Both the position numbers and the translations under genes were made by a program. Below are positions 1-64,000 of a stretch of 64,000 bases of DNA, piece after piece. The notes under the pieces are model-generated. The model made no database searches, was not told the DNA's origin, and saw only the letters and a program-made list of their open reading frames with translations. Position 1 is the first letter of the stretch, and each line of letters starts with the position of its first letter. Source of the stretch: Candidatus Pelagibacterales bacterium (GTDB taxonomy: Bacteria; Pseudomonadota; Alphaproteobacteria; Pelagibacterales; AG-422-B15). The stretch is taken from contig JAQWTH010000008.1 of the NCBI GenBank assembly GCA_029242795.1, positions 11,260 to 75,259 of the forward strand. The letters are read 5' to 3'.

Positions 1-758
1 ATTGTAGGACTCAACTGTTCTCTTAAACCCGTCCACATTTGAAGTGGAATAGTTGTCAATGATCTCTCGCCACCGGCTACAAATAGAATTACGACAATTT
101 CATCAAAAGATGTTACGAATGCAAACAAAGCTCCAGAAATGATTCCAGGAAGTATAAGAGGTAAAGTAATTTTAAAAAAAGTATTTGTTGGAGGACTTCC
201 TAAGCTTGATGCAGCGCGCGTAATGCTATCATCAAACCCACTAAGTGTAGCCGTGACTGTTATAACTACAAAAGGGGTTCCTAAAATTATATGAGCAATG
301 ATTATGCCTGGAAATGTTGCTGCTAATCCAACTTTAGCAAGTGAAAAGAATATTGCTGATCCTGAAATGATTAAAGGAATTATCATTGGAGAAATTAAAA
401 CACTCATAATCAACTGTTTATATGGCATATAGCGGCTGCTTAATCCGAGAGCGGCAATTGTTCCAAGGGTTGTAGCTCCAATAGTGGAGAAGAATGCGTA
501 ATAGAAACTATTTCGTACCGCTATTCCCCAAGGATTTTTAGTTCCATAGATCATATCTTCATACCAGCGTAATGAAAATGCGTCAGGATCGAGTGCAATC
601 ATTCCTTTTGAGAAATGAATATACTGCTCAGCGTTGAATGAAAGTGGGATAATTACAAATAGTGGAGCTATTAAAAAAATAAATATTGAAGTGCAAATAA
701 TGAGATAGCTATAATGCCATATGCGATATCGCATTTCTGTATATTTTGGTAAAGCCAT
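1..758 (-). CDS. ABC transporter permease, PotC-like (3' end cut by window edge)
   Basis: Absent from the ORF track because it runs off the window. The minus-strand ATG at 758-756 overlaps the TAA of the upstream permease (TAATG). My translation is MALPKYTEMRYRIWHYSYLIICTSIFIFLIAPLFVIIPLSFNAEQYIHFSKG... and later ...FFKITLPLILPGIISGALFA..., typical of a binding-protein-dependent inner-membrane component. Confidence 0.8.
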   Translation of the reverse strand, partial: MALPKYTEMRYRIWHYSYLIICTSIFIFLIAPLFVIIPLSFNAEQYIHFSKGMIALDPDAFSLRWYEDMIYGTKNPWGIAVRNSFYYAFFSTIGATTLGTIAALGLSSRYMPYKQLIMSVLISPMIIPLIISGSAIFFSLAKVGLAATFPGIIIAHIILGTPFVVITVTATLSGFDDSITRAASSLGSPPTNTFFKITLPLILPGIISGALFAFVTSFDEIVVILFVAGGERSLTTIPLQMWTGLREQLSPT

Positions 759-2005
759 TATCCTAACCTCATATTATCAATACCAACAATTCTATTGTAG
801 AGCCAATAAACAACTAAAACTGCAATCAATAGAACTCCTGCCATTGCAGTGGCTAAGCCCCAATCTAGAGACTTTTGCATATGATAAGCTATACGGTTAC
901 TGATAAGAACACCTTTTGATCCACCGACAAGAGCAGGCGTTATATAATATCCAATCGCTAATACAAATACTAAAATCGAACCAGCGCTTATGCCTGGATA
1001 AGTTAGAGGGAAATATATTTTTCGAAACGCATTAAATGGAGTAGAGCCCATTGAAACTGCAGCGCGCATTAAACTTGGTTGAATTGTTTTCATTACGCTA
1101 TAAAGCGGGAGAACCATAAATGGTAATAAGATCTGTGTCATCGCAATAAAAGTACCGGTCATATTATACATCAGTTCTAACCGATTATCATCGGCAACAA
1201 TCCCAATAGAGACAAGTATATCATTTAAAACCCCTTGTGTTTGAAGTAAAACCATCCAACTTGATGTTCGCACGAGCAAGGATGTCCAAAATGGTAGTAA
1301 GACACATATCATTAATAAATTTGCATAACGTGTTGGCAAGGCGGCTAGTAGATGAGCAATTGGATAAGCCAATATAAAGCAGCAAAGAGTAACGCCAACC
1401 GCTACAAAAATTGTTCTGAGCCATAAGGTGACATTGATTCTTTTTTTCTCGGGTATTTTCTCAATCGAACCATCAAATTTTTGCTCATAATCAAAAGTGG
1501 TTAAATATTTTCTTCCATGAAAAGCCTGAGTACCTCTTTTTAGAGCAAGCCAATACTCAATGTCTGCCCATCTTTTATGAACATCCATAAATTGATCAAG
1601 AAAATTTCCATTTTCATCAAATTTATCTAATTTTCTTGCAGTCTTTTTTATTAAACTAGTAAAGCCACCTTTTTCATAGTTAAGACGAGTAGCTATCTTA
1701 CCATGTTTTTTATTGGCTATGAGATCTTTTAATTCATAGTAGAAAGTTGACGTTACTTCTTCAGGAGGAAGTTCTTTTCCATCCCATTTTTCAATTACGA
1801 TCGCTGTTTTTGATAATAGTTGATTCATTTCAGTATTATCTACACTTCTGATTAGCATTTGAAAAATTGGAAAAATGTAAGCGATTAAAATGAATAATAA
1901 TAATGGGGTAACAAGAAGGAAGGCTGTCGCTCTCCTTCTGGACTCTACTTTTTTTAATTTAACGGATAAAAGTTCACCGTCTGATGTTCTAATCGCTTCT
2001 GACAC
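758..2005 (-). CDS. ABC transporter permease, PotB-like, with a long loop after TM1
   Basis: 415-aa ORF. TM1 (FLLVTPLLLFILIAYIFPIF) is followed by about 140 hydrophilic residues, then multiple TM segments and a permease-type C-terminal half (…MRAAVSMGSTPFNAFRKIYFPLTYPGI…). Same operon as the ATPase and binding protein. Confidence 0.85.
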   Translation of the reverse strand: MSEAIRTSDGELLSVKLKKVESRRRATAFLLVTPLLLFILIAYIFPIFQMLIRSVDNTEMNQLLSKTAIVIEKWDGKELPPEEVTSTFYYELKDLIANKKHGKIATRLNYEKGGFTSLIKKTARKLDKFDENGNFLDQFMDVHKRWADIEYWLALKRGTQAFHGRKYLTTFDYEQKFDGSIEKIPEKKRINVTLWLRTIFVAVGVTLCCFILAYPIAHLLAALPTRYANLLMICVLLPFWTSLLVRTSSWMVLLQTQGVLNDILVSIGIVADDNRLELMYNMTGTFIAMTQILLPFMVLPLYSVMKTIQPSLMRAAVSMGSTPFNAFRKIYFPLTYPGISAGSILVFVLAIGYYITPALVGGSKGVLISNRIAYHMQKSLDWGLATAMAGVLLIAVLVVYWLYNRIVGIDNMRLG

Positions 2006-2059
2006 AATAATAGACTAAGAAATTTACGGAAAAATAAAAGAAAAAAATTGGAATTTCCC

Positions 2060-2081
2060 AGGCAGCCTTAAAAGGCTGCCT
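2060..2081 (-). terminator. Intercistronic GC-rich hairpin downstream of the binding-protein gene (partial terminator or mRNA stabiliser)
   Basis: AGGCAGCC-TTAAAA-GGCTGCCT forms a perfect 8-bp stem 16 nt after the SBP stop codon. On the minus strand a T-rich tract follows a few nt later. GC-rich in an AT-rich spacer. Confidence 0.4.
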
Positions 2082-2096
2082 AAGAAAGGATTAGAC

Positions 2097-3212
2097 TTAA
2101 AGGTTAGCCTTCCAAGCTTCCCATGCATCATTGATTTCAGTATTATTATCCGCATAGAACTCAGGGTTCATAAGGATATAATTCTTTGTATTCGCAGGCG
2201 CAGTCGGCATGTGAGGCATAATTCTTACAGCTCCAGCTGTAGGAGAATTAAACCATGGCTCATCAGCATTGATGATATCAAGCGATGAAATACGGAAAGG
2301 TGCATAAGCAATATGCTTCGCACTTCCAGCTAAACCTTCAGAACTTGTAAAGTATTGAAGAGCCTTCATAGCTTCTTCTTGGTTTGGTCCACCTTTAACA
2401 AGCACAAAATACTCGTAATCTAGGATTTGACCATCCCAAACCATTTTCATTGGAGAACCCTCATTAACGATAGCGTTAAAATGACGGCCATTCCAACCAG
2501 TTGCCATTGTTGCTTCACCTGAAACAAGTTGTTCAGGCGGTTGTGCACCAGCTGACCAGAAAATGCAACCACCATCAGGGTGCTCACAAAGCTCTGTAAT
2601 TTTATCTAGAGCTCTATCAATTCCATTTTCTTCCATGTAATCATAAACGTCAGCAGCGGCTACTCCGTCAGCTACTAAAGCAATTTCCAAGTTCGACATT
2701 GCATTAGCATAAAGTGATCTTACGCCCTTGTATTTGTCTGCATCAAAAAAATCAGCAATTGTAGATGGAGCATTCCACTGATAAACGTCAGTGTTATATG
2801 CATAGTTCCATGAGTAAAGAATGTTTCCTACAGCACATTTACTAGGCATTGGAGCAAAGAAATCTTCACTTGCAGGCATACCATTTACGCCAGCTGGGAA
2901 GTCATTGTCGAAATCAAACTCAACAAATAGTCCTTCATCACAACCGATAATAGTGTCACGCGCATAAACATCAATGATGTCCCATGTGATTGCTCCTGAT
3001 TCAACTTGAGCTTTAACTTCACCCAGTCCACCAGAATAATCGATCCAGTTTACAGCAACGCCTGACTTTTCAGCATAAGGGTCACCATAACCTAATTTTT
3101 GACTTTCTGTATAAGCACCACCCCAAGACACAACATTTACTTCTGCTGCTGTCGCAAGAGAGGGAGCTAGGAATACAGCTGCCAATGATATTATTTTTGT
3201 TAATTTTAACAT
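2097..3212 (-). CDS. Periplasmic substrate-binding protein, PotD/PotF-like (solute-binding family 1)
   Basis: Start moved to the internal ATG at 3212, which is preceded by AAGGAG. This gives MLKLTKIISLAAVFLAPSLATAAEVNVVSWGGAYTESQ..., a clear signal peptide, followed by a polyamine/opine-type SBP-like sequence. Confidence 0.85.
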   Translation of the reverse strand: MLKLTKIISLAAVFLAPSLATAAEVNVVSWGGAYTESQKLGYGDPYAEKSGVAVNWIDYSGGLGEVKAQVESGAITWDIIDVYARDTIIGCDEGLFVEFDFDNDFPAGVNGMPASEDFFAPMPSKCAVGNILYSWNYAYNTDVYQWNAPSTIADFFDADKYKGVRSLYANAMSNLEIALVADGVAAADVYDYMEENGIDRALDKITELCEHPDGGCIFWSAGAQPPEQLVSGEATMATGWNGRHFNAIVNEGSPMKMVWDGQILDYEYFVLVKGGPNQEEAMKALQYFTSSEGLAGSAKHIAYAPFRISSLDIINADEPWFNSPTAGAVRIMPHMPTAPANTKNYILMNPEFYADNNTEINDAWEAWKANL

Positions 3213-3317
3213 TATTAAGCTTCTCCTTTTTATTATGTCGGTATTACAGAACGTATAGAACAATTTTGCAACCCTAAATTTGTGATTTTTTTGAAAAATA
3301 TATAGAAATATCAGAGA

Positions 3318-4403
3318 CTAAAAGTCTAATGCTCTACAGTCATGTCCAGTCCAACCTAATTGAACCTTATCATCGACGTTTAGTTTGATTTCATCGCTAG
3401 AATTTGGGATTTTTAGAATAAATTGATCATCATTTAGTATGTTTACCCTCACTCTTGTGTGATCCCCGTGATAAATAATCTCTTTAACCGTAGCTTCAAA
3501 TTTGTTCTCGGAGTTGTCTGGATTTATTGATACTCTCTCTGGTCTTAGAGACATTTTGGTTTTTTCACCAACAGAAGATACAGCAATTGGATTAGCTATA
3601 ACAGACTCTCCAGTGTCTGTTTCAACTTTTGCCTGACCTCCGGAAATCTCTTTAACTGTTCCCGTAATAGTATTGTTCTCTCCAATAAATTCAGCAACAA
3701 AAGAATTTACGGGAGTTTCATAAAGATCATTTGGGTTTGATAATTGTTGAATATAGCCATCGTTAAATACCGCAATACGATTTGACATTGTAAGAGCCTC
3801 ACTCTGATCATGTGTAACGTATACAACGGTAACCCCTAAACTCTCATGAATGTGTTTTAATTCATATTGCATACTTTCTCTTAAATTTTTATCAAGAGCA
3901 CCCAGTGGTTCATCCATTAGAACTAGTTGTGGATCAAAAACTAGAGACCTTGCAACAGCAACTCTTTGCTGTTGGCCTCCTGAAAGTTGTGCTGGCATTC
4001 TGTTGGCAAAATCAGATAATGAAACCATAGCAAGAGTTTTGCTAATTTTTTCATCAATTACTTCTTTAGGTATCTTACGAACTTTTAATGGAAAGGCTAA
4101 ATTTTCGTATACAGATAAATGTGGAAACAATGCATAATTTTGAAACACCATCCCTATTCCTCTTTTATGAGGAGGAATATTTGATATTGGACTACCGTCC
4201 AAATAAATCTCACCGTTGGTTGGAGTCTCAAAGCCAGCAAGCATCATCAAAGTAGTTGTTTTTCCTGAACCAGAAGGCCCAAGCAAAGTTAAAAATTCTC
4301 CTTGCGCAATATCAAGATCAAGGCCTTTTACCACGAGTAGTTCTCCGTCGTAGCTTTTATCGACTTGTTCAAATTTTACAAAATCTTGCTTTACTTCGCT
4401 CAT
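3318..4403 (-). CDS. ABC transporter ATP-binding protein, PotA-like
   Basis: Walker A GPSGSGKTT, ABC signature LSGGQQQRV and Walker B LVLMDEPLGALD. The C-terminal regulatory (TOBE-like) extension is typical of importer ATPases. Confidence 0.9.
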   Translation of the reverse strand: MSEVKQDFVKFEQVDKSYDGELLVVKGLDLDIAQGEFLTLLGPSGSGKTTTLMMLAGFETPTNGEIYLDGSPISNIPPHKRGIGMVFQNYALFPHLSVYENLAFPLKVRKIPKEVIDEKISKTLAMVSLSDFANRMPAQLSGGQQQRVAVARSLVFDPQLVLMDEPLGALDKNLRESMQYELKHIHESLGVTVVYVTHDQSEALTMSNRIAVFNDGYIQQLSNPNDLYETPVNSFVAEFIGENNTITGTVKEISGGQAKVETDTGESVIANPIAVSSVGEKTKMSLRPERVSINPDNSENKFEATVKEIIYHGDHTRVRVNILNDDQFILKIPNSSDEIKLNVDDKVQLGWTGHDCRALDF

Positions 4404-4594
4404 AATTAATCCAATTTTCTAAGTATTTTATGACTGTAACAGAAATAAAACAGCAAAATCAACAAATTTATTAAATTACTTAAAATAATTGATTGCGACA
4501 ATTTTGAGCATATTTTCATAATTAATTTAATGTATTGATCTACACAGATGATGAAATAAGTATTATATTTAGTTAGGATTAATTACTCAATATT

Positions 4595-5224
4595 ATGTCG
4601 TTCAAGATTAAAAATACAGATCTTATATCTAATTTTACTAATATGAATGAATATGTTCAGAAATATGAACATATTGAATTTGATTTAGTCAAAATGAGAC
4701 AAGCGATTGATCAACTTATAAAGATCCGTCCTTTTGAAAGGCAAGCTCCAGAGGGGTTACTGAAATCAAATGCAATTTGTCTCAACTATGATGAAAAGGA
4801 ACTGGATGAATGGTTTGGTGGCAATGTTAGAGGAAAATATTGGACAAAGCCAGATTCCTCTTTTGAAGAGATGGAAAGAGAACCTTATGTTGATGAGTCA
4901 AGATATACGTTATTTAACTCTAAGTTGAATGATACATACTTAAAACATGTATACGAAACTCTAAGCGAGCACTTTGCAATTGGAAGATGTCGAATAATAA
5001 AAATGCCTCCAAGAACAACATTAAGTTGGCACAGAGATCCAGAAAAGAGAATTCATGTTTCAATTAAAACCAACTATGGATCTAGAATGTTTATTGAAGA
5101 TACTGGCTTTCATATTCCTGCTGATGGGCATGTTTATATTACAGATAACACAAAATATCATACTGCAATTAATGGTGGTGAAGAAGACCGTATTCATCTA
5201 GTAGCAACTCTACTAAATTCCTAG
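4595..5224 (+). CDS. Cupin-fold 2-oxoglutarate/Fe(II) oxygenase-like protein (aspartyl/asparaginyl beta-hydroxylase family-like)
   Basis: 209 aa. HxD...H arrangement: LSWHRDPEKRIHVSI ... YHTAINGGEEDRIHLV resembles the Asp/Asn beta-hydroxylase family facial triad. Assignment is by motif only. Confidence 0.55.
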   Translation: MSFKIKNTDLISNFTNMNEYVQKYEHIEFDLVKMRQAIDQLIKIRPFERQAPEGLLKSNAICLNYDEKELDEWFGGNVRGKYWTKPDSSFEEMEREPYVDESRYTLFNSKLNDTYLKHVYETLSEHFAIGRCRIIKMPPRTTLSWHRDPEKRIHVSIKTNYGSRMFIEDTGFHIPADGHVYITDNTKYHTAINGGEEDRIHLVATLLNS

Positions 5225-5280
5225 TTTATAAATAAATAATTGATTGCATTGTAATATGCTTTCAGAATAAGATCAGTTAC

Positions 5281-6714
5281 ATGGAAAAATATCAGCATTA
5301 TATTAATGGAAAATGGACTAATGGTTCTTCAAAAGAAACAATCAATGTAGTAAATCCTGCAAACGGTAAAGACATAGGTCAAGTTGTATGTGCAAATAGT
5401 GATGATGTGAATGCAGCTGTAGAGTCGGCATTAAATTCATATAAATCTAGAGTCCTTGTTGATATGTTGCCAATGGAACGTGCAAAGCTAATGCGTTCAA
5501 TTGCAAATGAATTACGAGCAGTAAGTAAAGAAGGTGGAAAGCTACTGTGTCATGAAAATGGAAAGTTACTTGCTAATGCAGAATATGAATTTGTTGATGG
5601 CGCAAATTACTTTGACTACTATAGTGGAATGACTGATAAGCTAGAAGGCAGCACTATTCCAGTAAACACTAAAGTAGTAGATTACACATTGCTTGAACCC
5701 TATGGAGTCTCTGCACACATTATTCCATGGAATTTTCCAATATCCATGCTTGCTCGATCTTTAGCATGTGCTTTTGCAGCAGGTAACTCAACAGTCATTA
5801 AAACAGCAGAACTCACACCATTAGCCACAGCCTCTTTTTTTGCAAAAGCAATAGATAATGCTGGAGTACCACCAGGCCTGATTAACGTTATATGTGGTCA
5901 TGGTAATGAAGCGGGAGCTAAACTTACTGCCCACAAAGATGTTGGTCAGATAACTTTTACAGGATCAGTTGCAACAGGTAAAAAAATCCTCCATGCCGCT
6001 GCTGATAGAGCTGTTCCAGCTGTTGTAGAACTAGGCGGTAAATCAGCTGCTATTGTTTATCCTGATGCTGATTTAGACAAAGTTGTTGCATCAGCTAAAG
6101 CAGGAATTTTTGGTCAGGCTGGTCAAATATGTTCAGCTATGTCACGAGTTGTTGCTCATAAATCAATTAAAAATGAGCTTGTAGAAAAGTTAGCTAACTT
6201 GGCTTCTACAATTAAAGTAGGACCAGGAGATGCTGAAGGTAGTGAACTTACACCTGTCATATCTGAAGAGCAGGTACAAAAAGTTGAAAATTATTCACGA
6301 TCAGGTCAACAGGCTGGGGCAGAAGCTGTAGCTGGAGGAAAGCGAGTTGCAGGCGATGGTTATTTCTTTGAAGCAACTGTTTTTGATAATGTAAAACCTG
6401 ATATGACAATTGCTCAGGAGGAAATTTTTGGACCAGTCTTGTCTGTTCTTGAGTATGATGAGCCCGAAGAAGCAATTGCAATTGCGAATGGTACAGAATT
6501 TGGTTTGGCCGGTGGAGTATTCACTAGAGACCTGGATAAAGCGACAGAAACTGCAGGAAAACTTGAGGCAGGTCAGATTTATGTAAACAGTTGGTTTACT
6601 GGAAGTGTTGCCACACCTTTTGGAGGTTATAAACAATCTGGTTATAGTCGGGAAAAAGGACAAGAAGCAATTAAAAGTTATCTGCAGGTCAAAAATGTTG
6701 GCATTCAACTCTAA
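5281..6714 (+). CDS. NAD(P)+-dependent aldehyde dehydrogenase
   Basis: 477 aa with classic ALDH motifs: VELGGKSA, FGQAGQICSA (catalytic Cys), EEIFGPV and GGYKQSG. Confidence 0.9.
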   Translation: MEKYQHYINGKWTNGSSKETINVVNPANGKDIGQVVCANSDDVNAAVESALNSYKSRVLVDMLPMERAKLMRSIANELRAVSKEGGKLLCHENGKLLANAEYEFVDGANYFDYYSGMTDKLEGSTIPVNTKVVDYTLLEPYGVSAHIIPWNFPISMLARSLACAFAAGNSTVIKTAELTPLATASFFAKAIDNAGVPPGLINVICGHGNEAGAKLTAHKDVGQITFTGSVATGKKILHAAADRAVPAVVELGGKSAAIVYPDADLDKVVASAKAGIFGQAGQICSAMSRVVAHKSIKNELVEKLANLASTIKVGPGDAEGSELTPVISEEQVQKVENYSRSGQQAGAEAVAGGKRVAGDGYFFEATVFDNVKPDMTIAQEEIFGPVLSVLEYDEPEEAIAIANGTEFGLAGGVFTRDLDKATETAGKLEAGQIYVNSWFTGSVATPFGGYKQSGYSREKGQEAIKSYLQVKNVGIQL

Positions 6715-6719
6715 TTTAA

Positions 6720-7718
6720 ATGGATACGCAACTTTCTAAAGACAAAGCATTAGATCTAGCTATAAAAACATTGATTGCCTCTGGAGCTTCAGAAGAGAAT
6801 GCAATACCTCTGGCAAATGGTATCATTCAAGCAGAAATTGATGGCATTAAAAGTCATGGCTTCCATTACCTGCCAATATACTGCTTACATTTAAGTTGTA
6901 ATAAAGTTAGAGGCGATGCATCTCCAAAAAAAAATCATAAGTCAAATGTTGCTTTATCAGTAGATGCAGATAATGGCTTTGCTCATAGAGCTATTTCAAT
7001 TGGATTTGATGATTTAATTCCTTCTGCAAAAGAAAATGGGATTGCATCGTTAGCTATATCCAATTCATACAACTGTGGAGTTCTAGGTTATCATACAAAA
7101 ACAATAGCTGACGAAAATCTAATTGGCATAGGCTTTACAAACGCACCTGCATCTATCGCACCTCTTGGAGGCATTAAACCTGTTATTGGAACAAATCCTT
7201 TTTCAGTGGCAATTAAAAGTGAAGGAAGTGTTAAAATTCTAATAGACCAATCAGCAAGTGTAGTGGCTAAAAGTGAAATTGCTGTAAGGGCTAAATCTGG
7301 TGAGTCGATACCAACTGGTTGGGCTTTTGGTCCAGATGGAAAAGATACAACTGATCCATCAATTGCGCTAAAAGGCACGATGGCTCCAAGTGGAGGGTAT
7401 AAAGGTTTTGGAGTAGGTTTATTTGTTGAAATAATGGCAGCATGTCTCACAGGTTCAAGTTTAGGAATTGATGCTAGCTCATTTGCTGATGATACCGGTG
7501 GTCCTCCGGGTACGGGTCAATTTTTTATAGCTATTAATCCAGAAAAATTTTCAAATAGTTTTGATGATAGAATTATTAATTTAATTAATGCAGTTGAGTC
7601 TCAAGAGAACGCTCGAGTTCCTGGGGCTAAAAGAATTAATAATGCTAAAGTAAACTCTAACTCTTCAATCACAATCAAAGAAGATCTTTATAATAAAATA
7701 TTATCTCTTCAATCTTAA
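6720..7718 (+). CDS. Ldh_2 family (malate/L-lactate/ureidoglycolate-type) NAD(P)H dehydrogenase
   Basis: 332 aa. SHGFHYLPIY, GTNPFSVA and GYKGFG motifs are typical of the type-2 malate/lactate dehydrogenase family. Lies 5 nt after the ALDH stop codon, so probably co-transcribed. Confidence 0.8.
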   Translation: MDTQLSKDKALDLAIKTLIASGASEENAIPLANGIIQAEIDGIKSHGFHYLPIYCLHLSCNKVRGDASPKKNHKSNVALSVDADNGFAHRAISIGFDDLIPSAKENGIASLAISNSYNCGVLGYHTKTIADENLIGIGFTNAPASIAPLGGIKPVIGTNPFSVAIKSEGSVKILIDQSASVVAKSEIAVRAKSGESIPTGWAFGPDGKDTTDPSIALKGTMAPSGGYKGFGVGLFVEIMAACLTGSSLGIDASSFADDTGGPPGTGQFFIAINPEKFSNSFDDRIINLINAVESQENARVPGAKRINNAKVNSNSSITIKEDLYNKILSLQS

Positions 7719-7737
7719 TTAAAATAAATCCAATTAC

Positions 7738-8322
7738 TTAATAATGATGATAGCTTTCACTTTCTTCAACGAAAGTTTCACTGGAAAGTTTGTATAAGCT
7801 GTCCCATACATTTGCATCAAAAGTATCTTCATTTTCAATCACATTAATTGTTAAGCGTTCAGTGGATTTTAGTATTTTTTTTCTCAAGTCAGAATTTGAT
7901 GAAATATAATTGTTTAAATTTAATAAAATTTCAATTTCGTCAAATTTAACCTGGATCATTTTTCCAATTTTATATGATATCCTATTGAGAAAGGGGATAA
8001 GTAATATTGGAAAATCTATTGACTGAATTGATAGAGTTTTTAGTTCCATAACTCTATTTGATGCATCCATCAAAGCTACCCCAGTGTATATTGGACAAAA
8101 ATTACCCTCTTTCAGGCTATTTTTATGTTCAATCTTTTTAGGTCCTTTTGGTTCAACGTTTTTAATTTGTTTTAAATAATCATTTAAGTTTTCAAGACCA
8201 GAAATCTGATACAGCTCTAATGATTTAATACATTTCCCAACTTCTTCAGAAACACCCCAAGTAAATCCTGCTGCTCGAGAAGCTCTTTTAGAGATTGTTT
8301 CAATTTCACTAGAAGTTCTCAT
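7738..8322 (-). CDS. Hypothetical protein, 194 aa (N-terminus reminiscent of DUF3726)
   Basis: ATGA overlap with the upstream 553-aa ORF (8319-8322). The N-terminus SKRASRAAGFTWGVSEEVGK resembles, from memory, the DUF3726 consensus. No catalytic motif recognised. Confidence 0.6.
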   Translation of the reverse strand: MRTSSEIETISKRASRAAGFTWGVSEEVGKCIKSLELYQISGLENLNDYLKQIKNVEPKGPKKIEHKNSLKEGNFCPIYTGVALMDASNRVMELKTLSIQSIDFPILLIPFLNRISYKIGKMIQVKFDEIEILLNLNNYISSNSDLRKKILKSTERLTINVIENEDTFDANVWDSLYKLSSETFVEESESYHHY

Positions 8323-9980
8323 ACGAGATCATACATCCAAGTATCATCAGATGAATTCAGCTCATGAATTAGTGGTGCTCCTTGATACATGTTTATTCTT
8401 AACCATTTATCAGATCTAGGATCAAATTTTTGAGCTCCAAAAAAAGATAATTTTAATCGCAACATATCAATTGGGACTAAATTTTCATCAATGGTATTGT
8501 CTTGTATTTCAGAATAAGGAAAATTTTCAACTATGAAACATCTGCGCACAACATGTCTGATATCTTGGTTTAAAAGAAGAAATTCTGCAACAGTACTTGA
8601 TTGATTACTACTTTTTAATTTTTTATACAAGTTGGCAATATCACGAGCGATTGCCAGAGGCTGCTCTAAATCAGAGCCATTCTCTTCATATCGATTTGCA
8701 ATTCTAGGCTCCTCTTTATTTTTAGAGATAAACCAAAAATTAGCCACCGACTCTTTTGTCTCAAAATTTATATCTAGAAATTTAGAATAGTGATTTTCAA
8801 CAATTGATAATAATTCAGATACTTTTTTTTCACCTGGAATATCAAAATGCTGATCTTCTTCTGAGCTCATTTTTGCCACCAGGGGTTCAATAATAGAGTC
8901 ATAAGGCTCCATCATCATTGAAACAACATACTCAACTCCTTCATCACTCAAGTTTAATTCTACATAATTGTATATGGTATTCCAAAGGTGCTTTTGTTTA
9001 GAGTCTAATTTGGGGAAAAGATCATTGTCTAATTTTTTAAGATCTTGCTTTAATTGTTCAATCTTTTCATTTTGATATTCACTTTCAGTTATCCATGAAT
9101 TTATATTTTTTTTTGATCGATCAAAACACGATTTAAAAAATTCAAAATCCTCTGTATTTACATTTTCAATTTGGCGTATTTGTCTGAGGGCTTCTTCTCT
9201 TGAAAAAATCCAATTATGTAAAAGTGTTGGATGATTTACAATAAAGGGAGCCATTCCTAGGCCAGTAGAGTTTCCTATACCTAGATTACGTGCAATATCA
9301 TGACTTAACTCAACAGCTTTTTGAGGGTTTTTACATTTTGCAATGTGATTAACTTGATCAAATGTAAATTGTCTTACTAAGTACACTAGCATCATTTCTA
9401 ATCTAAATGGGCCACAAATCTCTGGACGATCTTTAATTCTATATCGATCTGCCAGTCCAAATTTTCCAGAGCCATACACCGCAGTAGTTCTGTATAAATA
9501 TCCTACTTCATTGACCAATTTGCTATCCGGCTGCATTCCTGCAGCTAGACGTTGAATAACATGATCAAATATTCTCACTGATTTATTAGCTCTCGATAAA
9601 GTTAACTCTTTGTAAGAAACTCTGCCCACTTCCTGCTTTGGTACATTTTCTCTTAATCGATCTAAATCAGATTGAGTGGGTACTCCATCATGAAGAACAA
9701 AAGCTGCATCCCATTTAGTGGCAATTACTCGATCAGATCGCTCGTCAGACTTTAATTCATTAGCGAAGCAAACCAACGAATAGGTTCGTTCACCATTGTT
9801 AACAGAATAAACAGCTGAACCATATCCCTGATCACTTAAATCAAATATATTTCTCTCAAACTTCCAATTTTTAAATTCACGAATGAAACTTCGAAGAAAA
9901 GATAACTTTGATTGGTGAAAAGATCCCAGTCGAGATAGAGTCATAATCTTCTTTGGATCTCTGTGCTCTACTTTAAACAT
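8319..9980 (-). CDS. Hypothetical protein, 553 aa, no recognisable domain
   Basis: Long uninterrupted ORF with a 2-nt gap after the upstream M19-like gene. No P-loop, Rossmann motif, TM segment or signal peptide recognised. Soluble, charged composition. Confidence 0.7.
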   Translation of the reverse strand: MFKVEHRDPKKIMTLSRLGSFHQSKLSFLRSFIREFKNWKFERNIFDLSDQGYGSAVYSVNNGERTYSLVCFANELKSDERSDRVIATKWDAAFVLHDGVPTQSDLDRLRENVPKQEVGRVSYKELTLSRANKSVRIFDHVIQRLAAGMQPDSKLVNEVGYLYRTTAVYGSGKFGLADRYRIKDRPEICGPFRLEMMLVYLVRQFTFDQVNHIAKCKNPQKAVELSHDIARNLGIGNSTGLGMAPFIVNHPTLLHNWIFSREEALRQIRQIENVNTEDFEFFKSCFDRSKKNINSWITESEYQNEKIEQLKQDLKKLDNDLFPKLDSKQKHLWNTIYNYVELNLSDEGVEYVVSMMMEPYDSIIEPLVAKMSSEEDQHFDIPGEKKVSELLSIVENHYSKFLDINFETKESVANFWFISKNKEEPRIANRYEENGSDLEQPLAIARDIANLYKKLKSSNQSSTVAEFLLLNQDIRHVVRRCFIVENFPYSEIQDNTIDENLVPIDMLRLKLSFFGAQKFDPRSDKWLRINMYQGAPLIHELNSSDDTWMYDLV

Positions 9981-9982
9981 AC

Positions 9983-10966
9983 TTAATTAATGTAATCTTT
10001 ATAAAAATTAAACCAGTTGTTTCCTAAAATTAATTTTATTTCTTTATCATCAAAACCAACTGATTTTAAGCCTTTCTCAAGATTTTCAAAACCCCGAGCG
10101 TCTTGAAACCATGAGGGTTGGTCAGGAAATGCTGCATTTGATGCACTCCCTTCCCCAAAATCTTTTGTTTTAGTCCATGTACCGTTTCTCATCCATTCCA
10201 CAACAGAGTCAGGCTGCTTTAGACATAAGTCAGATCCAATTCCAACTTGTGTTACGCCCATTATCTCTGCTGTTTGCGCAACCATTGAACAAAAACTATC
10301 AAGAGTACAATTCGTTCCATTAAGGAGATGATGAGGATATAAAGATAATCCAAGCATTCCTCCGGATGCACCAAGTTCTTTTAACAGTTCGCTTGATTTA
10401 TTTCGACGAGCAGCATGCCAAAAAGCTGGGTTTGCATGAGTAATAGCAATCGGTTTTTCAGATAATTCTATTGCGTCAAAAGTAGATTTCTCAGCAGAAT
10501 GCGACATATCAACTACCACACCAATTCTGTTCATTTCTTTAATCACTTCTTTGCCCATACGAGTAACTCCACTGTCATTTTTTTCATAACATCCAGTGGC
10601 CAAAAGTGACTGATTATTGTATGTGAGTTGCATAAATACAGCGCCAAGCTGATGGATCTTTTCAACTAAATATATATCATCTTCGATTGGAGAGCAGTTT
10701 TGGAAGCCAAAAAAAATAGCGGTTTTACTTTCTTCTTTTGCTTTCTCAATATCTTTAAAAGTTTTGCCATGTAGAATTAAATCTGAAAACTGATCAAAAT
10801 ATTGATCCCAATCAGAAATATTCTGCTGAAGCTCATCAAAGTCCTCATGATAAGCTATAGTGACATGAACAGCGTCTAGCCCAGCATCTCTATTAATTTT
10901 AAAGATTTCTTCAGACCAATTACAATACTGTAAGTTATCAATTTTATAGTTCAAAATTTGATCCAT
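9983..10966 (-). CDS. Renal-dipeptidase (peptidase M19)-like amidohydrolase, atypical N-terminal metal motif
   Basis: 327 aa. M19-like blocks include QLGAVFMQLTYNNQS, EMNRIGVVVDMSHSAEKS, IAITHANP, VGIGSDL and ILGNNWFNFY. The usual N-terminal DGHND-type motif is not visible; the sequence reads KIDNLQYCNW. Confidence 0.75.
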   Translation of the reverse strand: MDQILNYKIDNLQYCNWSEEIFKINRDAGLDAVHVTIAYHEDFDELQQNISDWDQYFDQFSDLILHGKTFKDIEKAKEESKTAIFFGFQNCSPIEDDIYLVEKIHQLGAVFMQLTYNNQSLLATGCYEKNDSGVTRMGKEVIKEMNRIGVVVDMSHSAEKSTFDAIELSEKPIAITHANPAFWHAARRNKSSELLKELGASGGMLGLSLYPHHLLNGTNCTLDSFCSMVAQTAEIMGVTQVGIGSDLCLKQPDSVVEWMRNGTWTKTKDFGEGSASNAAFPDQPSWFQDARGFENLEKGLKSVGFDDKEIKLILGNNWFNFYKDYIN

Positions 10967-11161
10967 GATATATTTATATTATTAAATTCAATGAGATAAA
11001 CCAATTATTTTCTAAGAATAAGGCTTTTTTTTTATTAAAAAAATAAAAAATTTATTTTTTCGATCTTAGTGGTTGAGTCTAGACGTGTATATGTTTTTCA
11101 GCTACCATTTCTTAACAATTTAGGATTTTGTTCAAAAATATATTATTCCTTAGGAGGAAAA

Positions 11162-12634
11162 ATGACTGATTTAGAAGTGCACGTCAATCAACCAGGTCGT
11201 GACAAACTGGTAAAAGCGGTTCGAGAAAAAATAAATGAATTAGGCATTACTTACATTTACTTTCAATTCATTTCAGTAACTGGTCGAATAGTTGGAAAAG
11301 GAATTCCAGCTGCCCATTGGGAACGAACTGCAGAAAAAGGGTTTCAGCTTGTATATGGCTCAACAGCCAATTTATTTATAGATAGGCACGGTGATTACAT
11401 TGGATATGGACCTGAAGCTATGGAACTAGTAGGTATTCCTGACCCAGAAACTTTTGCGCAACTCCCCTGGGATAAGAGAGTGGCAAGAGTGTATTGCACT
11501 TGTTTTAGAAATAGAGAAGAAAGAGAAAATCCAGGTGGCCACCTAACTGCTGATTGTCGAGGAAATTTACGCATCCATCATAATGAATTTAAAAAGAAAC
11601 ATGGAGGTATGCAATTAAGAGTTGGAACAGAGCCTGAAATGATGTGGTTGAAAAGAGATGAGAAAGGCGCTCCAACGGGTGAAGGATTCTCAAAACCTTA
11701 TTGTTATCACATTGATCAATTCGAATCTTTGAGACCTGTTTTCATGAAAGTGATTGAGTATTCGAATGCTATGGGACTTGATATGATTCAAGGTGATCAC
11801 GAAGATGCCCCTGGTCAGCTTGAATTGAACTGGATGTTTGATGATGTTTTAAGGAATGCAGATCGTCTTTCTACCTATAGACAAATATGCGCTCAGGTTG
11901 CGCGTGAACATAATTTGATAGCTTGTTTTATGACTAAACCATTCATGGGAGTGTCCGCTAGTGGATGTCACACAAACATGTCTTTGTGGACTGGTGGTGA
12001 AGATAAAGTTAACAAACTTGGTCACAAAACAATTCCAGGTGCTGACGATGTATTTAGTTATATTGAAGGAGGAGAGAACTTATTCATGCCTGATACTGAT
12101 GATCAGCAGATGCCAGGAAAAGTAGGTTTACAAGCAATTGGAGGAGTTATGAAACATCTCGGCGCTTTAACTGCTATTGGATCTTCAACTGTGAATTCAT
12201 ATAGACGTTTATGGGACCAAGGATTTTGGGCACCTGTTTACGCTGATTGGGGTTATCAGAACAGAACCTGTGGACTAAGAGTTTCTGCGCCTGGAAGATT
12301 TGAGTATAGGTCTGTTGATTCAATGCATAACCCATACTTAATGGGATCAGGATTACTTGCAGCTTTTGATGATGGCATTACAAATGAAATCGATCCAGGT
12401 AAACCTGAAAATACAAATATGTATGAAGCAGTTGCCGCTGGAAAAGATGTTAAAAAACTACCGCTAAGTCTTGGGGAAGCGTTAGATCGTCTTGATGAAG
12501 ATGAGACAATAAAGGGAGCGATGCCTGACGAGATGTATAAAGTATTTAAGCATTATAAACGAGATGAATGGGAAAAATTCCTAGGTGCTACTACTCAATG
12601 GGATCTTGATACTTATCTAGATTGCTTACCATAA
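11162..12634 (+). CDS. glnT: Glutamine synthetase-family enzyme (GlnT / gamma-glutamylmethylamide synthetase GmaS-like)
   Basis: Start placed at ATG 11162, preceded by AGGAGG; the GTG-extended ORF from 11069 was rejected. GS-fold motifs: GTEPEMMW, DHEDAPGQLELNW, CHTNMSLW and NSYRRL. Followed by glxBCD-type genes. Confidence 0.85.
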   Translation: MTDLEVHVNQPGRDKLVKAVREKINELGITYIYFQFISVTGRIVGKGIPAAHWERTAEKGFQLVYGSTANLFIDRHGDYIGYGPEAMELVGIPDPETFAQLPWDKRVARVYCTCFRNREERENPGGHLTADCRGNLRIHHNEFKKKHGGMQLRVGTEPEMMWLKRDEKGAPTGEGFSKPYCYHIDQFESLRPVFMKVIEYSNAMGLDMIQGDHEDAPGQLELNWMFDDVLRNADRLSTYRQICAQVAREHNLIACFMTKPFMGVSASGCHTNMSLWTGGEDKVNKLGHKTIPGADDVFSYIEGGENLFMPDTDDQQMPGKVGLQAIGGVMKHLGALTAIGSSTVNSYRRLWDQGFWAPVYADWGYQNRTCGLRVSAPGRFEYRSVDSMHNPYLMGSGLLAAFDDGITNEIDPGKPENTNMYEAVAAGKDVKKLPLSLGEALDRLDEDETIKGAMPDEMYKVFKHYKRDEWEKFLGATTQWDLDTYLDCLP

Positions 12635-12655
12635 ACTTTAGAAAAGGGAAATAAC

Positions 12656-13597
12656 ATGTGTGGAATAGCTGGTCTAATTCATAAGAATAAAACTGTAAAT
12701 ATTGGACAGGAACTTCAAGACATGCTCCAGGCTCTAAAACATAGGGGTCCAGACTCAACTGGTTTTGCACTATATGGTGAAGGACATGATGATAATTTCA
12801 TAATGCGATTTAAAGTAGGAGAAAATGTTAAAGAGGGAAGTAGCGCTGTAAATGAAGGTAGTGAAATTTATGATTCAAGAAAAGCACAAGTTGATAAATG
12901 TCTTATTGAACTTGGTGCTGAGGTTGTCAGCGAAGAACAAATTACGCCTTACTCATTTAAGTATGTATTAAAGTACGATGAAGACTTAATGGAATTTTCG
13001 AAAAAAATTGAAAGTGTTGAGATGACTGAAATTTTATCAATTGGAAAAAGTCTTGAGTTGGTAAAAGATATCGGTGATGCAGGTGTTGTATCAGAGCAGT
13101 ACGGATTAAATAAGATTAAGGGAACTCATGGTATCGGACATACAAGAATGGCCACAGAGTCAGGAGTTGATATTCGTTCAGCACACCCATTTTGGGGATA
13201 TCCATTTAGTGATGTATCTGTGGTACATAATGGGCAATTAACAAATTACTGGAATAATCGAAGAGCTTTAGAAAATAAAGGTATGAGATTTATGTCTGAG
13301 TGTGATTCAGAATTAATTGCCGTTTATCTTGCAGAAAAAATGAGAAAAGGAATTTCTTTAGAGGAGGGAATGAGAGACTCTTTATCTGAGTTGGATGGAG
13401 TATTTACTTACTTAGTTGCGACAAAAGATTCTTTAGGAATGGCTAAGGATACTATGGCTGCAAAACCTATGGTTTTGTATGAATCAGATGATTTAATTGC
13501 TCTAGGATCTGAGGAAATTGCAATTCGAACACTGCTTCCTCAAGAAATAGACACATATGATCCATATGATGGAGAGGTAAAAGTATGGCAGATCTAA
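12656..13597 (+). CDS. glxB: Class-II (Ntn) glutamine amidotransferase-like subunit (GlxB / N-methylglutamate synthase MgsA-like)
   Basis: Starts MCGIAG (N-terminal nucleophile Cys2). HTRMATES and VVHNGQLTNY resemble the GltB amidotransferase domain. Confidence 0.85.
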   Translation: MCGIAGLIHKNKTVNIGQELQDMLQALKHRGPDSTGFALYGEGHDDNFIMRFKVGENVKEGSSAVNEGSEIYDSRKAQVDKCLIELGAEVVSEEQITPYSFKYVLKYDEDLMEFSKKIESVEMTEILSIGKSLELVKDIGDAGVVSEQYGLNKIKGTHGIGHTRMATESGVDIRSAHPFWGYPFSDVSVVHNGQLTNYWNNRRALENKGMRFMSECDSELIAVYLAEKMRKGISLEEGMRDSLSELDGVFTYLVATKDSLGMAKDTMAAKPMVLYESDDLIALGSEEIAIRTLLPQEIDTYDPYDGEVKVWQI

Positions 13598-14430
13598 AAA
13601 AAGGCTCAAAAGCAGATACAATGGGGCTTCATTCAGAAGCTCTTAAGGGTAGAACTCAGCAGGTATTCTTTGACTCAGAAGCAGCAGAAAATTTTTATTA
13701 TTATGGTGCTTACGATGTAGATTTTAATAAAAGAATTGAAGTTGATGCCCAAGATTTAACGTGTAGGCAACTAAATGAAAACCTTCACTCATTAATGAAT
13801 GAGGGGTACGGAACTGTTGTTGTAAAAAATCCTGCGGGTAAACATAGTTTAGGCGTTGGTATATTAAATAAATTAAATTTAATTTTTGAGGGGTCCTTAG
13901 GATATTTTGGCGTTGGATCAATTGACGGACCTACCGTTCGTATTACTGGAAGAGTCGGATGGTCTTGTGCTGAAAATATGTTAGCAGGTAAGGTTGTTAT
14001 AGAAAAAAATGCTGGATCTTGTTTCGGTGCAGCAATCCGAGGTGGTGACTTGATTTGCAAAGGAAGTGTTGGAGCAAGAACTGGAATTGATATGAAAGGT
14101 GGAACCATTATTATTGGAGGAGATGCAGGTGCATTTACAGGCTTCATGATGCAACGTGGTAGGATTATTATTTTAGGCGATGCTGGAGCAAACCTTGGTG
14201 ACTCGATGTATGATGGAACAATGTTTATTGGTGGCAGCATTAAATCTTTGGGAAGTGACGCTGTTGAAGCTGAGCTAACTAAAGATGATATTTCTTGGCT
14301 TAAAAGAAAATTAAAAGTTGCTGAAATTGGATCAAATTTTGATGTTTCAAAAATGACTAAGGTTGTTTCGGGTAAAAAACTTTGGAACTACGATGCGCTT
14401 GAACCAACTGAAAGAAAAGGAGCTATTTAA
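13585..14430 (+). CDS. glxC: GXGXG-domain glutamate synthase-like subunit (GlxC / MgsB-like)
   Basis: Repeated beta-helix GXGXG-type motifs (GSLGYFGVGS, AGSCFGAAIRGG, GDAGAFTG, GDAGANLG). Overlaps glxB by 13 nt. Confidence 0.85.
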   Translation: MADLKKGSKADTMGLHSEALKGRTQQVFFDSEAAENFYYYGAYDVDFNKRIEVDAQDLTCRQLNENLHSLMNEGYGTVVVKNPAGKHSLGVGILNKLNLIFEGSLGYFGVGSIDGPTVRITGRVGWSCAENMLAGKVVIEKNAGSCFGAAIRGGDLICKGSVGARTGIDMKGGTIIIGGDAGAFTGFMMQRGRIIILGDAGANLGDSMYDGTMFIGGSIKSLGSDAVEAELTKDDISWLKRKLKVAEIGSNFDVSKMTKVVSGKKLWNYDALEPTERKGAI

Positions 14431-14434
14431 GTAT

Positions 14435-15808
14435 ATGGTCAAAAAAAATAAAAATGGAAATGGAAATGGAAAAGTAACTGATAGAAATAAAAGTTTACTT
14501 GGCCAGAATGCAATTTTTACTCCAGAGGTAATGGATGATATTCATATTAAAGCTGAATTAGGTCGATACAGAATGCGTGGAATGGCTTTGATGAAAAAGA
14601 TTCCAACATTTGATGATCTTGTTTTTTTGCCTGGAACCCTTACTCGCTTTGTAATTGAGGGTTATAGAGAAAAATGTGAGACCAAGACCATAATTGGACC
14701 AAATTGTAAAAATCCAATTGATCTTGAAATACCTGTCTATATTACTGGTATGAGTTTTGGTGCACTTTCGTATGAAGCCAAAACCGCTTTAGCTCGTGGT
14801 GCAACAATGGCTGGAAGCGCAACTTGTTCTGGTGAAGGAGGTATGATCCCTGATGAACGCCGTTACTCGCAGAAATGGTTTTATCAATGTATTCAATCAA
14901 GATATGGATTTAATCCTCATCATGCACAGTTAGCTGACGGAATAGAAGTTTTTATAGGTCAAGGTCAAAAAGTAGGAATGGGTGGTCACCTTATGGGCCA
15001 AAAAGTAACTGATCAAGTAGCCGAAATGAGATCGTTACCATCTGGAATAGATCAAAGATCTCCAGCCAGACATCCAGATTGGCTTGGGCCAGATGACCTT
15101 GCTTTAAAAGTTGAGGAATTAAGAGAGCTCACAAATAATGAAATTCCTATTCAATTGAAACTTGGAGCTTCAAAAGTTTATGACGACGTAAGAATGGCTG
15201 CTAAATGTAATCCAGATTCTATTTTCTTAGATGGAATGGAAGGATCAACTGGAGCTGGACCTCATATTGCTGCTGCAAATACTGGTATCCCTGGTATAGC
15301 TGCAATTAGAGAAGCTAGAAGAGCTCTAGATGATGTTGGTAAAACTGGTGATGTAACTTTAATTTATGCTGGCGGAGTTCGCGATGGAGCTGATATGGCA
15401 AAAGCATTGGCATTAGGGGCTGATGCTATTGCGATTGGAACAGCAGCTTTAATTGCACTTAATTGTAATAAGGAAATACCAGAGTCTAACTTTGAAAAAG
15501 AAATGGGTGTTCCTGCGGGCCACTGTTATCACTGTCATACAGGAAGATGTCCTGTTGGAGTTGCTACTCAGGATCCAAAGTTAAGAAAAAGACTTAATCC
15601 CGATGATGCAGCACTAAGAGTTTACAATTATCTTCATACTATGACTTTAGAATGCCAGCTATTAGCTCGAGCATGTGGTAAAACTAATATTCACTCTTTG
15701 GAACCAGAAGATTTAGCGGCTTTAACAATGGAAGCATCCGCATTAGCAAAAGTCCCACTCAGTGGAACTAATCATACTGTTGGTGTAGATGATTTTCACC
15801 GAATTTAA
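14435..15808 (+). CDS. glxD: FMN-binding glutamate synthase-like subunit (GlxD / MgsC-like)
   Basis: Start moved to ATG 14435 (MVKKNKNGNGNG...), just after the glxC stop codon. GltB FMN-domain motifs: ITGMSFGALS, GEGG, LDGMEGSTGA, YAGGVRDG and a Cys cluster CYHCHTGRCPVG. Confidence 0.85.
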   Translation: MVKKNKNGNGNGKVTDRNKSLLGQNAIFTPEVMDDIHIKAELGRYRMRGMALMKKIPTFDDLVFLPGTLTRFVIEGYREKCETKTIIGPNCKNPIDLEIPVYITGMSFGALSYEAKTALARGATMAGSATCSGEGGMIPDERRYSQKWFYQCIQSRYGFNPHHAQLADGIEVFIGQGQKVGMGGHLMGQKVTDQVAEMRSLPSGIDQRSPARHPDWLGPDDLALKVEELRELTNNEIPIQLKLGASKVYDDVRMAAKCNPDSIFLDGMEGSTGAGPHIAAANTGIPGIAAIREARRALDDVGKTGDVTLIYAGGVRDGADMAKALALGADAIAIGTAALIALNCNKEIPESNFEKEMGVPAGHCYHCHTGRCPVGVATQDPKLRKRLNPDDAALRVYNYLHTMTLECQLLARACGKTNIHSLEPEDLAALTMEASALAKVPLSGTNHTVGVDDFHRI

Positions 15809-15822
15809 ATTAGATTGAAGTT

Positions 15823-16239
15823 ATGAAAAAAGTAAAAAAGAAAAGTGTGAAAAAAGTATCTTTAAAGAAAAGAGTTACAAAGTCCAAAACAAAAGAGACT
15901 GCACGCGAGAAAATGATTGGTCAACATATTGGTTATCGGTATGATGTGAATTTATTGCCTGATTATTCAAAAATTACTCCATTCTTAGCAAAATATATTG
16001 AGGCTATGGGATGGGATGATTTAAATTGGTTAGAAGACGTACACATGGGATATGAAGAAGGAAGACCTGCTGTGTTTGATCGTAATGCAAATGGATGGGT
16101 TACGATTCCTAAAAATATAAAATTACCTAAAGATCAACAGGACAGAGACATGATTGCTCGAGAACTTTTAATTAAGTTTCAGATGTCACCAAATCATCCG
16201 TTGGTTGATCTTAAAAAAGCGTATAAAAAAGGGATATAA
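15823..16239 (+). CDS. Hypothetical protein with Lys-rich N-terminus
   Basis: 138-aa ORF 14 nt after glxD. The N-terminal 30 aa are very basic (MKKVKKKSVKKVSLKKRVTKSKTK), followed by a globular-looking region. The true start could be the internal Met (MIGQHIGY...). Confidence 0.5.
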   Translation: MKKVKKKSVKKVSLKKRVTKSKTKETAREKMIGQHIGYRYDVNLLPDYSKITPFLAKYIEAMGWDDLNWLEDVHMGYEEGRPAVFDRNANGWVTIPKNIKLPKDQQDRDMIARELLIKFQMSPNHPLVDLKKAYKKGI

Positions 16240-16394
16240 ATTACTGATAATTATTAGTTATTTTAATTATCATTAGATTCAACGCTTTACATAATTTTCT
16301 GCTAAGTAACTGATTTTATAGGATTCTCATTGATTGTGAATGTCTTGTTAAGCTCTAAGATTATTTCAGGATTAATTATAATGAGGGTAATAAT

Positions 16395-17762
16395 ATGGAA
16401 GATCAGCTAAGCGCTCTTACCACCATATTTACAGAAATGTACTACTGGATCACGGTAGTATTAATGTTCCTAATTCATGTTGGATTCTGTATGTATGAAG
16501 TTGGCGTCTCAAGATATAAGCATCATCAACACACTTTAATGAAAAATACAATGTTGATACCGCTTGTCACAATAACATGGTACTTCTTTGGATGGTGGAT
16601 CTATTCAGCTTTTGTGAATGGACCCTATTTAGCTGAGTCAATTATGGATGGCAATTCTGGCCTACAGCTTGGTGGAGGTTTTGGCGCTAATGATATGGCA
16701 AATCCAATAAGCTCTGTGATGGCAGTAAATTTAGGTGATCATATTAATGGAGTCTTTTGGGCCGCATTCTTGTTATTTTCATGGACCGCGGCATCAATAG
16801 TCTCAGGAGCAGTCATAGAAAGAATAAGGATCAGTGCTTTTGGAATTCTTGCAATTGCTATTGGTTCAGTTTTCTGGACAATAGATGCTTCATGGGGTTG
16901 GCATTTTGATGGATGGATGGTTAAAGTCCTTGGTTATCATGATGCTTATGCATCTGGTGTAATCCACGCAGTCTGTGGCGGATTTGCTCTAGGAGTTCTC
17001 ATTGTTCTGGGTCCTCGTATTGGTAAATTTGTAAATGGAAACCCTGTTAATATAGGTCCAAGAAATCCTTGGTTAGTAACCTTAGGTTTATTTTTAATTT
17101 ATACAGGCTTCTGGGGTTTCTATGCTGCATGTAATGTTCCAATTATTGATTTACAAGGAGAATATGGACTTGAAGGAACATACTTCACAGCGACAAACAT
17201 TTACATAACGCCAACAACGTTAAGTGGAATTACATTTAACTTCCTTATGTCATTAGCTGGTGGATTGTTAGCTGGCTATGTTGTCTCTAAGGGTGATCCA
17301 TTCTGGACTTACTCAAGTGGACTAGCAGGAATTATATGTGCGTCTGCTGGTAATGATTTATATCATCCTCTTCAATCGATGGTCATTGCTATGGTTGGTG
17401 TTGTGATTATGCATAGATTACACTTCTGGGTTGAGCGTCGTTTTAAAATTGATGATGCTGTTGGCGCAGTTGCAGTTCATGGTTATGCAGGAGTTGTTGG
17501 ACTAGTCATATGTGGATTTGTTCTTTGGGGCTATCCTTCCTCTGGATATTGGGATACGCCAATCAATCCAGTAGGGATGATCATTGGAGCAATCATTATG
17601 TTCGGTCTTCTTGGTCTACTTCCAGGATATGTAATTGCAAAAATACTTAATAGTATGGGTAAATTACGTATTCCAAAAGAGGTAGAGCTCGCTGGAATGG
17701 ATTTTGATACAATGGAGGCGGCTAAGAATGACGAAAAAGTCTATGCTGCTGCAGAAAAATAA
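16395..17762 (+). CDS. amt: Ammonium/methylammonium transporter, Amt family
   Basis: 455 aa with about 11 TM segments. Amt signatures: DAVGAVAVHGYAGVVG and FFGWWIYSAF. Confidence 0.9.
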   Translation: MEDQLSALTTIFTEMYYWITVVLMFLIHVGFCMYEVGVSRYKHHQHTLMKNTMLIPLVTITWYFFGWWIYSAFVNGPYLAESIMDGNSGLQLGGGFGANDMANPISSVMAVNLGDHINGVFWAAFLLFSWTAASIVSGAVIERIRISAFGILAIAIGSVFWTIDASWGWHFDGWMVKVLGYHDAYASGVIHAVCGGFALGVLIVLGPRIGKFVNGNPVNIGPRNPWLVTLGLFLIYTGFWGFYAACNVPIIDLQGEYGLEGTYFTATNIYITPTTLSGITFNFLMSLAGGLLAGYVVSKGDPFWTYSSGLAGIICASAGNDLYHPLQSMVIAMVGVVIMHRLHFWVERRFKIDDAVGAVAVHGYAGVVGLVICGFVLWGYPSSGYWDTPINPVGMIIGAIIMFGLLGLLPGYVIAKILNSMGKLRIPKEVELAGMDFDTMEAAKNDEKVYAAAEK

Positions 17763-17777
17763 AAGAAAGGATAAATT

Positions 17778-17993
17778 ATGGCTACAGTAACAAACTGGGT
17801 AGAACAATTAAACTCCGGAGATGGAGTAGTTTATCCCTTCGCAGGAACAGAGTTGTACTGGCTAATCTTATGTATAGCGATCTGGATCGTATGGCACATC
17901 ATGACAAGCGCTAGTGAAACAGAGCATATGAATGATTTAGCAATTAGGAATCCTGGTCCTGACGCGCACAAAGATAATATTACCGACTGGTAA
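17778..17993 (+). CDS. Small single-TM membrane protein following amt
   Basis: 71-aa ORF 15 nt after the amt stop codon with AAGGA upstream of the ATG. One hydrophobic helix (LYWLILCIAIWIVWHIM). A terminator hairpin follows. Confidence 0.5.
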   Translation: MATVTNWVEQLNSGDGVVYPFAGTELYWLILCIAIWIVWHIMTSASETEHMNDLAIRNPGPDAHKDNITDW

Positions 17994-18011
17994 TATTCTC
18001 TAAGAAAATTA

Positions 18012-18048
18012 ATAAAGGACGTTTTTCACTGGCGTCCTTTATTATTCA
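18012..18048 (+). terminator. Rho-independent terminator after the amt unit
   Basis: ATAAAGGACG-(11 nt loop)-CGTCCTTTAT forms a perfect 10-bp stem followed by TATT. Confidence 0.6.
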
Positions 18049-18066
18049 AGATACAATTTTAACAGT

Positions 18067-18216
18067 ATGTCTGAAAAAAAATTAGAAGAGCAAGAGTCTG
18101 CAACACCTCCTCTAATGAGTAGAATTGCTTTTCCAAAAGCAAAATATGGCCTGTATGCTGCAATCGCAATTATAGTTATAGTAATTTCACTTATGTATAG
18201 AGATTATATAATTTAA
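18067..18216 (+). CDS. Possible 49-aa single-TM peptide (not in ORF track)
   Basis: My translation is MSEKKLEEQESATPPLMSRIAFPKAKYGLYAAIAIIVIVISLMYRDYII*. Ends 4 nt before the next gene. No obvious SD sequence. Confidence 0.25.
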   Translation: MSEKKLEEQESATPPLMSRIAFPKAKYGLYAAIAIIVIVISLMYRDYII

Positions 18217-18220
18217 TATA

Positions 18221-18919
18221 ATGAAATTTTTGGTACTGCAGCATATTCCTATTGAGCATCCAGGAATTTTTAGAGATTTTATGAAGAAAGATAATATTGA
18301 AATTCACACAGTTGAATTGGACGAGGGTGAAACTATTCCAGATTTAAAATCATACGATGCAATGATAGTAATGGGTGGACCAATGGATACTTGGCAGGAA
18401 GAAGAATATTCATGGCTAAAGCCTGAAAAAGAAAGTATCTATGAATTTGCGTGTATACAAAAAAAACCATATTTAGGACTTTGTTTAGGAGCACAGCTAT
18501 TAGGAGAAGTAATAGGTGGAGAAGTAAAAAAAATGAAAATTCCTGAAATAGGAGCATTGACAATTGATATTTCAAATCATGAAACTATATTCAAAAATAT
18601 GCCAAATAAGATCAAAGTTCTTCAATGGCATTCATATGAAGTATCGAATCTTCCAAAGGAAGCTAATTTACTCGCATCTTCTAATAAATGTTTAGTTCAG
18701 GCATTTTCTTTTAATAAAGCTTTTGGACTACAATTTCATGTTGAACAGACGGAAAACACTGTTCCACAATGGAGTTGTGTTCCTGAGTATAAATTAGCTT
18801 TAGAAGAAACTCTTGGTGATGGAGCGCTAGAAAAATTTGAAAAAGATATCAATTATAATTTGATTGATTTTAATAAAAAAGCTGAGCAGATATATAATAA
18901 TTTCCTTCAAGTTTTCTAA
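18221..18919 (+). CDS. Class-I (type 1) glutamine amidotransferase-like protein
   Basis: 232 aa. Nucleophile elbow GLCLGAQLL and the QFHVE motif are typical of the GATase1 (GuaA N-domain-like) family. Confidence 0.8.
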   Translation: MKFLVLQHIPIEHPGIFRDFMKKDNIEIHTVELDEGETIPDLKSYDAMIVMGGPMDTWQEEEYSWLKPEKESIYEFACIQKKPYLGLCLGAQLLGEVIGGEVKKMKIPEIGALTIDISNHETIFKNMPNKIKVLQWHSYEVSNLPKEANLLASSNKCLVQAFSFNKAFGLQFHVEQTENTVPQWSCVPEYKLALEETLGDGALEKFEKDINYNLIDFNKKAEQIYNNFLQVF

Positions 18920-18948
18920 TTACTAAAATATAATTTACAAAAACATTT

Positions 18949-19770
18949 ATGAAAAAGAAATTCTCTTATTCATCTAGTGATGAATTATCAAGACCACGAA
19001 AATTTATTGTAAATAGTATTGAAAAAATAAGTGGTCGAAAGAAATTAGAAAAACTCTATGAATCATATGATGAGGAAACAAGAGACCCACATTTGTTTTG
19101 GTCAGATGTAAAAAATCTTCTTAAATTAAAGATCAATATTAAATCAAAGAAGAAATTTAGAATTCCAAAAAAGGGTCCATTAATAATAATAGCTAATCAT
19201 CCATTTGGCATTATTGATGGAATTATTTTATCATCAATGGTTTCTGAGATTCGAACAGATTTTAAGATTATCACAATGGATGTTCTTAAATTTACAAAGG
19301 CATCTGAGCAATTTATTCTTCCAGTTGATTTTAGTAGCTCTAAAAAAGCGATTAAAAATAATATTCAAACTGGAAGAAAGGCAAAAAAATACCTTGATGA
19401 AGGGGGAGTCGTCATTTTTTTCCCTGCTGGTGGAGTTGCCGTTGCAAAAAAAATTAAAGCTCCAGCTGTTGATGCTGAATGGGGCAACTTACTGGGTTCT
19501 CTTGTTTTAAAAACAGATGCTGATGTTTTACCAGTCTTTTTTGATGGCAAGAATGGAATTTTGTTTCATTTATTTGCATCAAAGTTAAAAAGTCAAACGT
19601 TAAAATACTCTTCGTATCTGCATGAAACAAAAAGGAAGATAGGTAAAACAATTGATCTACATTGTGGTCCATTGATTAAAAATGAAACGTTAAAAACAAT
19701 AGATGATAAGAAAAAAATAACTTTAATGTTAAGAGATTTCACCATGTCTTTACCAATGCAATCTCTTTAA
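18949..19770 (+). CDS. Phospholipid/glycerol acyltransferase-family protein (PlsC/lyso-lipid acyltransferase-like)
   Basis: 273 aa. The acyltransferase block ANHPFGIIDG (H..D motif) is followed by FFPAGG. Confidence 0.7.
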   Translation: MKKKFSYSSSDELSRPRKFIVNSIEKISGRKKLEKLYESYDEETRDPHLFWSDVKNLLKLKINIKSKKKFRIPKKGPLIIIANHPFGIIDGIILSSMVSEIRTDFKIITMDVLKFTKASEQFILPVDFSSSKKAIKNNIQTGRKAKKYLDEGGVVIFFPAGGVAVAKKIKAPAVDAEWGNLLGSLVLKTDADVLPVFFDGKNGILFHLFASKLKSQTLKYSSYLHETKRKIGKTIDLHCGPLIKNETLKTIDDKKKITLMLRDFTMSLPMQSL

Positions 19771-19816
19771 TTGATTTTTCTATTTTGATTTTTTTAAAAC
19801 AATTGTAACATAAGTA

Positions 19817-20968
19817 GTGTCTCAAAAATCCCCTATTTTAACGTCAGTTACTAAATCTCTACCCTTTACTTGGTATTTTAATGAAAACCATTTTAAAAAA
19901 GAATTAAATAAAATCTGGTCTGATGAATGGATTTATGCATGCCATGAAAATAGTATTAAGGAGCCACTTAGTTTTATTACTTTAAAAATTGCACAATTTG
20001 ATATTATAATTTTAAGGGATAGGAATGGTGTTATTTGTTCTTACCTCAATACTTGTAATCACCGAGGCTCAACACTTTGTAAAGAGAGTCAAGGAAAGCT
20101 AAAGACACCTTTACTTTCATGCCCCTATCATCAATGGTCTTATAATACATCAGATGGAAAGCTTATTAAAACTTCTTCATTTGTGACTCCTAAAGATTTT
20201 GATAAATCGAAATTAAGTCTAACAAAAGTAAAATTTAAAATATGGAATGGATTAATCTTCATTAATCTTTCTAAAAAAAATACTCCATGGAATCTTAAAA
20301 GTAGATTTCAAGATTATGACTCAATTATATCTGAAATCGAGTTTGAAAAATTTGAATTAGGTCACCAATGGAGCAAGATAATAAATTGTAATTGGAAAAT
20401 ATTTTGGGAGAACTATAGTGAATGTCTTCATTGTCCAAATATCCATCCAGAATTATCTGACTTGGTGCCAATTTATAGTAGACGTTTAATGGATATTAAA
20501 GAGGATCCTGATTGGAAAGAAAAAATAAAAAATGATAATCCAAAATTTAGTGGTGGTCTGAGAAAAGGTTCAGAAACTTGGTCACTCGATGGAAGTGCTC
20601 AGGGAAGAATTATTCAAAAATTAAAAGGTAAAAATGATTTTAGTGGTCATATTTATATTACAAATTGGCCCTCAATGTTTTTAGCAATTTTCGCTGACCA
20701 TGTAAGAGTTGTTCGAATATTACCAATTAATAATGAACGAACTGAGGTTTCCGCAGAGTGGCTATTTGAAAAAGAAACCAATAATGATAAAAAATATGAC
20801 AAAAAAAATGTAATTGATTTTGCAATAAAAGTTATGTCTCAAGATGGAGAAGCATGTGAATTAAACCAAAAGGGGCTGTATAATCCTGGAATAAACTCTG
20901 GAGTATTAATGCCAGAGGAGTATGAAGTGAAACGATTTCAAGACTGGGTTAGAAGCAAAGTCAAATAA
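19817..20968 (+). CDS. Rieske [2Fe-2S] non-haem iron oxygenase, alpha-subunit type
   Basis: GTG start. Rieske motif CNHRGSTLC...CPYHQWSY. Mononuclear-iron motif NYSECLHCPNIHPE. 383 aa. Confidence 0.85.
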   Translation: MSQKSPILTSVTKSLPFTWYFNENHFKKELNKIWSDEWIYACHENSIKEPLSFITLKIAQFDIIILRDRNGVICSYLNTCNHRGSTLCKESQGKLKTPLLSCPYHQWSYNTSDGKLIKTSSFVTPKDFDKSKLSLTKVKFKIWNGLIFINLSKKNTPWNLKSRFQDYDSIISEIEFEKFELGHQWSKIINCNWKIFWENYSECLHCPNIHPELSDLVPIYSRRLMDIKEDPDWKEKIKNDNPKFSGGLRKGSETWSLDGSAQGRIIQKLKGKNDFSGHIYITNWPSMFLAIFADHVRVVRILPINNERTEVSAEWLFEKETNNDKKYDKKNVIDFAIKVMSQDGEACELNQKGLYNPGINSGVLMPEEYEVKRFQDWVRSKVK

Positions 20969-21020
20969 TTTTTATCTTAATAAAGATTACATATTAATTA
21001 TTTGATGTATTCTTTTTCAA

Positions 21021-21869
21021 ATGTCACGTTTATTTCCAATATTGTTTATTTTATTATGGGCTTCTGCTTTTGTAACAAGCAAAGCAATTGTATCTGACTC
21101 ATCTCCATTTGCCGCACTTAGCTTAAGATTTGGTTTTGTAAGCTTTGGTTTCCTTTTATTTTGTCTTTTTACAAACAATAAAATAATGCTTCCAATCAAA
21201 ATTTTTTTCAAAGCGTCAGTGATTGGAATTTGTTTTCATGGGTTATATTTAGGAGGTGTTTTTTATGCTATTGATAAAAATTTATCTGTTGGAGTTACCG
21301 CAATAATAGTCTCATTACAGCCAATACTTACTGCTATATTTGCAGGGCCACTGTTAAAAGAAGTTGTTACCTGGAAACAGTGGATAGGTATTATACTAGG
21401 TTTCTTTGGAACTCTGCTAGTTATAGGATTTGACATTGGAGAATCTATTCCAATAATTGCATTAGTTGCTTCTATTATAGGATTGATAGCGATAACATCG
21501 GGAACACTGCTGCAAAGAAAAATTGGAATTGATATACCTCTTGCAACAAGCAATTTTTATCAAGCTTTCAGTGCCTTTATATTTCTCATAATTGTAACTT
21601 ATCTTTTTGAAAGTCCATTTATCAATTTTTCAAGAGACTTTATTCTTTCGATGAGTTGGCAAATAATTTTTGTTTCATTTGGAGCTTTTACGATTTTACA
21701 ATATTTAATAAATACTGGTACCGCAAGCAGAACAGCTACATTGTTTTTTTTAGTGCCTCCAGTATCTGTTGTAATGGCCTGGCTATTTTTAAATGAACAA
21801 ATGAATATTATAGATATTTTAGGATTAGTGATTGCGACTATAGGTGTGTATATAGCAACAAGGAAATAA
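21021..21869 (+). CDS. EamA/DMT-superfamily transporter
   Basis: 282 aa and about 10 TM helices in two halves, typical of the drug/metabolite transporter (EamA) duplication. Confidence 0.8.
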   Translation: MSRLFPILFILLWASAFVTSKAIVSDSSPFAALSLRFGFVSFGFLLFCLFTNNKIMLPIKIFFKASVIGICFHGLYLGGVFYAIDKNLSVGVTAIIVSLQPILTAIFAGPLLKEVVTWKQWIGIILGFFGTLLVIGFDIGESIPIIALVASIIGLIAITSGTLLQRKIGIDIPLATSNFYQAFSAFIFLIIVTYLFESPFINFSRDFILSMSWQIIFVSFGAFTILQYLINTGTASRTATLFFLVPPVSVVMAWLFLNEQMNIIDILGLVIATIGVYIATRK

Positions 21870-21873
21870 ATTA

Positions 21874-22743
21874 TTATTTATCTCTATTTTGAAGCTTTAA
21901 ATAATTCAATATAAATAGACTTATAAAAGATATATAAAAGCCAAGAATGGTAGATGAAATTAATGTCTCAATCAGATGATGAGCATTAATAAAAGAAAAT
22001 AATTTTTCTATTAATTGGTTTAAAAAGATAAATCCTACTAGGGCAATTATTCCAGATATGAATTTTAATTTAAGGTTAAACGAATTATTAAATTCAAAAC
22101 TTCTTTTTTCTATAAATTGACCAAGCCAAAACCCAATAATTAAAAAGCCTAATCCAATAACAATTGAAATATCATCATTTGGCCAGATAAATAGAAGGAT
22201 TATTATTAGCAATAAATATATTAAGCCTGGATATTTACTATCAAATTGATTTAGCAAAAAGAGTTTATTTTTTAAAAGTAATTCAATGAATAATAGTGAA
22301 ATTATTCCTAGAATCATCCCTCCGATAACATCGCCTATATCATGTACACCAAGATATATCCTACTAAAAGATACTGAGACAAGAAGGAACATAGCCACTG
22401 CTTTGATAAATATATTATTACTTTTTAGAAATATGAATCCCCATATCACAACAGCTAAGTGAGCATGACCACTTGGAAAGCCAAATGATGGATCAAATGT
22501 ATTTAACCAAGGATCAATGTTTAGAGAGTCATCTGGTCGAGGATCTTTAAATAAAGATTTGGCAAATGAATTTAACAGCGCACTTATGAAAACTAATTGT
22601 GGTAACGCACTGTATATTTTTCGATCACAGAACCAGTAACAAAATGGAATAAAAAGAAATAAAAAATCACTATAACCTAACCAAGTTATATATTGAAATA
22701 ATGGAGTTATTATTGGACTTCTAATTAATAATACCCACTCCAT
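21874..22743 (-). CDS. PAP2-family membrane phosphatase with C-terminal TM extension
   Basis: PAP2 motifs KDPRPDD, PSGH and SRIYLGVHDIGDV, with extra TM helices C-terminal to them. Confidence 0.8.
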   Translation of the reverse strand: MEWVLLIRSPIITPLFQYITWLGYSDFLFLFIPFCYWFCDRKIYSALPQLVFISALLNSFAKSLFKDPRPDDSLNIDPWLNTFDPSFGFPSGHAHLAVVIWGFIFLKSNNIFIKAVAMFLLVSVSFSRIYLGVHDIGDVIGGMILGIISLLFIELLLKNKLFLLNQFDSKYPGLIYLLLIIILLFIWPNDDISIVIGLGFLIIGFWLGQFIEKRSFEFNNSFNLKLKFISGIIALVGFIFLNQLIEKLFSFINAHHLIETLISSTILGFYISFISLFILNYLKLQNRDK

Positions 22744-22748
22744 ACTGA

Positions 22749-23480
22749 TTAATTGAATAAAGTGCCTGGCGCACTTACAGTCTTTACCTCAGAAATAGAC
22801 AACATATTCCATGCCAATGCTAAATTTGAAGAGATCACTGGCTTTTTTATTAAACTTTCTGCTTCATTGATAATATTGAATGTCTTTAAATTTGTGCAAG
22901 ATGCAAAGACTGCTTCATTATCTGAATTATTAATATCAACAATTGCTCGAAGTGTGTCATTTTCTGAAATCTTAGCAACGACAGAGTCATTATCTTCCTC
23001 GAAACATATTATATTCGTTATTTCAAATCCTTTTTTTTCCAAATAGTTCTTTAATACTTTAGTAACTGTGGTTGAGTATGGTGAAACAAAAGAAATTTTT
23101 TTGCAGTTTAGTTTTTTAAGTGCTTTTATTACGGAATCTATAGGGTCAGTAACTTGGGTATTTGTATGCTTTGATTGAATTAATGACTTAACTTTATCTG
23201 AGCCAATAATCGTTGAGGCGGATGTACAAGCATAACCGATTACATTATATCTTGCAGTACTGGGAAGAAGTTCCGCAGCTGCTGGTAAATCAATCTCCAT
23301 TTGGGATAATGTTTCAGGTGTTACTTTTGGATGACATGGTATTCGAGAGTGTAATAGTGAAATATTATTATCAATTATTGATCGAAATTCATGTTCAATT
23401 GTTTCATCTGACTTTAAGACAATTAGACCTAGGCTTGCTTTATAGAAATCTGGTTTTATTAATTGAAAGTCATAGGACAT
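22749..23480 (-). CDS. Asp/Glu/hydantoin racemase-superfamily protein (maleate isomerase / arylmalonate decarboxylase-like)
   Basis: 243 aa. Two candidate catalytic Cys contexts, GYACTSAS and FASCTNL, as in maleate cis-trans isomerase-type proteins. Confidence 0.7.
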   Translation of the reverse strand: MSYDFQLIKPDFYKASLGLIVLKSDETIEHEFRSIIDNNISLLHSRIPCHPKVTPETLSQMEIDLPAAAELLPSTARYNVIGYACTSASTIIGSDKVKSLIQSKHTNTQVTDPIDSVIKALKKLNCKKISFVSPYSTTVTKVLKNYLEKKGFEITNIICFEEDNDSVVAKISENDTLRAIVDINNSDNEAVFASCTNLKTFNIINEAESLIKKPVISSNLALAWNMLSISEVKTVSAPGTLFN

Positions 23481-23649
23481 ATTTATAACCTTATATATGT
23501 TATTGATTTAATTCAATAAATTTAAATTTGGAATTATTGTGATAATAAAACGAATTATATATAATTTTTGTACCATTTCACATGGTTAAAAAGTGGCCGA
23601 TCTACATCGGTTAAAAGTAGGTTAAAACAACTAACTAAGGAGGAGTTGT

Positions 23650-23850
23650 ATGATGCAAAGAATGCATGCAGTTCTATCGCGTTTTAGCCGAAGCCAAGCC
23701 AAGCAAAAGCGTGAAAGGATGATGAATCATGTTCTTGTTAACTCTGTTAATACGAATGGCAATGGTACATCAGGATATACAGTCAAAGAAGGACCTAATA
23801 AAGGAAAAGTTCTGAAACACATTACTGTTAAACATCCAAATAAAATTTAA
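23650..23850 (+). CDS. Orphan small basic protein, 66 aa
   Basis: Strong SD (AAGGAGG) 6-7 nt upstream of the ATG and a 13-bp hairpin downstream. No recognisable family. Confidence 0.45.
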   Translation: MMQRMHAVLSRFSRSQAKQKRERMMNHVLVNSVNTNGNGTSGYTVKEGPNKGKVLKHITVKHPNKI

Positions 23851-23860
23851 TCAACAATAT

Positions 23861-23898
23861 CTAAAGTCTCTCAATAGATAGTTTGTGAGAGACTTTAG
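23861..23898 (+). terminator. Hairpin terminator after the 66-aa ORF
   Basis: CTAAAGTCTCTCA-(12 nt)-TGAGAGACTTTAG forms a perfect 13-bp stem. No clear T-run follows. Confidence 0.5.
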
Positions 23899-23954
23899 GC
23901 AAAAGATTTAGTAATTGCTCATTAAATTTAAATAGTTTAAAAAAAGGGTAGAGT

Positions 23955-25037
23955 ATGAATACATTTGTAGAAAATTCTTATTTTGGAAATGGTTTTCCAG
24001 ATGATCCAATTTTAAGAGATCAAAATATGATTGTACGAACTGATGTTGACACTGTTCGTAAAGTTGTAAAAGCTTGTCTGAAACCAGAAGTGTCACCTTT
24101 AGTTGATTCTGAACTCGCTAAAAAAATAGGAATTAAATCTCTCTGGTTCAAAGATGAACGCAATCGTCTTGGAATAGGAAGCTTTAAGGCAATTGGTGCT
24201 TCATATGTTATGGCTCATGAGGTAGTGGATAAAATTGGTTTTGACTTTAATGATGAGGATCTTAAGTCATCTCTAAAAGGTAGAACATTTATAACTGCTA
24301 GTGCTGGTAACCATGGAATTTCCCTAGCTTTTGGTGCTCAACAATTTGGTGCTAAGGCAATTATTTATCTTTCAAAAACTGTCCCTTCAAATTTTGCAGA
24401 TTATATAAAAACTTTTGGAGCAGAAGTTGTTATAGAAGGCAAAAATTATGAAGCCAGTATGACAGCTGCTGAAAAGGCATCCAAAGAAAATGATTGGACT
24501 CTTTTATCTGACTCGACATGGGAAGGGTATTCAGCTGGAATAGATGTTATGGCAGGATATTTGGTCATGGCGTCAGAGGCTTTTGAACAATGCCCTGAAA
24601 CTCCAACACATATTTTTCTTCAGGGAGGAATAGGGGGTTACCCAGCATCTGTTGCTGCATGTGCCCGCAAATATTATGGAGATGAACCAAAAATAGTCAT
24701 AGTCGAACCTACTGAAGGAAGAGTTCTTCAAGCCTCTATTGAAGCAGGTAAACCAGTTGAGTCACCTGGTGAAGTTTCAAATATGGGAAGGTTAGATTGC
24801 AAGGTTGCTTCATTAGGAGCCTTATCATCTTTAGCGCAAACATCTAATTATTTTATGACCATAACTGATGAGGAAGCCACTCAGTGCTTGTCAGAACTTG
24901 AAGAAAATGGCCTAAAGACATCAGAGTCAGGTGGAGCAGGATATGCTGGTTTACTTAAGTGTATTAAAAATAATGGTTGCGAAATAACTTCTGATAGTAA
25001 AGTGCTATTAATACTCACAGAGAAAAAACCTGATTAG
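23955..25037 (+). CDS. PLP-dependent beta-family enzyme, diaminopropionate ammonia-lyase-like
   Basis: 360 aa. PLP-lysine context [10 protein letters not shown] (compare the AFKxLGA motif of DAP ammonia-lyases) and SAGNHG. Confidence 0.7.
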
Positions 25038-25084
25038 TTCAGAGTTTTAGAGACAATCCTAAAAATATTGGTATAAGAGCCACA

Positions 25085-26014
25085 ATGAATTCTCTTATAT
25101 CAATCAAAAACTTATCAAAAGTTTATTCTAATAATTTTAAGGCTTTATATAATATTAATTTGGACATCAATAAAGGGGAAATTTTTGCCCTTCTAGGACC
25201 AAATGGTGCTGGAAAAACAACTCTCATTAGTATTATCTGTGGAATTGTAACTCCATCTGCTGGAACAGTTTTAGTAAATGGAAATGATATTATCAAAGAT
25301 TATAGGTTAACCAGATCTGAAATTGGTCTAGTCCCACAAGAACTTACTTTAGAACAATTTGAAAATGTATTTAGTAACGTTTGTTATACAAGGGGACTTT
25401 ACGGTAAATCACCTAATCCGTCATACGTTGAAAAAATATTAAAGGAATTAAGTCTTTGGGATAAAAAAAATTCAAGAATAAATGAGTTATCGGGAGGAAT
25501 GAAAAGGCGAGTTCTGATAGCAAAAGCACTTTCTCATGAACCGTCTATCTTATTTTTAGATGAACCAACCGCTGGTGTAGATGTTGAATTGAGACAAGAT
25601 ATGTGGAAAGTTGTTGAGTCTTTACGAAAAACAGGAGTAACGATTATTCTTACCACTCACTATATTGAAGAAGCAGAAGCTATTGCTGATCGAGTAGGAG
25701 TTATCAATAATGGTGAGATGATTGTAGTTAACGATACAGCTGAGTTAATCAAAAGTATGGGAAGAAAGAAGCTAACAATTGATCTTCATGAAAAAATAAA
25801 TTCAATTCCTACATTACTTGATAAATACAGTTTAAAATTAATTAATGAGGGACTTTCTGTGTGTTATTCATATGATACTCAAGGCTCACAAACTGGAATT
25901 ACTTCATTATTACAAGATATAAAAGAGACTGGTCTTAGATTAAAAGATATAAAAACAGAACAAAGTTCATTAGAAAATATTTTTGTTGAACTAGTTCAGA
26001 AAGATGAAAAATGA
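25085..26014 (+). CDS. ABC-2 type exporter ATP-binding protein
   Basis: Walker [10 protein letters not shown], signature LSGGMKRR and Walker [13 protein letters not shown]. Confidence 0.9.
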
Positions 26015-26772
26015 ATTTTTACGCGATAAGAGCTATATACCTTCATGAAATGGATAGAATGCGTAGGACGTTATTTCAAAGTATTTTATCGCCAGTTATT
26101 TCAACTTCATTATATTTTATTGTCTTTGGTTCTGTGATCGGTGGGATGATACCTCAAATAGATGGTGTTACATATGGTTCATTTATCGTTCCAGGACTAC
26201 TTATGCTAACACTCCTAACTCAGAGTATTTCAAATTCAGCATTTGGAATTTTTTTTCCTAAATTTACAGGCTCAATATATGAGGTTTTGGCTGCTCCAAT
26301 TTCATCACTTGAAATTATAATTGGTTTCGTAGGTGCTAGCGCTTCAAAGTCTCTTATAGTTGGAATAATAATACTTATTACCGCTAGTTTTTTTGTGGAA
26401 ATGAAAGTTCAATATCCTTTATTAATGGCATTTTTATTAATTTTGACTTGTTTAACATTTAGTCTATTTGGATTTTTAATTGGAATTATGAGTGAGAATT
26501 TTGAGCAATTACAGGTTGTTCCTTTAATTATAATTACACCTTTAGTTTTTCTTGGCGGTAGTCTTTACTCAATTGATATGCTTCCTGAATTTTGGCAAAA
26601 GATTAGTTATTTTAACCCAGTTGTTTATTTGATTAATGGTATGAGATGGTCATTTTATGGTATATCAGATTTTAATATTTGGATAAGCGTCACCTCGCTT
26701 GTAGCTTTTTTAATGGTATGTATTGCGGGAGTTACAGTAGTGATTAAAAAAGGATATAATATTAAAAATTAA
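26011..26772 (+). CDS. ABC-2 type transporter permease
   Basis: ATGA overlap with the ATPase gene. 253 aa and 6 TM segments, ABC-2/YadH-like. Confidence 0.85.
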
Positions 26773-28073
26773 GTATCACTTGCTGCATGAAAGCGATCTT
26801 TCATTAGCCGAAGGCGTATACCTAGACTCAGGAATGGTTCTGGAGGAATCCAATTAGGGCTTTTACTCTTTTCTATAAGTTTAATTTCTTCGGTTTCATT
26901 TCCACATGCCTTATTTGCAATTTGTTCACCAAATAAAGTTCCTAATCCCAAACCAGATCCATTGAAGCAACCAGCAATGTATATATTGTTATCTTTTTTC
27001 TGAAATATTTGAGTGGCATTACCACTTCTACAGGCTATTCCTGACCAAGTTGACTCAATAATCCCATCAGAAAGAGAAGGAAATCTTTTCCTAATCCCAC
27101 TTTGATGAAGTTGTTTGCGGATCTGCATTTTTTTTTGATTTAAAGTTGATGATGCAGATACTTCGGCCGTATTCCTTATAAGAATTCGTTTGTCAGCCGT
27201 TAAGCGAACTGTAGCTCCCATTGGACGAACAGATAATACCCCCCATTCTTTTGGACTGCCAATTGATTTAAACTCATCATTCGTTAATGGTCTTGTCATA
27301 CTTGCTGTAAGCAAAAGTGGAAAGCTGTAATTAGAATTTATTTTTAGTGAATTAAGAAAGCCGTTTGTGCAAAATATTATATTTGACGTTGCAACAGATC
27401 CATTTTCAAAAAAACAATTAATAATTTTATTACTTTTATTCCATTTAATTAATTTAGAATTCTCAAAAAGTCTTATATTATTTGGTAATGCCTTAATCAT
27501 TGATCTTGTTAATTTAGCAGGATTGAGCATGACATCACCTTTTGTATAAATTGATGTTTTGTAAAAGTTGGTCCCCAGTCGATTTTTCAAATCTGACTCA
27601 TTTAATAATTTATGGTTTATGTCTATAGACTCTAATGTTTTGCTAAATTCAATTAGTCTATTTTTGTCTTTAATATCAGAAGAAGCATAATATTTTCCAC
27701 ATTCATTCCAGTCACACTCAACCTGATGATTATCTATAAAATTTTTAACGGCTTTGATTCCATTTCGATACATGTTTGTTTTTTCCCTATATCCTTCAAG
27801 CTTTTTGTTTGAAACAAAACCATCATTAAGAGTTGACTCGACTAGATAACCAGAATTGCGGCTACTTGCACCTTCACCACATCTTTGTGCATCTACAATC
27901 AATATTTTTTTATTTGGTTTTAATTTCCCTAGTTGTCTTGCAGCGGATAACCCAGTAATTCCCGCACCTACAATTAAGTAATCTGCCGTATGAGATCCTT
28001 TTATTCTTTCAGCTTGATTTCTTTTTTCAATTCCATGAAGCCATCCACAATTTGCGTCGTTAATAGGCTCCAT
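26769..28073 (-). CDS. FAD-dependent oxidoreductase, DAO family (PuuB/OrdL-like)
   Basis: Start moved to ATG 28073 (MEPINDANCGW...), 2 nt after the upstream stop codon. Dinucleotide fold motif DYLIVGAGITGLSAAR. Confidence 0.8.
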   Translation of the reverse strand: MEPINDANCGWLHGIEKRNQAERIKGSHTADYLIVGAGITGLSAARQLGKLKPNKKILIVDAQRCGEGASSRNSGYLVESTLNDGFVSNKKLEGYREKTNMYRNGIKAVKNFIDNHQVECDWNECGKYYASSDIKDKNRLIEFSKTLESIDINHKLLNESDLKNRLGTNFYKTSIYTKGDVMLNPAKLTRSMIKALPNNIRLFENSKLIKWNKSNKIINCFFENGSVATSNIIFCTNGFLNSLKINSNYSFPLLLTASMTRPLTNDEFKSIGSPKEWGVLSVRPMGATVRLTADKRILIRNTAEVSASSTLNQKKMQIRKQLHQSGIRKRFPSLSDGIIESTWSGIACRSGNATQIFQKKDNNIYIAGCFNGSGLGLGTLFGEQIANKACGNETEEIKLIEKSKSPNWIPPEPFLSLGIRLRLMKDRFHAASDT

Positions 28074-28075
28074 AT

Positions 28076-28753
28076 TTATTTGCCAGATTTCGATGATATT
28101 TCGTTGATTAAATAAAGTCCCAAAGCGACAGCTGGTCCAATACCAAAAGCAAAAATAAGTGTGCCAATCCCTACGGTTCCACCGAGTATCCATCCAAGAA
28201 TTACAACAGATATCTCAATTGAGGCTCTGACCCAGGCAATTGGAAATTTTGTAATACGCTGTAAGCCAGTCATAAGACCGTCACGCGGTCCTGGTCCTAA
28301 GTTTGCAATTAAATAAATACCGCTGCCAAGACCAACAAAAAAGACTCCTAAAATTCCAGTAATAACATTTAGCAGGAAGCTGTTAGTTGAAAAATCAAAC
28401 AAAAATAGAGATAAATCAATCATTCCTGCAATGATAATAATATTTAGCAATGTTCCTAATCCAGGCTTTTGTTTTAGAAATATCCATGCACTGAGAACTA
28501 GTACGCTAACAATAAATGTAGCAAAGCCAACGCTCCAATTTAATTTAAGTGAAAGCCCTTCTGCTAATACTGTCCATGGACTGACACCAATTGTAGAATG
28601 TATTAAAAGTGACTCTCCAAAACCAAAAAGACTGAGTCCCAAACATAATAAGATCAATGTCTTAAATCTTGGTTTGAAATTAAGAGGTGTATCTGAGCTC
28701 CAACTTGTCTTAGGAACACTTTTAATGGAGAGAAAAATTAAAGATAATTTCAT
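28076..28753 (-). CDS. Polytopic membrane protein, YczE-like
   Basis: 225 aa and about 6 TM segments. GVSPWTVLAEG and GPGPRDGLMTG resemble the YczE/YitT-type membrane protein core. Confidence 0.6.
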   Translation of the reverse strand: MKLSLIFLSIKSVPKTSWSSDTPLNFKPRFKTLILLCLGLSLFGFGESLLIHSTIGVSPWTVLAEGLSLKLNWSVGFATFIVSVLVLSAWIFLKQKPGLGTLLNIIIIAGMIDLSLFLFDFSTNSFLLNVITGILGVFFVGLGSGIYLIANLGPGPRDGLMTGLQRITKFPIAWVRASIEISVVILGWILGGTVGIGTLIFAFGIGPAVALGLYLINEISSKSGK

Positions 28754-28755
28754 AA

Positions 28756-29802
28756 TTATACTGGATTAAACATATGGGTAATAATTACTAAGGAGTCGTG
28801 AAGCATATTTCTAAGTGTTTTATTACTACTTGTAACTAAAAACTTTGGATTAGTAACGAATTCAGTTATATAAATTTTATTATTATTTTTTTTTAATATA
28901 TTTTTTTCTATTAACGAATTAACTACTCTTCTAACAGTTTCTCTTGGGATGAGAGTTGACTCAGCAATAGAATTTAGATTAACAGGTTTAATTACTCCTT
29001 CAGAATAAAAATCAACATTCTTATCAGATATCTTCTTTTTTAAATCGTTATCAAAAAAAAGACACGATGAAAGCACGCAACATTCGTTATAATTGAGAGG
29101 AGAATTACTAATATACTGAAAACATAGTGACCAGTACCAATGTAACATTACCCATATTCTTAAATAGCTTAATTGATTAATATTCGAGAGATGATCAGTA
29201 TCTATTTTATAAATTTTTTTTATATAGTTTAATTCAGCTAAGTTGTCTAATAGAGAAGACCAATTTCCCCTCATCTTTTTGGCAATCCATAAATGAGATT
29301 TTTTAAATAAATCTGTATCAAACATAATTTCAAAAGGAAAAAAATATCCTAACTTTTTATTTCGTGCATCTGGAACAATATTTAACCACGGTTTCAATTG
29401 TCTCCTGACAGTTTCTTTTGGGTAACCAGTGTTGTATGAAATACATTCAATTGTATTTTTAGAGAATTTTTTAGATATATTGGAATATTCAAATTTGAAA
29501 AGGGGATGATTCATGAATTCATGTATTGGAAGATTCATTTTTATTATCTCTTGATGGTACGGCGCATTTTTATTCAGGTAAGTGTAAACTACTGTATTAA
29601 TTATCATGAAGCTTAATGGAGCTAATGTTTTAGCGGCAACACGTGATCCCAATGTTTTTTCAACTTCATCTCCGTAACTGGCAATATTTAAAAAAAAGTC
29701 ACTAAATCCTGATAAATGAAGTAAAAGTAATTTATGAACTTTATCCCGAGGTAGCTTTGATAGTTTTTCTTCAATATCTGCTATGTCACTGTTTCCTATC
29801 AT
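28756..29802 (-). CDS. Hypothetical protein with two winged-helix-like segments (putative regulator)
   Basis: 348 aa. Internally repeated HTH-like strings ISYNTGYPKETVRRQLKPW and IAESTLIPRETVRRVVNSLIEKNIL. 2-nt gap to the next gene. Confidence 0.55.
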   Translation of the reverse strand: MIGNSDIADIEEKLSKLPRDKVHKLLLLHLSGFSDFFLNIASYGDEVEKTLGSRVAAKTLAPLSFMIINTVVYTYLNKNAPYHQEIIKMNLPIHEFMNHPLFKFEYSNISKKFSKNTIECISYNTGYPKETVRRQLKPWLNIVPDARNKKLGYFFPFEIMFDTDLFKKSHLWIAKKMRGNWSSLLDNLAELNYIKKIYKIDTDHLSNINQLSYLRIWVMLHWYWSLCFQYISNSPLNYNECCVLSSCLFFDNDLKKKISDKNVDFYSEGVIKPVNLNSIAESTLIPRETVRRVVNSLIEKNILKKNNNKIYITEFVTNPKFLVTSSNKTLRNMLHDSLVIITHMFNPV

Positions 29803-29910
29803 ACTTTAACAATAAAACCTATTTTGGGCACATTGTAAATTAAAAAACTCAATTTGGGTAAGAAAGATATATCATTATTCTCTAGATATGTGACAATCAT
29901 TCAAGCCCAA

Positions 29911-29932
29911 TGCGAGCACATTAGTGCTCGCA
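29911..29932. promoter_or_regulatory. GC-rich perfect palindrome in a divergent intergenic region (candidate operator or RNA hairpin)
   Basis: TGCGAGCAC-ATTA-GTGCTCGCA has 9-bp arms. It lies 24 nt upstream of ATG 29956 and about 110 nt upstream of ATG 29802. Confidence 0.3.
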
Positions 29933-29955
29933 TACTAAAGGAAATAATTTTTATT

Positions 29956-30216
29956 ATGATGCAAGATAAGACTGATTTGTCAAAAAAGATTAAGGAACTT
30001 ACTGCTCTTCGTAAAAGTATATCGCTTGACCTTAAAGTCATTGCACAAAATACCAATATACCTACACAAATATTAAAAAATATAGAACTACACGATTTTA
30101 ATAAATTGCCGCCTCATCCAATTGGTGATTCTTTTATTAAGCAGTATTCTTTTGTAATTGAAAATGAGTCAAAGAAACCAAAACACCGAAGTTCGCAAAA
30201 ACTAGCCAATAGCTGA
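29956..30216 (+). CDS. Small helix-turn-helix protein (XRE/RodZ N-domain-like)
   Basis: ATG 29956 chosen over the TTG-extended ORF. MMQDKTDLSKKIKELTALRKSISLDLKVIAQNTNIPTQILKNIELHDF looks like an HTH_25/XRE fold. The 3' end overlaps the pilC 3' end by 15 nt. Confidence 0.45.
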   Translation: MMQDKTDLSKKIKELTALRKSISLDLKVIAQNTNIPTQILKNIELHDFNKLPPHPIGDSFIKQYSFVIENESKKPKHRSSQKLANS

Positions 30217-31470
30217 ACCAGCATTAAATATAGGAAGATACATTGCAATAAGTAGCACGCCTACAATTCCACCAATTATAACCATTGATAATGGCTCTAT
30301 CATTGTAGAAATATTTCCAACGACATTATCAAATTCTTCTTCATAATAATTAGCAATAGAAGTAAACATTTCTTCTAGATTACCAGTTCGTTCTCCAACT
30401 GCTATTAATTGAGAATAAGTATCTGGAAACATTTTCTCATTAGCACATAATTTTGACATGTCTTCTCCAGAAAAGACTCCTCGTTTTACTCTTTCTAATG
30501 CTTCAATATACAAAGTATTTGAAGTTGATGAAGTCGCAATATCCAAAATCTCCAATACATCAACACCTGCTGCAAATAAATTTGCTTTAATTAATGCAAT
30601 ACGAGAGATTGTTGACTGCGCTAGAACTGGACCAAATATTGGAAGCTTAAGGGAAATTCTATCGACAGATTTTTTAAATCCTGCTGAAGCGCCCATCATG
30701 AATCTAAATAGCATTATGAACCCAATGATTGAAAGTAAAGATATTAAGCCTCCCCATCCTTGAATAAACTCACTAGCTGCAATTATTGCTTTAGTGGGAC
30801 CTGGCAATTCAACACCCATACCACCATACATTTCCTCAAAAACAGGAACAACTTTCCAAAGTAAGAATACTGTTATGAGCAAAGCAATACACATGATGAT
30901 AACTGGATACATGAGAGCGCTTTTAATTTGCGATTTTAATTTCTGTCTTTTTTCCAATATCTCAACAAGCTTATCAAAAAAGATATCAAGTTTTCCTGAA
31001 GCTTCCCCAGCTTTAATCATATTAATATAAATATTATCGAAAACTTTTGGGTGTTTTGCAAAGCATTGTGAAAGCTCAAAGCCACCTCTAAGATCTTGAA
31101 CAATTCCACTGATAATTTTTTTCATGTTTTTATCAACTACTTGATTTTCAGTCATTTCTAATGAATCAATAATTGGCAATCCAGCCCTTATCATTGTTGC
31201 AATCTTTTTTGAGAAAAGCATTACTTCTTGAGGCTTGACTGATCCTCCACCGATAAATGGTATTTTTGATAACAGACTTTCACCGTCGTTATCCTTCTTC
31301 TTTTTTGCTTTATCACTAGCTGACTTTTTCTTTGATTTAGCCAAAGAAATAATGATTATCTTTTGTTCTCTTAATCTAAAGGCTGCTTCATCTTCATTTA
31401 TGGCTTCAATTACACCGTCGGTGTAAGTATTTTTTTCTCCAATAATTCCTTTATAATCGTAAGCAGGCAT
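30202..31470 (-). CDS. pilC: Type IV pilus platform protein PilC (GspF family)
   Basis: 422 aa. Duplicated GspF domains with 3 TM segments. Adjacent to pilB. Confidence 0.9.
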   Translation of the reverse strand: MPAYDYKGIIGEKNTYTDGVIEAINEDEAAFRLREQKIIIISLAKSKKKSASDKAKKKKDNDGESLLSKIPFIGGGSVKPQEVMLFSKKIATMIRAGLPIIDSLEMTENQVVDKNMKKIISGIVQDLRGGFELSQCFAKHPKVFDNIYINMIKAGEASGKLDIFFDKLVEILEKRQKLKSQIKSALMYPVIIMCIALLITVFLLWKVVPVFEEMYGGMGVELPGPTKAIIAASEFIQGWGGLISLLSIIGFIMLFRFMMGASAGFKKSVDRISLKLPIFGPVLAQSTISRIALIKANLFAAGVDVLEILDIATSSTSNTLYIEALERVKRGVFSGEDMSKLCANEKMFPDTYSQLIAVGERTGNLEEMFTSIANYYEEEFDNVVGNISTMIEPLSMVIIGGIVGVLLIAMYLPIFNAGSAIG

Positions 31471-31474
31471 AATT

Positions 31475-33178
31475 TTATGAAATAAATAATGTTCTTTGGT
31501 ATTCTTCTAGCGATAAGACCCCATCGTTTATATATACAGCGCCTACTTCTTGCATTGATTGAAAGCCTTCTTTTTTTGCAACTTTTTCCATTTCGGGTAT
31601 TGTTAAATTCTTTAAGATTCCATCTTGTAAATCTTCTGTAATCTTTAAAATTTCATAAATACCTTGTCTTCCTTTATACCCAGAATTATTGCACTCACTG
31701 CAACCTTTTCCTACATAGGGCTTAAGATCTGGCGGTAGTTTCATTTGCTTAAGTAATTTAGCTGAGGCGTTTTTATCTTCAACTTTACATTTTTGACATA
31801 CTTTCCTCGCTAACCTCTGACCAATAACTAATGATACTGATGATGATATTAAATAATTTGGAATTCCCATATTTACTAAACGAGTAATTGTTTCCACTGA
31901 ACTGTTTGTATGGAGAGTACTGCAAACTAAGTGACCTGTTAATGCTGCTTCAACAGCAATATTTCCAGTCTCTTGATCTCTGATCTCCCCAACTAAGATT
32001 ACCTCAGGGTCTTGTCTAAGAAATGTTCTTAGTGCTTTAGCAAAAGTATAATTAATTTCACTTTTCATTTGTGATTGGCCAATCCCTTCAAGTTCATACT
32101 CAATTGGATCTTCAGCTGTTAGAATATTTCTCTTTGGATCGTTTAACTCACTTAAAATTGAATATAATGTCGTTGTTTTGCCACTACCAGTTGGTCCAGT
32201 CACAAGCACCAGTCCTTGAGTTGCATAAATAGCATCATTAATTTTTTCTAATTCATCAGGCTTAAATCCCATATCGGCAAGATCAAGTTTAATAGAATCT
32301 TTTCTTAAAAGTCTCATTACAACCCTTTCTTGTCCTCCTTGGACTGGAAGAAAGGAGACACGAAGATCGAATTCAATATTGTTGTGTGAGAAAGCTATTG
32401 CACCATCTTGAGGCATTCTTTTTTCCTCAATTCTTGCACCGGATAGGAGTTTTAGAATTGATACTGTAGCAAGATATCTTTGATTAATCTCATCTGCATA
32501 CTGATCTTGAACCTGTAAAACTCCATCAATTCTGAACCGTAATTGCTTTTTTGTTCTAAAAGACTCGATATGCATATCACTCACATTTCTTTTATATGCA
32601 TCAAGCAAAATAGATGTAACAAACTGTTCTGCTTCGGTTCGATCTCTTTCGGTAATTTCAACCTCTGGAGCAACTTCTTCTTTTTGTTTTCTTAATGATC
32701 CAAGAGCAACAACTTCACCACCTGCATCAGTTGCCATTCCAGCTTTTTCAAATAGTTTTTGAAGATTAGATTGGGTCACAAGAATCATGTCAATATTCAT
32801 GCCAGTCATTACTTTCAAATTCTTTTCATAAGAAAGTTTTGTCTGATCACAAATTGCAATAGAGAGTGTCGAGCCGATCACCTGAAATGGAAATATCATA
32901 TTACTTTCCATGTATTCAGGAGTTAGTTTTTTTACAGCTTCATCATTTATTCCTTCTGGATCAATTTCAGTTAATTGCAATCCATAACTTGAGGCAATAA
33001 AGCTCGCTAGTGATTGCTCATCCATCAGGTTTCTTTCAAATAGAATTGCCGACATGGGTTTACCAGTCTCATTACTATGAGCTATGGTATTATCTACATC
33101 TTTTTGAGATAATATTCCTTGTTGTGAAGCAATAGTAATGATCTCTCTTACGGCATCATTTGAAATTATATCTGACAT
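31475..33178 (-). CDS. pilB: Type IV pilus assembly ATPase PilB (GspE family)
   Basis: 567 aa. Walker A GPTGSGKTT, Asp box, His box (STLHTN) and tetracysteine motif CQKC...CSEC. Confidence 0.92.
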   Translation of the reverse strand: MSDIISNDAVREIITIASQQGILSQKDVDNTIAHSNETGKPMSAILFERNLMDEQSLASFIASSYGLQLTEIDPEGINDEAVKKLTPEYMESNMIFPFQVIGSTLSIAICDQTKLSYEKNLKVMTGMNIDMILVTQSNLQKLFEKAGMATDAGGEVVALGSLRKQKEEVAPEVEITERDRTEAEQFVTSILLDAYKRNVSDMHIESFRTKKQLRFRIDGVLQVQDQYADEINQRYLATVSILKLLSGARIEEKRMPQDGAIAFSHNNIEFDLRVSFLPVQGGQERVVMRLLRKDSIKLDLADMGFKPDELEKINDAIYATQGLVLVTGPTGSGKTTTLYSILSELNDPKRNILTAEDPIEYELEGIGQSQMKSEINYTFAKALRTFLRQDPEVILVGEIRDQETGNIAVEAALTGHLVCSTLHTNSSVETITRLVNMGIPNYLISSSVSLVIGQRLARKVCQKCKVEDKNASAKLLKQMKLPPDLKPYVGKGCSECNNSGYKGRQGIYEILKITEDLQDGILKNLTIPEMEKVAKKEGFQSMQEVGAVYINDGVLSLEEYQRTLFIS

Positions 33179-34765
33179 TTATAAAATTCTAGGTGCAATA
33201 AATATTAATAATCGATCAAGCTTATCATCTTTTGTGACACTCTTAAATAAGTTACCAAATACAGGAATATCACTAAGGATTGGTGTTCTCGATGAGCCTT
33301 TTGTAGAAGTTTGTTCATAAATACCACCAATCATTACAATTGTTTGATCTTCAACCAGCAGCCTTGTTGTAACTTTAGTGCTTGAAATAGGTGGGTTAGC
33401 CTGTGATGTATCAGCATTATCTTTATTAATATCAATATTTAAAATTATATTTCCATCTCCAACAATACTTGGTGTTACTTCAAGTTTAAGATCTGCATCT
33501 TTAAATTCTGTCTTAGTCTCACCATCTTCAGTTGTTGTAAATGGAATTTCCATACCTTGAGTAATTGTTGCAGTTTCATTATCTAGAGTGAAAATTTTAG
33601 GATTTGAAACAATCCTACTCAACCCAAGAGTTTCAAGGGCTTGAAGCTCAACTAAAAGATTAAGGTTATTGGATCTTAGTAACATTCCAAGTGAACCAGT
33701 CATTGCACTTATTGGGTTATTAGATAAGCCTCCATCTTGCAATGGAACTGTCCATAGTTTTGTTTCTTCGTCATAAACGGGTGTTCCTAAAGAAAGTGAT
33801 TTAGTAGAATCACCAGTTATATTATTCATTGATTGGCCGATTCTTGTGCCAAAAGCTTTATCAAAGTCAGAGCCTACTTCAACAACAAATGCTTCAATCA
33901 AGATTTGTTGTGTTGGAACATCTATTTGATTAATTAGCTTTTCTATGAAATTAAGATCATCGGCTCCACCGAGCACAATCAGAGAGCCTAGTCTAGCATC
34001 AACAGTCATTTTTACTCTATCAGCAGTACCTCCGGAAGATTCTCCTTCATCTCCTTCACCAGCTGAGGCAGTAGAGTCCATATTTTTCAGGATATCTTCA
34101 ATCTGAGCCTTAACTACCGTAGGATTACTATAGAAAAGTTTGAATATCTCAGATCTCACAGGCGCAATAGACTTGTTTAAATCCATTGCTTTTCTAATTT
34201 CAGCCTTACGTTTTAAGTTATATGCTTCTTGAGCAGTTAAAACATCTTTTGAATGTATACGAACAATATTTGTTTTTGGATTTAATGTTAATGCGATATT
34301 TTTAATTTCTAGAATAGCTTCTAGGACGTCATCCCAATCTTCATTTACAATTCTTGCTTTAACATTGCCTTTAACTTCATCCCCAACAAGTATATTTTTA
34401 CCTGTAATAACAGAGAATGTTTGCATTACCTCTCTGATTTCAACGTTTTCAAAATTTACTGAAATAGGAAATGTCTGGGTGAAATTTTTATCAATAATTT
34501 TTGTATAATCAGTCATTATACTTTCATCGATAAAGATTCTTCTATCAGGTCTTAACGCCGTGTCTGTTTTTGTATTTGGTTTTGGGCCAAGTTTTACACT
34601 TTCCTCAATAACAGGCTGATTTTCTTTTGCAAACTCAGTTGGCTTGAAATCTTCTTTAACTTCACTATCCAACATCATGTATTCAGCACAAGATAAAAGT
34701 AATAATGGAGTTAGAATTGCAGCAACAATACTAAATTTTCTCATGAATATTTGCACAGTATTCAT
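33179..34765 (-). CDS. pilQ: Type IV pilus secretin PilQ (possible lipoprotein)
   Basis: 528 aa. The C-terminal secretin domain (…VPVFGNLF… LLIFIAPRIL) is preceded by N0/N1-like domains. The N-terminus LTPLLLLSC looks like a lipobox. An alternative start is at 34744. Confidence 0.88.
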   Translation of the reverse strand: MNTVQIFMRKFSIVAAILTPLLLLSCAEYMMLDSEVKEDFKPTEFAKENQPVIEESVKLGPKPNTKTDTALRPDRRIFIDESIMTDYTKIIDKNFTQTFPISVNFENVEIREVMQTFSVITGKNILVGDEVKGNVKARIVNEDWDDVLEAILEIKNIALTLNPKTNIVRIHSKDVLTAQEAYNLKRKAEIRKAMDLNKSIAPVRSEIFKLFYSNPTVVKAQIEDILKNMDSTASAGEGDEGESSGGTADRVKMTVDARLGSLIVLGGADDLNFIEKLINQIDVPTQQILIEAFVVEVGSDFDKAFGTRIGQSMNNITGDSTKSLSLGTPVYDEETKLWTVPLQDGGLSNNPISAMTGSLGMLLRSNNLNLLVELQALETLGLSRIVSNPKIFTLDNETATITQGMEIPFTTTEDGETKTEFKDADLKLEVTPSIVGDGNIILNIDINKDNADTSQANPPISSTKVTTRLLVEDQTIVMIGGIYEQTSTKGSSRTPILSDIPVFGNLFKSVTKDDKLDRLLIFIAPRIL

Positions 34766-34769
34766 ATCT

Positions 34770-35186
34770 CTATTGCATATCCGATCCAGTTATAGTTTGA
34801 ACAGGATTAAATACCTGCTTTTCAACTTCATCTGCACCTTCTTTTTCAAAAGTCACCCCATCGATAGAAATTGATTTTAAATTATGTTCATCATTCCCTA
34901 TCGGATCTCCTACATATAAGAAATAATCATCACCTCCTGGGAAACTAACAATAGCTAATGATCCTTTTGAAGATGTCACAACTCCTTTAACAAAATATTG
35001 ATCAAGACTTAGGCGAAGCATAGGATGTACGCTATTATCACCAGCTGCAGGCGATGCAGACATTGATGTTTGATCACCACTGGATTGCTTTGTGAAACTT
35101 CTTGAGAATGGATCAACATCAGCAAAAGAAAAGCTTGAAGAAAGAAGGCCTAATATTAATGCTAGATATATTATATTTTTTTTCAT
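34770..35186 (-). CDS. pilP: PilP-like periplasmic pilus assembly protein
   Basis: 138 aa with a signal peptide (MKKNIIYLALILGLLSSSFSFA). Position between pilO and pilQ. The C-terminal beta-rich domain is like PilP. Call rests on position and size. Confidence 0.55.
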   Translation of the reverse strand: MKKNIIYLALILGLLSSSFSFADVDPFSRSFTKQSSGDQTSMSASPAAGDNSVHPMLRLSLDQYFVKGVVTSSKGSLAIVSFPGGDDYFLYVGDPIGNDEHNLKSISIDGVTFEKEGADEVEKQVFNPVQTITGSDMQ

Positions 35187-35187
35187 A

Positions 35188-36063
35188 TTAATCAGCCGCC
35201 TTAACTAGTGATACTGTTGCAGCGGCAACAATTTGACCCGGAGTTTCATCTGTATCTATTTTCTCAGACTCAATATTAACGATTTTGTTTTTATTAGCTA
35301 TTACATTTCTAAACTTAAGGTAGTTAGTAAAAGAGCCAGTAATTTCAAAATTAACCATTAATTTATAATATGCTATAGGTCCACCTTCAGCATTTGGATC
35401 TTCAAAATTCATCTCACCCATGTCCATACCCATGTCCATACCCATGTCCATACCCATGTCCATGGCAAACATATCCATGCCATCATCACATCTAACGGCA
35501 AACATATCACCATCAGCCGGCATCATATTAGGGTCCATATTTGGATCCATCATCGGATCCATCATAGGATCCATCATAGGATCCATCATCATCATATCAT
35601 CTCCAGCCCCAGACTTTTGTCTAACAGGAACTTCTTCCGCTCTAGTTATATCTTTTATCGTTAATCGATATAAAACTGATGCTTCCGTTAAGTCTGCATA
35701 GAAAGCTTCAAACTCATCATCAGTTACAAACAATCCACTTTTTGATTTTTTTTGATCATTTAATTCTGACACCTCTTGTTTCAGGTTTTCAATTTCATCA
35801 TTACAACTAATTAATTGTTGATTCCATTTATCAATCTCAACAATTTTATCTTCTTGTTTATTTAGTGATGGATTTATGAATATGAAATACCCACCAAATA
35901 CAAAAATGATCAGCCCACCTGTGATACTTGCACGCCGAACAAGTTTTGCATCGTTAAATAGTGATTTACCAATTGCGCCTTTTTTTTCTTCCCCAGGCGC
36001 ACCAGGAGCGTCAGACTTCTTTTTAAATAAGTTTGCAGTATCTATGCCAAATATCTTTGCCAT
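35188..36063 (-). CDS. pilO: PilO-like bitopic pilus alignment protein with Met/Asp/Pro-rich repeat insertion
   Basis: 291 aa. A cytoplasmic N-terminus is followed by one TM segment (GGLIIFVFGGYFIFI), a coiled coil and a C-terminal domain. Position between pilMN and pilP. Confidence 0.6.
   Translation of the reverse strand: MAKIFGIDTANLFKKKSDAPGAPGEEKKGAIGKSLFNDAKLVRRASITGGLIIFVFGGYFIFINPSLNKQEDKIVEIDKWNQQLISCNDEIENLKQEVSELNDQKKSKSGLFVTDDEFEAFYADLTEASVLYRLTIKDITRAEEVPVRQKSGAGDDMMMMDPMMDPMMDPMMDPNMDPNMMPADGDMFAVRCDDGMDMFAMDMGMDMGMDMGMDMGEMNFEDPNAEGGPIAYYKLMVNFEITGSFTNYLKFRNVIANKNKIVNIESEKIDTDETPGQIVAAATVSLVKAAD
35417..35595 (-). repeat. Two in-frame 12-nt tandem repeat arrays inside pilO
   Basis: CCCATGTCCATA occurs 3 times perfectly plus a partial fourth copy (35417-35464, encoding MDMG repeats). 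GGATCCATCATN occurs 4 times (35543-35590, encoding MMDP repeats, each unit carrying GGATCC). Confidence 0.85.
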
Positions 36064-37842
36064 CTATTCTTCAACCTCCTCATTTACTTCTACAAGTTGA
36101 GAGTTTATCAACTCTGATTTAATTATTAATTTTACAACAAACTTTTTAATTGTTGATCCTTCTTGAGCTAGTGATGATTTTTCTAGTACCACATTTTCAA
36201 ATAATTCTGTTCCTTTAACACGAGTAATATATTTTATAACATCTGCATCAGACAAAGCCTCTCCCTTGACTTCATATTTTTCCTGTCCGTTAAAATCAAG
36301 ATTTGTTAGCACAATATTAAATCCCGCCTGATAAGCGATCTCACGTAATACTTTTGCAGCTATGTTTTGATTTGTTGTTGCTGTTTCAGATAACATTAAT
36401 TGTTCGTTAATTTTATCTTTTTCACTTATCAATGCTGAATACTGACCTTGAAGTTGTTCAATTTCCATTTTAAGCATATCGTAGTCTGATAACGCTTCTT
36501 GGTTAGAAGAAGATTGAAAATAGTATGAAGAAAAAGCATATATACCAAAGACAATCACAGCTATAGAAATTCCGATTGCAAAAATTCCAGAAATAAACTT
36601 GTTTTTTATTGAGCTTTTAACCCCTTCACGGTTTGGAAGAAGGTTGATATTTTTAACGCCAGTAACCTTTTGATAATACCCAAAAATATCAAGTTTTCGA
36701 GTAGCAAGGCCGGTCACAGCAGCAAATGATGAATTATTTTCCTCAGCATCGATCTTACTTTGAACGTTAGCTGGAATTTGCATCTTTGAAAAAGGATTGA
36801 AATTAACAACTGTTAGATCAGTTAATTTTTCTGATAAAACTTTATTAATCATTTCACTATTTGGAGTGTCGGTAACAATGAAAATTGAGTCAACCTTGTC
36901 AGACTTAAATCGATTTTGGTAAGCGGTTAAGTTTTGCCTAATTTGTAAAATGTATCGATCAATAATTGGAGCTAATGCAAGAGTATCACTTTGTTTTACG
37001 CCAAGCACAGCTTTATCCGCATTACTCAAAAATAAATCACTAACAAATGGATCATCTCCTTTTAGCACCAGTAAATAATTTTCATGAGATCCAATTTCTA
37101 AAATTGCCATTGGCTTTTGAGCGATGTTTGGCAACGCCATAGTTTCAAATGCGTTTCGAAGTGCAAAGCATTTAACATCAAGAACCACAGGTTGTAATCC
37201 CGCTTGTGTTACAATGTCTATGTACGCATTAACATCACTTAATTTTGATGCAACAAAAAGAACATCCATCATGTTTGATGTGGAGTCTTTTCTAATTACT
37301 TGATGAAAAATCGAATACTCATCAATTGTACCAGGCAATTGGGTTAAGTTTTCCCAGAGAGAATTAAATTCAATAGCATTTTTCATCTCAAGGTCGCTCA
37401 TGAGAGGCATCGCAATAACTTTTACAATTGAGCTTGATACAGGAAGAGATACAGCCGCATTAGTTGTAGTAAATTTGCCTGACTCTAAAGCTATTTTGAT
37501 TGCTTCTACAAATGGCCCTTGACTTACTTTGATGTCTTCTACGCGATCAACATGTCGAGCAGTTAATTTTTCAACAATCCATTCTTCTTTTTCAGTTTGA
37601 GTTAATTGAAGTAATCGAATACCGCTAGGACCTATATCCACTCCGACAACTTCTTCTTGCTGAACAGAATATTTACTAAGTGAGTCAATGATACCTGTGC
37701 TAAGTTTTGCGATTAATTTTCCAAAAAAAGACTTCTTTTCGTTTGTGCCACCAACACCTGTTGGAGATGCAGAAGAAGAACTTCCTTTTTTACTGAAGAT
37801 CGATCCAAGCGAGCTGAAGATATTTGTTATACTTTTGAACAT
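36064..37842 (-). CDS. pilM: Fused PilM-PilN pilus alignment protein
   Basis: 592 aa. An actin-like PilM region (VGVDIGPSGIRLLQL...) is followed by a TM segment (FISGIFAIGISIAVIVFGIYAF), a coiled coil and a PilN-like periplasmic domain in one ORF. Confidence 0.75.
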   Translation of the reverse strand: MFKSITNIFSSLGSIFSKKGSSSSASPTGVGGTNEKKSFFGKLIAKLSTGIIDSLSKYSVQQEEVVGVDIGPSGIRLLQLTQTEKEEWIVEKLTARHVDRVEDIKVSQGPFVEAIKIALESGKFTTTNAAVSLPVSSSIVKVIAMPLMSDLEMKNAIEFNSLWENLTQLPGTIDEYSIFHQVIRKDSTSNMMDVLFVASKLSDVNAYIDIVTQAGLQPVVLDVKCFALRNAFETMALPNIAQKPMAILEIGSHENYLLVLKGDDPFVSDLFLSNADKAVLGVKQSDTLALAPIIDRYILQIRQNLTAYQNRFKSDKVDSIFIVTDTPNSEMINKVLSEKLTDLTVVNFNPFSKMQIPANVQSKIDAEENNSSFAAVTGLATRKLDIFGYYQKVTGVKNINLLPNREGVKSSIKNKFISGIFAIGISIAVIVFGIYAFSSYYFQSSSNQEALSDYDMLKMEIEQLQGQYSALISEKDKINEQLMLSETATTNQNIAAKVLREIAYQAGFNIVLTNLDFNGQEKYEVKGEALSDADVIKYITRVKGTELFENVVLEKSSLAQEGSTIKKFVVKLIIKSELINSQLVEVNEEVEE

Positions 37843-38015
37843 TTTATGCTTAAATACTAAGGATTTTATTTATAAAAACCAATGAATTTAATACCTTATT
37901 CAGATTATAATTAAACAATAAAAATTAATTATTAGTAAATTACAATCCCATTAAATCATTGAGTCATAAAGAAAATTCCTAGATTTGTTATCTTAAAAGG
38001 TCTAGACTAACTTTT

Positions 38016-39023
38016 ATGGACGATATTATTACAAAAAGTGCTGAAATTAGCGGTTTATCAGACATTCACATACAGTCAGGACTACCTCTTGCTTTACGTA
38101 TAAATGGGTCGATCCAGAGAGATTCAACGCAAGTTATTTCAGCAAAAGATATCGACGACTTTCTTAAAGACAAGTTGAGTAAGGAGCATCAAGAGAAGTT
38201 AAAGGTTAAAAAAGGTCTAGACCTTGCAATGGTCATTGGTTCAACCAGATTCAGAATTAATATTTATTCTGCTTACAACGGAATGAATATTGTTATGAGA
38301 AAAATTGAAACAAAGATACCAGATTTTTATCAAATGGGTTTTCCTCCAGTTGTAGAGAGTAAACTGAGTACATTAAACGGATTGATACTTGTTACTGGTC
38401 CAACTGGATCAGGTAAGTCAACGAGTCTTGCCGCAATGATTGATTATGTAAATACGAATAAGGATGTAAATATTATTACGGTTGAAGATCCAATTGAGTT
38501 TGTTCATGAGCCTAAAAATTCAATTATTACGCAAAGAGAGTTGGGAGCTAATACGCCTACATTTACAGATGCGCTCCGAGAAAGTTTAAGAGAAGATCCG
38601 GATGTAATTTTAGTTGGAGAGCTGCGTGATCAAGAAACAATTTCTCTTGCCTTAACAGCCGCTGAAACAGGTCACTTAGTTTTTGGAACTTTACATACTA
38701 GTGGTGCGCCTAACACTATTCATAGAATTATAGATGCGTTTCCTCCAGGGCAACAAGATCAAATCCGAGCACAGATTGCAACATCGTTAAAGATGGTCAT
38801 TACACAACGTTTGATGAAAAGGGCTGATGGAACAGGAAGAGTAGCTGCATTTGAAATTCTTGTAAGCAACAATGCTGTTCAAAACTTAATCCGTGAAAAT
38901 AAAATTTTCCAACTTCCAAGTACTATGCAAACAGGAGTGTCTGACGGAATGGTTCAAATGGAAAAATCGATTGAAGAGCTCTTAACCTCAGGGGTAATTA
39001 ATCATGATGGAATTGGACACTAA
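38016..39023 (+). CDS. pilT: Twitching motility retraction ATPase PilT
   Basis: 335 aa. Walker A GPTGSGKST, EDPIEF, LVGELRD, GTLHT and the AIRNLIRE-like motif AVQNLIRENK. Confidence 0.9.
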   Translation: MDDIITKSAEISGLSDIHIQSGLPLALRINGSIQRDSTQVISAKDIDDFLKDKLSKEHQEKLKVKKGLDLAMVIGSTRFRINIYSAYNGMNIVMRKIETKIPDFYQMGFPPVVESKLSTLNGLILVTGPTGSGKSTSLAAMIDYVNTNKDVNIITVEDPIEFVHEPKNSIITQRELGANTPTFTDALRESLREDPDVILVGELRDQETISLALTAAETGHLVFGTLHTSGAPNTIHRIIDAFPPGQQDQIRAQIATSLKMVITQRLMKRADGTGRVAAFEILVSNNAVQNLIRENKIFQLPSTMQTGVSDGMVQMEKSIEELLTSGVINHDGIGH

Positions 39024-39573
39024 ACGAAAAAACGGTTTCTCACTTTTAGAAGTAATTGTGACTGTCGCCATTCTTGGCTTAGTTGCTTTATTTGCAGTTC
39101 CAAATTTAGCTGGGTGGACATCATCACGAACAGCGGAAAATGATGTCGCAAAAATAAGAGGTCTTATTGATTATGCTAAAGTAAGGAGCCAGAACATTGG
39201 CTTTCCAATAATCTTAGAGCAATCAGGCAATCGAATAATGGTTATGAACATTGATAGCCTTAATTCTTCTTTTTGTAACATAGGCAGCGGATCAACTGGT
39301 AGACCTAGAATGACTGATCCAGAGTACCCTGTAGCATTAGAGTTTGAAGCATCCGTTCGAACAAAACATGATCCATCTGGAAATTCACAGTCAACAACCT
39401 ACAGATACTCGAGTAGTAGAATTTGTTTTAATCCAGATGGAACATCAAAAGGCGGTGGATTTGAAGTTACACGTGATGCTGATACAAGATTTAGAGTCGA
39501 TATTGGGCCAACAAGTTTTTATGATGTTACTCGATATTCACCTCAACAACGAACATGGATAGAGTGGAATTAA
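39004..39573 (+). CDS. Minor pilin, FimT/FimU (GspH)-like
   Basis: Prepilin N-terminus KRKNG/FSLLEVIVTVAILGLVAL. 189 aa. First gene of the minor pilin operon. Confidence 0.7.
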   Translation: MMELDTKRKNGFSLLEVIVTVAILGLVALFAVPNLAGWTSSRTAENDVAKIRGLIDYAKVRSQNIGFPIILEQSGNRIMVMNIDSLNSSFCNIGSGSTGRPRMTDPEYPVALEFEASVRTKHDPSGNSQSTTYRYSSSRICFNPDGTSKGGGFEVTRDADTRFRVDIGPTSFYDVTRYSPQQRTWIEWN

Positions 39574-40013
39574 TGAATAAAAATCAACAGGGTATAGCAC
39601 TGATAGAGGCATTGGTTGCCGCAGTCATAGTTGGCATAGGCTTTGTTGCTGTCTACGGATTAGCGTCCACATCAACACGGGTTTTGATGAGTTCCATTGA
39701 TCGTGAAAAACAAAATATGTTAGCCAATATGATCTATGAAGACTTGCTTACGGATACAGTCAACATAGATAAGTATCATAATATGGACTTTAAATCAGGA
39801 TCATCTGGTAGTGGTACTCATGATAAGAAAAGGGCTAAATGGTTCGCTAAAGCAAATAAAAGGTTAGGCAGTGTACTCCCAAGTGATAAGAGAAAAATTG
39901 AAGTTGTGAAAAAAACCAAAAGCGGAAAAGATTATTATGTTGTTACTATTCGCATGGCATCCCGTGATGGTAAAGCAAGTAATCATTTTAAAAGAGTAAT
40001 AAATGCACCATAA
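39573..40013 (+). CDS. pilV: Minor pilin, PilV-like
   Basis: Start set at ATG 39573 (TAATG overlap with the upstream gene). MNKNQQG/IALIEALVAAVIVGIG has a class III signal with Glu at +5. Confidence 0.65.
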   Translation: MNKNQQGIALIEALVAAVIVGIGFVAVYGLASTSTRVLMSSIDREKQNMLANMIYEDLLTDTVNIDKYHNMDFKSGSSGSGTHDKKRAKWFAKANKRLGSVLPSDKRKIEVVKKTKSGKDYYVVTIRMASRDGKASNHFKRVINAP

Positions 40014-41382
40014 TCAAGAAGGATTCACATTACCTGAAATATTAATTGGTCTTGCCATAAGCTCGATCATTATTGCAGCATCCTTTGCATCTTACATTGT
40101 AATTAAAAATAATTACGACTTTCAAAAAGACATGAAAAATATTTCTCAAACATCAAGAGCCGTTGCAACAATGATTATGCGCGATGTTCGTATGGCAGGG
40201 TATAATTATGACGATGGACCATCGAAGCAGAAACCAACAATTGCTACAGGTATAAAGATTACTGACGGCAGAACAACAGATCCTGACTCAATTGAGATAA
40301 TATATGATAAATCTTATACTGAAAGATTAAAAATTTCTTACTACACGAAAAAGTACAATAATAGATTGAGACTTTATAAAAAAGTCGAAAAGTGTAATGC
40401 AATGAATTGTGCTGCAAGTTCTTTACAAACGGTAATAGCAGAGTCGCCAATAGCAGATTACGTTGAAGATCTTCAGTTCACTGGTTTTAAGAATGGAGAT
40501 GCACTTGGAACTGGTTCTGTTGCTTATGGACAGGGAAACATGAGGGCAATTGTGCCAGTAAAGGTTACAACTAACTGCAGCAATAACAATGGAGCCAATA
40601 AATCAATTGATGGATCAACAACTATTTCCACATTTTATCAATGCAATGACAATAAAACGTATTCTTGGTTAAAATTTGATTTTGATAAGCAAGTGCGAAT
40701 AACCAAAATTTTTATTGAGACAGCTGCTGGAGTTGATGGTGGAAGTTTAGGAGCTCAAATGGTTAGGCCGTTCGATAATGCAACTTATCCCTATGGAGTA
40801 AATCAATACATTCAGTCTGGCTTTCAATTCATGATAGGGCCAAATTATTATGTCAATAAAAGACCAAAATGTGCATCTGAACAAGGGCCAACGAGCTGTG
40901 CAAATTATAATTCAGGTTCAGGTGGGATTGGACAAGATAAACATTTTGATGCCATTTGTGTTGGCGTCTCAGGAATAGTTGATGCTGGTAGTAAATCAGC
41001 TTCTGGAGGATGTACATCAAACAACGTGCAATTCAATATTCTTAGAGAATGGGCGGTAGATCAGTTTAGAGTTCAATTGGGAAATGATAATTTTAAATGT
41101 TCTTATACTCAATCTGGACAGAAATGTAACCCGATTCATCGTATGGGAAGTTATCCTCATTACTTAGGAGAAATAAGATTTTATGGAGAAGTTTTTGGTG
41201 AACCTCAGAATCCTCAAGAAGTAGAAATTGGACTTTTAATTAGGAGTGCAGATGAACATGGTAACACTCCAATACAGAAAACGTATAATATTGGAAACAG
41301 AAGCATTGTTACAAATGATAATTATATAAGAGATAGTTATTCAATATCTGCACTTATAAGGAATAGTTACTATGGAATATAG
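40003..41382 (+). CDS. pilW: Minor pilin, PilW-like, with large inserted discoidin-like domain
   Basis: MHHNQEG/FTLPEILIGLAISSIIIAASF is followed by a PilW-like head (RAVATMIMRDVRMAGY). 459 aa, larger than typical. Confidence 0.65.
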   Translation: MHHNQEGFTLPEILIGLAISSIIIAASFASYIVIKNNYDFQKDMKNISQTSRAVATMIMRDVRMAGYNYDDGPSKQKPTIATGIKITDGRTTDPDSIEIIYDKSYTERLKISYYTKKYNNRLRLYKKVEKCNAMNCAASSLQTVIAESPIADYVEDLQFTGFKNGDALGTGSVAYGQGNMRAIVPVKVTTNCSNNNGANKSIDGSTTISTFYQCNDNKTYSWLKFDFDKQVRITKIFIETAAGVDGGSLGAQMVRPFDNATYPYGVNQYIQSGFQFMIGPNYYVNKRPKCASEQGPTSCANYNSGSGGIGQDKHFDAICVGVSGIVDAGSKSASGGCTSNNVQFNILREWAVDQFRVQLGNDNFKCSYTQSGQKCNPIHRMGSYPHYLGEIRFYGEVFGEPQNPQEVEIGLLIRSADEHGNTPIQKTYNIGNRSIVTNDNYIRDSYSISALIRNSYYGI

Positions 41383-41962
41383 TAAATCAAACCAAAGAGG
41401 ATTTGCTCTTATCTTATCAATGGTGATGCTCTTGGCGATGACATTGATGGGATCTGTATTATTAATGAATGCTTCATCTCAAAGTAAAGTCACTGGTAAG
41501 AGTGAAAGCAGTAGGCAAACGTTCTTATCTGCAGAAACAGGAGTGGAAGCTGCTCGTCGTTGGTTATCAATTGAAGCAGCGACTGGAACATTACCAAAGA
41601 ATGGAAGCTCTTCAGTTGGAACTTTATGCAAATTTCAACTTGATGATACCTATAAAGTCGCAGGAGATGATGGAACTAGTGGTAGAGGTATAAAGATGAC
41701 AAGTGAATTAGGTGTTACAAATACAAATGAAAAGCTCATTTATGATAATCAATCATTTACGTGGTTTACGACAGAGCACACCACAACCAATTATAAGGGT
41801 ACTGGAATTGGTGGCGGAATTGGTGGTGGAACTGGATATGTAGGAGGAGGAGGCAATATGACAAGCTATTTATATAAAGTCTTTGCTTGTGGAAAAGGCC
41901 CAGGTTCTTCGAATGCCTATACGAGGACATTAATTGAGGCTATAGTAGGGATTAACAAGTAA
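41372..41962 (+). CDS. pilX: Minor pilin, PilX-like
   Basis: NQRGFALILSMVMLLAMTLMGS...SAETGVEAARRWL matches PilX N-terminal domain logic. Gly-rich C-terminal stretch GTGIGGGIGGGTGYVGGGG. Confidence 0.6.
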   Translation: MEYSKSNQRGFALILSMVMLLAMTLMGSVLLMNASSQSKVTGKSESSRQTFLSAETGVEAARRWLSIEAATGTLPKNGSSSVGTLCKFQLDDTYKVAGDDGTSGRGIKMTSELGVTNTNEKLIYDNQSFTWFTTEHTTTNYKGTGIGGGIGGGTGYVGGGGNMTSYLYKVFACGKGPGSSNAYTRTLIEAIVGINK

Positions 41963-42465
41963 TGAGTAAGCACTTAAAAATTTATGTTTCTTCAATTGTG
42001 CTGTTTTTTATAGCAAATACAGCAGCACACGCTTTGTGTGATTTTGAAAAAGTATTAATCGGTTCATCTTTAAATTCATTTCAAAATAAATTTGTAGGAG
42101 ATGCTGGAACGAATAGCAGCAAACTACATGGATATGATATTCCTATAGAACGTATTTGTGATGATTTCGAACAGGCAATTGTGAAGTATAATTTTATCGA
42201 TAAAGATTTACATCAAATAATTATCAGAGATTACAAAAATGATGCCGACTATTTAAAAAGTCTAAAATATTATTACGGTGACCCAACAGAAGGATATGGT
42301 CGAGCTGGAACAAGTGGTCTTGCTTACTATTACTGGGATAAAAGTGAAAAATCTGTTTTTCTTATCGATAAAATTTTTGGAGATTCTAGAGAGCAGGTGG
42401 TTGAAATAGTCTCTGATCGCTTCAATGAACTATCATTAAAATACATGGATATGGACAATGAGTAG
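41962..42465 (+). CDS. Secreted hypothetical protein within the minor-pilin operon
   Basis: 167 aa with a signal peptide (IVLFFIANTAAHA). Overlaps pilX by 1 nt and pilY1 by 8 nt. Confidence 0.5.
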   Translation: MSKHLKIYVSSIVLFFIANTAAHALCDFEKVLIGSSLNSFQNKFVGDAGTNSSKLHGYDIPIERICDDFEQAIVKYNFIDKDLHQIIIRDYKNDADYLKSLKYYYGDPTEGYGRAGTSGLAYYYWDKSEKSVFLIDKIFGDSREQVVEIVSDRFNELSLKYMDMDNE

Positions 42466-45400
42466 ATTTTTAACATTCATAGCTATTCTGTCTTTATCTC
42501 TAAGCATTTCTTCTAGTAACGTTCTTGCAAAGAGTGCGCCTCCAGGAACAGGAAAGTCAGATGTTAAGGCTAACATACTTATTATGTTGGATCGATCTGG
42601 GAGTATGGGCTGGACGGCTCCAAGTACAGCACCAGTTAATAATCCTCATGACGTTGTTATGGACTCGAATAATGCGCATTGGGCAACAGAATATAACAGA
42701 AGTTATCTCAAAAAATATAATGCTGGCGGAAAATTATTGAAAGAAATTCGTGGAGGTGGTGGTTCTGGTCAGCAACAGTTTCGTTATCCTGGTAAAGTAG
42801 CTGTAGACAGTGGTGATAATGTTTATTTTATAGATACAGGGAATAAAAGAATCTTGTCCTATGACTCATCTGGTAATTGGAGATGCACAAGTTCGACATT
42901 TCCAAATAATTCAACTCACATTTATGCTGATCTTGAAGTAACTCCAAGCGACTCAATAGTAGTTAATCAATCGGGCGTCACATACATCTATGATACCGGG
43001 TGTTCGCTAAAATCAACTATTACCCCAGACCCAAATTATTATAATTCTGTTGGCCCTCATGCCATTGATCAAAACAATAAAAGTTATTATTTCGATAATA
43101 ACACAAAAGTTCTGACACGATTTAACAATGCATCAAATTACTTCATGCAGGTTGAAAAAACTGAAGCAAACTTAACTCATAAAAGTTCACTTGGTTCTCC
43201 ATATGACATAGAAGTTGATGGCGCAAATCGTCTTTATATTTTAAGTAGCACTAATCATAAAATTTATGTTTATAACGCAACTACATTTGCGCATCTTTGT
43301 ACTATAGGTGATGGATATGGAAGTCGATCTGACCAAGGTCAATTGCGAAATGCTAAGGGTTTTGGAGTGCAGGGTGACAAAGTTTTTGTTGGTGACACTG
43401 ATAATAGTCGAATTGTAAAATTTCAAATGACGCTTTGTACCGGAGGGGCAAGCCTTACAGGAAATGCATCATTCGATGGCCTGTATGGAAAGTCGGAGAA
43501 ACGAATTGCAATTGCGCGACGTGTTTTGAAGAAACTTGTCTCTGATACATCATTAACAACTGGAGCAAATTTTGGTCTTCAAGAGTGGGGATCAAGTGCT
43601 AGAATTAGAATTCCAATTACAAAAAATGGCGCAGCCCAAATTTATACTGACTTAGATCGTTTTCCTACCGGCGGTGGAACTTACCTAGATCGAGGTATGG
43701 ATAATGCAAGATCTTATTGGACTGGATCACAATCACCAATTAGCCCTAAAGCAAACTGTCAGCAGAACTATAATATTGTTTTCAGTGATGGACAGTGGTG
43801 GGGAACTTCTAATATTGCAACGGCTACATGGTTACGTACTAACAAGGGGGTAAAAACATTTGCACTTGGATATGCTGGATATGGAAACACAAGAAATTAT
43901 CAAAATCTTGCAACAGCTGGTGGAACTAAGACCCCATTATTTGCTGATGATGAAGATCAATTACTGCAGCAGTTGACATACGCAATTAAACAAGTTCTTC
44001 AATCGCGTCTAACATTTACAGCCCCTGTAATTATGCCTGATATGACTTCTGGAGATTCAATCTATCAAGCAGTGTTTAATTATAAAAAAGATCATCAATG
44101 GCAAGGAAGACTTCTTAGATATAAATTAAAAGCTGACGGAACAGTTGGAGCTAAACAATGGGATTCAGGAGAAAAATTAGAAGCGAGAGCAGCAGATACA
44201 AGAAATATTTGGACAGTGAGCGCAAATCTTCCTGCTGGATTAAATAATTTTGTTGCCGCAAATCAAAGCGTTTTAAGATCTGAGTTATATTTAGGAGGAA
44301 CAATGGGTACGGTTGCTGATGCGACTAATTTGATAAATTTCACTAGAGGCATTGATACTTATGATGAAGACTTAGATGGTTCCACAACTGATGAACGTTG
44401 GAAACTTGCGGATATTTACAATTCAAATCCTACACTTGTAAATAATCCTTCATCTGGAATGGATACAGCTGATAAAAATTCAGATGATTTTTATAGAAGT
44501 CAAAATGGCTATAAAGCCTTTAAGGATCGCTGGAAAGCGCGAGCTACAACTATTTTAGCTGGCTCTAACGGGGGAATGCTGCATGCATTTAGTAATGCAG
44601 ATGGTTCTGAAAAATGGGCATTCATACCACCTTCTCTTATACCTAAACTTAGAGGTGTCAGTTCAGGTAAAGCAAATAAAACAAATTCTATATACGGTGT
44701 CGATGGATCCCCTGTTGTGAAAGATATTTATCATAATGGTGCATGGAAAACAGTCGTCGTTTTTGGGATGGGTGAGGGCGAACATTCCTACTCAGCACTA
44801 GATATAACAAATATTGATGCTCCAAAACATATGTGGACTTTTAAAAATGATCCATCAACTCAGACCGTAACGTACTGGAATGCAGCAGGAAACAAAACTG
44901 AAGAAGCCTATGCATCAATCTCACCATCTCGAGATTATTCTAAATTAGGACAAGCGGTTTCAACTCCAAGAATTATTCGAATTCAAAGTGGAGGAGTGGA
45001 TAAATGGGTAGCAATATTTGGAGCAGGTGGAAACGGTGGTGCTGCAACTGCATACGGATCTGCTGTGTATTTAATTGATATTGCAGATGGTGGCAGAGTA
45101 TTGAAGAAAATAGATGTTGCTGACAAAGCTGGAAATAAAGTTGTTAATTCAGTTATCGCATCAGTGGTTCCAGTTACACCTGATACAACATCAACTGCAA
45201 ATTATAAAGGCGCATTAGTATACTTTGCAGACTTTGAGTCAAAGTTATGGAAACTTAATTTAACAAATAAAGGGACCATGTATCAACTTCAACAGCTATT
45301 TGATGGCGAAGCAACAGAAAATAATGGACGAAGAGTTTTCCATGATGTGACTTTATCGCTTGATGACAATAGTGATCTTTGGGCGTTTTTCGGAACAGGT

Positions 45401-45931
45401 GATCGGTATAATATTGCAGATGAAGATCCAAAAATTAAGAATAGAATTTTGGCAATTAAGGATACAAATTATCCATCGTTTAAAAGTGGAGTATCATCTA
45501 TTACAGCAGCAAAATGTAAAAATGTAACATCTGCTGGAGCTTCATGTCCTGATGCAAGTCATAAAGGTTGGTATGTTGATTTATTGCCTAATGAAAAAAT
45601 TACAGGATCTTCAGCAATCATGGATCGTGTTGTATATTTCCCAAGATATATACCTAATAAATTGAATCCGTGTAATCCAGGATCAGCAACTTTAAGTGCA
45701 CATGCATATACTTGTGGCAATACTCTCAAGAAATTTAAACTAGGGTCTGGTATGGCGACTACGCCAATAATTTATAAAGGAAAGATATATATTGGTATTA
45801 GTGGAGCTCCTGGTGGAGGCATGGGTTCAGGTTGGACATCTAAAGATAATCTTATTATTGGAAATACCATCTCAGGAAGTGGAGGTTCTAGCAACTCATT
45901 TACAATTAAGTCTTGGAGACAAATTTTTTAA
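42458..45931 (+). CDS. pilY1: PilY1/PilC-family pilus tip adhesin with vWA and NHL-like repeats
   Basis: 1157 aa with a signal peptide. MIDAS start LIMLDRSGSMGW. NHL-like repeats (FRYPGKVAVDSGDNVYFIDTGNKRILSYD and others). PilY1 hallmark SNGGMLHAFSNADGSEKWAFIP. Ca-site-like DTYDEDLDGSTTDE. Confidence 0.85.
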   Translation: MSRFLTFIAILSLSLSISSSNVLAKSAPPGTGKSDVKANILIMLDRSGSMGWTAPSTAPVNNPHDVVMDSNNAHWATEYNRSYLKKYNAGGKLLKEIRGGGGSGQQQFRYPGKVAVDSGDNVYFIDTGNKRILSYDSSGNWRCTSSTFPNNSTHIYADLEVTPSDSIVVNQSGVTYIYDTGCSLKSTITPDPNYYNSVGPHAIDQNNKSYYFDNNTKVLTRFNNASNYFMQVEKTEANLTHKSSLGSPYDIEVDGANRLYILSSTNHKIYVYNATTFAHLCTIGDGYGSRSDQGQLRNAKGFGVQGDKVFVGDTDNSRIVKFQMTLCTGGASLTGNASFDGLYGKSEKRIAIARRVLKKLVSDTSLTTGANFGLQEWGSSARIRIPITKNGAAQIYTDLDRFPTGGGTYLDRGMDNARSYWTGSQSPISPKANCQQNYNIVFSDGQWWGTSNIATATWLRTNKGVKTFALGYAGYGNTRNYQNLATAGGTKTPLFADDEDQLLQQLTYAIKQVLQSRLTFTAPVIMPDMTSGDSIYQAVFNYKKDHQWQGRLLRYKLKADGTVGAKQWDSGEKLEARAADTRNIWTVSANLPAGLNNFVAANQSVLRSELYLGGTMGTVADATNLINFTRGIDTYDEDLDGSTTDERWKLADIYNSNPTLVNNPSSGMDTADKNSDDFYRSQNGYKAFKDRWKARATTILAGSNGGMLHAFSNADGSEKWAFIPPSLIPKLRGVSSGKANKTNSIYGVDGSPVVKDIYHNGAWKTVVVFGMGEGEHSYSALDITNIDAPKHMWTFKNDPSTQTVTYWNAAGNKTEEAYASISPSRDYSKLGQAVSTPRIIRIQSGGVDKWVAIFGAGGNGGAATAYGSAVYLIDIADGGRVLKKIDVADKAGNKVVNSVIASVVPVTPDTTSTANYKGALVYFADFESKLWKLNLTNKGTMYQLQQLFDGEATENNGRRVFHDVTLSLDDNSDLWAFFGTGDRYNIADEDPKIKNRILAIKDTNYPSFKSGVSSITAAKCKNVTSAGASCPDASHKGWYVDLLPNEKITGSSAIMDRVVYFPRYIPNKLNPCNPGSATLSAHAYTCGNTLKKFKLGSGMATTPIIYKGKIYIGISGAPGGGMGSGWTSKDNLIIGNTISGSGGSSNSFTIKSWRQIF

Positions 45932-46725
45932 AGCATGAATATGCTTGGTGAGTAATAAATTTTTATTAACCAAACTATTACTGCCCCAATAGATAAAAAA
46001 GTTCCAAATGGAATATACTGTGATCGTTCCATCTTCTTTATTAGAATAAGTCCAATTCCAACGATTGAGCCCAGAAGAGATGATGCTATCAATACTAAAA
46101 ATGTATTTTCAAGGCCCATCCATAAGCCAATCATAGAGATCATTTTTACATCTCCCATTCCCATACCTTCTTTTTTACGTATCAGAATAAATATCTTTGA
46201 TGTTAAATATAAGACACCTCCACTAATTATCCCGCCCAATAAACTCTCTAACAAAGACAAATTAAAAATAGAGTAAGAAAAATAAGAGATTAATACTCCA
46301 GCTATACTAATAAAATAAGTAATAGCATTAGGAATAATGTACTTATTGAGATCTGTGAAAAAAATAATTACAAGCGATAAGTAAAAAAAGAATGCAAGCA
46401 CTGACTCTATATTTACTCCGTATATCAGACCTAAGTATAATGCTCCAACCCCAGCTAACGCCTCAACAATTGGATATTGAAGTGATAAAGATTTTTGACA
46501 ACATGCAGATTTGCCTCTTAAAATGAAAAACCCAATCAAAGGTATATTTAAATAAAATGGAATTGGTTTATTGCAATGCATACACTCTGATGGAGTAAAC
46601 ATCGATTTATCAACTGGAAGACGATAAATGCAAACATTTGCAAAACTTCCAAAGCATAACGAAAAAGCAATTACAAAAGCTACTTCAATGGGAGTCATAA
46701 GACTGGAGGTTAAAAGACTTACCAA
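45928..46725 (-). CDS. pilD: Prepilin peptidase / N-methyltransferase PilD (peptidase A24)
   Basis: 265 aa. N-terminal Cys motifs (CIYRLP...CMHCNKPI...CCQKS) and the catalytic Asp context GMGMGDVK. Confidence 0.9.
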   Translation of the reverse strand: MVSLLTSSLMTPIEVAFVIAFSLCFGSFANVCIYRLPVDKSMFTPSECMHCNKPIPFYLNIPLIGFFILRGKSACCQKSLSLQYPIVEALAGVGALYLGLIYGVNIESVLAFFFYLSLVIIFFTDLNKYIIPNAITYFISIAGVLISYFSYSIFNLSLLESLLGGIISGGVLYLTSKIFILIRKKEGMGMGDVKMISMIGLWMGLENTFLVLIASSLLGSIVGIGLILIKKMERSQYIPFGTFLSIGAVIVWLIKIYYSPSIFML

Positions 46726-47096
46726 CTTTTTTGATTAGTATTTCTTATCCAAAAACGATTACTGCTGTTCATTTTATCATAAGCATAGGCAATATAACTT
46801 GATGTATTGCCTGATATGCAATATCTGAAGTTTTCATTATCAAGAGTTACCTGGCCACCGAACAAACCATTATTAATAGTAGTGGTTTGATCACCACAAC
46901 CACCACTTGGTCGATAATATTGTTTATTGATTGATTTATACTCTTCTTGCTCCAGGTATATTGATTGAAGTCCTGTTTGTGCTTGCTTATTTTTTACTCC
47001 AGTAATGTATCCATTATATGACACTATTCCAACGGCTGCTAGAATACCAATAATAGCAACAACAACTAATAATTCTAATAAAGAGAAACCTCTCAA
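46719..47096 (-). CDS. Type IVa pilin (short, 125 aa)
   Basis: MRG/FSLLELLVVVAIIGILAAVG class III signal with a very short leader. Two Cys residues could form a C-terminal disulfide loop. Confidence 0.85.
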   Translation of the reverse strand: MRGFSLLELLVVVAIIGILAAVGIVSYNGYITGVKNKQAQTGLQSIYLEQEEYKSINKQYYRPSGGCGDQTTTINNGLFGGQVTLDNENFRYCISGNTSSYIAYAYDKMNSSNRFWIRNTNQKSW

Positions 47097-47117
47097 AGTA
47101 CTATCGAGTTAATGTAA

Positions 47118-47615
47118 CTACTCTTTAGTTACAGTACTTCTTGAGTAGTCATTACTACCAGGGCCCCAACGAGTATTTACAAAACATCTTTGAGGGTTAG
47201 AGTTTTGACAATAGATCCATGTTTGTCCAACATATGATCCAGATGTAGGAGGAGTTCCATTTCTGTAATAAACCGCATTTTGAGATGCGTAATGTGGGTT
47301 TTTGAAATTTTCTGCAGCAAAATGAGTTGCCATTCTTGAAGCATGTTGAGTTACTGCCCAAGAACATGGAGCATTGTAAGGGTTACCAGTGGTTGACCAC
47401 TGAATATATGTTGCTCCTGTAGAGCAGTTTGTAAAATTAGCACTTAAAAATTTAACAACATTTGTATGATTAGCTTTTGTAGAACTCTTTTTTGCGTTAT
47501 CCATAAATCCGTTATAAGCCACAACACCCGCAGCTGCCAAAATACCAATAATTGCTACAACAACTAAAAGTTCGATTAGTGAGAAACCGTTTTTCTTCTC
47601 AATTTTATTTTTCAT
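47118..47615 (-). CDS. pilA: Type IVa pilin (165 aa; candidate major pilin)
   Basis: Start set at ATG 47615 (GGAG 6 nt upstream). MKNKIEKKNG/FSLIELLVVVAIIGILAAAG. Four Cys residues. First gene of the pilin-pilin-pilD unit. Confidence 0.85.
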   Translation of the reverse strand: MKNKIEKKNGFSLIELLVVVAIIGILAAAGVVAYNGFMDNAKKSSTKANHTNVVKFLSANFTNCSTGATYIQWSTTGNPYNAPCSWAVTQHASRMATHFAAENFKNPHYASQNAVYYRNGTPPTSGSYVGQTWIYCQNSNPQRCFVNTRWGPGSNDYSRSTVTKE

Positions 47616-47777
47616 TTTTAAATGCTCCATTAAATAAAAACTATTGATTTCATGATACAATAATAATTCATTTGATATCAATAGGTAATTAATATTAAAT
47701 ATAGGCCATATTCGGGCAAAAGAAAGTACATATCAGATCATTCTTGGGCCATACTTGATACTGAAAAGGCCTAAAAA

Positions 47778-48029
47778 ATGAAGATTTTTCTATATATTTG
47801 TATTGTTTTAAGTTTTTTAGACCTATTTCTCATCATCTACACATGGACTCTTCCACTTTATCCACAAAAACTAAGGGATAAATGGAACCAGGACTCTCTT
47901 GTTGGGGTAGCGAACTTATTCATGAATTTAGTTACAGGTCTTGCTTGGTGCATTTATTTTTATTTCTATCTGTTTGCTCCCCAGTGGTTTTTCTATCTTG
48001 AGACTTTTCAGTCAGATATTAATATCTAG
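47778..48029 (+). CDS. Possible small membrane protein, 83 aa
   Basis: ORF with 2-3 hydrophobic segments. No known motif. Confidence 0.35.
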   Translation: MKIFLYICIVLSFLDLFLIIYTWTLPLYPQKLRDKWNQDSLVGVANLFMNLVTGLAWCIYFYFYLFAPQWFFYLETFQSDINI

Positions 48030-48118
48030 AAAATAATATCTCTAAACTTCATCTTCTTGTTTTCACTAGAGAATCGATTAAAAATGTGTAAAGTGTCGAT
48101 ATTTTAATGGAGATTGTT

Positions 48119-48304
48119 ATGGGTATTCATCACGATTACAAATCAAAACGAGGCGAGCGAGCGATGGCCAAGCAGCAAAAAAGAGAAGCAAAGTTTGCCG
48201 ATAATGCTGAAAGAAAAGAAGAAGAAAAGTTAGTAAAAGAACTAAAAAAAGCAGGACTCAACCCAGAAGAAATTAAACAGTTCCTTGAAGGTAGATCGAA
48301 ATAA
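48119..48304 (+). CDS. Possible small highly charged protein
   Basis: GGAG lies 6 nt upstream of ATG 48119. MGIHHDYKSKRGERAMAKQQKREAKFADNAERKEEEKLVKELKKAGLNPEEIKQFLEGRSK. See the finding on the adjacent second frame. Confidence 0.3.
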   Translation: MGIHHDYKSKRGERAMAKQQKREAKFADNAERKEEEKLVKELKKAGLNPEEIKQFLEGRSK

Positions 48305-48417
48305 AAAGCAGCAAGATACTGCAAAGAGCAAAAAAGATAAACTATCTGATGCTCTGCGATTAAACTTATTGAAAAGAAAAGAGTTTCAGAAAAAAATTAA
48401 AAGTAAGGATTAAAATT

Positions 48418-48972
48418 ATGACCATAATGTCAGATAAATGGATAAAAAAGATGTCAATGGAGCAGGATATGATCTCCCCATTTGTTGATGGTCAAAAAAA
48501 AGATGGAACAATTTCATATGGAGTTTCTTCATACGGTTATGATGCTCGTGTTTCTGAAGAATTCAAAATTTTTACCAATGTAGATTCTGCAATTGTTGAT
48601 CCAAAAAATTTTAGCGACAAGGGTTTTGTTGACCGTCCAGGCAAGGAATGTATTATTCCACCAAATTCATTTGCATTAGCTAGGACGGTTGAATACTTTA
48701 AAATTCCTAGAGATGTTCTTGTTATCTGTTTAGGAAAGTCCACTTATGCTCGTTGTGGAATAATTGTAAATGTAACTCCACTTGAACCTGAGTGGGAAGG
48801 CCATGTGACACTTGAATTTTCGAATACCACTCCATTGCCAGCAAAGGTTTATGCAAATGAAGGCGCTTGCCAGTTTCTTTTTTTTAAAGGTGATGCTCCA
48901 CCTGATGTTTCATATAAGGATAGAAGTGGAAAATACATGGGACAAAAAGGCGTCACACTTCCTAAGTTATAA
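48418..48972 (+). CDS. dcd: dCTP deaminase
   Basis: 184 aa. MSDKWI..., SSYGYDARV, the trimeric dUTPase-like fold motif GHVTLEFSN and [13 protein letters not shown]. Confidence 0.9.
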
Positions 48973-48978
48973 TCCTAT

Positions 48979-50241
48979 ATGGAAAAAATTGTCATAACAG
49001 GAGGAGAACCTCTCAGTGGCAATATTTCAATTGGTGGCTCTAAAAATGCAATCTTGCCAATTATGGCCGCATGTATCTTAACTGATGAGGCCGTTCATTT
49101 AACAAACGTTCCTAATCTTCAAGATATTCAGACAATGATAAAAGTTTTGGTGTCAATCGGTGCTAAGGCTGACATCTCAAATCTAAACCAAAATAAATTA
49201 ACCGTTTGCTATGAAGATATTGACAAAAATATTGCAGAGTATGACTTAGTTAGGAAAATGCGTGCAAGTGTTCTTATTTTAGGCCCTCTGCTTGCAAGAA
49301 GAAAAGAAGCTTCAGTATCACTTCCTGGTGGCTGCGCTATAGGAGCGCGACCAATTGATATTCATATTGATGCACTCAAAAAATTAGGCGCTAAATTTGC
49401 TCTTGATAGTGGTTATGTGAACTGTAGGGCACCTAAAGGCTTAAGAGGAAATAAAATTGATTTAAAAAAAATTTCTGTTGGAGCTTCTGAAAATATCATA
49501 ATGGCCGCTTCATTGGCTACTGGAGAAAGTGAGATTAATAATATAGCAATTGAACCTGAGGTTATTGATCTTATTAAGTGCTTGAAGTCTATGGGTTCAG
49601 AAATTGATTTTGTTGGTGATCGAAAGATTTTAATTCAAGGAAAAGATAATCTTAGAGGAACAACTCACAATGTAATACCTGATCGAATTGAAGCGGGCTC
49701 ATATATGATTGCCGGAGCATTGATTGGAAATAATTTAAAAATTCAAAATATTGTACCAGATCATATACAAAATATTTTGAGCATATTTGAAGAATTAGAA
49801 ATTGATTTTAAACTAAATAAAGATAGCATTTCTTTATCCAAGTCAGATATTGAAGTGGGTATTAATTTACAAACAGAGGAGTATCCAGGTTTTCCAACTG
49901 ATCTTCAGGCTCAAATAATGGTACTGTTATCAAAATCAAACAAAGAATCTTCAATAATTGAAAATATATTTGAAAACAGATTTATGCACGTACCAGAGTT
50001 AAATCGAATGGGGGCACAAATATTAATAGAAGGAAATAAATCAATTATTTCCCCATCGAGCGAACTTATAGGTGCACCTGTGATGGCAACAGACTTGAGA
50101 GCTTCAGTAAGTCTTGTTTTAGCGGGGCTTATTTCAAAAGGTGAAACAATAATCAATAGAATTTATCATATAGATCGTGGATATGAAGAAATAGAAAAAA
50201 AGATTTCTCAATGTGGTGGAAATATCAGACGCATAAAATAG
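48979..50241 (+). CDS. murA: UDP-N-acetylglucosamine 1-carboxyvinyltransferase
   Basis: 420 aa. GSKNAILPIMAA, active-site loop LPGGCAIGARPID and FPTDLQAQ. Confidence 0.95.
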   Translation: MEKIVITGGEPLSGNISIGGSKNAILPIMAACILTDEAVHLTNVPNLQDIQTMIKVLVSIGAKADISNLNQNKLTVCYEDIDKNIAEYDLVRKMRASVLILGPLLARRKEASVSLPGGCAIGARPIDIHIDALKKLGAKFALDSGYVNCRAPKGLRGNKIDLKKISVGASENIIMAASLATGESEINNIAIEPEVIDLIKCLKSMGSEIDFVGDRKILIQGKDNLRGTTHNVIPDRIEAGSYMIAGALIGNNLKIQNIVPDHIQNILSIFEELEIDFKLNKDSISLSKSDIEVGINLQTEEYPGFPTDLQAQIMVLLSKSNKESSIIENIFENRFMHVPELNRMGAQILIEGNKSIISPSSELIGAPVMATDLRASVSLVLAGLISKGETIINRIYHIDRGYEEIEKKISQCGGNIRRIK

Positions 50242-50242
50242 A

Positions 50243-50671
50243 ATGAAGCTCAATGCAATCGATACAGAAGAATTAAAAATTATTGCAACAGTTCTTCAAG
50301 ATGGCTTAATTGAAGTCAATGATGTTAAATATTTGCCATCTATTCGTCAATTTATTGTAATGATTACCCGTTTTATGTGGGAAGAAAAAATTGTAAATAA
50401 GACGAATAATCGAACGAAAGCAGTCTTAGTTTTTGATGATGTTTTAGCTGTCTATTCAAAAAATATTGATCAAATGGATAAGGCTAAAGTCTTAGAATTG
50501 TTAACATTTAACTTTTATTACAATAAATCTAAAAATATCGAAATTGAATTGCTTTTCAATAATGAAGCCACTATAAAACTCGAAACAGAAGTAGTGCAAG
50601 CAAAACTAGAAGATCAAGGCGAGTCTTGGACCGTAGAAGAATTAAATAAAAAAAATGACACTCAGACTTAA
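50243..50671 (+). CDS. DUF2948-like conserved alphaproteobacterial protein
   Basis: 142 aa. Its position between murA and hisD matches the alphaproteobacterial synteny I recall for DUF2948. Confidence 0.6.
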   Translation: MKLNAIDTEELKIIATVLQDGLIEVNDVKYLPSIRQFIVMITRFMWEEKIVNKTNNRTKAVLVFDDVLAVYSKNIDQMDKAKVLELLTFNFYYNKSKNIEIELLFNNEATIKLETEVVQAKLEDQGESWTVEELNKKNDTQT

Positions 50672-51950
50672 TACAGCTGACCAAAGTTTTAATGGTAGCT
50701 TTAAAAAGCTAATTGAAAATGATCGTAGTACATCCCAAGATGTAAGAAAGATTGTTACATCAATACTAGAAAGAATTAAATGCGATGGAGATAAAGCTCT
50801 TATTGAGCTAACAAATAAATATGACGCCAATTCTTTAAAATTAGAACAACTTAAACTAAGTGAAGAAAATATTAATGAAATCGATAGTAAGTGTGAAGTA
50901 GATATTAAGAAATCCATGGAGATAGCTTCCAAAAGAATTACTGAGTATCATAAGCGTCAGTTACCAGCCGATCAGTTATATACAGATGAAACAGGAACTA
51001 CTTTAGGATACCAATGGAAACCTATTGAAAGAGTTGGAATTTATGTCCCTGGAGGGACTGCTAGCTATCCAAGTACGGTATTAATGAATGCGATTCCAGC
51101 TATAGTAGCGGGGGTAAAAGATATTGTTATGGTTACACCAGCTAGCAATGGGGAGCTCAATCCGTCTACTTTATATGCAGCTAAATTACTAAATATAAAT
51201 GAGGTTTATCAAATAGGGGGCGCTCAAGCGATAGGAGCACTCGCATTTGGAACTGATACAATTAATAAAGTAGATAAAATTGTTGGACCAGGAAACGCCT
51301 ATGTAGCGGAGGCAAAAAAACAAGTGTTTGGATCAGTGGGCATTGACATGTTTGCAGGGCCTTCTGAAATAGTAATTGTTGCTGATGAAACAAATAACCC
51401 AAAAATTACTGCCGCTGATCTTCTATCTCAAGCTGAGCATGATAATAGCGCTCAAAGTATTTTGATTACGGACAATGACTCGTTTGCAAATAAAGTTGAG
51501 ACTGAAGTATTAGATCAGCTTAACTCTTTGCCTCGTAAAGATATTGCTTCAGAAAGTTGGGAAAGACATGGAGCCATTATTGTTACAAAAGATATAAATG
51601 AGGCAATTCAAATCTCAAATCAGCTTGCTCCTGAGCATTTAGAGCTTTCATTTGAAAATGCAAAAGAATATTTAAATGATATAAAGCACGCAGGAGCTAT
51701 TTTTGTTGGAACATCAACTCCAGAGGCAATTGGAGATTATTTGGCTGGGCCAAGTCACGTTCTTCCAACAGATAGAACCGCCAGGTATTCCTCTGGACTT
51801 TCAGTTTTTGATTTTATAAAAAGAACATCAATTATTGAATGCACACCAGAAAGTCTTGAAAAAATTGGTTCAGATGCTATGTCAATGGCTAAAGATGAGG
51901 GGCTTGACGGTCATGCTCGATCAATAGAATATAGGCTTTCAAAAAAATAA
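50655..51950 (+). CDS. hisD: Histidinol dehydrogenase
   Basis: 431 aa. [29 protein letters not shown] and APEHLEL motifs. Confidence 0.95.
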
Positions 51951-51952
51951 AT

Positions 51953-52171
51953 ATGTCAAAAGAAGAAATATTAGAATTCAAAGGTAAGGTTACAGATTTA
52001 CTTCCTAATGCAATGTTTAAAGTTGCATTAGAGAATGGACATGAAGTTTTAGCACATACTGCAGGTAGAATGAGAAAGAACAGGATACGTGTTCTTGCTG
52101 GAGATGAAGTATTAGTTCAAATCACGCCCTATGATTTAACCAAAGGACGTATTATTTTCCGCTATAAATAA
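51953..52171 (+). CDS. infA: Translation initiation factor IF-1
   Basis: 72 aa. [51 protein letters not shown]...GRIIFRYK is unmistakable IF-1. Confidence 0.95.
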
Positions 52172-52188
52172 TCAAAAGAGATTTAATA

Positions 52189-52755
52189 TTGAAATTTATT
52201 CTAGGAAGCTCATCTCCCCGAAGATTAGAATTATTGAAAAGTATTGGAATTAATCCTGATCAAGTCATCTCACCTGATATAGACGAGTCAATTCATAAAA
52301 ATGAAACTCCAAAGGATTATGTAAAAAGAATTTCATTTGAAAAAATGAATTCTCTGAAAGAAAATAATTCTAATAGCATAATACTAACAGCAGACACAAT
52401 TGCTTTTTGTGGAAGAAGGCTTATTGATAAAACTGATAAGTCTGAAATTGCTATTCAAAATCTTAGTTTTTTGTCTGGAAAAAGACATAAAGTAATAACT
52501 AGTTTATGTGTTTTAGATAAAGATAAAAATTTAATAACCAAGTCTATTCTGAGTACCGTCTTAATGAAAAGATTGTCAAAAAATGAAATTGATCAATATA
52601 TTGCTTCCAATGAGTGGTTAAATGTTGCTGGCTCTTATCGAATTCAAGGTCAGGCAGAGTCATTTATAAAATTTATAAATGGTTCTTATTCAAATATTGT
52701 AGGTCTTCCACTTTATGAGACACGAAATATTTTAAAATCTGTTGGAACCATATGA
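52189..52755 (+). CDS. maf: Maf-like nucleoside triphosphate pyrophosphatase
   Basis: TTG start. ILGSSSPRRLELL..., ADT, GSYRIQG and IVGLPL motifs. Confidence 0.85.
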   Translation: MKFILGSSSPRRLELLKSIGINPDQVISPDIDESIHKNETPKDYVKRISFEKMNSLKENNSNSIILTADTIAFCGRRLIDKTDKSEIAIQNLSFLSGKRHKVITSLCVLDKDKNLITKSILSTVLMKRLSKNEIDQYIASNEWLNVAGSYRIQGQAESFIKFINGSYSNIVGLPLYETRNILKSVGTI

Positions 52756-53114
52756 ATGAAATAGTTTTTATATATAATGCAAAGAGTGGAACGGTAAATT
52801 CGCTAATAGATTGGGCACACAAAATTGTATCACCCGATACATACGAATGTAGCCTGTGTAGTATGACTTACGACAACTTTGGAAAAAGAGCTGAATGGTC
52901 TAAATTTCTAAGAGAAATAAAAGTTAAATCCTCTTTTATTTATAGAGATCACATAATGAATGATCAGAATCTGAAAGATGCCTCATTGCCCTGCGCTTAC
53001 TTAAAAAAGTCCAATGATATAAGACTGCTTATTTCTTCAGATGAAATGAATGCTTATAAAGATTTAGAAGAACTGATTGTTAGTTTGAGAAAAAAGCTAG
53101 AAGAATTAACATAA
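52752..53114 (+). CDS. Hypothetical protein with CxxC motif
   Basis: 120 aa. ATGA overlap with maf. YECSLCSMTYDNFGKRAEW suggests a redox or metal-binding site. Family not recognised. Confidence 0.5.
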   Translation: MNEIVFIYNAKSGTVNSLIDWAHKIVSPDTYECSLCSMTYDNFGKRAEWSKFLREIKVKSSFIYRDHIMNDQNLKDASLPCAYLKKSNDIRLLISSDEMNAYKDLEELIVSLRKKLEELT

Positions 53115-53167
53115 AAGAGTTAAAAGATATTTGTAATTTTGTTGCTTTTGCAATGTATTGCACTTAC

Positions 53168-53243
53168 GGCTCGATAGCTCAGTTGGTAGAGCATAGGACT
53201 GAAAATCCTTGTGTCGGTGGTTCAAGTCCACCTCGAGCCACCA
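53168..53243 (+). tRNA. tRNA-Phe (GAA)
   Basis: Folded by hand. Acceptor GGCTCGA/TCGAGCC, D-arm GCTC-AGTTGGTA-GAGC, anticodon loop CTGAAAA, T-arm GGTGG-TTCAAGT-CCACC, encoded CCA. 76 nt. Confidence 0.93.
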
Positions 53244-53248
53244 TTTAT

Positions 53249-53325
53249 GCAGCTGTAGCTCAGTTGGTTAGAGCGCCTGGTTGTGGTCCAGGAGGCCGGT
53301 GGTTCAAATCCTCCCAGCTGTACCA
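53249..53325 (+). tRNA. tRNA-His (GTG), no encoded G-1, A73
   Basis: Acceptor GCAGCTG/CAGCTGT (G1-U72 wobble), D-arm GCTC-AGTTGGTTA-GAGC, anticodon arm CCTGG-TTGTGGT-CCAGG, T-arm GGTGG-TTCAAAT-CCTCC (one U-U mismatch), discriminator A, encoded CCA. The nucleotide at -1 is T. Confidence 0.9.
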
Positions 53326-53331
53326 TATTAT

Positions 53332-53862
53332 CTATGAAATTTTTTTTAAAATTGGGTCTTTTAGAAAAATATGATGATACAGAACTGCTAAAATGTGTAA
53401 GACAACAAGAATTATCAAAAAAATGGATGCAGATACATGGACTTTCTCTGCAACTTCAACAATTTCAAAATTAAAATAATCAAAAGATATTGATGTAAAA
53501 AGAAAATTTACATCTTCACCAGACAATAATTTTTTCATTATTCCTGATATAGAAATAGCAAGCAGTGTAAAATACAATAACCAGTGATTTGCTTTAGAAA
53601 TGACTAATTGCCAGGTCTGCACTTGACTACCACTAAGCGGCGAGTCATTCATAAGTTTCCAGATAAGTCTCAATAAAGTAATATAGAAAATAATCACCCC
53701 AAATATTGAGTGATAATTTTCAATTGATAATTTAAAATCTGAGAATTCAAGATCCTCTAAGTAGAATCCTAAAGGAATTTGAAATATTAAAATTAGTAAA
53801 GTTATCCAATGGAATGAAATAGAAATTATTCCATATTTATTTTCATTGTTAAAATATTTCAT
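53332..53862 (-). CDS. Cytochrome b561-family membrane protein
   Basis: 176 aa and 4 TM segments. His residues in SFHWITLLIL, ENYHSIFG, ANHWLLY and VLHILAVLYHH fit a bis-haem b561 layout. Confidence 0.8.
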   Translation of the reverse strand: MKYFNNENKYGIISISFHWITLLILIFQIPLGFYLEDLEFSDFKLSIENYHSIFGVIIFYITLLRLIWKLMNDSPLSGSQVQTWQLVISKANHWLLYFTLLAISISGIMKKLLSGEDVNFLFTSISFDYFNFEIVEVAEKVHVSASIFLIILVVLHILAVLYHHIFLKDPILKKIS

Positions 53863-53879
53863 TATTGTAACTTTAATAT

Positions 53880-54332
53880 ATGAAAAATATTCTTCAATTA
53901 TTAGTTGTTATTATTTTTACGACAGTTTCTATTAATATGTATGCTGATGACATGACTCAGGAAAATTTTATAAAAGATCGAAAAGCTATGTTTAAGAAAA
54001 ATTATAGTTATGCAAAAAAAATGTCTTCTGAGATTACAAAGGGAAATAATCAGGCTGTTTCAGAATTAGCAATGAAAATGTCAAAAAATTATGAAGCATT
54101 AATAGATTATTTTCCTGCAAATACACAAACTGGCTTTGAAACTGAAGCATTACCATCGGTTTGGGAAGAGAAACAATTATTCAATGATCTAATGAACAAA
54201 GCGTCAAACGATGCTAGTGATTTCGCTATAATGGTAATGAACTTAATGGGTGATGAATTAAAAGAATATCAAAAAAAGATGATTTGGTCACAATGCAAAA
54301 CTTGTCATGATAAGTTTAGAATGCCTCACTGA
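53880..54332 (+). CDS. Class II cytochrome c (cytochrome c'/c556-like)
   Basis: 150 aa with a signal peptide. The single C-terminal haem motif CKTCHDKFR is typical of four-helix-bundle class II cytochromes c. Confidence 0.8.
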   Translation: MKNILQLLVVIIFTTVSINMYADDMTQENFIKDRKAMFKKNYSYAKKMSSEITKGNNQAVSELAMKMSKNYEALIDYFPANTQTGFETEALPSVWEEKQLFNDLMNKASNDASDFAIMVMNLMGDELKEYQKKMIWSQCKTCHDKFRMPH

Positions 54333-55519
54333 TAGACTTTTTTTGTTGTTGAAGGAAGAGTAAATACAATGAAAAATAATATCAGCATTAATATTCCACT
54401 AGAAAGATATAAGTAACTAAATTCTTTTGTTGCTTCATAGCTTGTTGAAATTAGAAACAGAGCTATTGGCGCTATTGCAAATGAAACAATGAATTTGATT
54501 CCATACACAAGACTTTGATGCTTTTGGGGTGAAAAGTATGCTAGCAATAAATTTTCAGCAGGTAGTATAGATGAATTAAAGGCTACAATGAAAAGACTGA
54601 TGATTATTAGAAAGTAATTTGAAAGGCTAAATATAAAAAAGAGTAAAATCCCTTGACCCAAAATACCTATTAAATAAATATTTTTTTCTGGATATTTGTC
54701 TGCCAGTATACCTCCTATATAATTCATTAAACCGCTTACAATATAAATAAAAGATACTATTAATCCTATTTGTGATGCGCCAAAGTCTAATTTTTCTGCT
54801 AAACGAATATCTATAACTTTAGGTAAACTAGATTGTAAGATTTGATATACAAATGACATACATGTAATGCTTACTAGCATTATAATAGCAATTTTTAATA
54901 ATTGGTTTTGCTCTGGGTTATCATTAAATTTGTCCGAAATGATATTTTTATATGATATCTTACCTTGATAAATGTGAAGAAATAATCCTATACCTATCAT
55001 TATTGATATTAACCCTGGAAAAATAAAGGCATAATTCCAATTATACATATCAATAATTAAGCCTGAAGAGAATGCGCCTAATCCAATTCCTACACCACCA
55101 AATATATTATTAAATCCAAGAGCTCTGCCAGTTTCTTTAGATGTGTTTACAACCCATGATATACCTGCAGGATGATAGATTGAGCAGAAAAGTCCAAGAG
55201 CTGATAGATTTATCATTAATGAAAACTTATTATTGCTAAGTCCGCACAGTATTGAGGAGACTCCAAGTCCAATAAACATGATCGCTAGCATTCCGGAGCG
55301 GCTCCATTGATCACTAAGCCAACCTGCGGGAATAGAACCTAATCCAACTAATAGTGAGCCCAAAAGCCATAGGTTAATTAACTCATCATAAGAAAAATTC
55401 CAATCATCCTCAATTGCCAGAACAATTACAAAATAAAATGCTGCAAACATATGCATCATAAGATGCCCTGTAGCAGCATAAAATGTAATTAGACGAGGTT
55501 GCTTAATGATACTATCCAT
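54326..55519 (-). CDS. MFS transporter
   Basis: Start moved to ATG 55519 (MDSIIKQPRL...). About 12 TM segments. The MFS loop motif GWLSDQWSRSG lies between TM2 and TM3. Confidence 0.8.
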   Translation of the reverse strand: MDSIIKQPRLITFYAATGHLMMHMFAAFYFVIVLAIEDDWNFSYDELINLWLLGSLLVGLGSIPAGWLSDQWSRSGMLAIMFIGLGVSSILCGLSNNKFSLMINLSALGLFCSIYHPAGISWVVNTSKETGRALGFNNIFGGVGIGLGAFSSGLIIDMYNWNYAFIFPGLISIMIGIGLFLHIYQGKISYKNIISDKFNDNPEQNQLLKIAIIMLVSITCMSFVYQILQSSLPKVIDIRLAEKLDFGASQIGLIVSFIYIVSGLMNYIGGILADKYPEKNIYLIGILGQGILLFFIFSLSNYFLIIISLFIVAFNSSILPAENLLLAYFSPQKHQSLVYGIKFIVSFAIAPIALFLISTSYEATKEFSYLYLSSGILMLILFFIVFTLPSTTKKVYQ

Positions 55520-55748
55520 AAAAATGAGGAGATTTAAGGGTATTACAATACACAATATTGTTCATATATACAAAATTTCAATTATATTTGACTTTTTACA
55601 CTAAATAATGCAAATCCTAGTTCATGTTTAACTTTAAACATCACACTGCACATATTTAAGTTTGCTAGAAAAAACTACTAGCAGACCACGACCCCCTTAT
55701 ACCATTAAACAAAATATAGTATTATAGAGATACTAAAACTATGAATGT

Positions 55749-57140
55749 ATGAAAAAAGAACAAAAAAATCCTAAGGCTGTATTGCCAAAAGGATTTAAAG
55801 ATAATGACGAGATTACAATTAGTGTTCGAAAAAAAGTTTCGAAGACAATAGAAGAAGTGTGTCAAAATTTTGGATTTAGAGAATTAGAAACTCCTGCATT
55901 TGAATTTACAGATGCCTTAGGAAAATTCTTGCCTGATATTGATCGTCCAAGTGGTGGAGTATTTTCAATTCAAGATGAAGATAATCAATGGATATCTTTA
56001 CGTTATGATCTGACCGCACCATTAGCTCGCTTTGTTGCAGCTAATTATCAAAATATTGTAAAGCCGTTTAAACGCTATCAGAGTGGAAATGTTTGGAGAA
56101 ATGAAAAACCTGGACCAGGGCGGTACAGAGAATTTAGACAATTTGATGCAGATGTCATTGGAGTTCAAAGTGCTAATATTGATGCAGAGCTTTGCGTTAT
56201 GGTTGCTAAAATTTTTGAGAAACTTGGCCTCAGTTCAAAAGATTATAGAATCAAATATTCTAATAGAATGATTTGGAATGATTTGTTTAATGAAACTGAT
56301 ATTCCATTAAACCAGATTTCAGAAGTGTTAAGGGCCATCGATAAGCTTGATCGATTTGGTGAGAATGGAGTTAGAGAGCTACTTACAACTGGGCGAAAAG
56401 ATCAGTCAGGTGATGTGATGAGTGGGGTTGGCCTATCGGATGAGCAGGCTGAGTCTATCGTCCAATTTATAAAAAATGGAAATAAATCAAATGAACAAAT
56501 TTTAGATTTTGAAAATTATTTATCTAACTTCCAAAATTTATCAATTGATTTTGATCCATCAGTCGTCAGGGGGCTTGACTATTATACTGGAATGGTTTTC
56601 GAGGCAGAATTATTATTCAAGGTAAAGAATAATAAGGGCCTAGATATTGTTTTCGGCTCTGTTGCTGGAGGAGGTAGATACGATAAATTAATTTCACGAT
56701 TTGGAAAAGAAGATGTTCCTGCAACTGGTATTTCCATTGGGGTTGATCGATTAGTCTATGCACTGAAGCAAAGAAATAATTTAGATGTTTCAGAGAATCC
56801 ATTGGTTGTAATCGTTAATATGAACAATGAAAATCTAAACGAATATGTCAAGATTGCTGAAGAGTTAAGAAATAACAATATTCCATGTGAGATTTCATTT
56901 GGATCTCAAAATATTGGTAAGCAACTTAAATACTGTGACAAACGCAATGCTTCAATTGCAATTATTGCAGGTGATGAAGAGCTTGAAAAAGGAGTGCTAT
57001 CAATCAAAGATCTGTCAGCTGGAAAGGAAATCTCAAAACAAATAAGTGAAAGAGATGAGTGGAAAGAAAGTAAAGCAGGCCAAATAAATATTGAACGTCA
57101 GGATTTAATATCTTCTGTATTAAAAATTATTAAAAAATAA
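55749..57140 (+). CDS. hisS: Histidyl-tRNA synthetase
   Basis: 463 aa. Class II motifs: LRYDLTAPLARF, motif 2 WRNEKPGPGRYREFRQFDADV, motif 3 GGGRYD...GISIGVDR. A C-terminal anticodon-binding domain is present. Confidence 0.92.
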   Translation: MKKEQKNPKAVLPKGFKDNDEITISVRKKVSKTIEEVCQNFGFRELETPAFEFTDALGKFLPDIDRPSGGVFSIQDEDNQWISLRYDLTAPLARFVAANYQNIVKPFKRYQSGNVWRNEKPGPGRYREFRQFDADVIGVQSANIDAELCVMVAKIFEKLGLSSKDYRIKYSNRMIWNDLFNETDIPLNQISEVLRAIDKLDRFGENGVRELLTTGRKDQSGDVMSGVGLSDEQAESIVQFIKNGNKSNEQILDFENYLSNFQNLSIDFDPSVVRGLDYYTGMVFEAELLFKVKNNKGLDIVFGSVAGGGRYDKLISRFGKEDVPATGISIGVDRLVYALKQRNNLDVSENPLVVIVNMNNENLNEYVKIAEELRNNNIPCEISFGSQNIGKQLKYCDKRNASIAIIAGDEELEKGVLSIKDLSAGKEISKQISERDEWKESKAGQINIERQDLISSVLKIIKK

Positions 57141-57144
57141 TTTC

Positions 57145-58281
57145 ATGAACTCTATCCAAGATATAAACATTTTCCTAAAAAATTTATTTGCCGAAAATAA
57201 TTTTCAGTATGTGGATCTTCCATTAGTTTATAATTCCGAGGTATTTTATGAAACTTCTGGAGAAGATATAAGACGAAGAATGTTTTCATTTACGAATAAT
57301 TCTGGTGATGAAATGTGCCTTCGCCCTGATCTAACTATACCTACTTGTAAACATTTTCTTGAAAATATAAACAGGTTTGAAAATGGACAACTATGCTACA
57401 GTGGTCCAGTATTTAGATCCTCACTAACTTCTACTGAACAGTCTCTTGAATTAAATCAGTCAGGTATCGAAATTATATATAAAGATAGTTCTAAAATATC
57501 CAATTGTGAAAAGGAATTTCAGGCAATAAATCTAGCAATAGAAACCATTAATCAAATTGGTATAAATGATTTTAGTATACGCATTAGTAGTATTTCATTA
57601 TTTAATTTATTTATAAATTCTCTTGATCTTCCCCAAAGGTGGAAGCAAAGACTATTGAGACATTTTTATCGTCGAGATTATTTTGATAAGTTGTTAAATC
57701 GTATTAGTGATGGAGTTGGATATGATAAAGAGAGAAAATCAAATATCATCAGAGATGTTTTTGGAGATGATAAAATAGTAAATGAGGAAATAAAGGATAT
57801 TTTACTAAATGAAGACCAGCTAAAAACTGGATCAAGAACAATTGATGAAATTGCCTCCCGTTTTAATCTTAAAAGTGAAAGTGTTGTATCTTCAAAACAG
57901 GGAAAAGAAATTCAAAAAGTTATTAATGAATTTCTCTCTTTAAATGGTCCAATTCAAAAAATCGATGATCAAATGAATAAATTTATAAATGATTTTGATA
58001 TTCAAAGGTTTGATGTGGGGCAAGAAATGTTAAATCAACTGTCATCTAATCTAATAAAAATATCAGCTAAACCAATTTATTTCGACTGTGACTTTGGCCA
58101 TTCGATTGAATTTTATGATGGTATAATTTTTGAGATAACTAATGATCTTAATTCAGATGTCCTAATATCTGGTGGTCGTTATGATAAGCTTTTAAACGCC
58201 CTTGAAGATAAAGATCAATTCTCAGCAGTGGGTTTTGCTACAAATAATAATAATATTTTGAAGGCTTTAACCAATGTTTGA
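57145..58281 (+). CDS. hisZ: ATP phosphoribosyltransferase regulatory subunit HisZ (HisRS paralogue)
   Basis: 378 aa. HisRS-like catalytic core (LRPDLTIPTC, GGRYDKLL) without an anticodon-binding domain. Overlaps hisG by 8 nt. Confidence 0.8.
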   Translation: MNSIQDINIFLKNLFAENNFQYVDLPLVYNSEVFYETSGEDIRRRMFSFTNNSGDEMCLRPDLTIPTCKHFLENINRFENGQLCYSGPVFRSSLTSTEQSLELNQSGIEIIYKDSSKISNCEKEFQAINLAIETINQIGINDFSIRISSISLFNLFINSLDLPQRWKQRLLRHFYRRDYFDKLLNRISDGVGYDKERKSNIIRDVFGDDKIVNEEIKDILLNEDQLKTGSRTIDEIASRFNLKSESVVSSKQGKEIQKVINEFLSLNGPIQKIDDQMNKFINDFDIQRFDVGQEMLNQLSSNLIKISAKPIYFDCDFGHSIEFYDGIIFEITNDLNSDVLISGGRYDKLLNALEDKDQFSAVGFATNNNNILKALTNV

Positions 58282-58978
58282 CAATAAAGATAAAATTAAA
58301 ATAGCTCTTCCAAGTAAAGGTCGTCTGAGAAAAGATTTAGATGCTCTATTTGTATCTAAAAACATCAAGATATCTAATCAAACTGAAGACCGAAATTATT
58401 TAGCTACAATTGATGGTTTAGATAATTTATTAATTTATTTTTTGTCAGCAAAAGAAATTACTGGTCGTCTTGATGAGGGATCTATTCACCTAGGATTGAC
58501 ATGTGATGATTTAGTTCAAGAGAAGATTAGAAATTTTGATGTAAAAGTAGATAAATTATTACAATTAGACTTTGGTAAGGCAGATTTAGTTGTTGCAATT
58601 CCAAATTTATGGATCGATGTCATAAGTATGGCTGACCTTGAAGAAGTGAGTAACTTTCAAAGAATGAAAACTTCAAAAAGAATTAGAGTAGCAACAAAGT
58701 ATCCGAATCTTACTAATAGTTTCTTTTCAAATCGAGGTGTAGTCGATTATAGGACTGTAGAAAGTCATGGTTCTACCGAAAGTGCTCCATTTAATGGATT
58801 TGCTGACATTATTACAGACATAACATCTACTGGCCAAACTTTGAAAGCCAATAATCTACGCGTGCTTGATGATGGTTTAATATTACAATCTTCTGCAGCA
58901 ATATTTAAATCAAAAATTGTTGACTGGAATGAGGATCTAGAAGAAATTAGTAGAGTTCTTATTAATCTCTTAAAATAA
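58274..58978 (+). CDS. hisG: ATP phosphoribosyltransferase, short form
   Basis: 234 aa. IALPSKGRL, RVATKYPNL and the PRPP-binding DITSTGQTLKAN motif. Confidence 0.9.
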   Translation: MFDNKDKIKIALPSKGRLRKDLDALFVSKNIKISNQTEDRNYLATIDGLDNLLIYFLSAKEITGRLDEGSIHLGLTCDDLVQEKIRNFDVKVDKLLQLDFGKADLVVAIPNLWIDVISMADLEEVSNFQRMKTSKRIRVATKYPNLTNSFFSNRGVVDYRTVESHGSTESAPFNGFADIITDITSTGQTLKANNLRVLDDGLILQSSAAIFKSKIVDWNEDLEEISRVLINLLK

Positions 58979-58981
58979 TCT

Positions 58982-59398
58982 ATGGATCAGATTTCAATTC
59001 TTATGCCAATATTGATTTTGATAATCTGGAATTTTCTAATTTTTTTATTTTTGGCAACTAGTCGTTTTTTTTTATTCAGAAAAAAGGACCCACAAATAGC
59101 AGCACATACTAAAGATTTAAGAGGACTGTTGCCGTTATGGACTGAGAGATTAGCAGATAACTATAATCATTTATTTGAACAACCTGTTGCTTTTTATGCT
59201 GCTGTGATTTCTATTGCAGTAATCAATAACTTTGATTTATTTTTAGTTCAACTTGCTTGGACTTTTGTAATTTTGAGAGTGGTTCATTCAATTGTTCAGT
59301 TAACATTCAATTTTGTGCCATTACGATTTTTTCTGTTTTGTTTAGGCTGGTTTGTAATTGCATATATAATTTATCATCAAGTTAATTTGCTTTCATAA
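58982..59398 (+). CDS. MAPEG-family-like membrane protein
   Basis: 138 aa and 4 TM segments. NHLFEQPVAFY and RVVHSIV resemble MAPEG signatures. Assignment is tentative. Confidence 0.5.
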   Translation: MDQISILMPILILIIWNFLIFLFLATSRFFLFRKKDPQIAAHTKDLRGLLPLWTERLADNYNHLFEQPVAFYAAVISIAVINNFDLFLVQLAWTFVILRVVHSIVQLTFNFVPLRFFLFCLGWFVIAYIIYHQVNLLS

Positions 59399-59427
59399 AA
59401 AAACCCGGCATAAGCCGGGTTTTTTTA
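59398..59427. terminator. Bidirectional rho-independent terminator shared by the MAPEG-like gene and groEL
   Basis: AAAAACCCGGC-ATAA-GCCGGGTTTTTTT is a GC stem flanked by an A-run and a T-run, between convergent genes. Confidence 0.8.
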
Positions 59428-59446
59428 CAGAGTAAATCAGGTTGAA

Positions 59447-61117
<1,671 letters not shown>

Positions 61118-61128
61118 TTATTGAAATA

Positions 61129-61449
61129 TTATTTTTTCTTTTTTGATTTAGCTTTAGATTTTGTAGTAATTATTCCCATGATGTCTGACTCTTTCATGAT
61201 GCAAAGCTCTTCACCATTGATCTTAACTTCTGTTCCTGACCATTTGCCGAATAATACTTTATCACCTACAGAGAGATCCAAAGGCGTAATCTTACCATCT
61301 TCACTTTTATTACCTGATCCAACAGCAATAATTTCACCTTCATGAGGTTTTTCTTGAGCTGTGTCTGGAATAATTATTCCACCTGCAGTTTTTTCTTCGC
61401 TATCAAGTCTTCTTACTAAGACTCTGTCGTGTAAAGGGCGAAAATCCAT
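61129..61449 (-). CDS. groES: Co-chaperonin GroES with Lys-rich C-terminal tail
   Basis: 106 aa. [12 protein letters not shown]...[16 protein letters not shown]. Ends with the extra tail [12 protein letters not shown]. Confidence 0.95.
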
Positions 61450-61505
61450 TGTTTTTGTCTCCTAATATTTAAATTTAAAGTTGCATTTTATGCTAACTAA
61501 CATGG

Positions 61506-61534
61506 CATATAGTGATTGTGAACCTAACTGTCAA
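61506..61534 (-). promoter_or_regulatory. Candidate groESL promoter
   Basis: On the minus strand, TTGACA (61534-61529), a 17-nt spacer and TATATG (61511-61506), about 55 nt upstream of the groES ATG. CTTGACA also resembles a sigma-32 -35 box. Confidence 0.4.
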
Positions 61535-61594
61535 GAGGCTGATATTTCTTTGATTTATATGAAAAAATAAGCTTTTTTACAAATTGAAGATTTC

Positions 61595-62368
61595 TTAGAG
61601 GCCGGGCGCTTCGCCACCATTAATAATGAGGTTTTGACCAGTCACAAATGCTCCTGCTTCAGATGCTAAAAAAACAGCGGCCCCAGCTATCTCATCAGGT
61701 ATTCCAATTCTTTTTAGAGCTGAATGGGAAGTAGCTGCCTTTAAAATACTTTCATTTTCCCATAAAGCCCTTGCAAAGTCTGTCTTAATTAATCCAGGTG
61801 AAATGCAATTTGCCCTAACATTATTCATGCCATATTCAACAGCTATATTTCTAGCAAGCTGTGAGTCAGCTGCCTTAGAAATTGCATATGCCCCTAGAAC
61901 AGGAGTTCCTTGAAGCCCCGCAATTGAAGATATGATAATAATAGTGCCAGATTTCCTTGATGTCATATCAGGCAGCGCTTCATTACAAAGCCAAAAATTA
62001 CTTTGAACATTTGATTTCATTATTTTTTCAAAAGCTTCATCAGGAGTGTTAATTGATGGACCAAAATATGGATTGACTGCAGCATTGCAAACAAGTGTAC
62101 TAATATCACCACACCATTCTTTTGATTTGGCGTATAAGTTTTTTAATTGATCTTTATCAGAAATATTGCATGCGATAGCAACAGATGCATCGCTACCAAA
62201 TTCATTATTTATTTCAGCAGAAACTTTTTCACACACATCAAGCTTCCGACTGGTTATGACAACCCTTGCGCCATGCTGTGCCATTCGATGAGCAATTGCT
62301 TTACCAATACCTCTAGAAGACCCAGTAATTATTGCATTTTTTCCAGTTAGATCAAAAAGAGATGACAT
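61595..62368 (-). CDS. Short-chain dehydrogenase/reductase (SDR)
   Basis: 257 aa. TGSSRGIGKAIA cofactor motif, NAAV and the catalytic YAISKAA. Confidence 0.9.
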   Translation of the reverse strand: MSSLFDLTGKNAIITGSSRGIGKAIAHRMAQHGARVVITSRKLDVCEKVSAEINNEFGSDASVAIACNISDKDQLKNLYAKSKEWCGDISTLVCNAAVNPYFGPSINTPDEAFEKIMKSNVQSNFWLCNEALPDMTSRKSGTIIIISSIAGLQGTPVLGAYAISKAADSQLARNIAVEYGMNNVRANCISPGLIKTDFARALWENESILKAATSHSALKRIGIPDEIAGAAVFLASEAGAFVTGQNLIINGGEAPGL

Positions 62369-62434
62369 AAATTGATACAGAAGTTAATTGTTTATTATAA
62401 GTTATTAAATTCAAACTATGCAATACTAAAATAT

Positions 62435-63295
62435 ATGTTAATTAATTATATTGAAGACCTTAATAATTTTATTGAAGATTCAAAAGTTATTCTTTGCGAT
62501 TTATGGGGTGTAATTCATAATGGTAAGGAAGTTTTCTCAGATAGCAGAGTTTTTCTCGAGTACATGAATGAACGTAAAATAAAAGTAATTTTTATTTCTA
62601 ATGCTCCGAGGCCTAATTCAGTTGTTGAGACAGGACTAATAGAGAAGCTAGGTCTGTCAAAAAATCTATTTCATTCAATAGTATCTTCAGGAGATATCAC
62701 CATAAATATGATTAATAAATTTAATCATGGTCATAAGTATTTTCATATTGGACCACCTAAAGATTATGATCTTTTAGAAGGCGTTCAAATTGAAAAAGTT
62801 GAAACATTATATAATGCTGATTTTGCTTTATGCACTGGGTTCGATGACGATGAACAACAGACTCCAATCGATTATAAAAATATCTTATCAGAGATGATTA
62901 AACTTAATTTGCCAATGGTATGTGCTAATCCTGATCTGATTGTTATTAGAGGAGAAAAGAAAATATTTTGCGCAGGAAGTATTGCTGAATTTTATTCTGA
63001 GTTAGGTGGAAAGGTAAGATATTATGGAAAGCCATATCAAGAAATATACACCCACGCTTTAGAAAATGCATTATCTGAGGGACTTATTGAAAACAAATCT
63101 CAAATGATAGCAATAGGTGATAGTGTTAGAACAGATATAAAGGGAGCTAATAATTTTGGTATTAATTCTATTTTCGTTGAAACAGGAATTCACAAGGACG
63201 AAATTAAAAATACAATTAATATTAAAAATTTTTTTAATTCATATCTTGACCATGTACCTCATCAGATAAATATAGTTAAATCTCTTAAATTATGA
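62435..63295 (+). CDS. HAD-superfamily hydrolase, subfamily IIA-like
   Basis: Start moved to ATG 62435. The nucleophile motif reads LCDLWGVIHNG (DxxG), followed by FISNAPR and IGDSVRTDIKGA. Confidence 0.75.
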   Translation: MLINYIEDLNNFIEDSKVILCDLWGVIHNGKEVFSDSRVFLEYMNERKIKVIFISNAPRPNSVVETGLIEKLGLSKNLFHSIVSSGDITINMINKFNHGHKYFHIGPPKDYDLLEGVQIEKVETLYNADFALCTGFDDDEQQTPIDYKNILSEMIKLNLPMVCANPDLIVIRGEKKIFCAGSIAEFYSELGGKVRYYGKPYQEIYTHALENALSEGLIENKSQMIAIGDSVRTDIKGANNFGINSIFVETGIHKDEIKNTINIKNFFNSYLDHVPHQINIVKSLKL

Positions 63296-64000
63296 AAATT
63301 TTTATAAATTATAAAAATATAGCAGAACATACGAAAGATTCGATTCTCTTATTAGGAAATTTTGACGGTGTTCACCGAGGTCATCAAAAAATAATTAATT
63401 CTGCAAAAAAAATTCAGTCAAAAAAAAATAAAAAAGTTGGAGTATTGCTATTTGATCCTCACCCAAAAATTTTTTTTAAGAAAGAAAAAAGAAATTTTCT
63501 ACTCACTCAAATTGATAAAAGGTGTGAAATCCTAAAAAATTATGGGGTAGATTATGTAATAATACTAAAATTTTCTAGTTCAGTAGCAAAAATGACTCCT
63601 CATTATTTTTGTAGCAAAATATTACGTGATGGAATTCAAATGAAATATATTTTTGTAGGAAAAAACTTTAAGTTTGGTACCAATAGAAGTGGTGACTATA
63701 AATACTTAAAAGATTTTGGAAAGAAGAACAATTTTTTGGTTTCCCCTGTAAGTATTTTTAAGCTTCCAGTTTCATTAGCAAAACACTTCAAGAAAAAAAT
63801 ATTTTCTTCTTCAAATGTCAGATTAGCAATTGAAGATGGAAAGATAAAATTAGCAAATAAAATATTAGGAAGATCATGGTTTATCTTTGGAAAGGTTATA
63901 AAAGGAGATCAAAGGGGGAGACTCATTGGATTTCCTACAGCTAATATTGAAATTGAGGGTTACTCACAACCAAACTATGGCGTCTATGCTGTAACAGTTC
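63292..64000 (+). CDS. ribF: Bifunctional riboflavin kinase / FMN adenylyltransferase (3' end cut by window edge)
   Basis: Absent from the ORF track because it is open-ended. ATGA overlap with the HAD gene. My translation MKIFINYKNIAEHTKDSILLLGNFDGVHRGHQKII... matches the GxFDGxHxGH motif, and the kinase part GFPTANIE...GVYAV lies near the window end. Confidence 0.85.
   Translation, partial: MKIFINYKNIAEHTKDSILLLGNFDGVHRGHQKIINSAKKIQSKKNKKVGVLLFDPHPKIFFKKEKRNFLLTQIDKRCEILKNYGVDYVIILKFSSSVAKMTPHYFCSKILRDGIQMKYIFVGKNFKFGTNRSGDYKYLKDFGKKNNFLVSPVSIFKLPVSLAKHFKKKIFSSSNVRLAIEDGKIKLANKILGRSWFIFGKVIKGDQRGRLIGFPTANIEIEGYSQPNYGVYAVTV

Follow-up and report, generated by a model that had tools for sequence, protein, structure and literature searches.

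A methionine- and aspartate-rich, repeat-encoded loop in the pilus alignment protein PilO of one SAR11 sublineage

PilO within a type IVa pilus cluster

In type IVa pili, PilO (PF04350; P. aeruginosa 2RJZ/5UVR, M. xanthus 3JC8 chain O) is encoded in a pilM-N-O-P-Q operon and is composed of an N-terminal membrane anchor, a coiled coil and two alpha-beta-beta motifs. The PilO described here shares both the operon position and these elements. Known PilO also pairs with PilN as a heterodimer and is a binding partner of PilP. Unlike known PilO, it has a conserved cytoplasmic head of 46 residues and a conserved cysteine pair linking stalk and loop positions, its cluster encodes PilM and PilN as one fused protein, and its beta1beta2-beta3 hairpin is an 80-residue Met/Asp segment predicted to be disordered. 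In the literature, where matches to "pilo" are crowded by "pilot", no paper was found that links PilO, SAR11 pili and methionine-rich segments. The DNA analyzed, a stretch of 64 kb referred to here as the window, contains the following genes:

35188-36063, reverse strand: pilO, an ORF of 291 aa; predicted to be a bitopic protein of the inner membrane, belonging to the alignment subcomplex of type IVa pili
36064-37842, reverse strand: pilM-pilN fusion, 592 aa, directly upstream of pilO, its stop abutting the pilO start; Pfam PilM_2 (3.2e-30) and PilN (8.5e-7)
34770-35186, reverse strand: pilP-like gene, 138 aa; Pfam T2SSC and PilP, both below threshold; position conserved
33179-34765, reverse strand: pilQ, secretin; Pfam Secretin (9.5e-43)
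31475-33178, reverse strand: pilB, ATPase; Pfam T2SSE (2.3e-118)
30202-31470, reverse strand: pilC, platform protein; NCBIfam GspF/PilC (7e-90)
38016-47681, both strands: rest of the pilus cluster, with pilT, four minor-pilin genes and a 1157-aa VWA/NHL tip-protein candidate on the forward strand, and a prepilin peptidase and two pilins on the reverse strand
59447-61105: GroEL, ending in a GGM tail of about 13 residues

No rRNA genes are present in the 64-kb window. The gene order pilMN-pilO-pilP-pilQ-pilB-pilC (assigned with Pfam and NCBIfam) is kept in 11 related loci, and the pilM-pilN fusion is conserved in relatives. The ATG of pilO abuts the stop of pilMN and is preceded, ∼12 nt upstream, by AGGAGG; a single nucleotide separates the pilO stop from the pilP start. 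As a single protein, the window PilO scored 19.0 bits with the Pfam PilO model (PF04350; gathering score 22), and an NCBIfam search with it returned no match. PF04350 was matched by 34 of 41 PilO family members (best E 7.5e-14), the family profile matched PilO in the PDB (E 6.9e-7), and Foldseek ranked PilO 3jc8_Oa first (E 1.8e-5) and 2rjz_A second (E 1.3e-3, target-normalized TM 0.64), with 5uvr also among the matches. The gene product, which a sequence-only reading had called PilO-like, is thus PilO, and its type IVa pilus cluster, from a SAR11 (Pelagibacterales) genome, is complete. The first round of a whole-protein homology search found only four relatives (38-40% identity) and no close ones; the latter were recovered from DNA collections. 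Met-type pilO alleles are under-represented in protein databases because short-read assemblies and gene calls are interrupted at the repeat. Fragments of pilO also occur in marine metatranscriptome contigs, with partial cover and at low depth; carry-over of DNA is possible.

Composition and placement of the loop

Within pilO, the following features are considered:

35866-35925, reverse strand: transmembrane segment, aa 47-66 (ITGGLIIFVFGGYFIFINPS), with KLVRRAS just before it; a hydrophobic stretch within the AF2 helix 33-108
35803-35805, reverse strand: codon of Cys87, located in the coiled-coil stalk; does not vary within the SAR11-type subfamily; would pair with Cys192 in a proposed disulfide
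35410-35601, reverse strand: Met/Asp-rich block, aa 155-218, with 25 Met and 16 Asp in 64 residues, inside the predicted disordered hairpin loop aa 152-222
35518-35601, reverse strand: array A, DD-MM-(MMDP)x4-NMDP-NMMP, 12-nt unit NATGATGGATCC; the final two units (NMDP, NMMP) are degenerate
35488-35490, reverse strand: codon of Cys192, in the conserved non-repeat center of the loop; an invariant column that takes part in the cysteine parity described below
35416-35463, reverse strand: array B, (MDMG)x4, 12-nt unit ATGGACATGGGT in four perfect copies

The AF2 model, which was obtained from a shallow MSA (mean pLDDT 59.6; core 70-89), consists of a helix (33-108), an alpha element (115-131), strands 135-141/145-148, a strand (230-243), a second alpha element (245-256) and strands 263-271/278-289. 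This layout agrees with the alpha1-beta1beta2-beta3 / alpha2-beta4beta5-beta6 order of PilO 5UVR, from which the strand names are taken, and matches the bitopic PilO architecture of a short cytoplasmic head, one transmembrane helix, a periplasmic coiled coil and two alpha-beta-beta motifs. By the established topology of the PilO family, everything downstream of the transmembrane segment would be periplasmic. The block lies between strand beta1beta2 (aa 135-148) and beta3 (aa 230-243) of the first alpha-beta-beta motif, in a gap (aa 152-222) where pLDDT drops to about 30 between confidently modeled flanking strands. Its earlier assignment to the periplasmic part is borne out by the model, in which the segment is predicted to be both disordered and periplasmic.

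The count of 25 methionines in 64 residues, also made earlier, was confirmed for residues 155-218 (window positions 35410-35601), whereas the remaining 227 residues of PilO contain just two. At the Met frequency of the window (2.7% over 44 long ORFs), the binomial probability of at least 25 Met in 64 residues is about 9e-23. The block has a net charge of about −19 with a single basic residue, contains one Arg and no His, and has Pro or Gly at every fourth residue. Tandem Repeats Finder recovered both of the 12-nt arrays previously noted, array A at 35543-35589 (period 12, 3.9 copies, 97% match) and array B at 35416-35463 (period 12, 4.0 copies, 100% match); what had been read as three copies plus a partial one is array B in another phase. 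Between the arrays lies the conserved non-repeat center of the loop, DMFAVRCDDGMDMFA.

A six-frame scan of the 64 kb found two other Met-dense stretches, namely, the antisense image of the block and the GGM tail of GroEL. The antisense ORF at 35420-35701 mirrors the repeats and was therefore discounted as a gene, and general compositional drift was rejected as well, the GroEL tail being the sole Met-dense stretch besides the block and its image. Occurrence of the segment in unrelated proteins, which would have spoken for such drift, was observed neither in the six-frame scan of the window nor in a collection of 5.8 billion proteins. The block alone matched a single entry of this collection, a fragment of the same PilO, beside 150 word-sharing candidates; against the PDB, the sole match, to the DPNANP repeats of circumsporozoite protein (E 1.8), is attributed to chance, and neither the block nor the 128-residue loop of L019, the deepest Met-rich relative, matched anything in Pfam. 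In these block searches, the composition filter of HMMER could mask weak low-complexity matches.

Lineage, slippage and selection

Across the PilO family, the hairpin loop in the first alpha-beta-beta motif is a hot spot of low-complexity sequence, ranging from 4 to 132 aa and being poly-Lys, Asn/Gln-, Pro/Ala- or Asp/Glu-rich in other members; that of the window has 80 residues, with about 31% Met and 25% Asp/Glu. In all SAR11-type PilO the loop is long, of low complexity and under purifying selection. The segment had been regarded as an insertion. It was not inserted into a loop-free PilO, but lineage-specific re-composition and expansion of a loop already long in the SAR11 type did take place, and the units DPNM and FDNNM are already present in the Met-poor relatives L007, L025 and L028. 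Met-rich loops (65-128 residues, 29-44% Met, built of Met/Asp/Pro/Gly segments) were found in 15 PilO sequences (40-97% identity) from SAR11 genomes and marine metagenomes, and in one of 152 family representatives at 50% clustering. In a tree of core columns only, these sequences form one clade (bootstrap 93/100 with L019, 100/100 without it). Among the sequences compared, the Met-rich loop is thus confined to one monophyletic SAR11 sublineage, in which it took the place of an Asn/Ser/Asp-rich loop and of one Cys pair. Although the cores of this clade are only 52% identical, loop Met stays at 29-44% throughout, with five types of unit (MMDP, MMMDP, NMMDP, GMDP and MMMGDP/MDMG). The G+C content of Met-clade loci is 32-35%, compared with 25-33% for other loci.

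The cysteines of the family come in numbers of 0, 2 or 4, and Cys87 occurs only alongside loop Cys. It is present in 33 members, whose loops hold one or three Cys (two or four in total), and absent from 59 members without loop Cys and from five others with one. The Met clade has exactly two Cys, other SAR11 forms four. This parity suggests a disulfide between Cys87 and Cys192.

The segment arises and changes length through in-frame slippage of its 12-nt units (15 nt in relatives), which also homogenizes the codons of each array. Between sequences 96-99% identical in the core, the copy number ranges from three to six for MMDP and from three to five for MDMG, always in frame, as had been expected of strains from the unit length. 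Synonymous codons are homogenized inside each array in a strain-specific manner: array B reads GAC-ATG-GGT four times in the window, GAT-ATG-GGC three times in L001 and GAT-ATG-GGA five times in L002. Metagenome contigs contained a +6-nt variant (in array B) and a +3-nt variant, both in frame. Logan contigs are short unitigs and show presence and a few indel variants, not copy-number distributions; raw reads of one 2026 run contributed two reads only. Disruption of the ORF in close relatives, which would have counted against function, was not seen: none of the 15 related sequences and contig variants carries a frameshift or stop. In unit lengths that are multiples of three, strain-variable copy number, concerted evolution of units, and breakage of short-read assemblies and gene calls, the block resembles in-frame coding minisatellites (VNTRs) of bacterial envelope proteins. 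It differs from these in its strong purifying selection, its lack of surface exposure and its extreme bias toward a single residue.

Within the block, 12-16 synonymous differences stand against 0-4 non-synonymous ones (S about 31, N about 190). Compared with the window sequence, relatives gave an omega of 0.00-0.05 in the block and 0.03-0.05 in the rest of the gene. All 25 ATG codons were unchanged (25/25) where about 11 would be expected neutrally; against L012, 20 of 24 were retained (expected, 1.4). Retention exceeded the neutral expectation in the non-repeat center too, although slippage-driven homogenization and alignment bias in repeats could have aided it. Purifying selection hence keeps the methionines and the amino acid sequence of the segment. 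Because copy changes are in frame, ATG codons are kept beyond neutral expectation and dN/dS is ≤0.05, the segment is very probably a selected, slippage-resized loop of PilO. The homologous loop of Met-poor lineages is under purifying selection as well (omega 0.03-0.09), and the basic role of the loop therefore needs no methionine.

Possible roles of the methionines and their bearing on SAR11 pili

In oxidizing compartments, methionine is the usual ligand of Cu(I) (CusF, CusB, CopC, CopK, Ctr1). The block, predicted to be periplasmic and disordered, contains ten MxM, six MxxM and three MxMxxM motifs in 64 residues, and the Met-only MxMxxM motif of human Ctr1 has been described as Cu(I)/Ag(I)-selective (PMC9117721). 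Like the Mets motifs of Ctr1, the block presents Met-only clusters in an extracytoplasmic, disordered, acidic segment with no need for Cys. Ctr1 contains His clusters as well and delivers to a pore, whereas the block has no attached transporter or chaperone; its Met density is far higher, and the two are not homologous. With bacterial periplasmic copper proteins (the Met-rich helix of CueO, the MDH repeats of CopA/PcoA, PcoE/SilE, CusF/CusB, CopK), the block shares the compartment and repeated Met with Asp/Gly spacers, and its MDMG recalls the "MDH..M" repeats of CopA/PcoA. Most bacterial periplasmic Met-rich copper segments contain His (CueO, CopA/PcoA, PcoE/SilE). The block, unlike CueO/CopA/PcoA-type inserts, has neither His nor a cupredoxin or OB fold nor a sequence match to them, and its locus, unlike those of such proteins, has no cop, pco or cus neighbors within the window. 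Among the annotated genes of the 64 kb there is no cop, cus, cue, sco, pco or msr gene, and searches of Pfam, the PDB and the 5.8 billion proteins connected the block to no known copper protein, by either homology or domain context. The resemblance to Cu(I)/Ag(I) methionine motifs proposed in the sequence-only reading therefore holds for composition (MxM/MxxM/MxMxxM); a sequence relation to CopA, PcoA, CueO or Ctr, and His, are lacking.

Cu(I) binding by these Met-only motifs is our best chemical guess, if a tentative one. In the mechanism proposed here, Cys192 at the loop center would be stapled by the putative disulfide to Cys87 of the coiled-coil stalk, which would leave two acidic, thioether-rich lobes per subunit, halfway up the PilN/PilO cage that surrounds the base of the pilus; both a 12-fold ring and the lobe orientation are presumed, AF2 placing the loop without confidence. 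The lobes may then act as cation-binding tentacles, their MxM/MxxM/MxMxxM clusters, flanked by Asp, taking up a soft monovalent metal, Cu(I) above all, and would buffer copper or pass it on beside a machine that depends on periplasmic disulfides. The Met-poor loops, Asp/Asn-rich and with one more Cys pair, would be a hard-cation or disulfide version of the same loop. That the loop peptide binds Cu(I)/Ag(I) in vitro has an even or slightly better chance. Such binding alone would not show that copper handling is selected, because Met-rich peptides bind Cu(I)/Ag(I) generically, and it seems rather doubtful to us that selection maintains the loop for copper handling. With a low copy number (the Myxococcus model 3jc8 has about 12 PilO per machine), PilO would offer little capacity for bulk buffering. 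The open ocean contains extremely little free copper, and Mets motifs of micromolar affinity would therefore stay unoccupied unless affinities of nanomolar or tighter were reached by multidentate sites. Taken as a whole, this copper mechanism is possible but should be viewed with reserve.

A less probable function is that of a soft hydrophobic contact or gasket, in which flexible Met, spaced by Asp, Pro and Gly, would form a pliable, weakly cohesive lining of the PilN/PilO cage without any role for metal, facing pilin N-terminal helices as they leave the membrane, PilP, PilN or the growing fiber. The GGM tails that line the GroEL cavity and the methionine-rich M domain of SRP54 are analogues. 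Such a role is consistent with selection on the loop in all SAR11 lineages whatever its composition. PilO and PilP evolve fastest within the cluster (68-70% identity vs 89-91% for PilB, PilC and PilT), a pattern compatible with contacts that co-evolve. Flexible interaction surfaces made of Met-rich domains are known (PMC8076862), unstructured loops serve a function in P. aeruginosa PilO (PMC5805733), and GroEL, a ring machine with a Met-rich flexible tail, is encoded in the same window. The GGM tail and the block are both Met/Gly-rich, disordered, repeat-built segments carried by each ring subunit; the former is cytoplasmic, neutral, terminal and short, the latter internal, strongly acidic, periplasmic and five times longer. 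However, a charge of about −19 with one basic residue is unusual for a surface binding hydrophobic helices, and the regular spacing of Pro or Gly excludes amphipathic helices.

Alternatively, selection may want only a long, acidic, flexible spacer of about this length, the methionines coming from an ATG-rich expanding unit (GAT-CCN-AAT-ATG / ATG-GAT) that slippage regenerates. The diverse composition and length (4 to 132 residues) of the same loop elsewhere in the family, the DPNM and FDNNM units of the Met-poor L007, L025 and L028, and the visible homogenization within arrays are all in line with this explanation. It is nonetheless unlikely, given that 29-44% Met is held across a clade with 52% core identity and five unit types, that ATG retention, the non-repeat center included, is far above neutral, and that omega is ≤0.05. 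Assimilatory sulfate reduction is missing from cultured SAR11, which rely on reduced sulfur (PMC5069961), though the lineage of the window may differ in this respect; where relatives must import reduced sulfur, 25 Met are costly, and a streamlined genome would therefore be expected to lose them if they were unnecessary.

The exposed thioethers might also be oxidized to sulfoxide by H2O2 or photochemical oxidants of surface water and reset by a periplasmic methionine sulfoxide reductase, as a buffer that spares the disulfides and pilins of the machine or as a switch by which hydrophobic lobes turn polar and alter pilus assembly. The relatives come from single-cell genomes and metagenomes of the sunlit surface ocean, the Met clade has lost one loop Cys pair, and Met oxidation is known to alter hydrophobicity and protein function and to be repaired by Msr systems (PMC8076862). 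Such a buffer or switch is nevertheless distinctly unlikely: no msr gene is among the annotated genes of the 64-kb window, and with so few copies of PilO, bulk scavenging would be negligible. Moreover, nanomolar H2O2 oxidizes Met slowly. Further reaching, and quite improbable, is the idea that a PilO ring with two disulfide-pinned Met/Asp lobes on each subunit forms a Cu(I)- or oxidation-tunable mesh about the pilus base, by which copper or redox state would gate pilus assembly and pilus use, for example, DNA uptake; we know of no metal- or redox-sensing alignment subcomplex in any type IV pilus or type II secretion system.

It is very improbable that the run of ATG codons (25 in 64, including four in a row) gauges methionine supply in the middle of a translationally coupled operon, scarce Met-tRNA causing stalling, so that a sulfur-starved cell would cease to produce PilO and, downstream, PilP, PilQ, PilB and PilC. 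The pilMN/pilO and pilO/pilP junctions are tight (stop and following start contiguous or 1 nt apart), and SAR11 depend on reduced sulfur (PMC5069961), but Asp, Pro and Gly positions are as strictly conserved as Met among close relatives, which points to the protein and not the codons. To our knowledge, attenuation by Met codons inside a structural gene is without precedent. Finally, a contingency locus, in which repeat number switches the gene on and off or varies an exposed epitope against phage or grazers, can practically be dismissed even though copy number differs between strains, since units of 12 or 15 nt leave all variants in frame (+3, +6, ±12 nt), the segment is predicted to be periplasmic and not surface-exposed, and selection is purifying rather than diversifying; phase variation was accordingly rejected, units being in frame in all 15 related sequences and the contig variants.

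Among heterotrophs of the surface ocean, SAR11 is the most abundant; what its type IV pili do has been described as unclear (PMC12789548). The loop is a clade-specific, selected and chemically extreme feature at the core of the SAR11 pilus machine, found in organisms with cultured relatives that have to take up all of their reduced sulfur from outside (PMC5069961). Copper binding or oxidation sensing by the loop would tie the function of the pili to trace-metal or redox conditions. We know of no earlier example of a metal-binding PilO, and that of the window would be the first if copper is indeed its ligand. If neither metal nor redox chemistry is involved, the loop would be a clean natural coding minisatellite, unstable in length yet under strong purifying selection.

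Gene cluster and identity of PilO

The ORF that the sequence-only reading had proposed as a PilO-like gene is real. Its ATG comes immediately after the stop codon of the preceding ORF, AGGAGG lies ~12 nt upstream of the ATG, and the next ORF starts one base past its own stop. The surrounding genes make up a complete type IVa pilus cluster:

36064-37842, minus strand: pilM-pilN fusion
35188-36063, minus strand: pilO, 291 codons
35803-35805: codon of Cys87, coiled-coil stalk
35410-35601, minus strand: Met block, residues 155-218 of PilO (composition count)
35543-35589: array A, period 12, 3.9 copies at 97%, NATGATGGATCC = MMDP (Tandem Repeats Finder)
35488-35490: codon of Cys192, loop centre
35416-35463: array B, period 12, 4.0 perfect copies, coding strand ATGGACATGGGT = MDMG (Tandem Repeats Finder)
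34770-35186, minus strand: pilP-like gene
Minus strand, same-strand neighbours of pilO: secretin pilQ, ATPase pilB, platform pilC
Plus strand: pilT, four minor-pilin genes, 1157-aa VWA/NHL protein
Past the plus-strand pilus genes: prepilin peptidase and two pilins

The pilM-pilN fusion is a single ORF of 592 aa whose N-terminus is extended by a Ser/Gly-rich stretch of ~60 residues; it is kept in all related SAR11 loci. The order pilT / pilMN-O-P-Q-B-C was identical in every locus long enough to show it, and PilO and PilP evolve fastest in the cluster (68-70% identity in the related locus L004, versus 89-91% for PilB, PilC and PilT). The 1157-aa protein (42458-45931, plus strand; VWA and NHL-repeat matches), encoded next after the minor pilins, is a candidate PilY1/PilC-like tip protein. 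The MAG LRMED-209 carries two full pilT/pilMN-O-P-Q-B-C clusters on different contigs, L001 and L004 (PilO 96% and 68% identical to that of the window); either two populations were binned together or one genome carries both clusters. Elsewhere, the genes at 11069-17762 (plus strand; glutamine-synthetase-like, GATase and glutamate-synthase-domain genes, then an ammonium transporter) look like a methylamine (gamma-glutamylmethylamide / N-methylglutamate) utilisation cluster.

The protein is PilO by synteny, architecture, fold and family-level sequence; gene cluster, profile matches and Foldseek matches agree with the earlier assignment. The window protein alone scored only 19 bits on Pfam PilO, below the cut-off of 22. 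PF04350 was matched by 34 of 41 homologues, and a profile of these 41 matched M. xanthus PilO in the PDB (E 6.9e-7). The best Foldseek matches of the AlphaFold2 model were the PilO chains 3jc8_Oa and 2rjz. The model has a long helix (33-108) comprising the membrane anchor (47-66) and a coiled coil, followed by alpha 115-131, a broken strand (135-141/145-148), strand 230-243, alpha 245-256 and strands 263-271/278-289, with pLDDT near 30 at residues 152-222. This layout is that described for P. aeruginosa PilO (alpha1-beta1beta2-beta3 / alpha2-beta4beta5-beta6; PMC5805733); thus, the Met block fills the hairpin loop that joins beta1beta2 to beta3 in the first alpha-beta-beta motif, on the periplasmic side.

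The methionine loop, its repeats and its distribution

The block of 25 Met in 64 residues and its 12-nt arrays were confirmed, the copy numbers of the sequence-only reading describing the same arrays in another phase. The block also holds 16 Asp and is strongly acidic (20 Asp/Glu, one Arg), whereas the other 227 residues of PilO contain 2 Met. Long ORFs of the window contain 2.7% Met; at that frequency, a 64-residue stretch would hold 25 or more Met with a binomial probability of ~1e-22. The MMDP copies of array A are followed by two degenerate units, NMDP and NMMP. A six-frame scan of the window found Met-dense stretches only in this block, in its antisense image and in the tail of GroEL (Cpn60; 59447-61105, minus strand), an ordinary GGM tail. 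The antisense image is an ORF that an ORF finder would list (35420-35701, plus strand, 93 aa, MSIPMSIPMSIP...GSIIGSIIGSII); it mirrors both repeat arrays and is almost certainly no gene.

Scans of genome and metagenome contigs gave 36 related loci. The nearest of them (96-97% identity) lie in marine metagenomes and in single-cell and metagenome-assembled genomes whose labels read Pelagibacterales or Pelagibacteraceae (SAR11); all public runs holding the sequence are marine or seawater metagenomes, and the window has 34% G+C. Across the 98 family members compared, loop length here varies from 4 to 132 residues, and the sequence is nearly always of low complexity (poly-Lys, Asn/Gln-, Pro/Ala-, Asp/Glu-rich or Met); the beta1beta2-beta3 loop (equivalent of window residues 150-229) is a general low-complexity hot spot of these 98 sequences. 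In most SAR11-type homologues it has 44-67 Asn/Ser/Gln/Asp-rich residues and three Cys. Met-rich loops (29-44% Met in every case) occurred only in the window group, L012 (81% identity), L013 (77%), the L004/L014/L030 group (68-75%; repeat unit MMMDP, 15 nt) and L019 (40%), whose 128-residue loop has 40 Met and includes MMMDP, GMDP, MMDP and MMMGDP arrays. In a neighbour-joining tree of core columns, loop left out, these sequences form one clade (bootstrap 93/100 with L019, 100/100 without it). Across 152 family representatives (50% clustering), one, an L019-like fragment, was Met-rich. Since the loop is variable family-wide and Met-rich in one clade only, the earlier suggestion of an insertion new to PilO does not hold; the Met loop arose when one lineage changed the composition of a variable loop that was already there. 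The Met-poor relatives L007, L025 and L028 already contain DPNM and FDNNM units, a plausible seed of the arrays.

Cysteine counts in family members are 0, 2 or 4, a parity that suggests one or two periplasmic disulfides. Cys87 occurs only alongside loop Cys. Cys87 and Cys192 are the sole cysteines of the Met clade, which has lost the extra CxnC pair located immediately ahead of the AYYK strand in other SAR11 forms; no Cys is present in the PilN portion of the PilMN fusion. A Cys87-Cys192 disulfide would pin the loop centre to the stalk, and the pinned loop would form two lobes, one of MMDP and one of MDMG units.

Strain-to-strain length polymorphism, as the sequence-only reading had expected, was found among sequences 96-99% identical in the core, with 3-6 MMDP and 3-5 MDMG-type copies.

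Repeat copy numbers in PilO of the window and of closely related loci
Locus; MMDP; MDMG-type; length
L003; 3; 4 (one MDIG); 286 aa
Window; 4; 4; 291 aa
L001, L009; 5; 4; 295 aa
L010; 6; 4; 295 aa
L011; 5; 5 (last MNMG); 299 aa
L002; 5; 5 (last MNMG); partial

L012 and L013 have three full MDMG units and a half unit, the array of L006 is shortened and irregular (~3 units), and metagenome contigs hold +6-nt and +3-nt variants. All length variants keep the reading frame, and pilO is free of stops and frameshifts in every relative. Within a strain, the MDMG units share the same synonymous codons, which change from strain to strain (window, GAC-ATG-GGT x4; L001, GAT-ATG-GGC x3; L002, GAT-ATG-GGA x5), the pattern left by continuing slippage or turnover of units. 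In SAG AG-914-G18, the assembly breaks within the repeat (L005/L006; one contig stops at aa 147, the other resumes at aa 194), and the public gene calls P0008 and P0153 are truncated or restarted there; Met-loop alleles are thus under-represented in protein databases. A search of 5.8 billion proteins returned no full-length close relative. In the marine metagenome runs X1 and X2, word depth over the MMDP array (35532-35603) was ~10-20x that of the flanks (X1, ~130-140 versus 5.6-8.8), and metatranscriptome contigs carry other MDMG-like repeats (loose ends in X28 near 35416), so the repeat words are common to many variants or other loci in the community.

Selection on the loop and its possible function

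Between the window and close relatives, the block has 12-16 synonymous differences (~31 sites) and 0-4 non-synonymous ones (~190 sites); omega is 0.00-0.05 there and 0.03-0.05 elsewhere in the gene. Each of the nine possible single-base changes of ATG alters the amino acid; 25 of 25 ATG codons were unchanged, versus a neutral expectation of ~11 (synonymous p ~0.24, rest of gene). ATG was kept at 20/24 positions versus L012, 16/19 versus L013 and 19/21 versus L004 (expected, 1-2), counts to be read knowing that homogenisation makes synonymous differences non-independent, alignment within repeats favours Met-Met columns and slippage can regenerate ATG. The non-repeat centre of the loop is conserved too, and Met content is maintained throughout the clade even though its cores share only 52% identity. 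Despite the caveats, these substitution patterns demonstrably place the Met block under selection. Loop omega in Met-poor lineages is 0.03-0.09, and purifying selection acts on the loop in several SAR11 lineages; the loop itself therefore has a function in SAR11 PilO, and that of the Met clade is one variant of it. Marine metatranscriptome contigs hold pieces that match the gene exactly or nearly so, among them one of 227 nt over array B and part of array A, a hint that pilO is expressed.

Every PilO subunit carries a selected, strongly acidic, thioether-dense periplasmic segment that is predicted to be disordered. Such a segment would bind cations, with Cu(I) the best-fitting ligand; copper handling as its selected function leads the explanations, tentatively. 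In oxidising compartments, Cu(I) is usually bound by methionine. The block is dense in MxM, MxxM and MxMxxM, the last as in the Met-only motif of Ctr1 described as Cu(I)/Ag(I)-selective (PMC9117721). However, it has no His, PilO copy number is low, and neither a copper nor an Msr gene lies in the 64-kb window. Searches of the PDB, Pfam and 5.8 billion proteins gave no homology to a copper protein; the likeness to copper-protein families is one of composition, and the block belongs to none of them. Free copper is also very low in the open ocean, and the loop is under selection in lineages without Met. Somewhat less probable than copper handling, a soft-hydrophobic contact surface or gasket may be proposed by analogy with GroEL GGM tails or SRP54. 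On a par with the gasket, the loop may be an acidic spacer that is Met-rich only because the expanding unit happened to be so; against this stands its high cost in sulfur, since cultured SAR11 cannot reduce sulfate (PMC5069961), a physiology that may not be this lineage's. An oxidation buffer or switch is unlikely, a translational gauge based on Met codons very improbable, and phase variation was rejected, every repeat variant being in frame.

No earlier description of a Met-rich PilO, or of this feature in SAR11, came up in the literature search. The Met loop is notable as an extreme, clade-specific and, by its substitution record, selected form of PilO.
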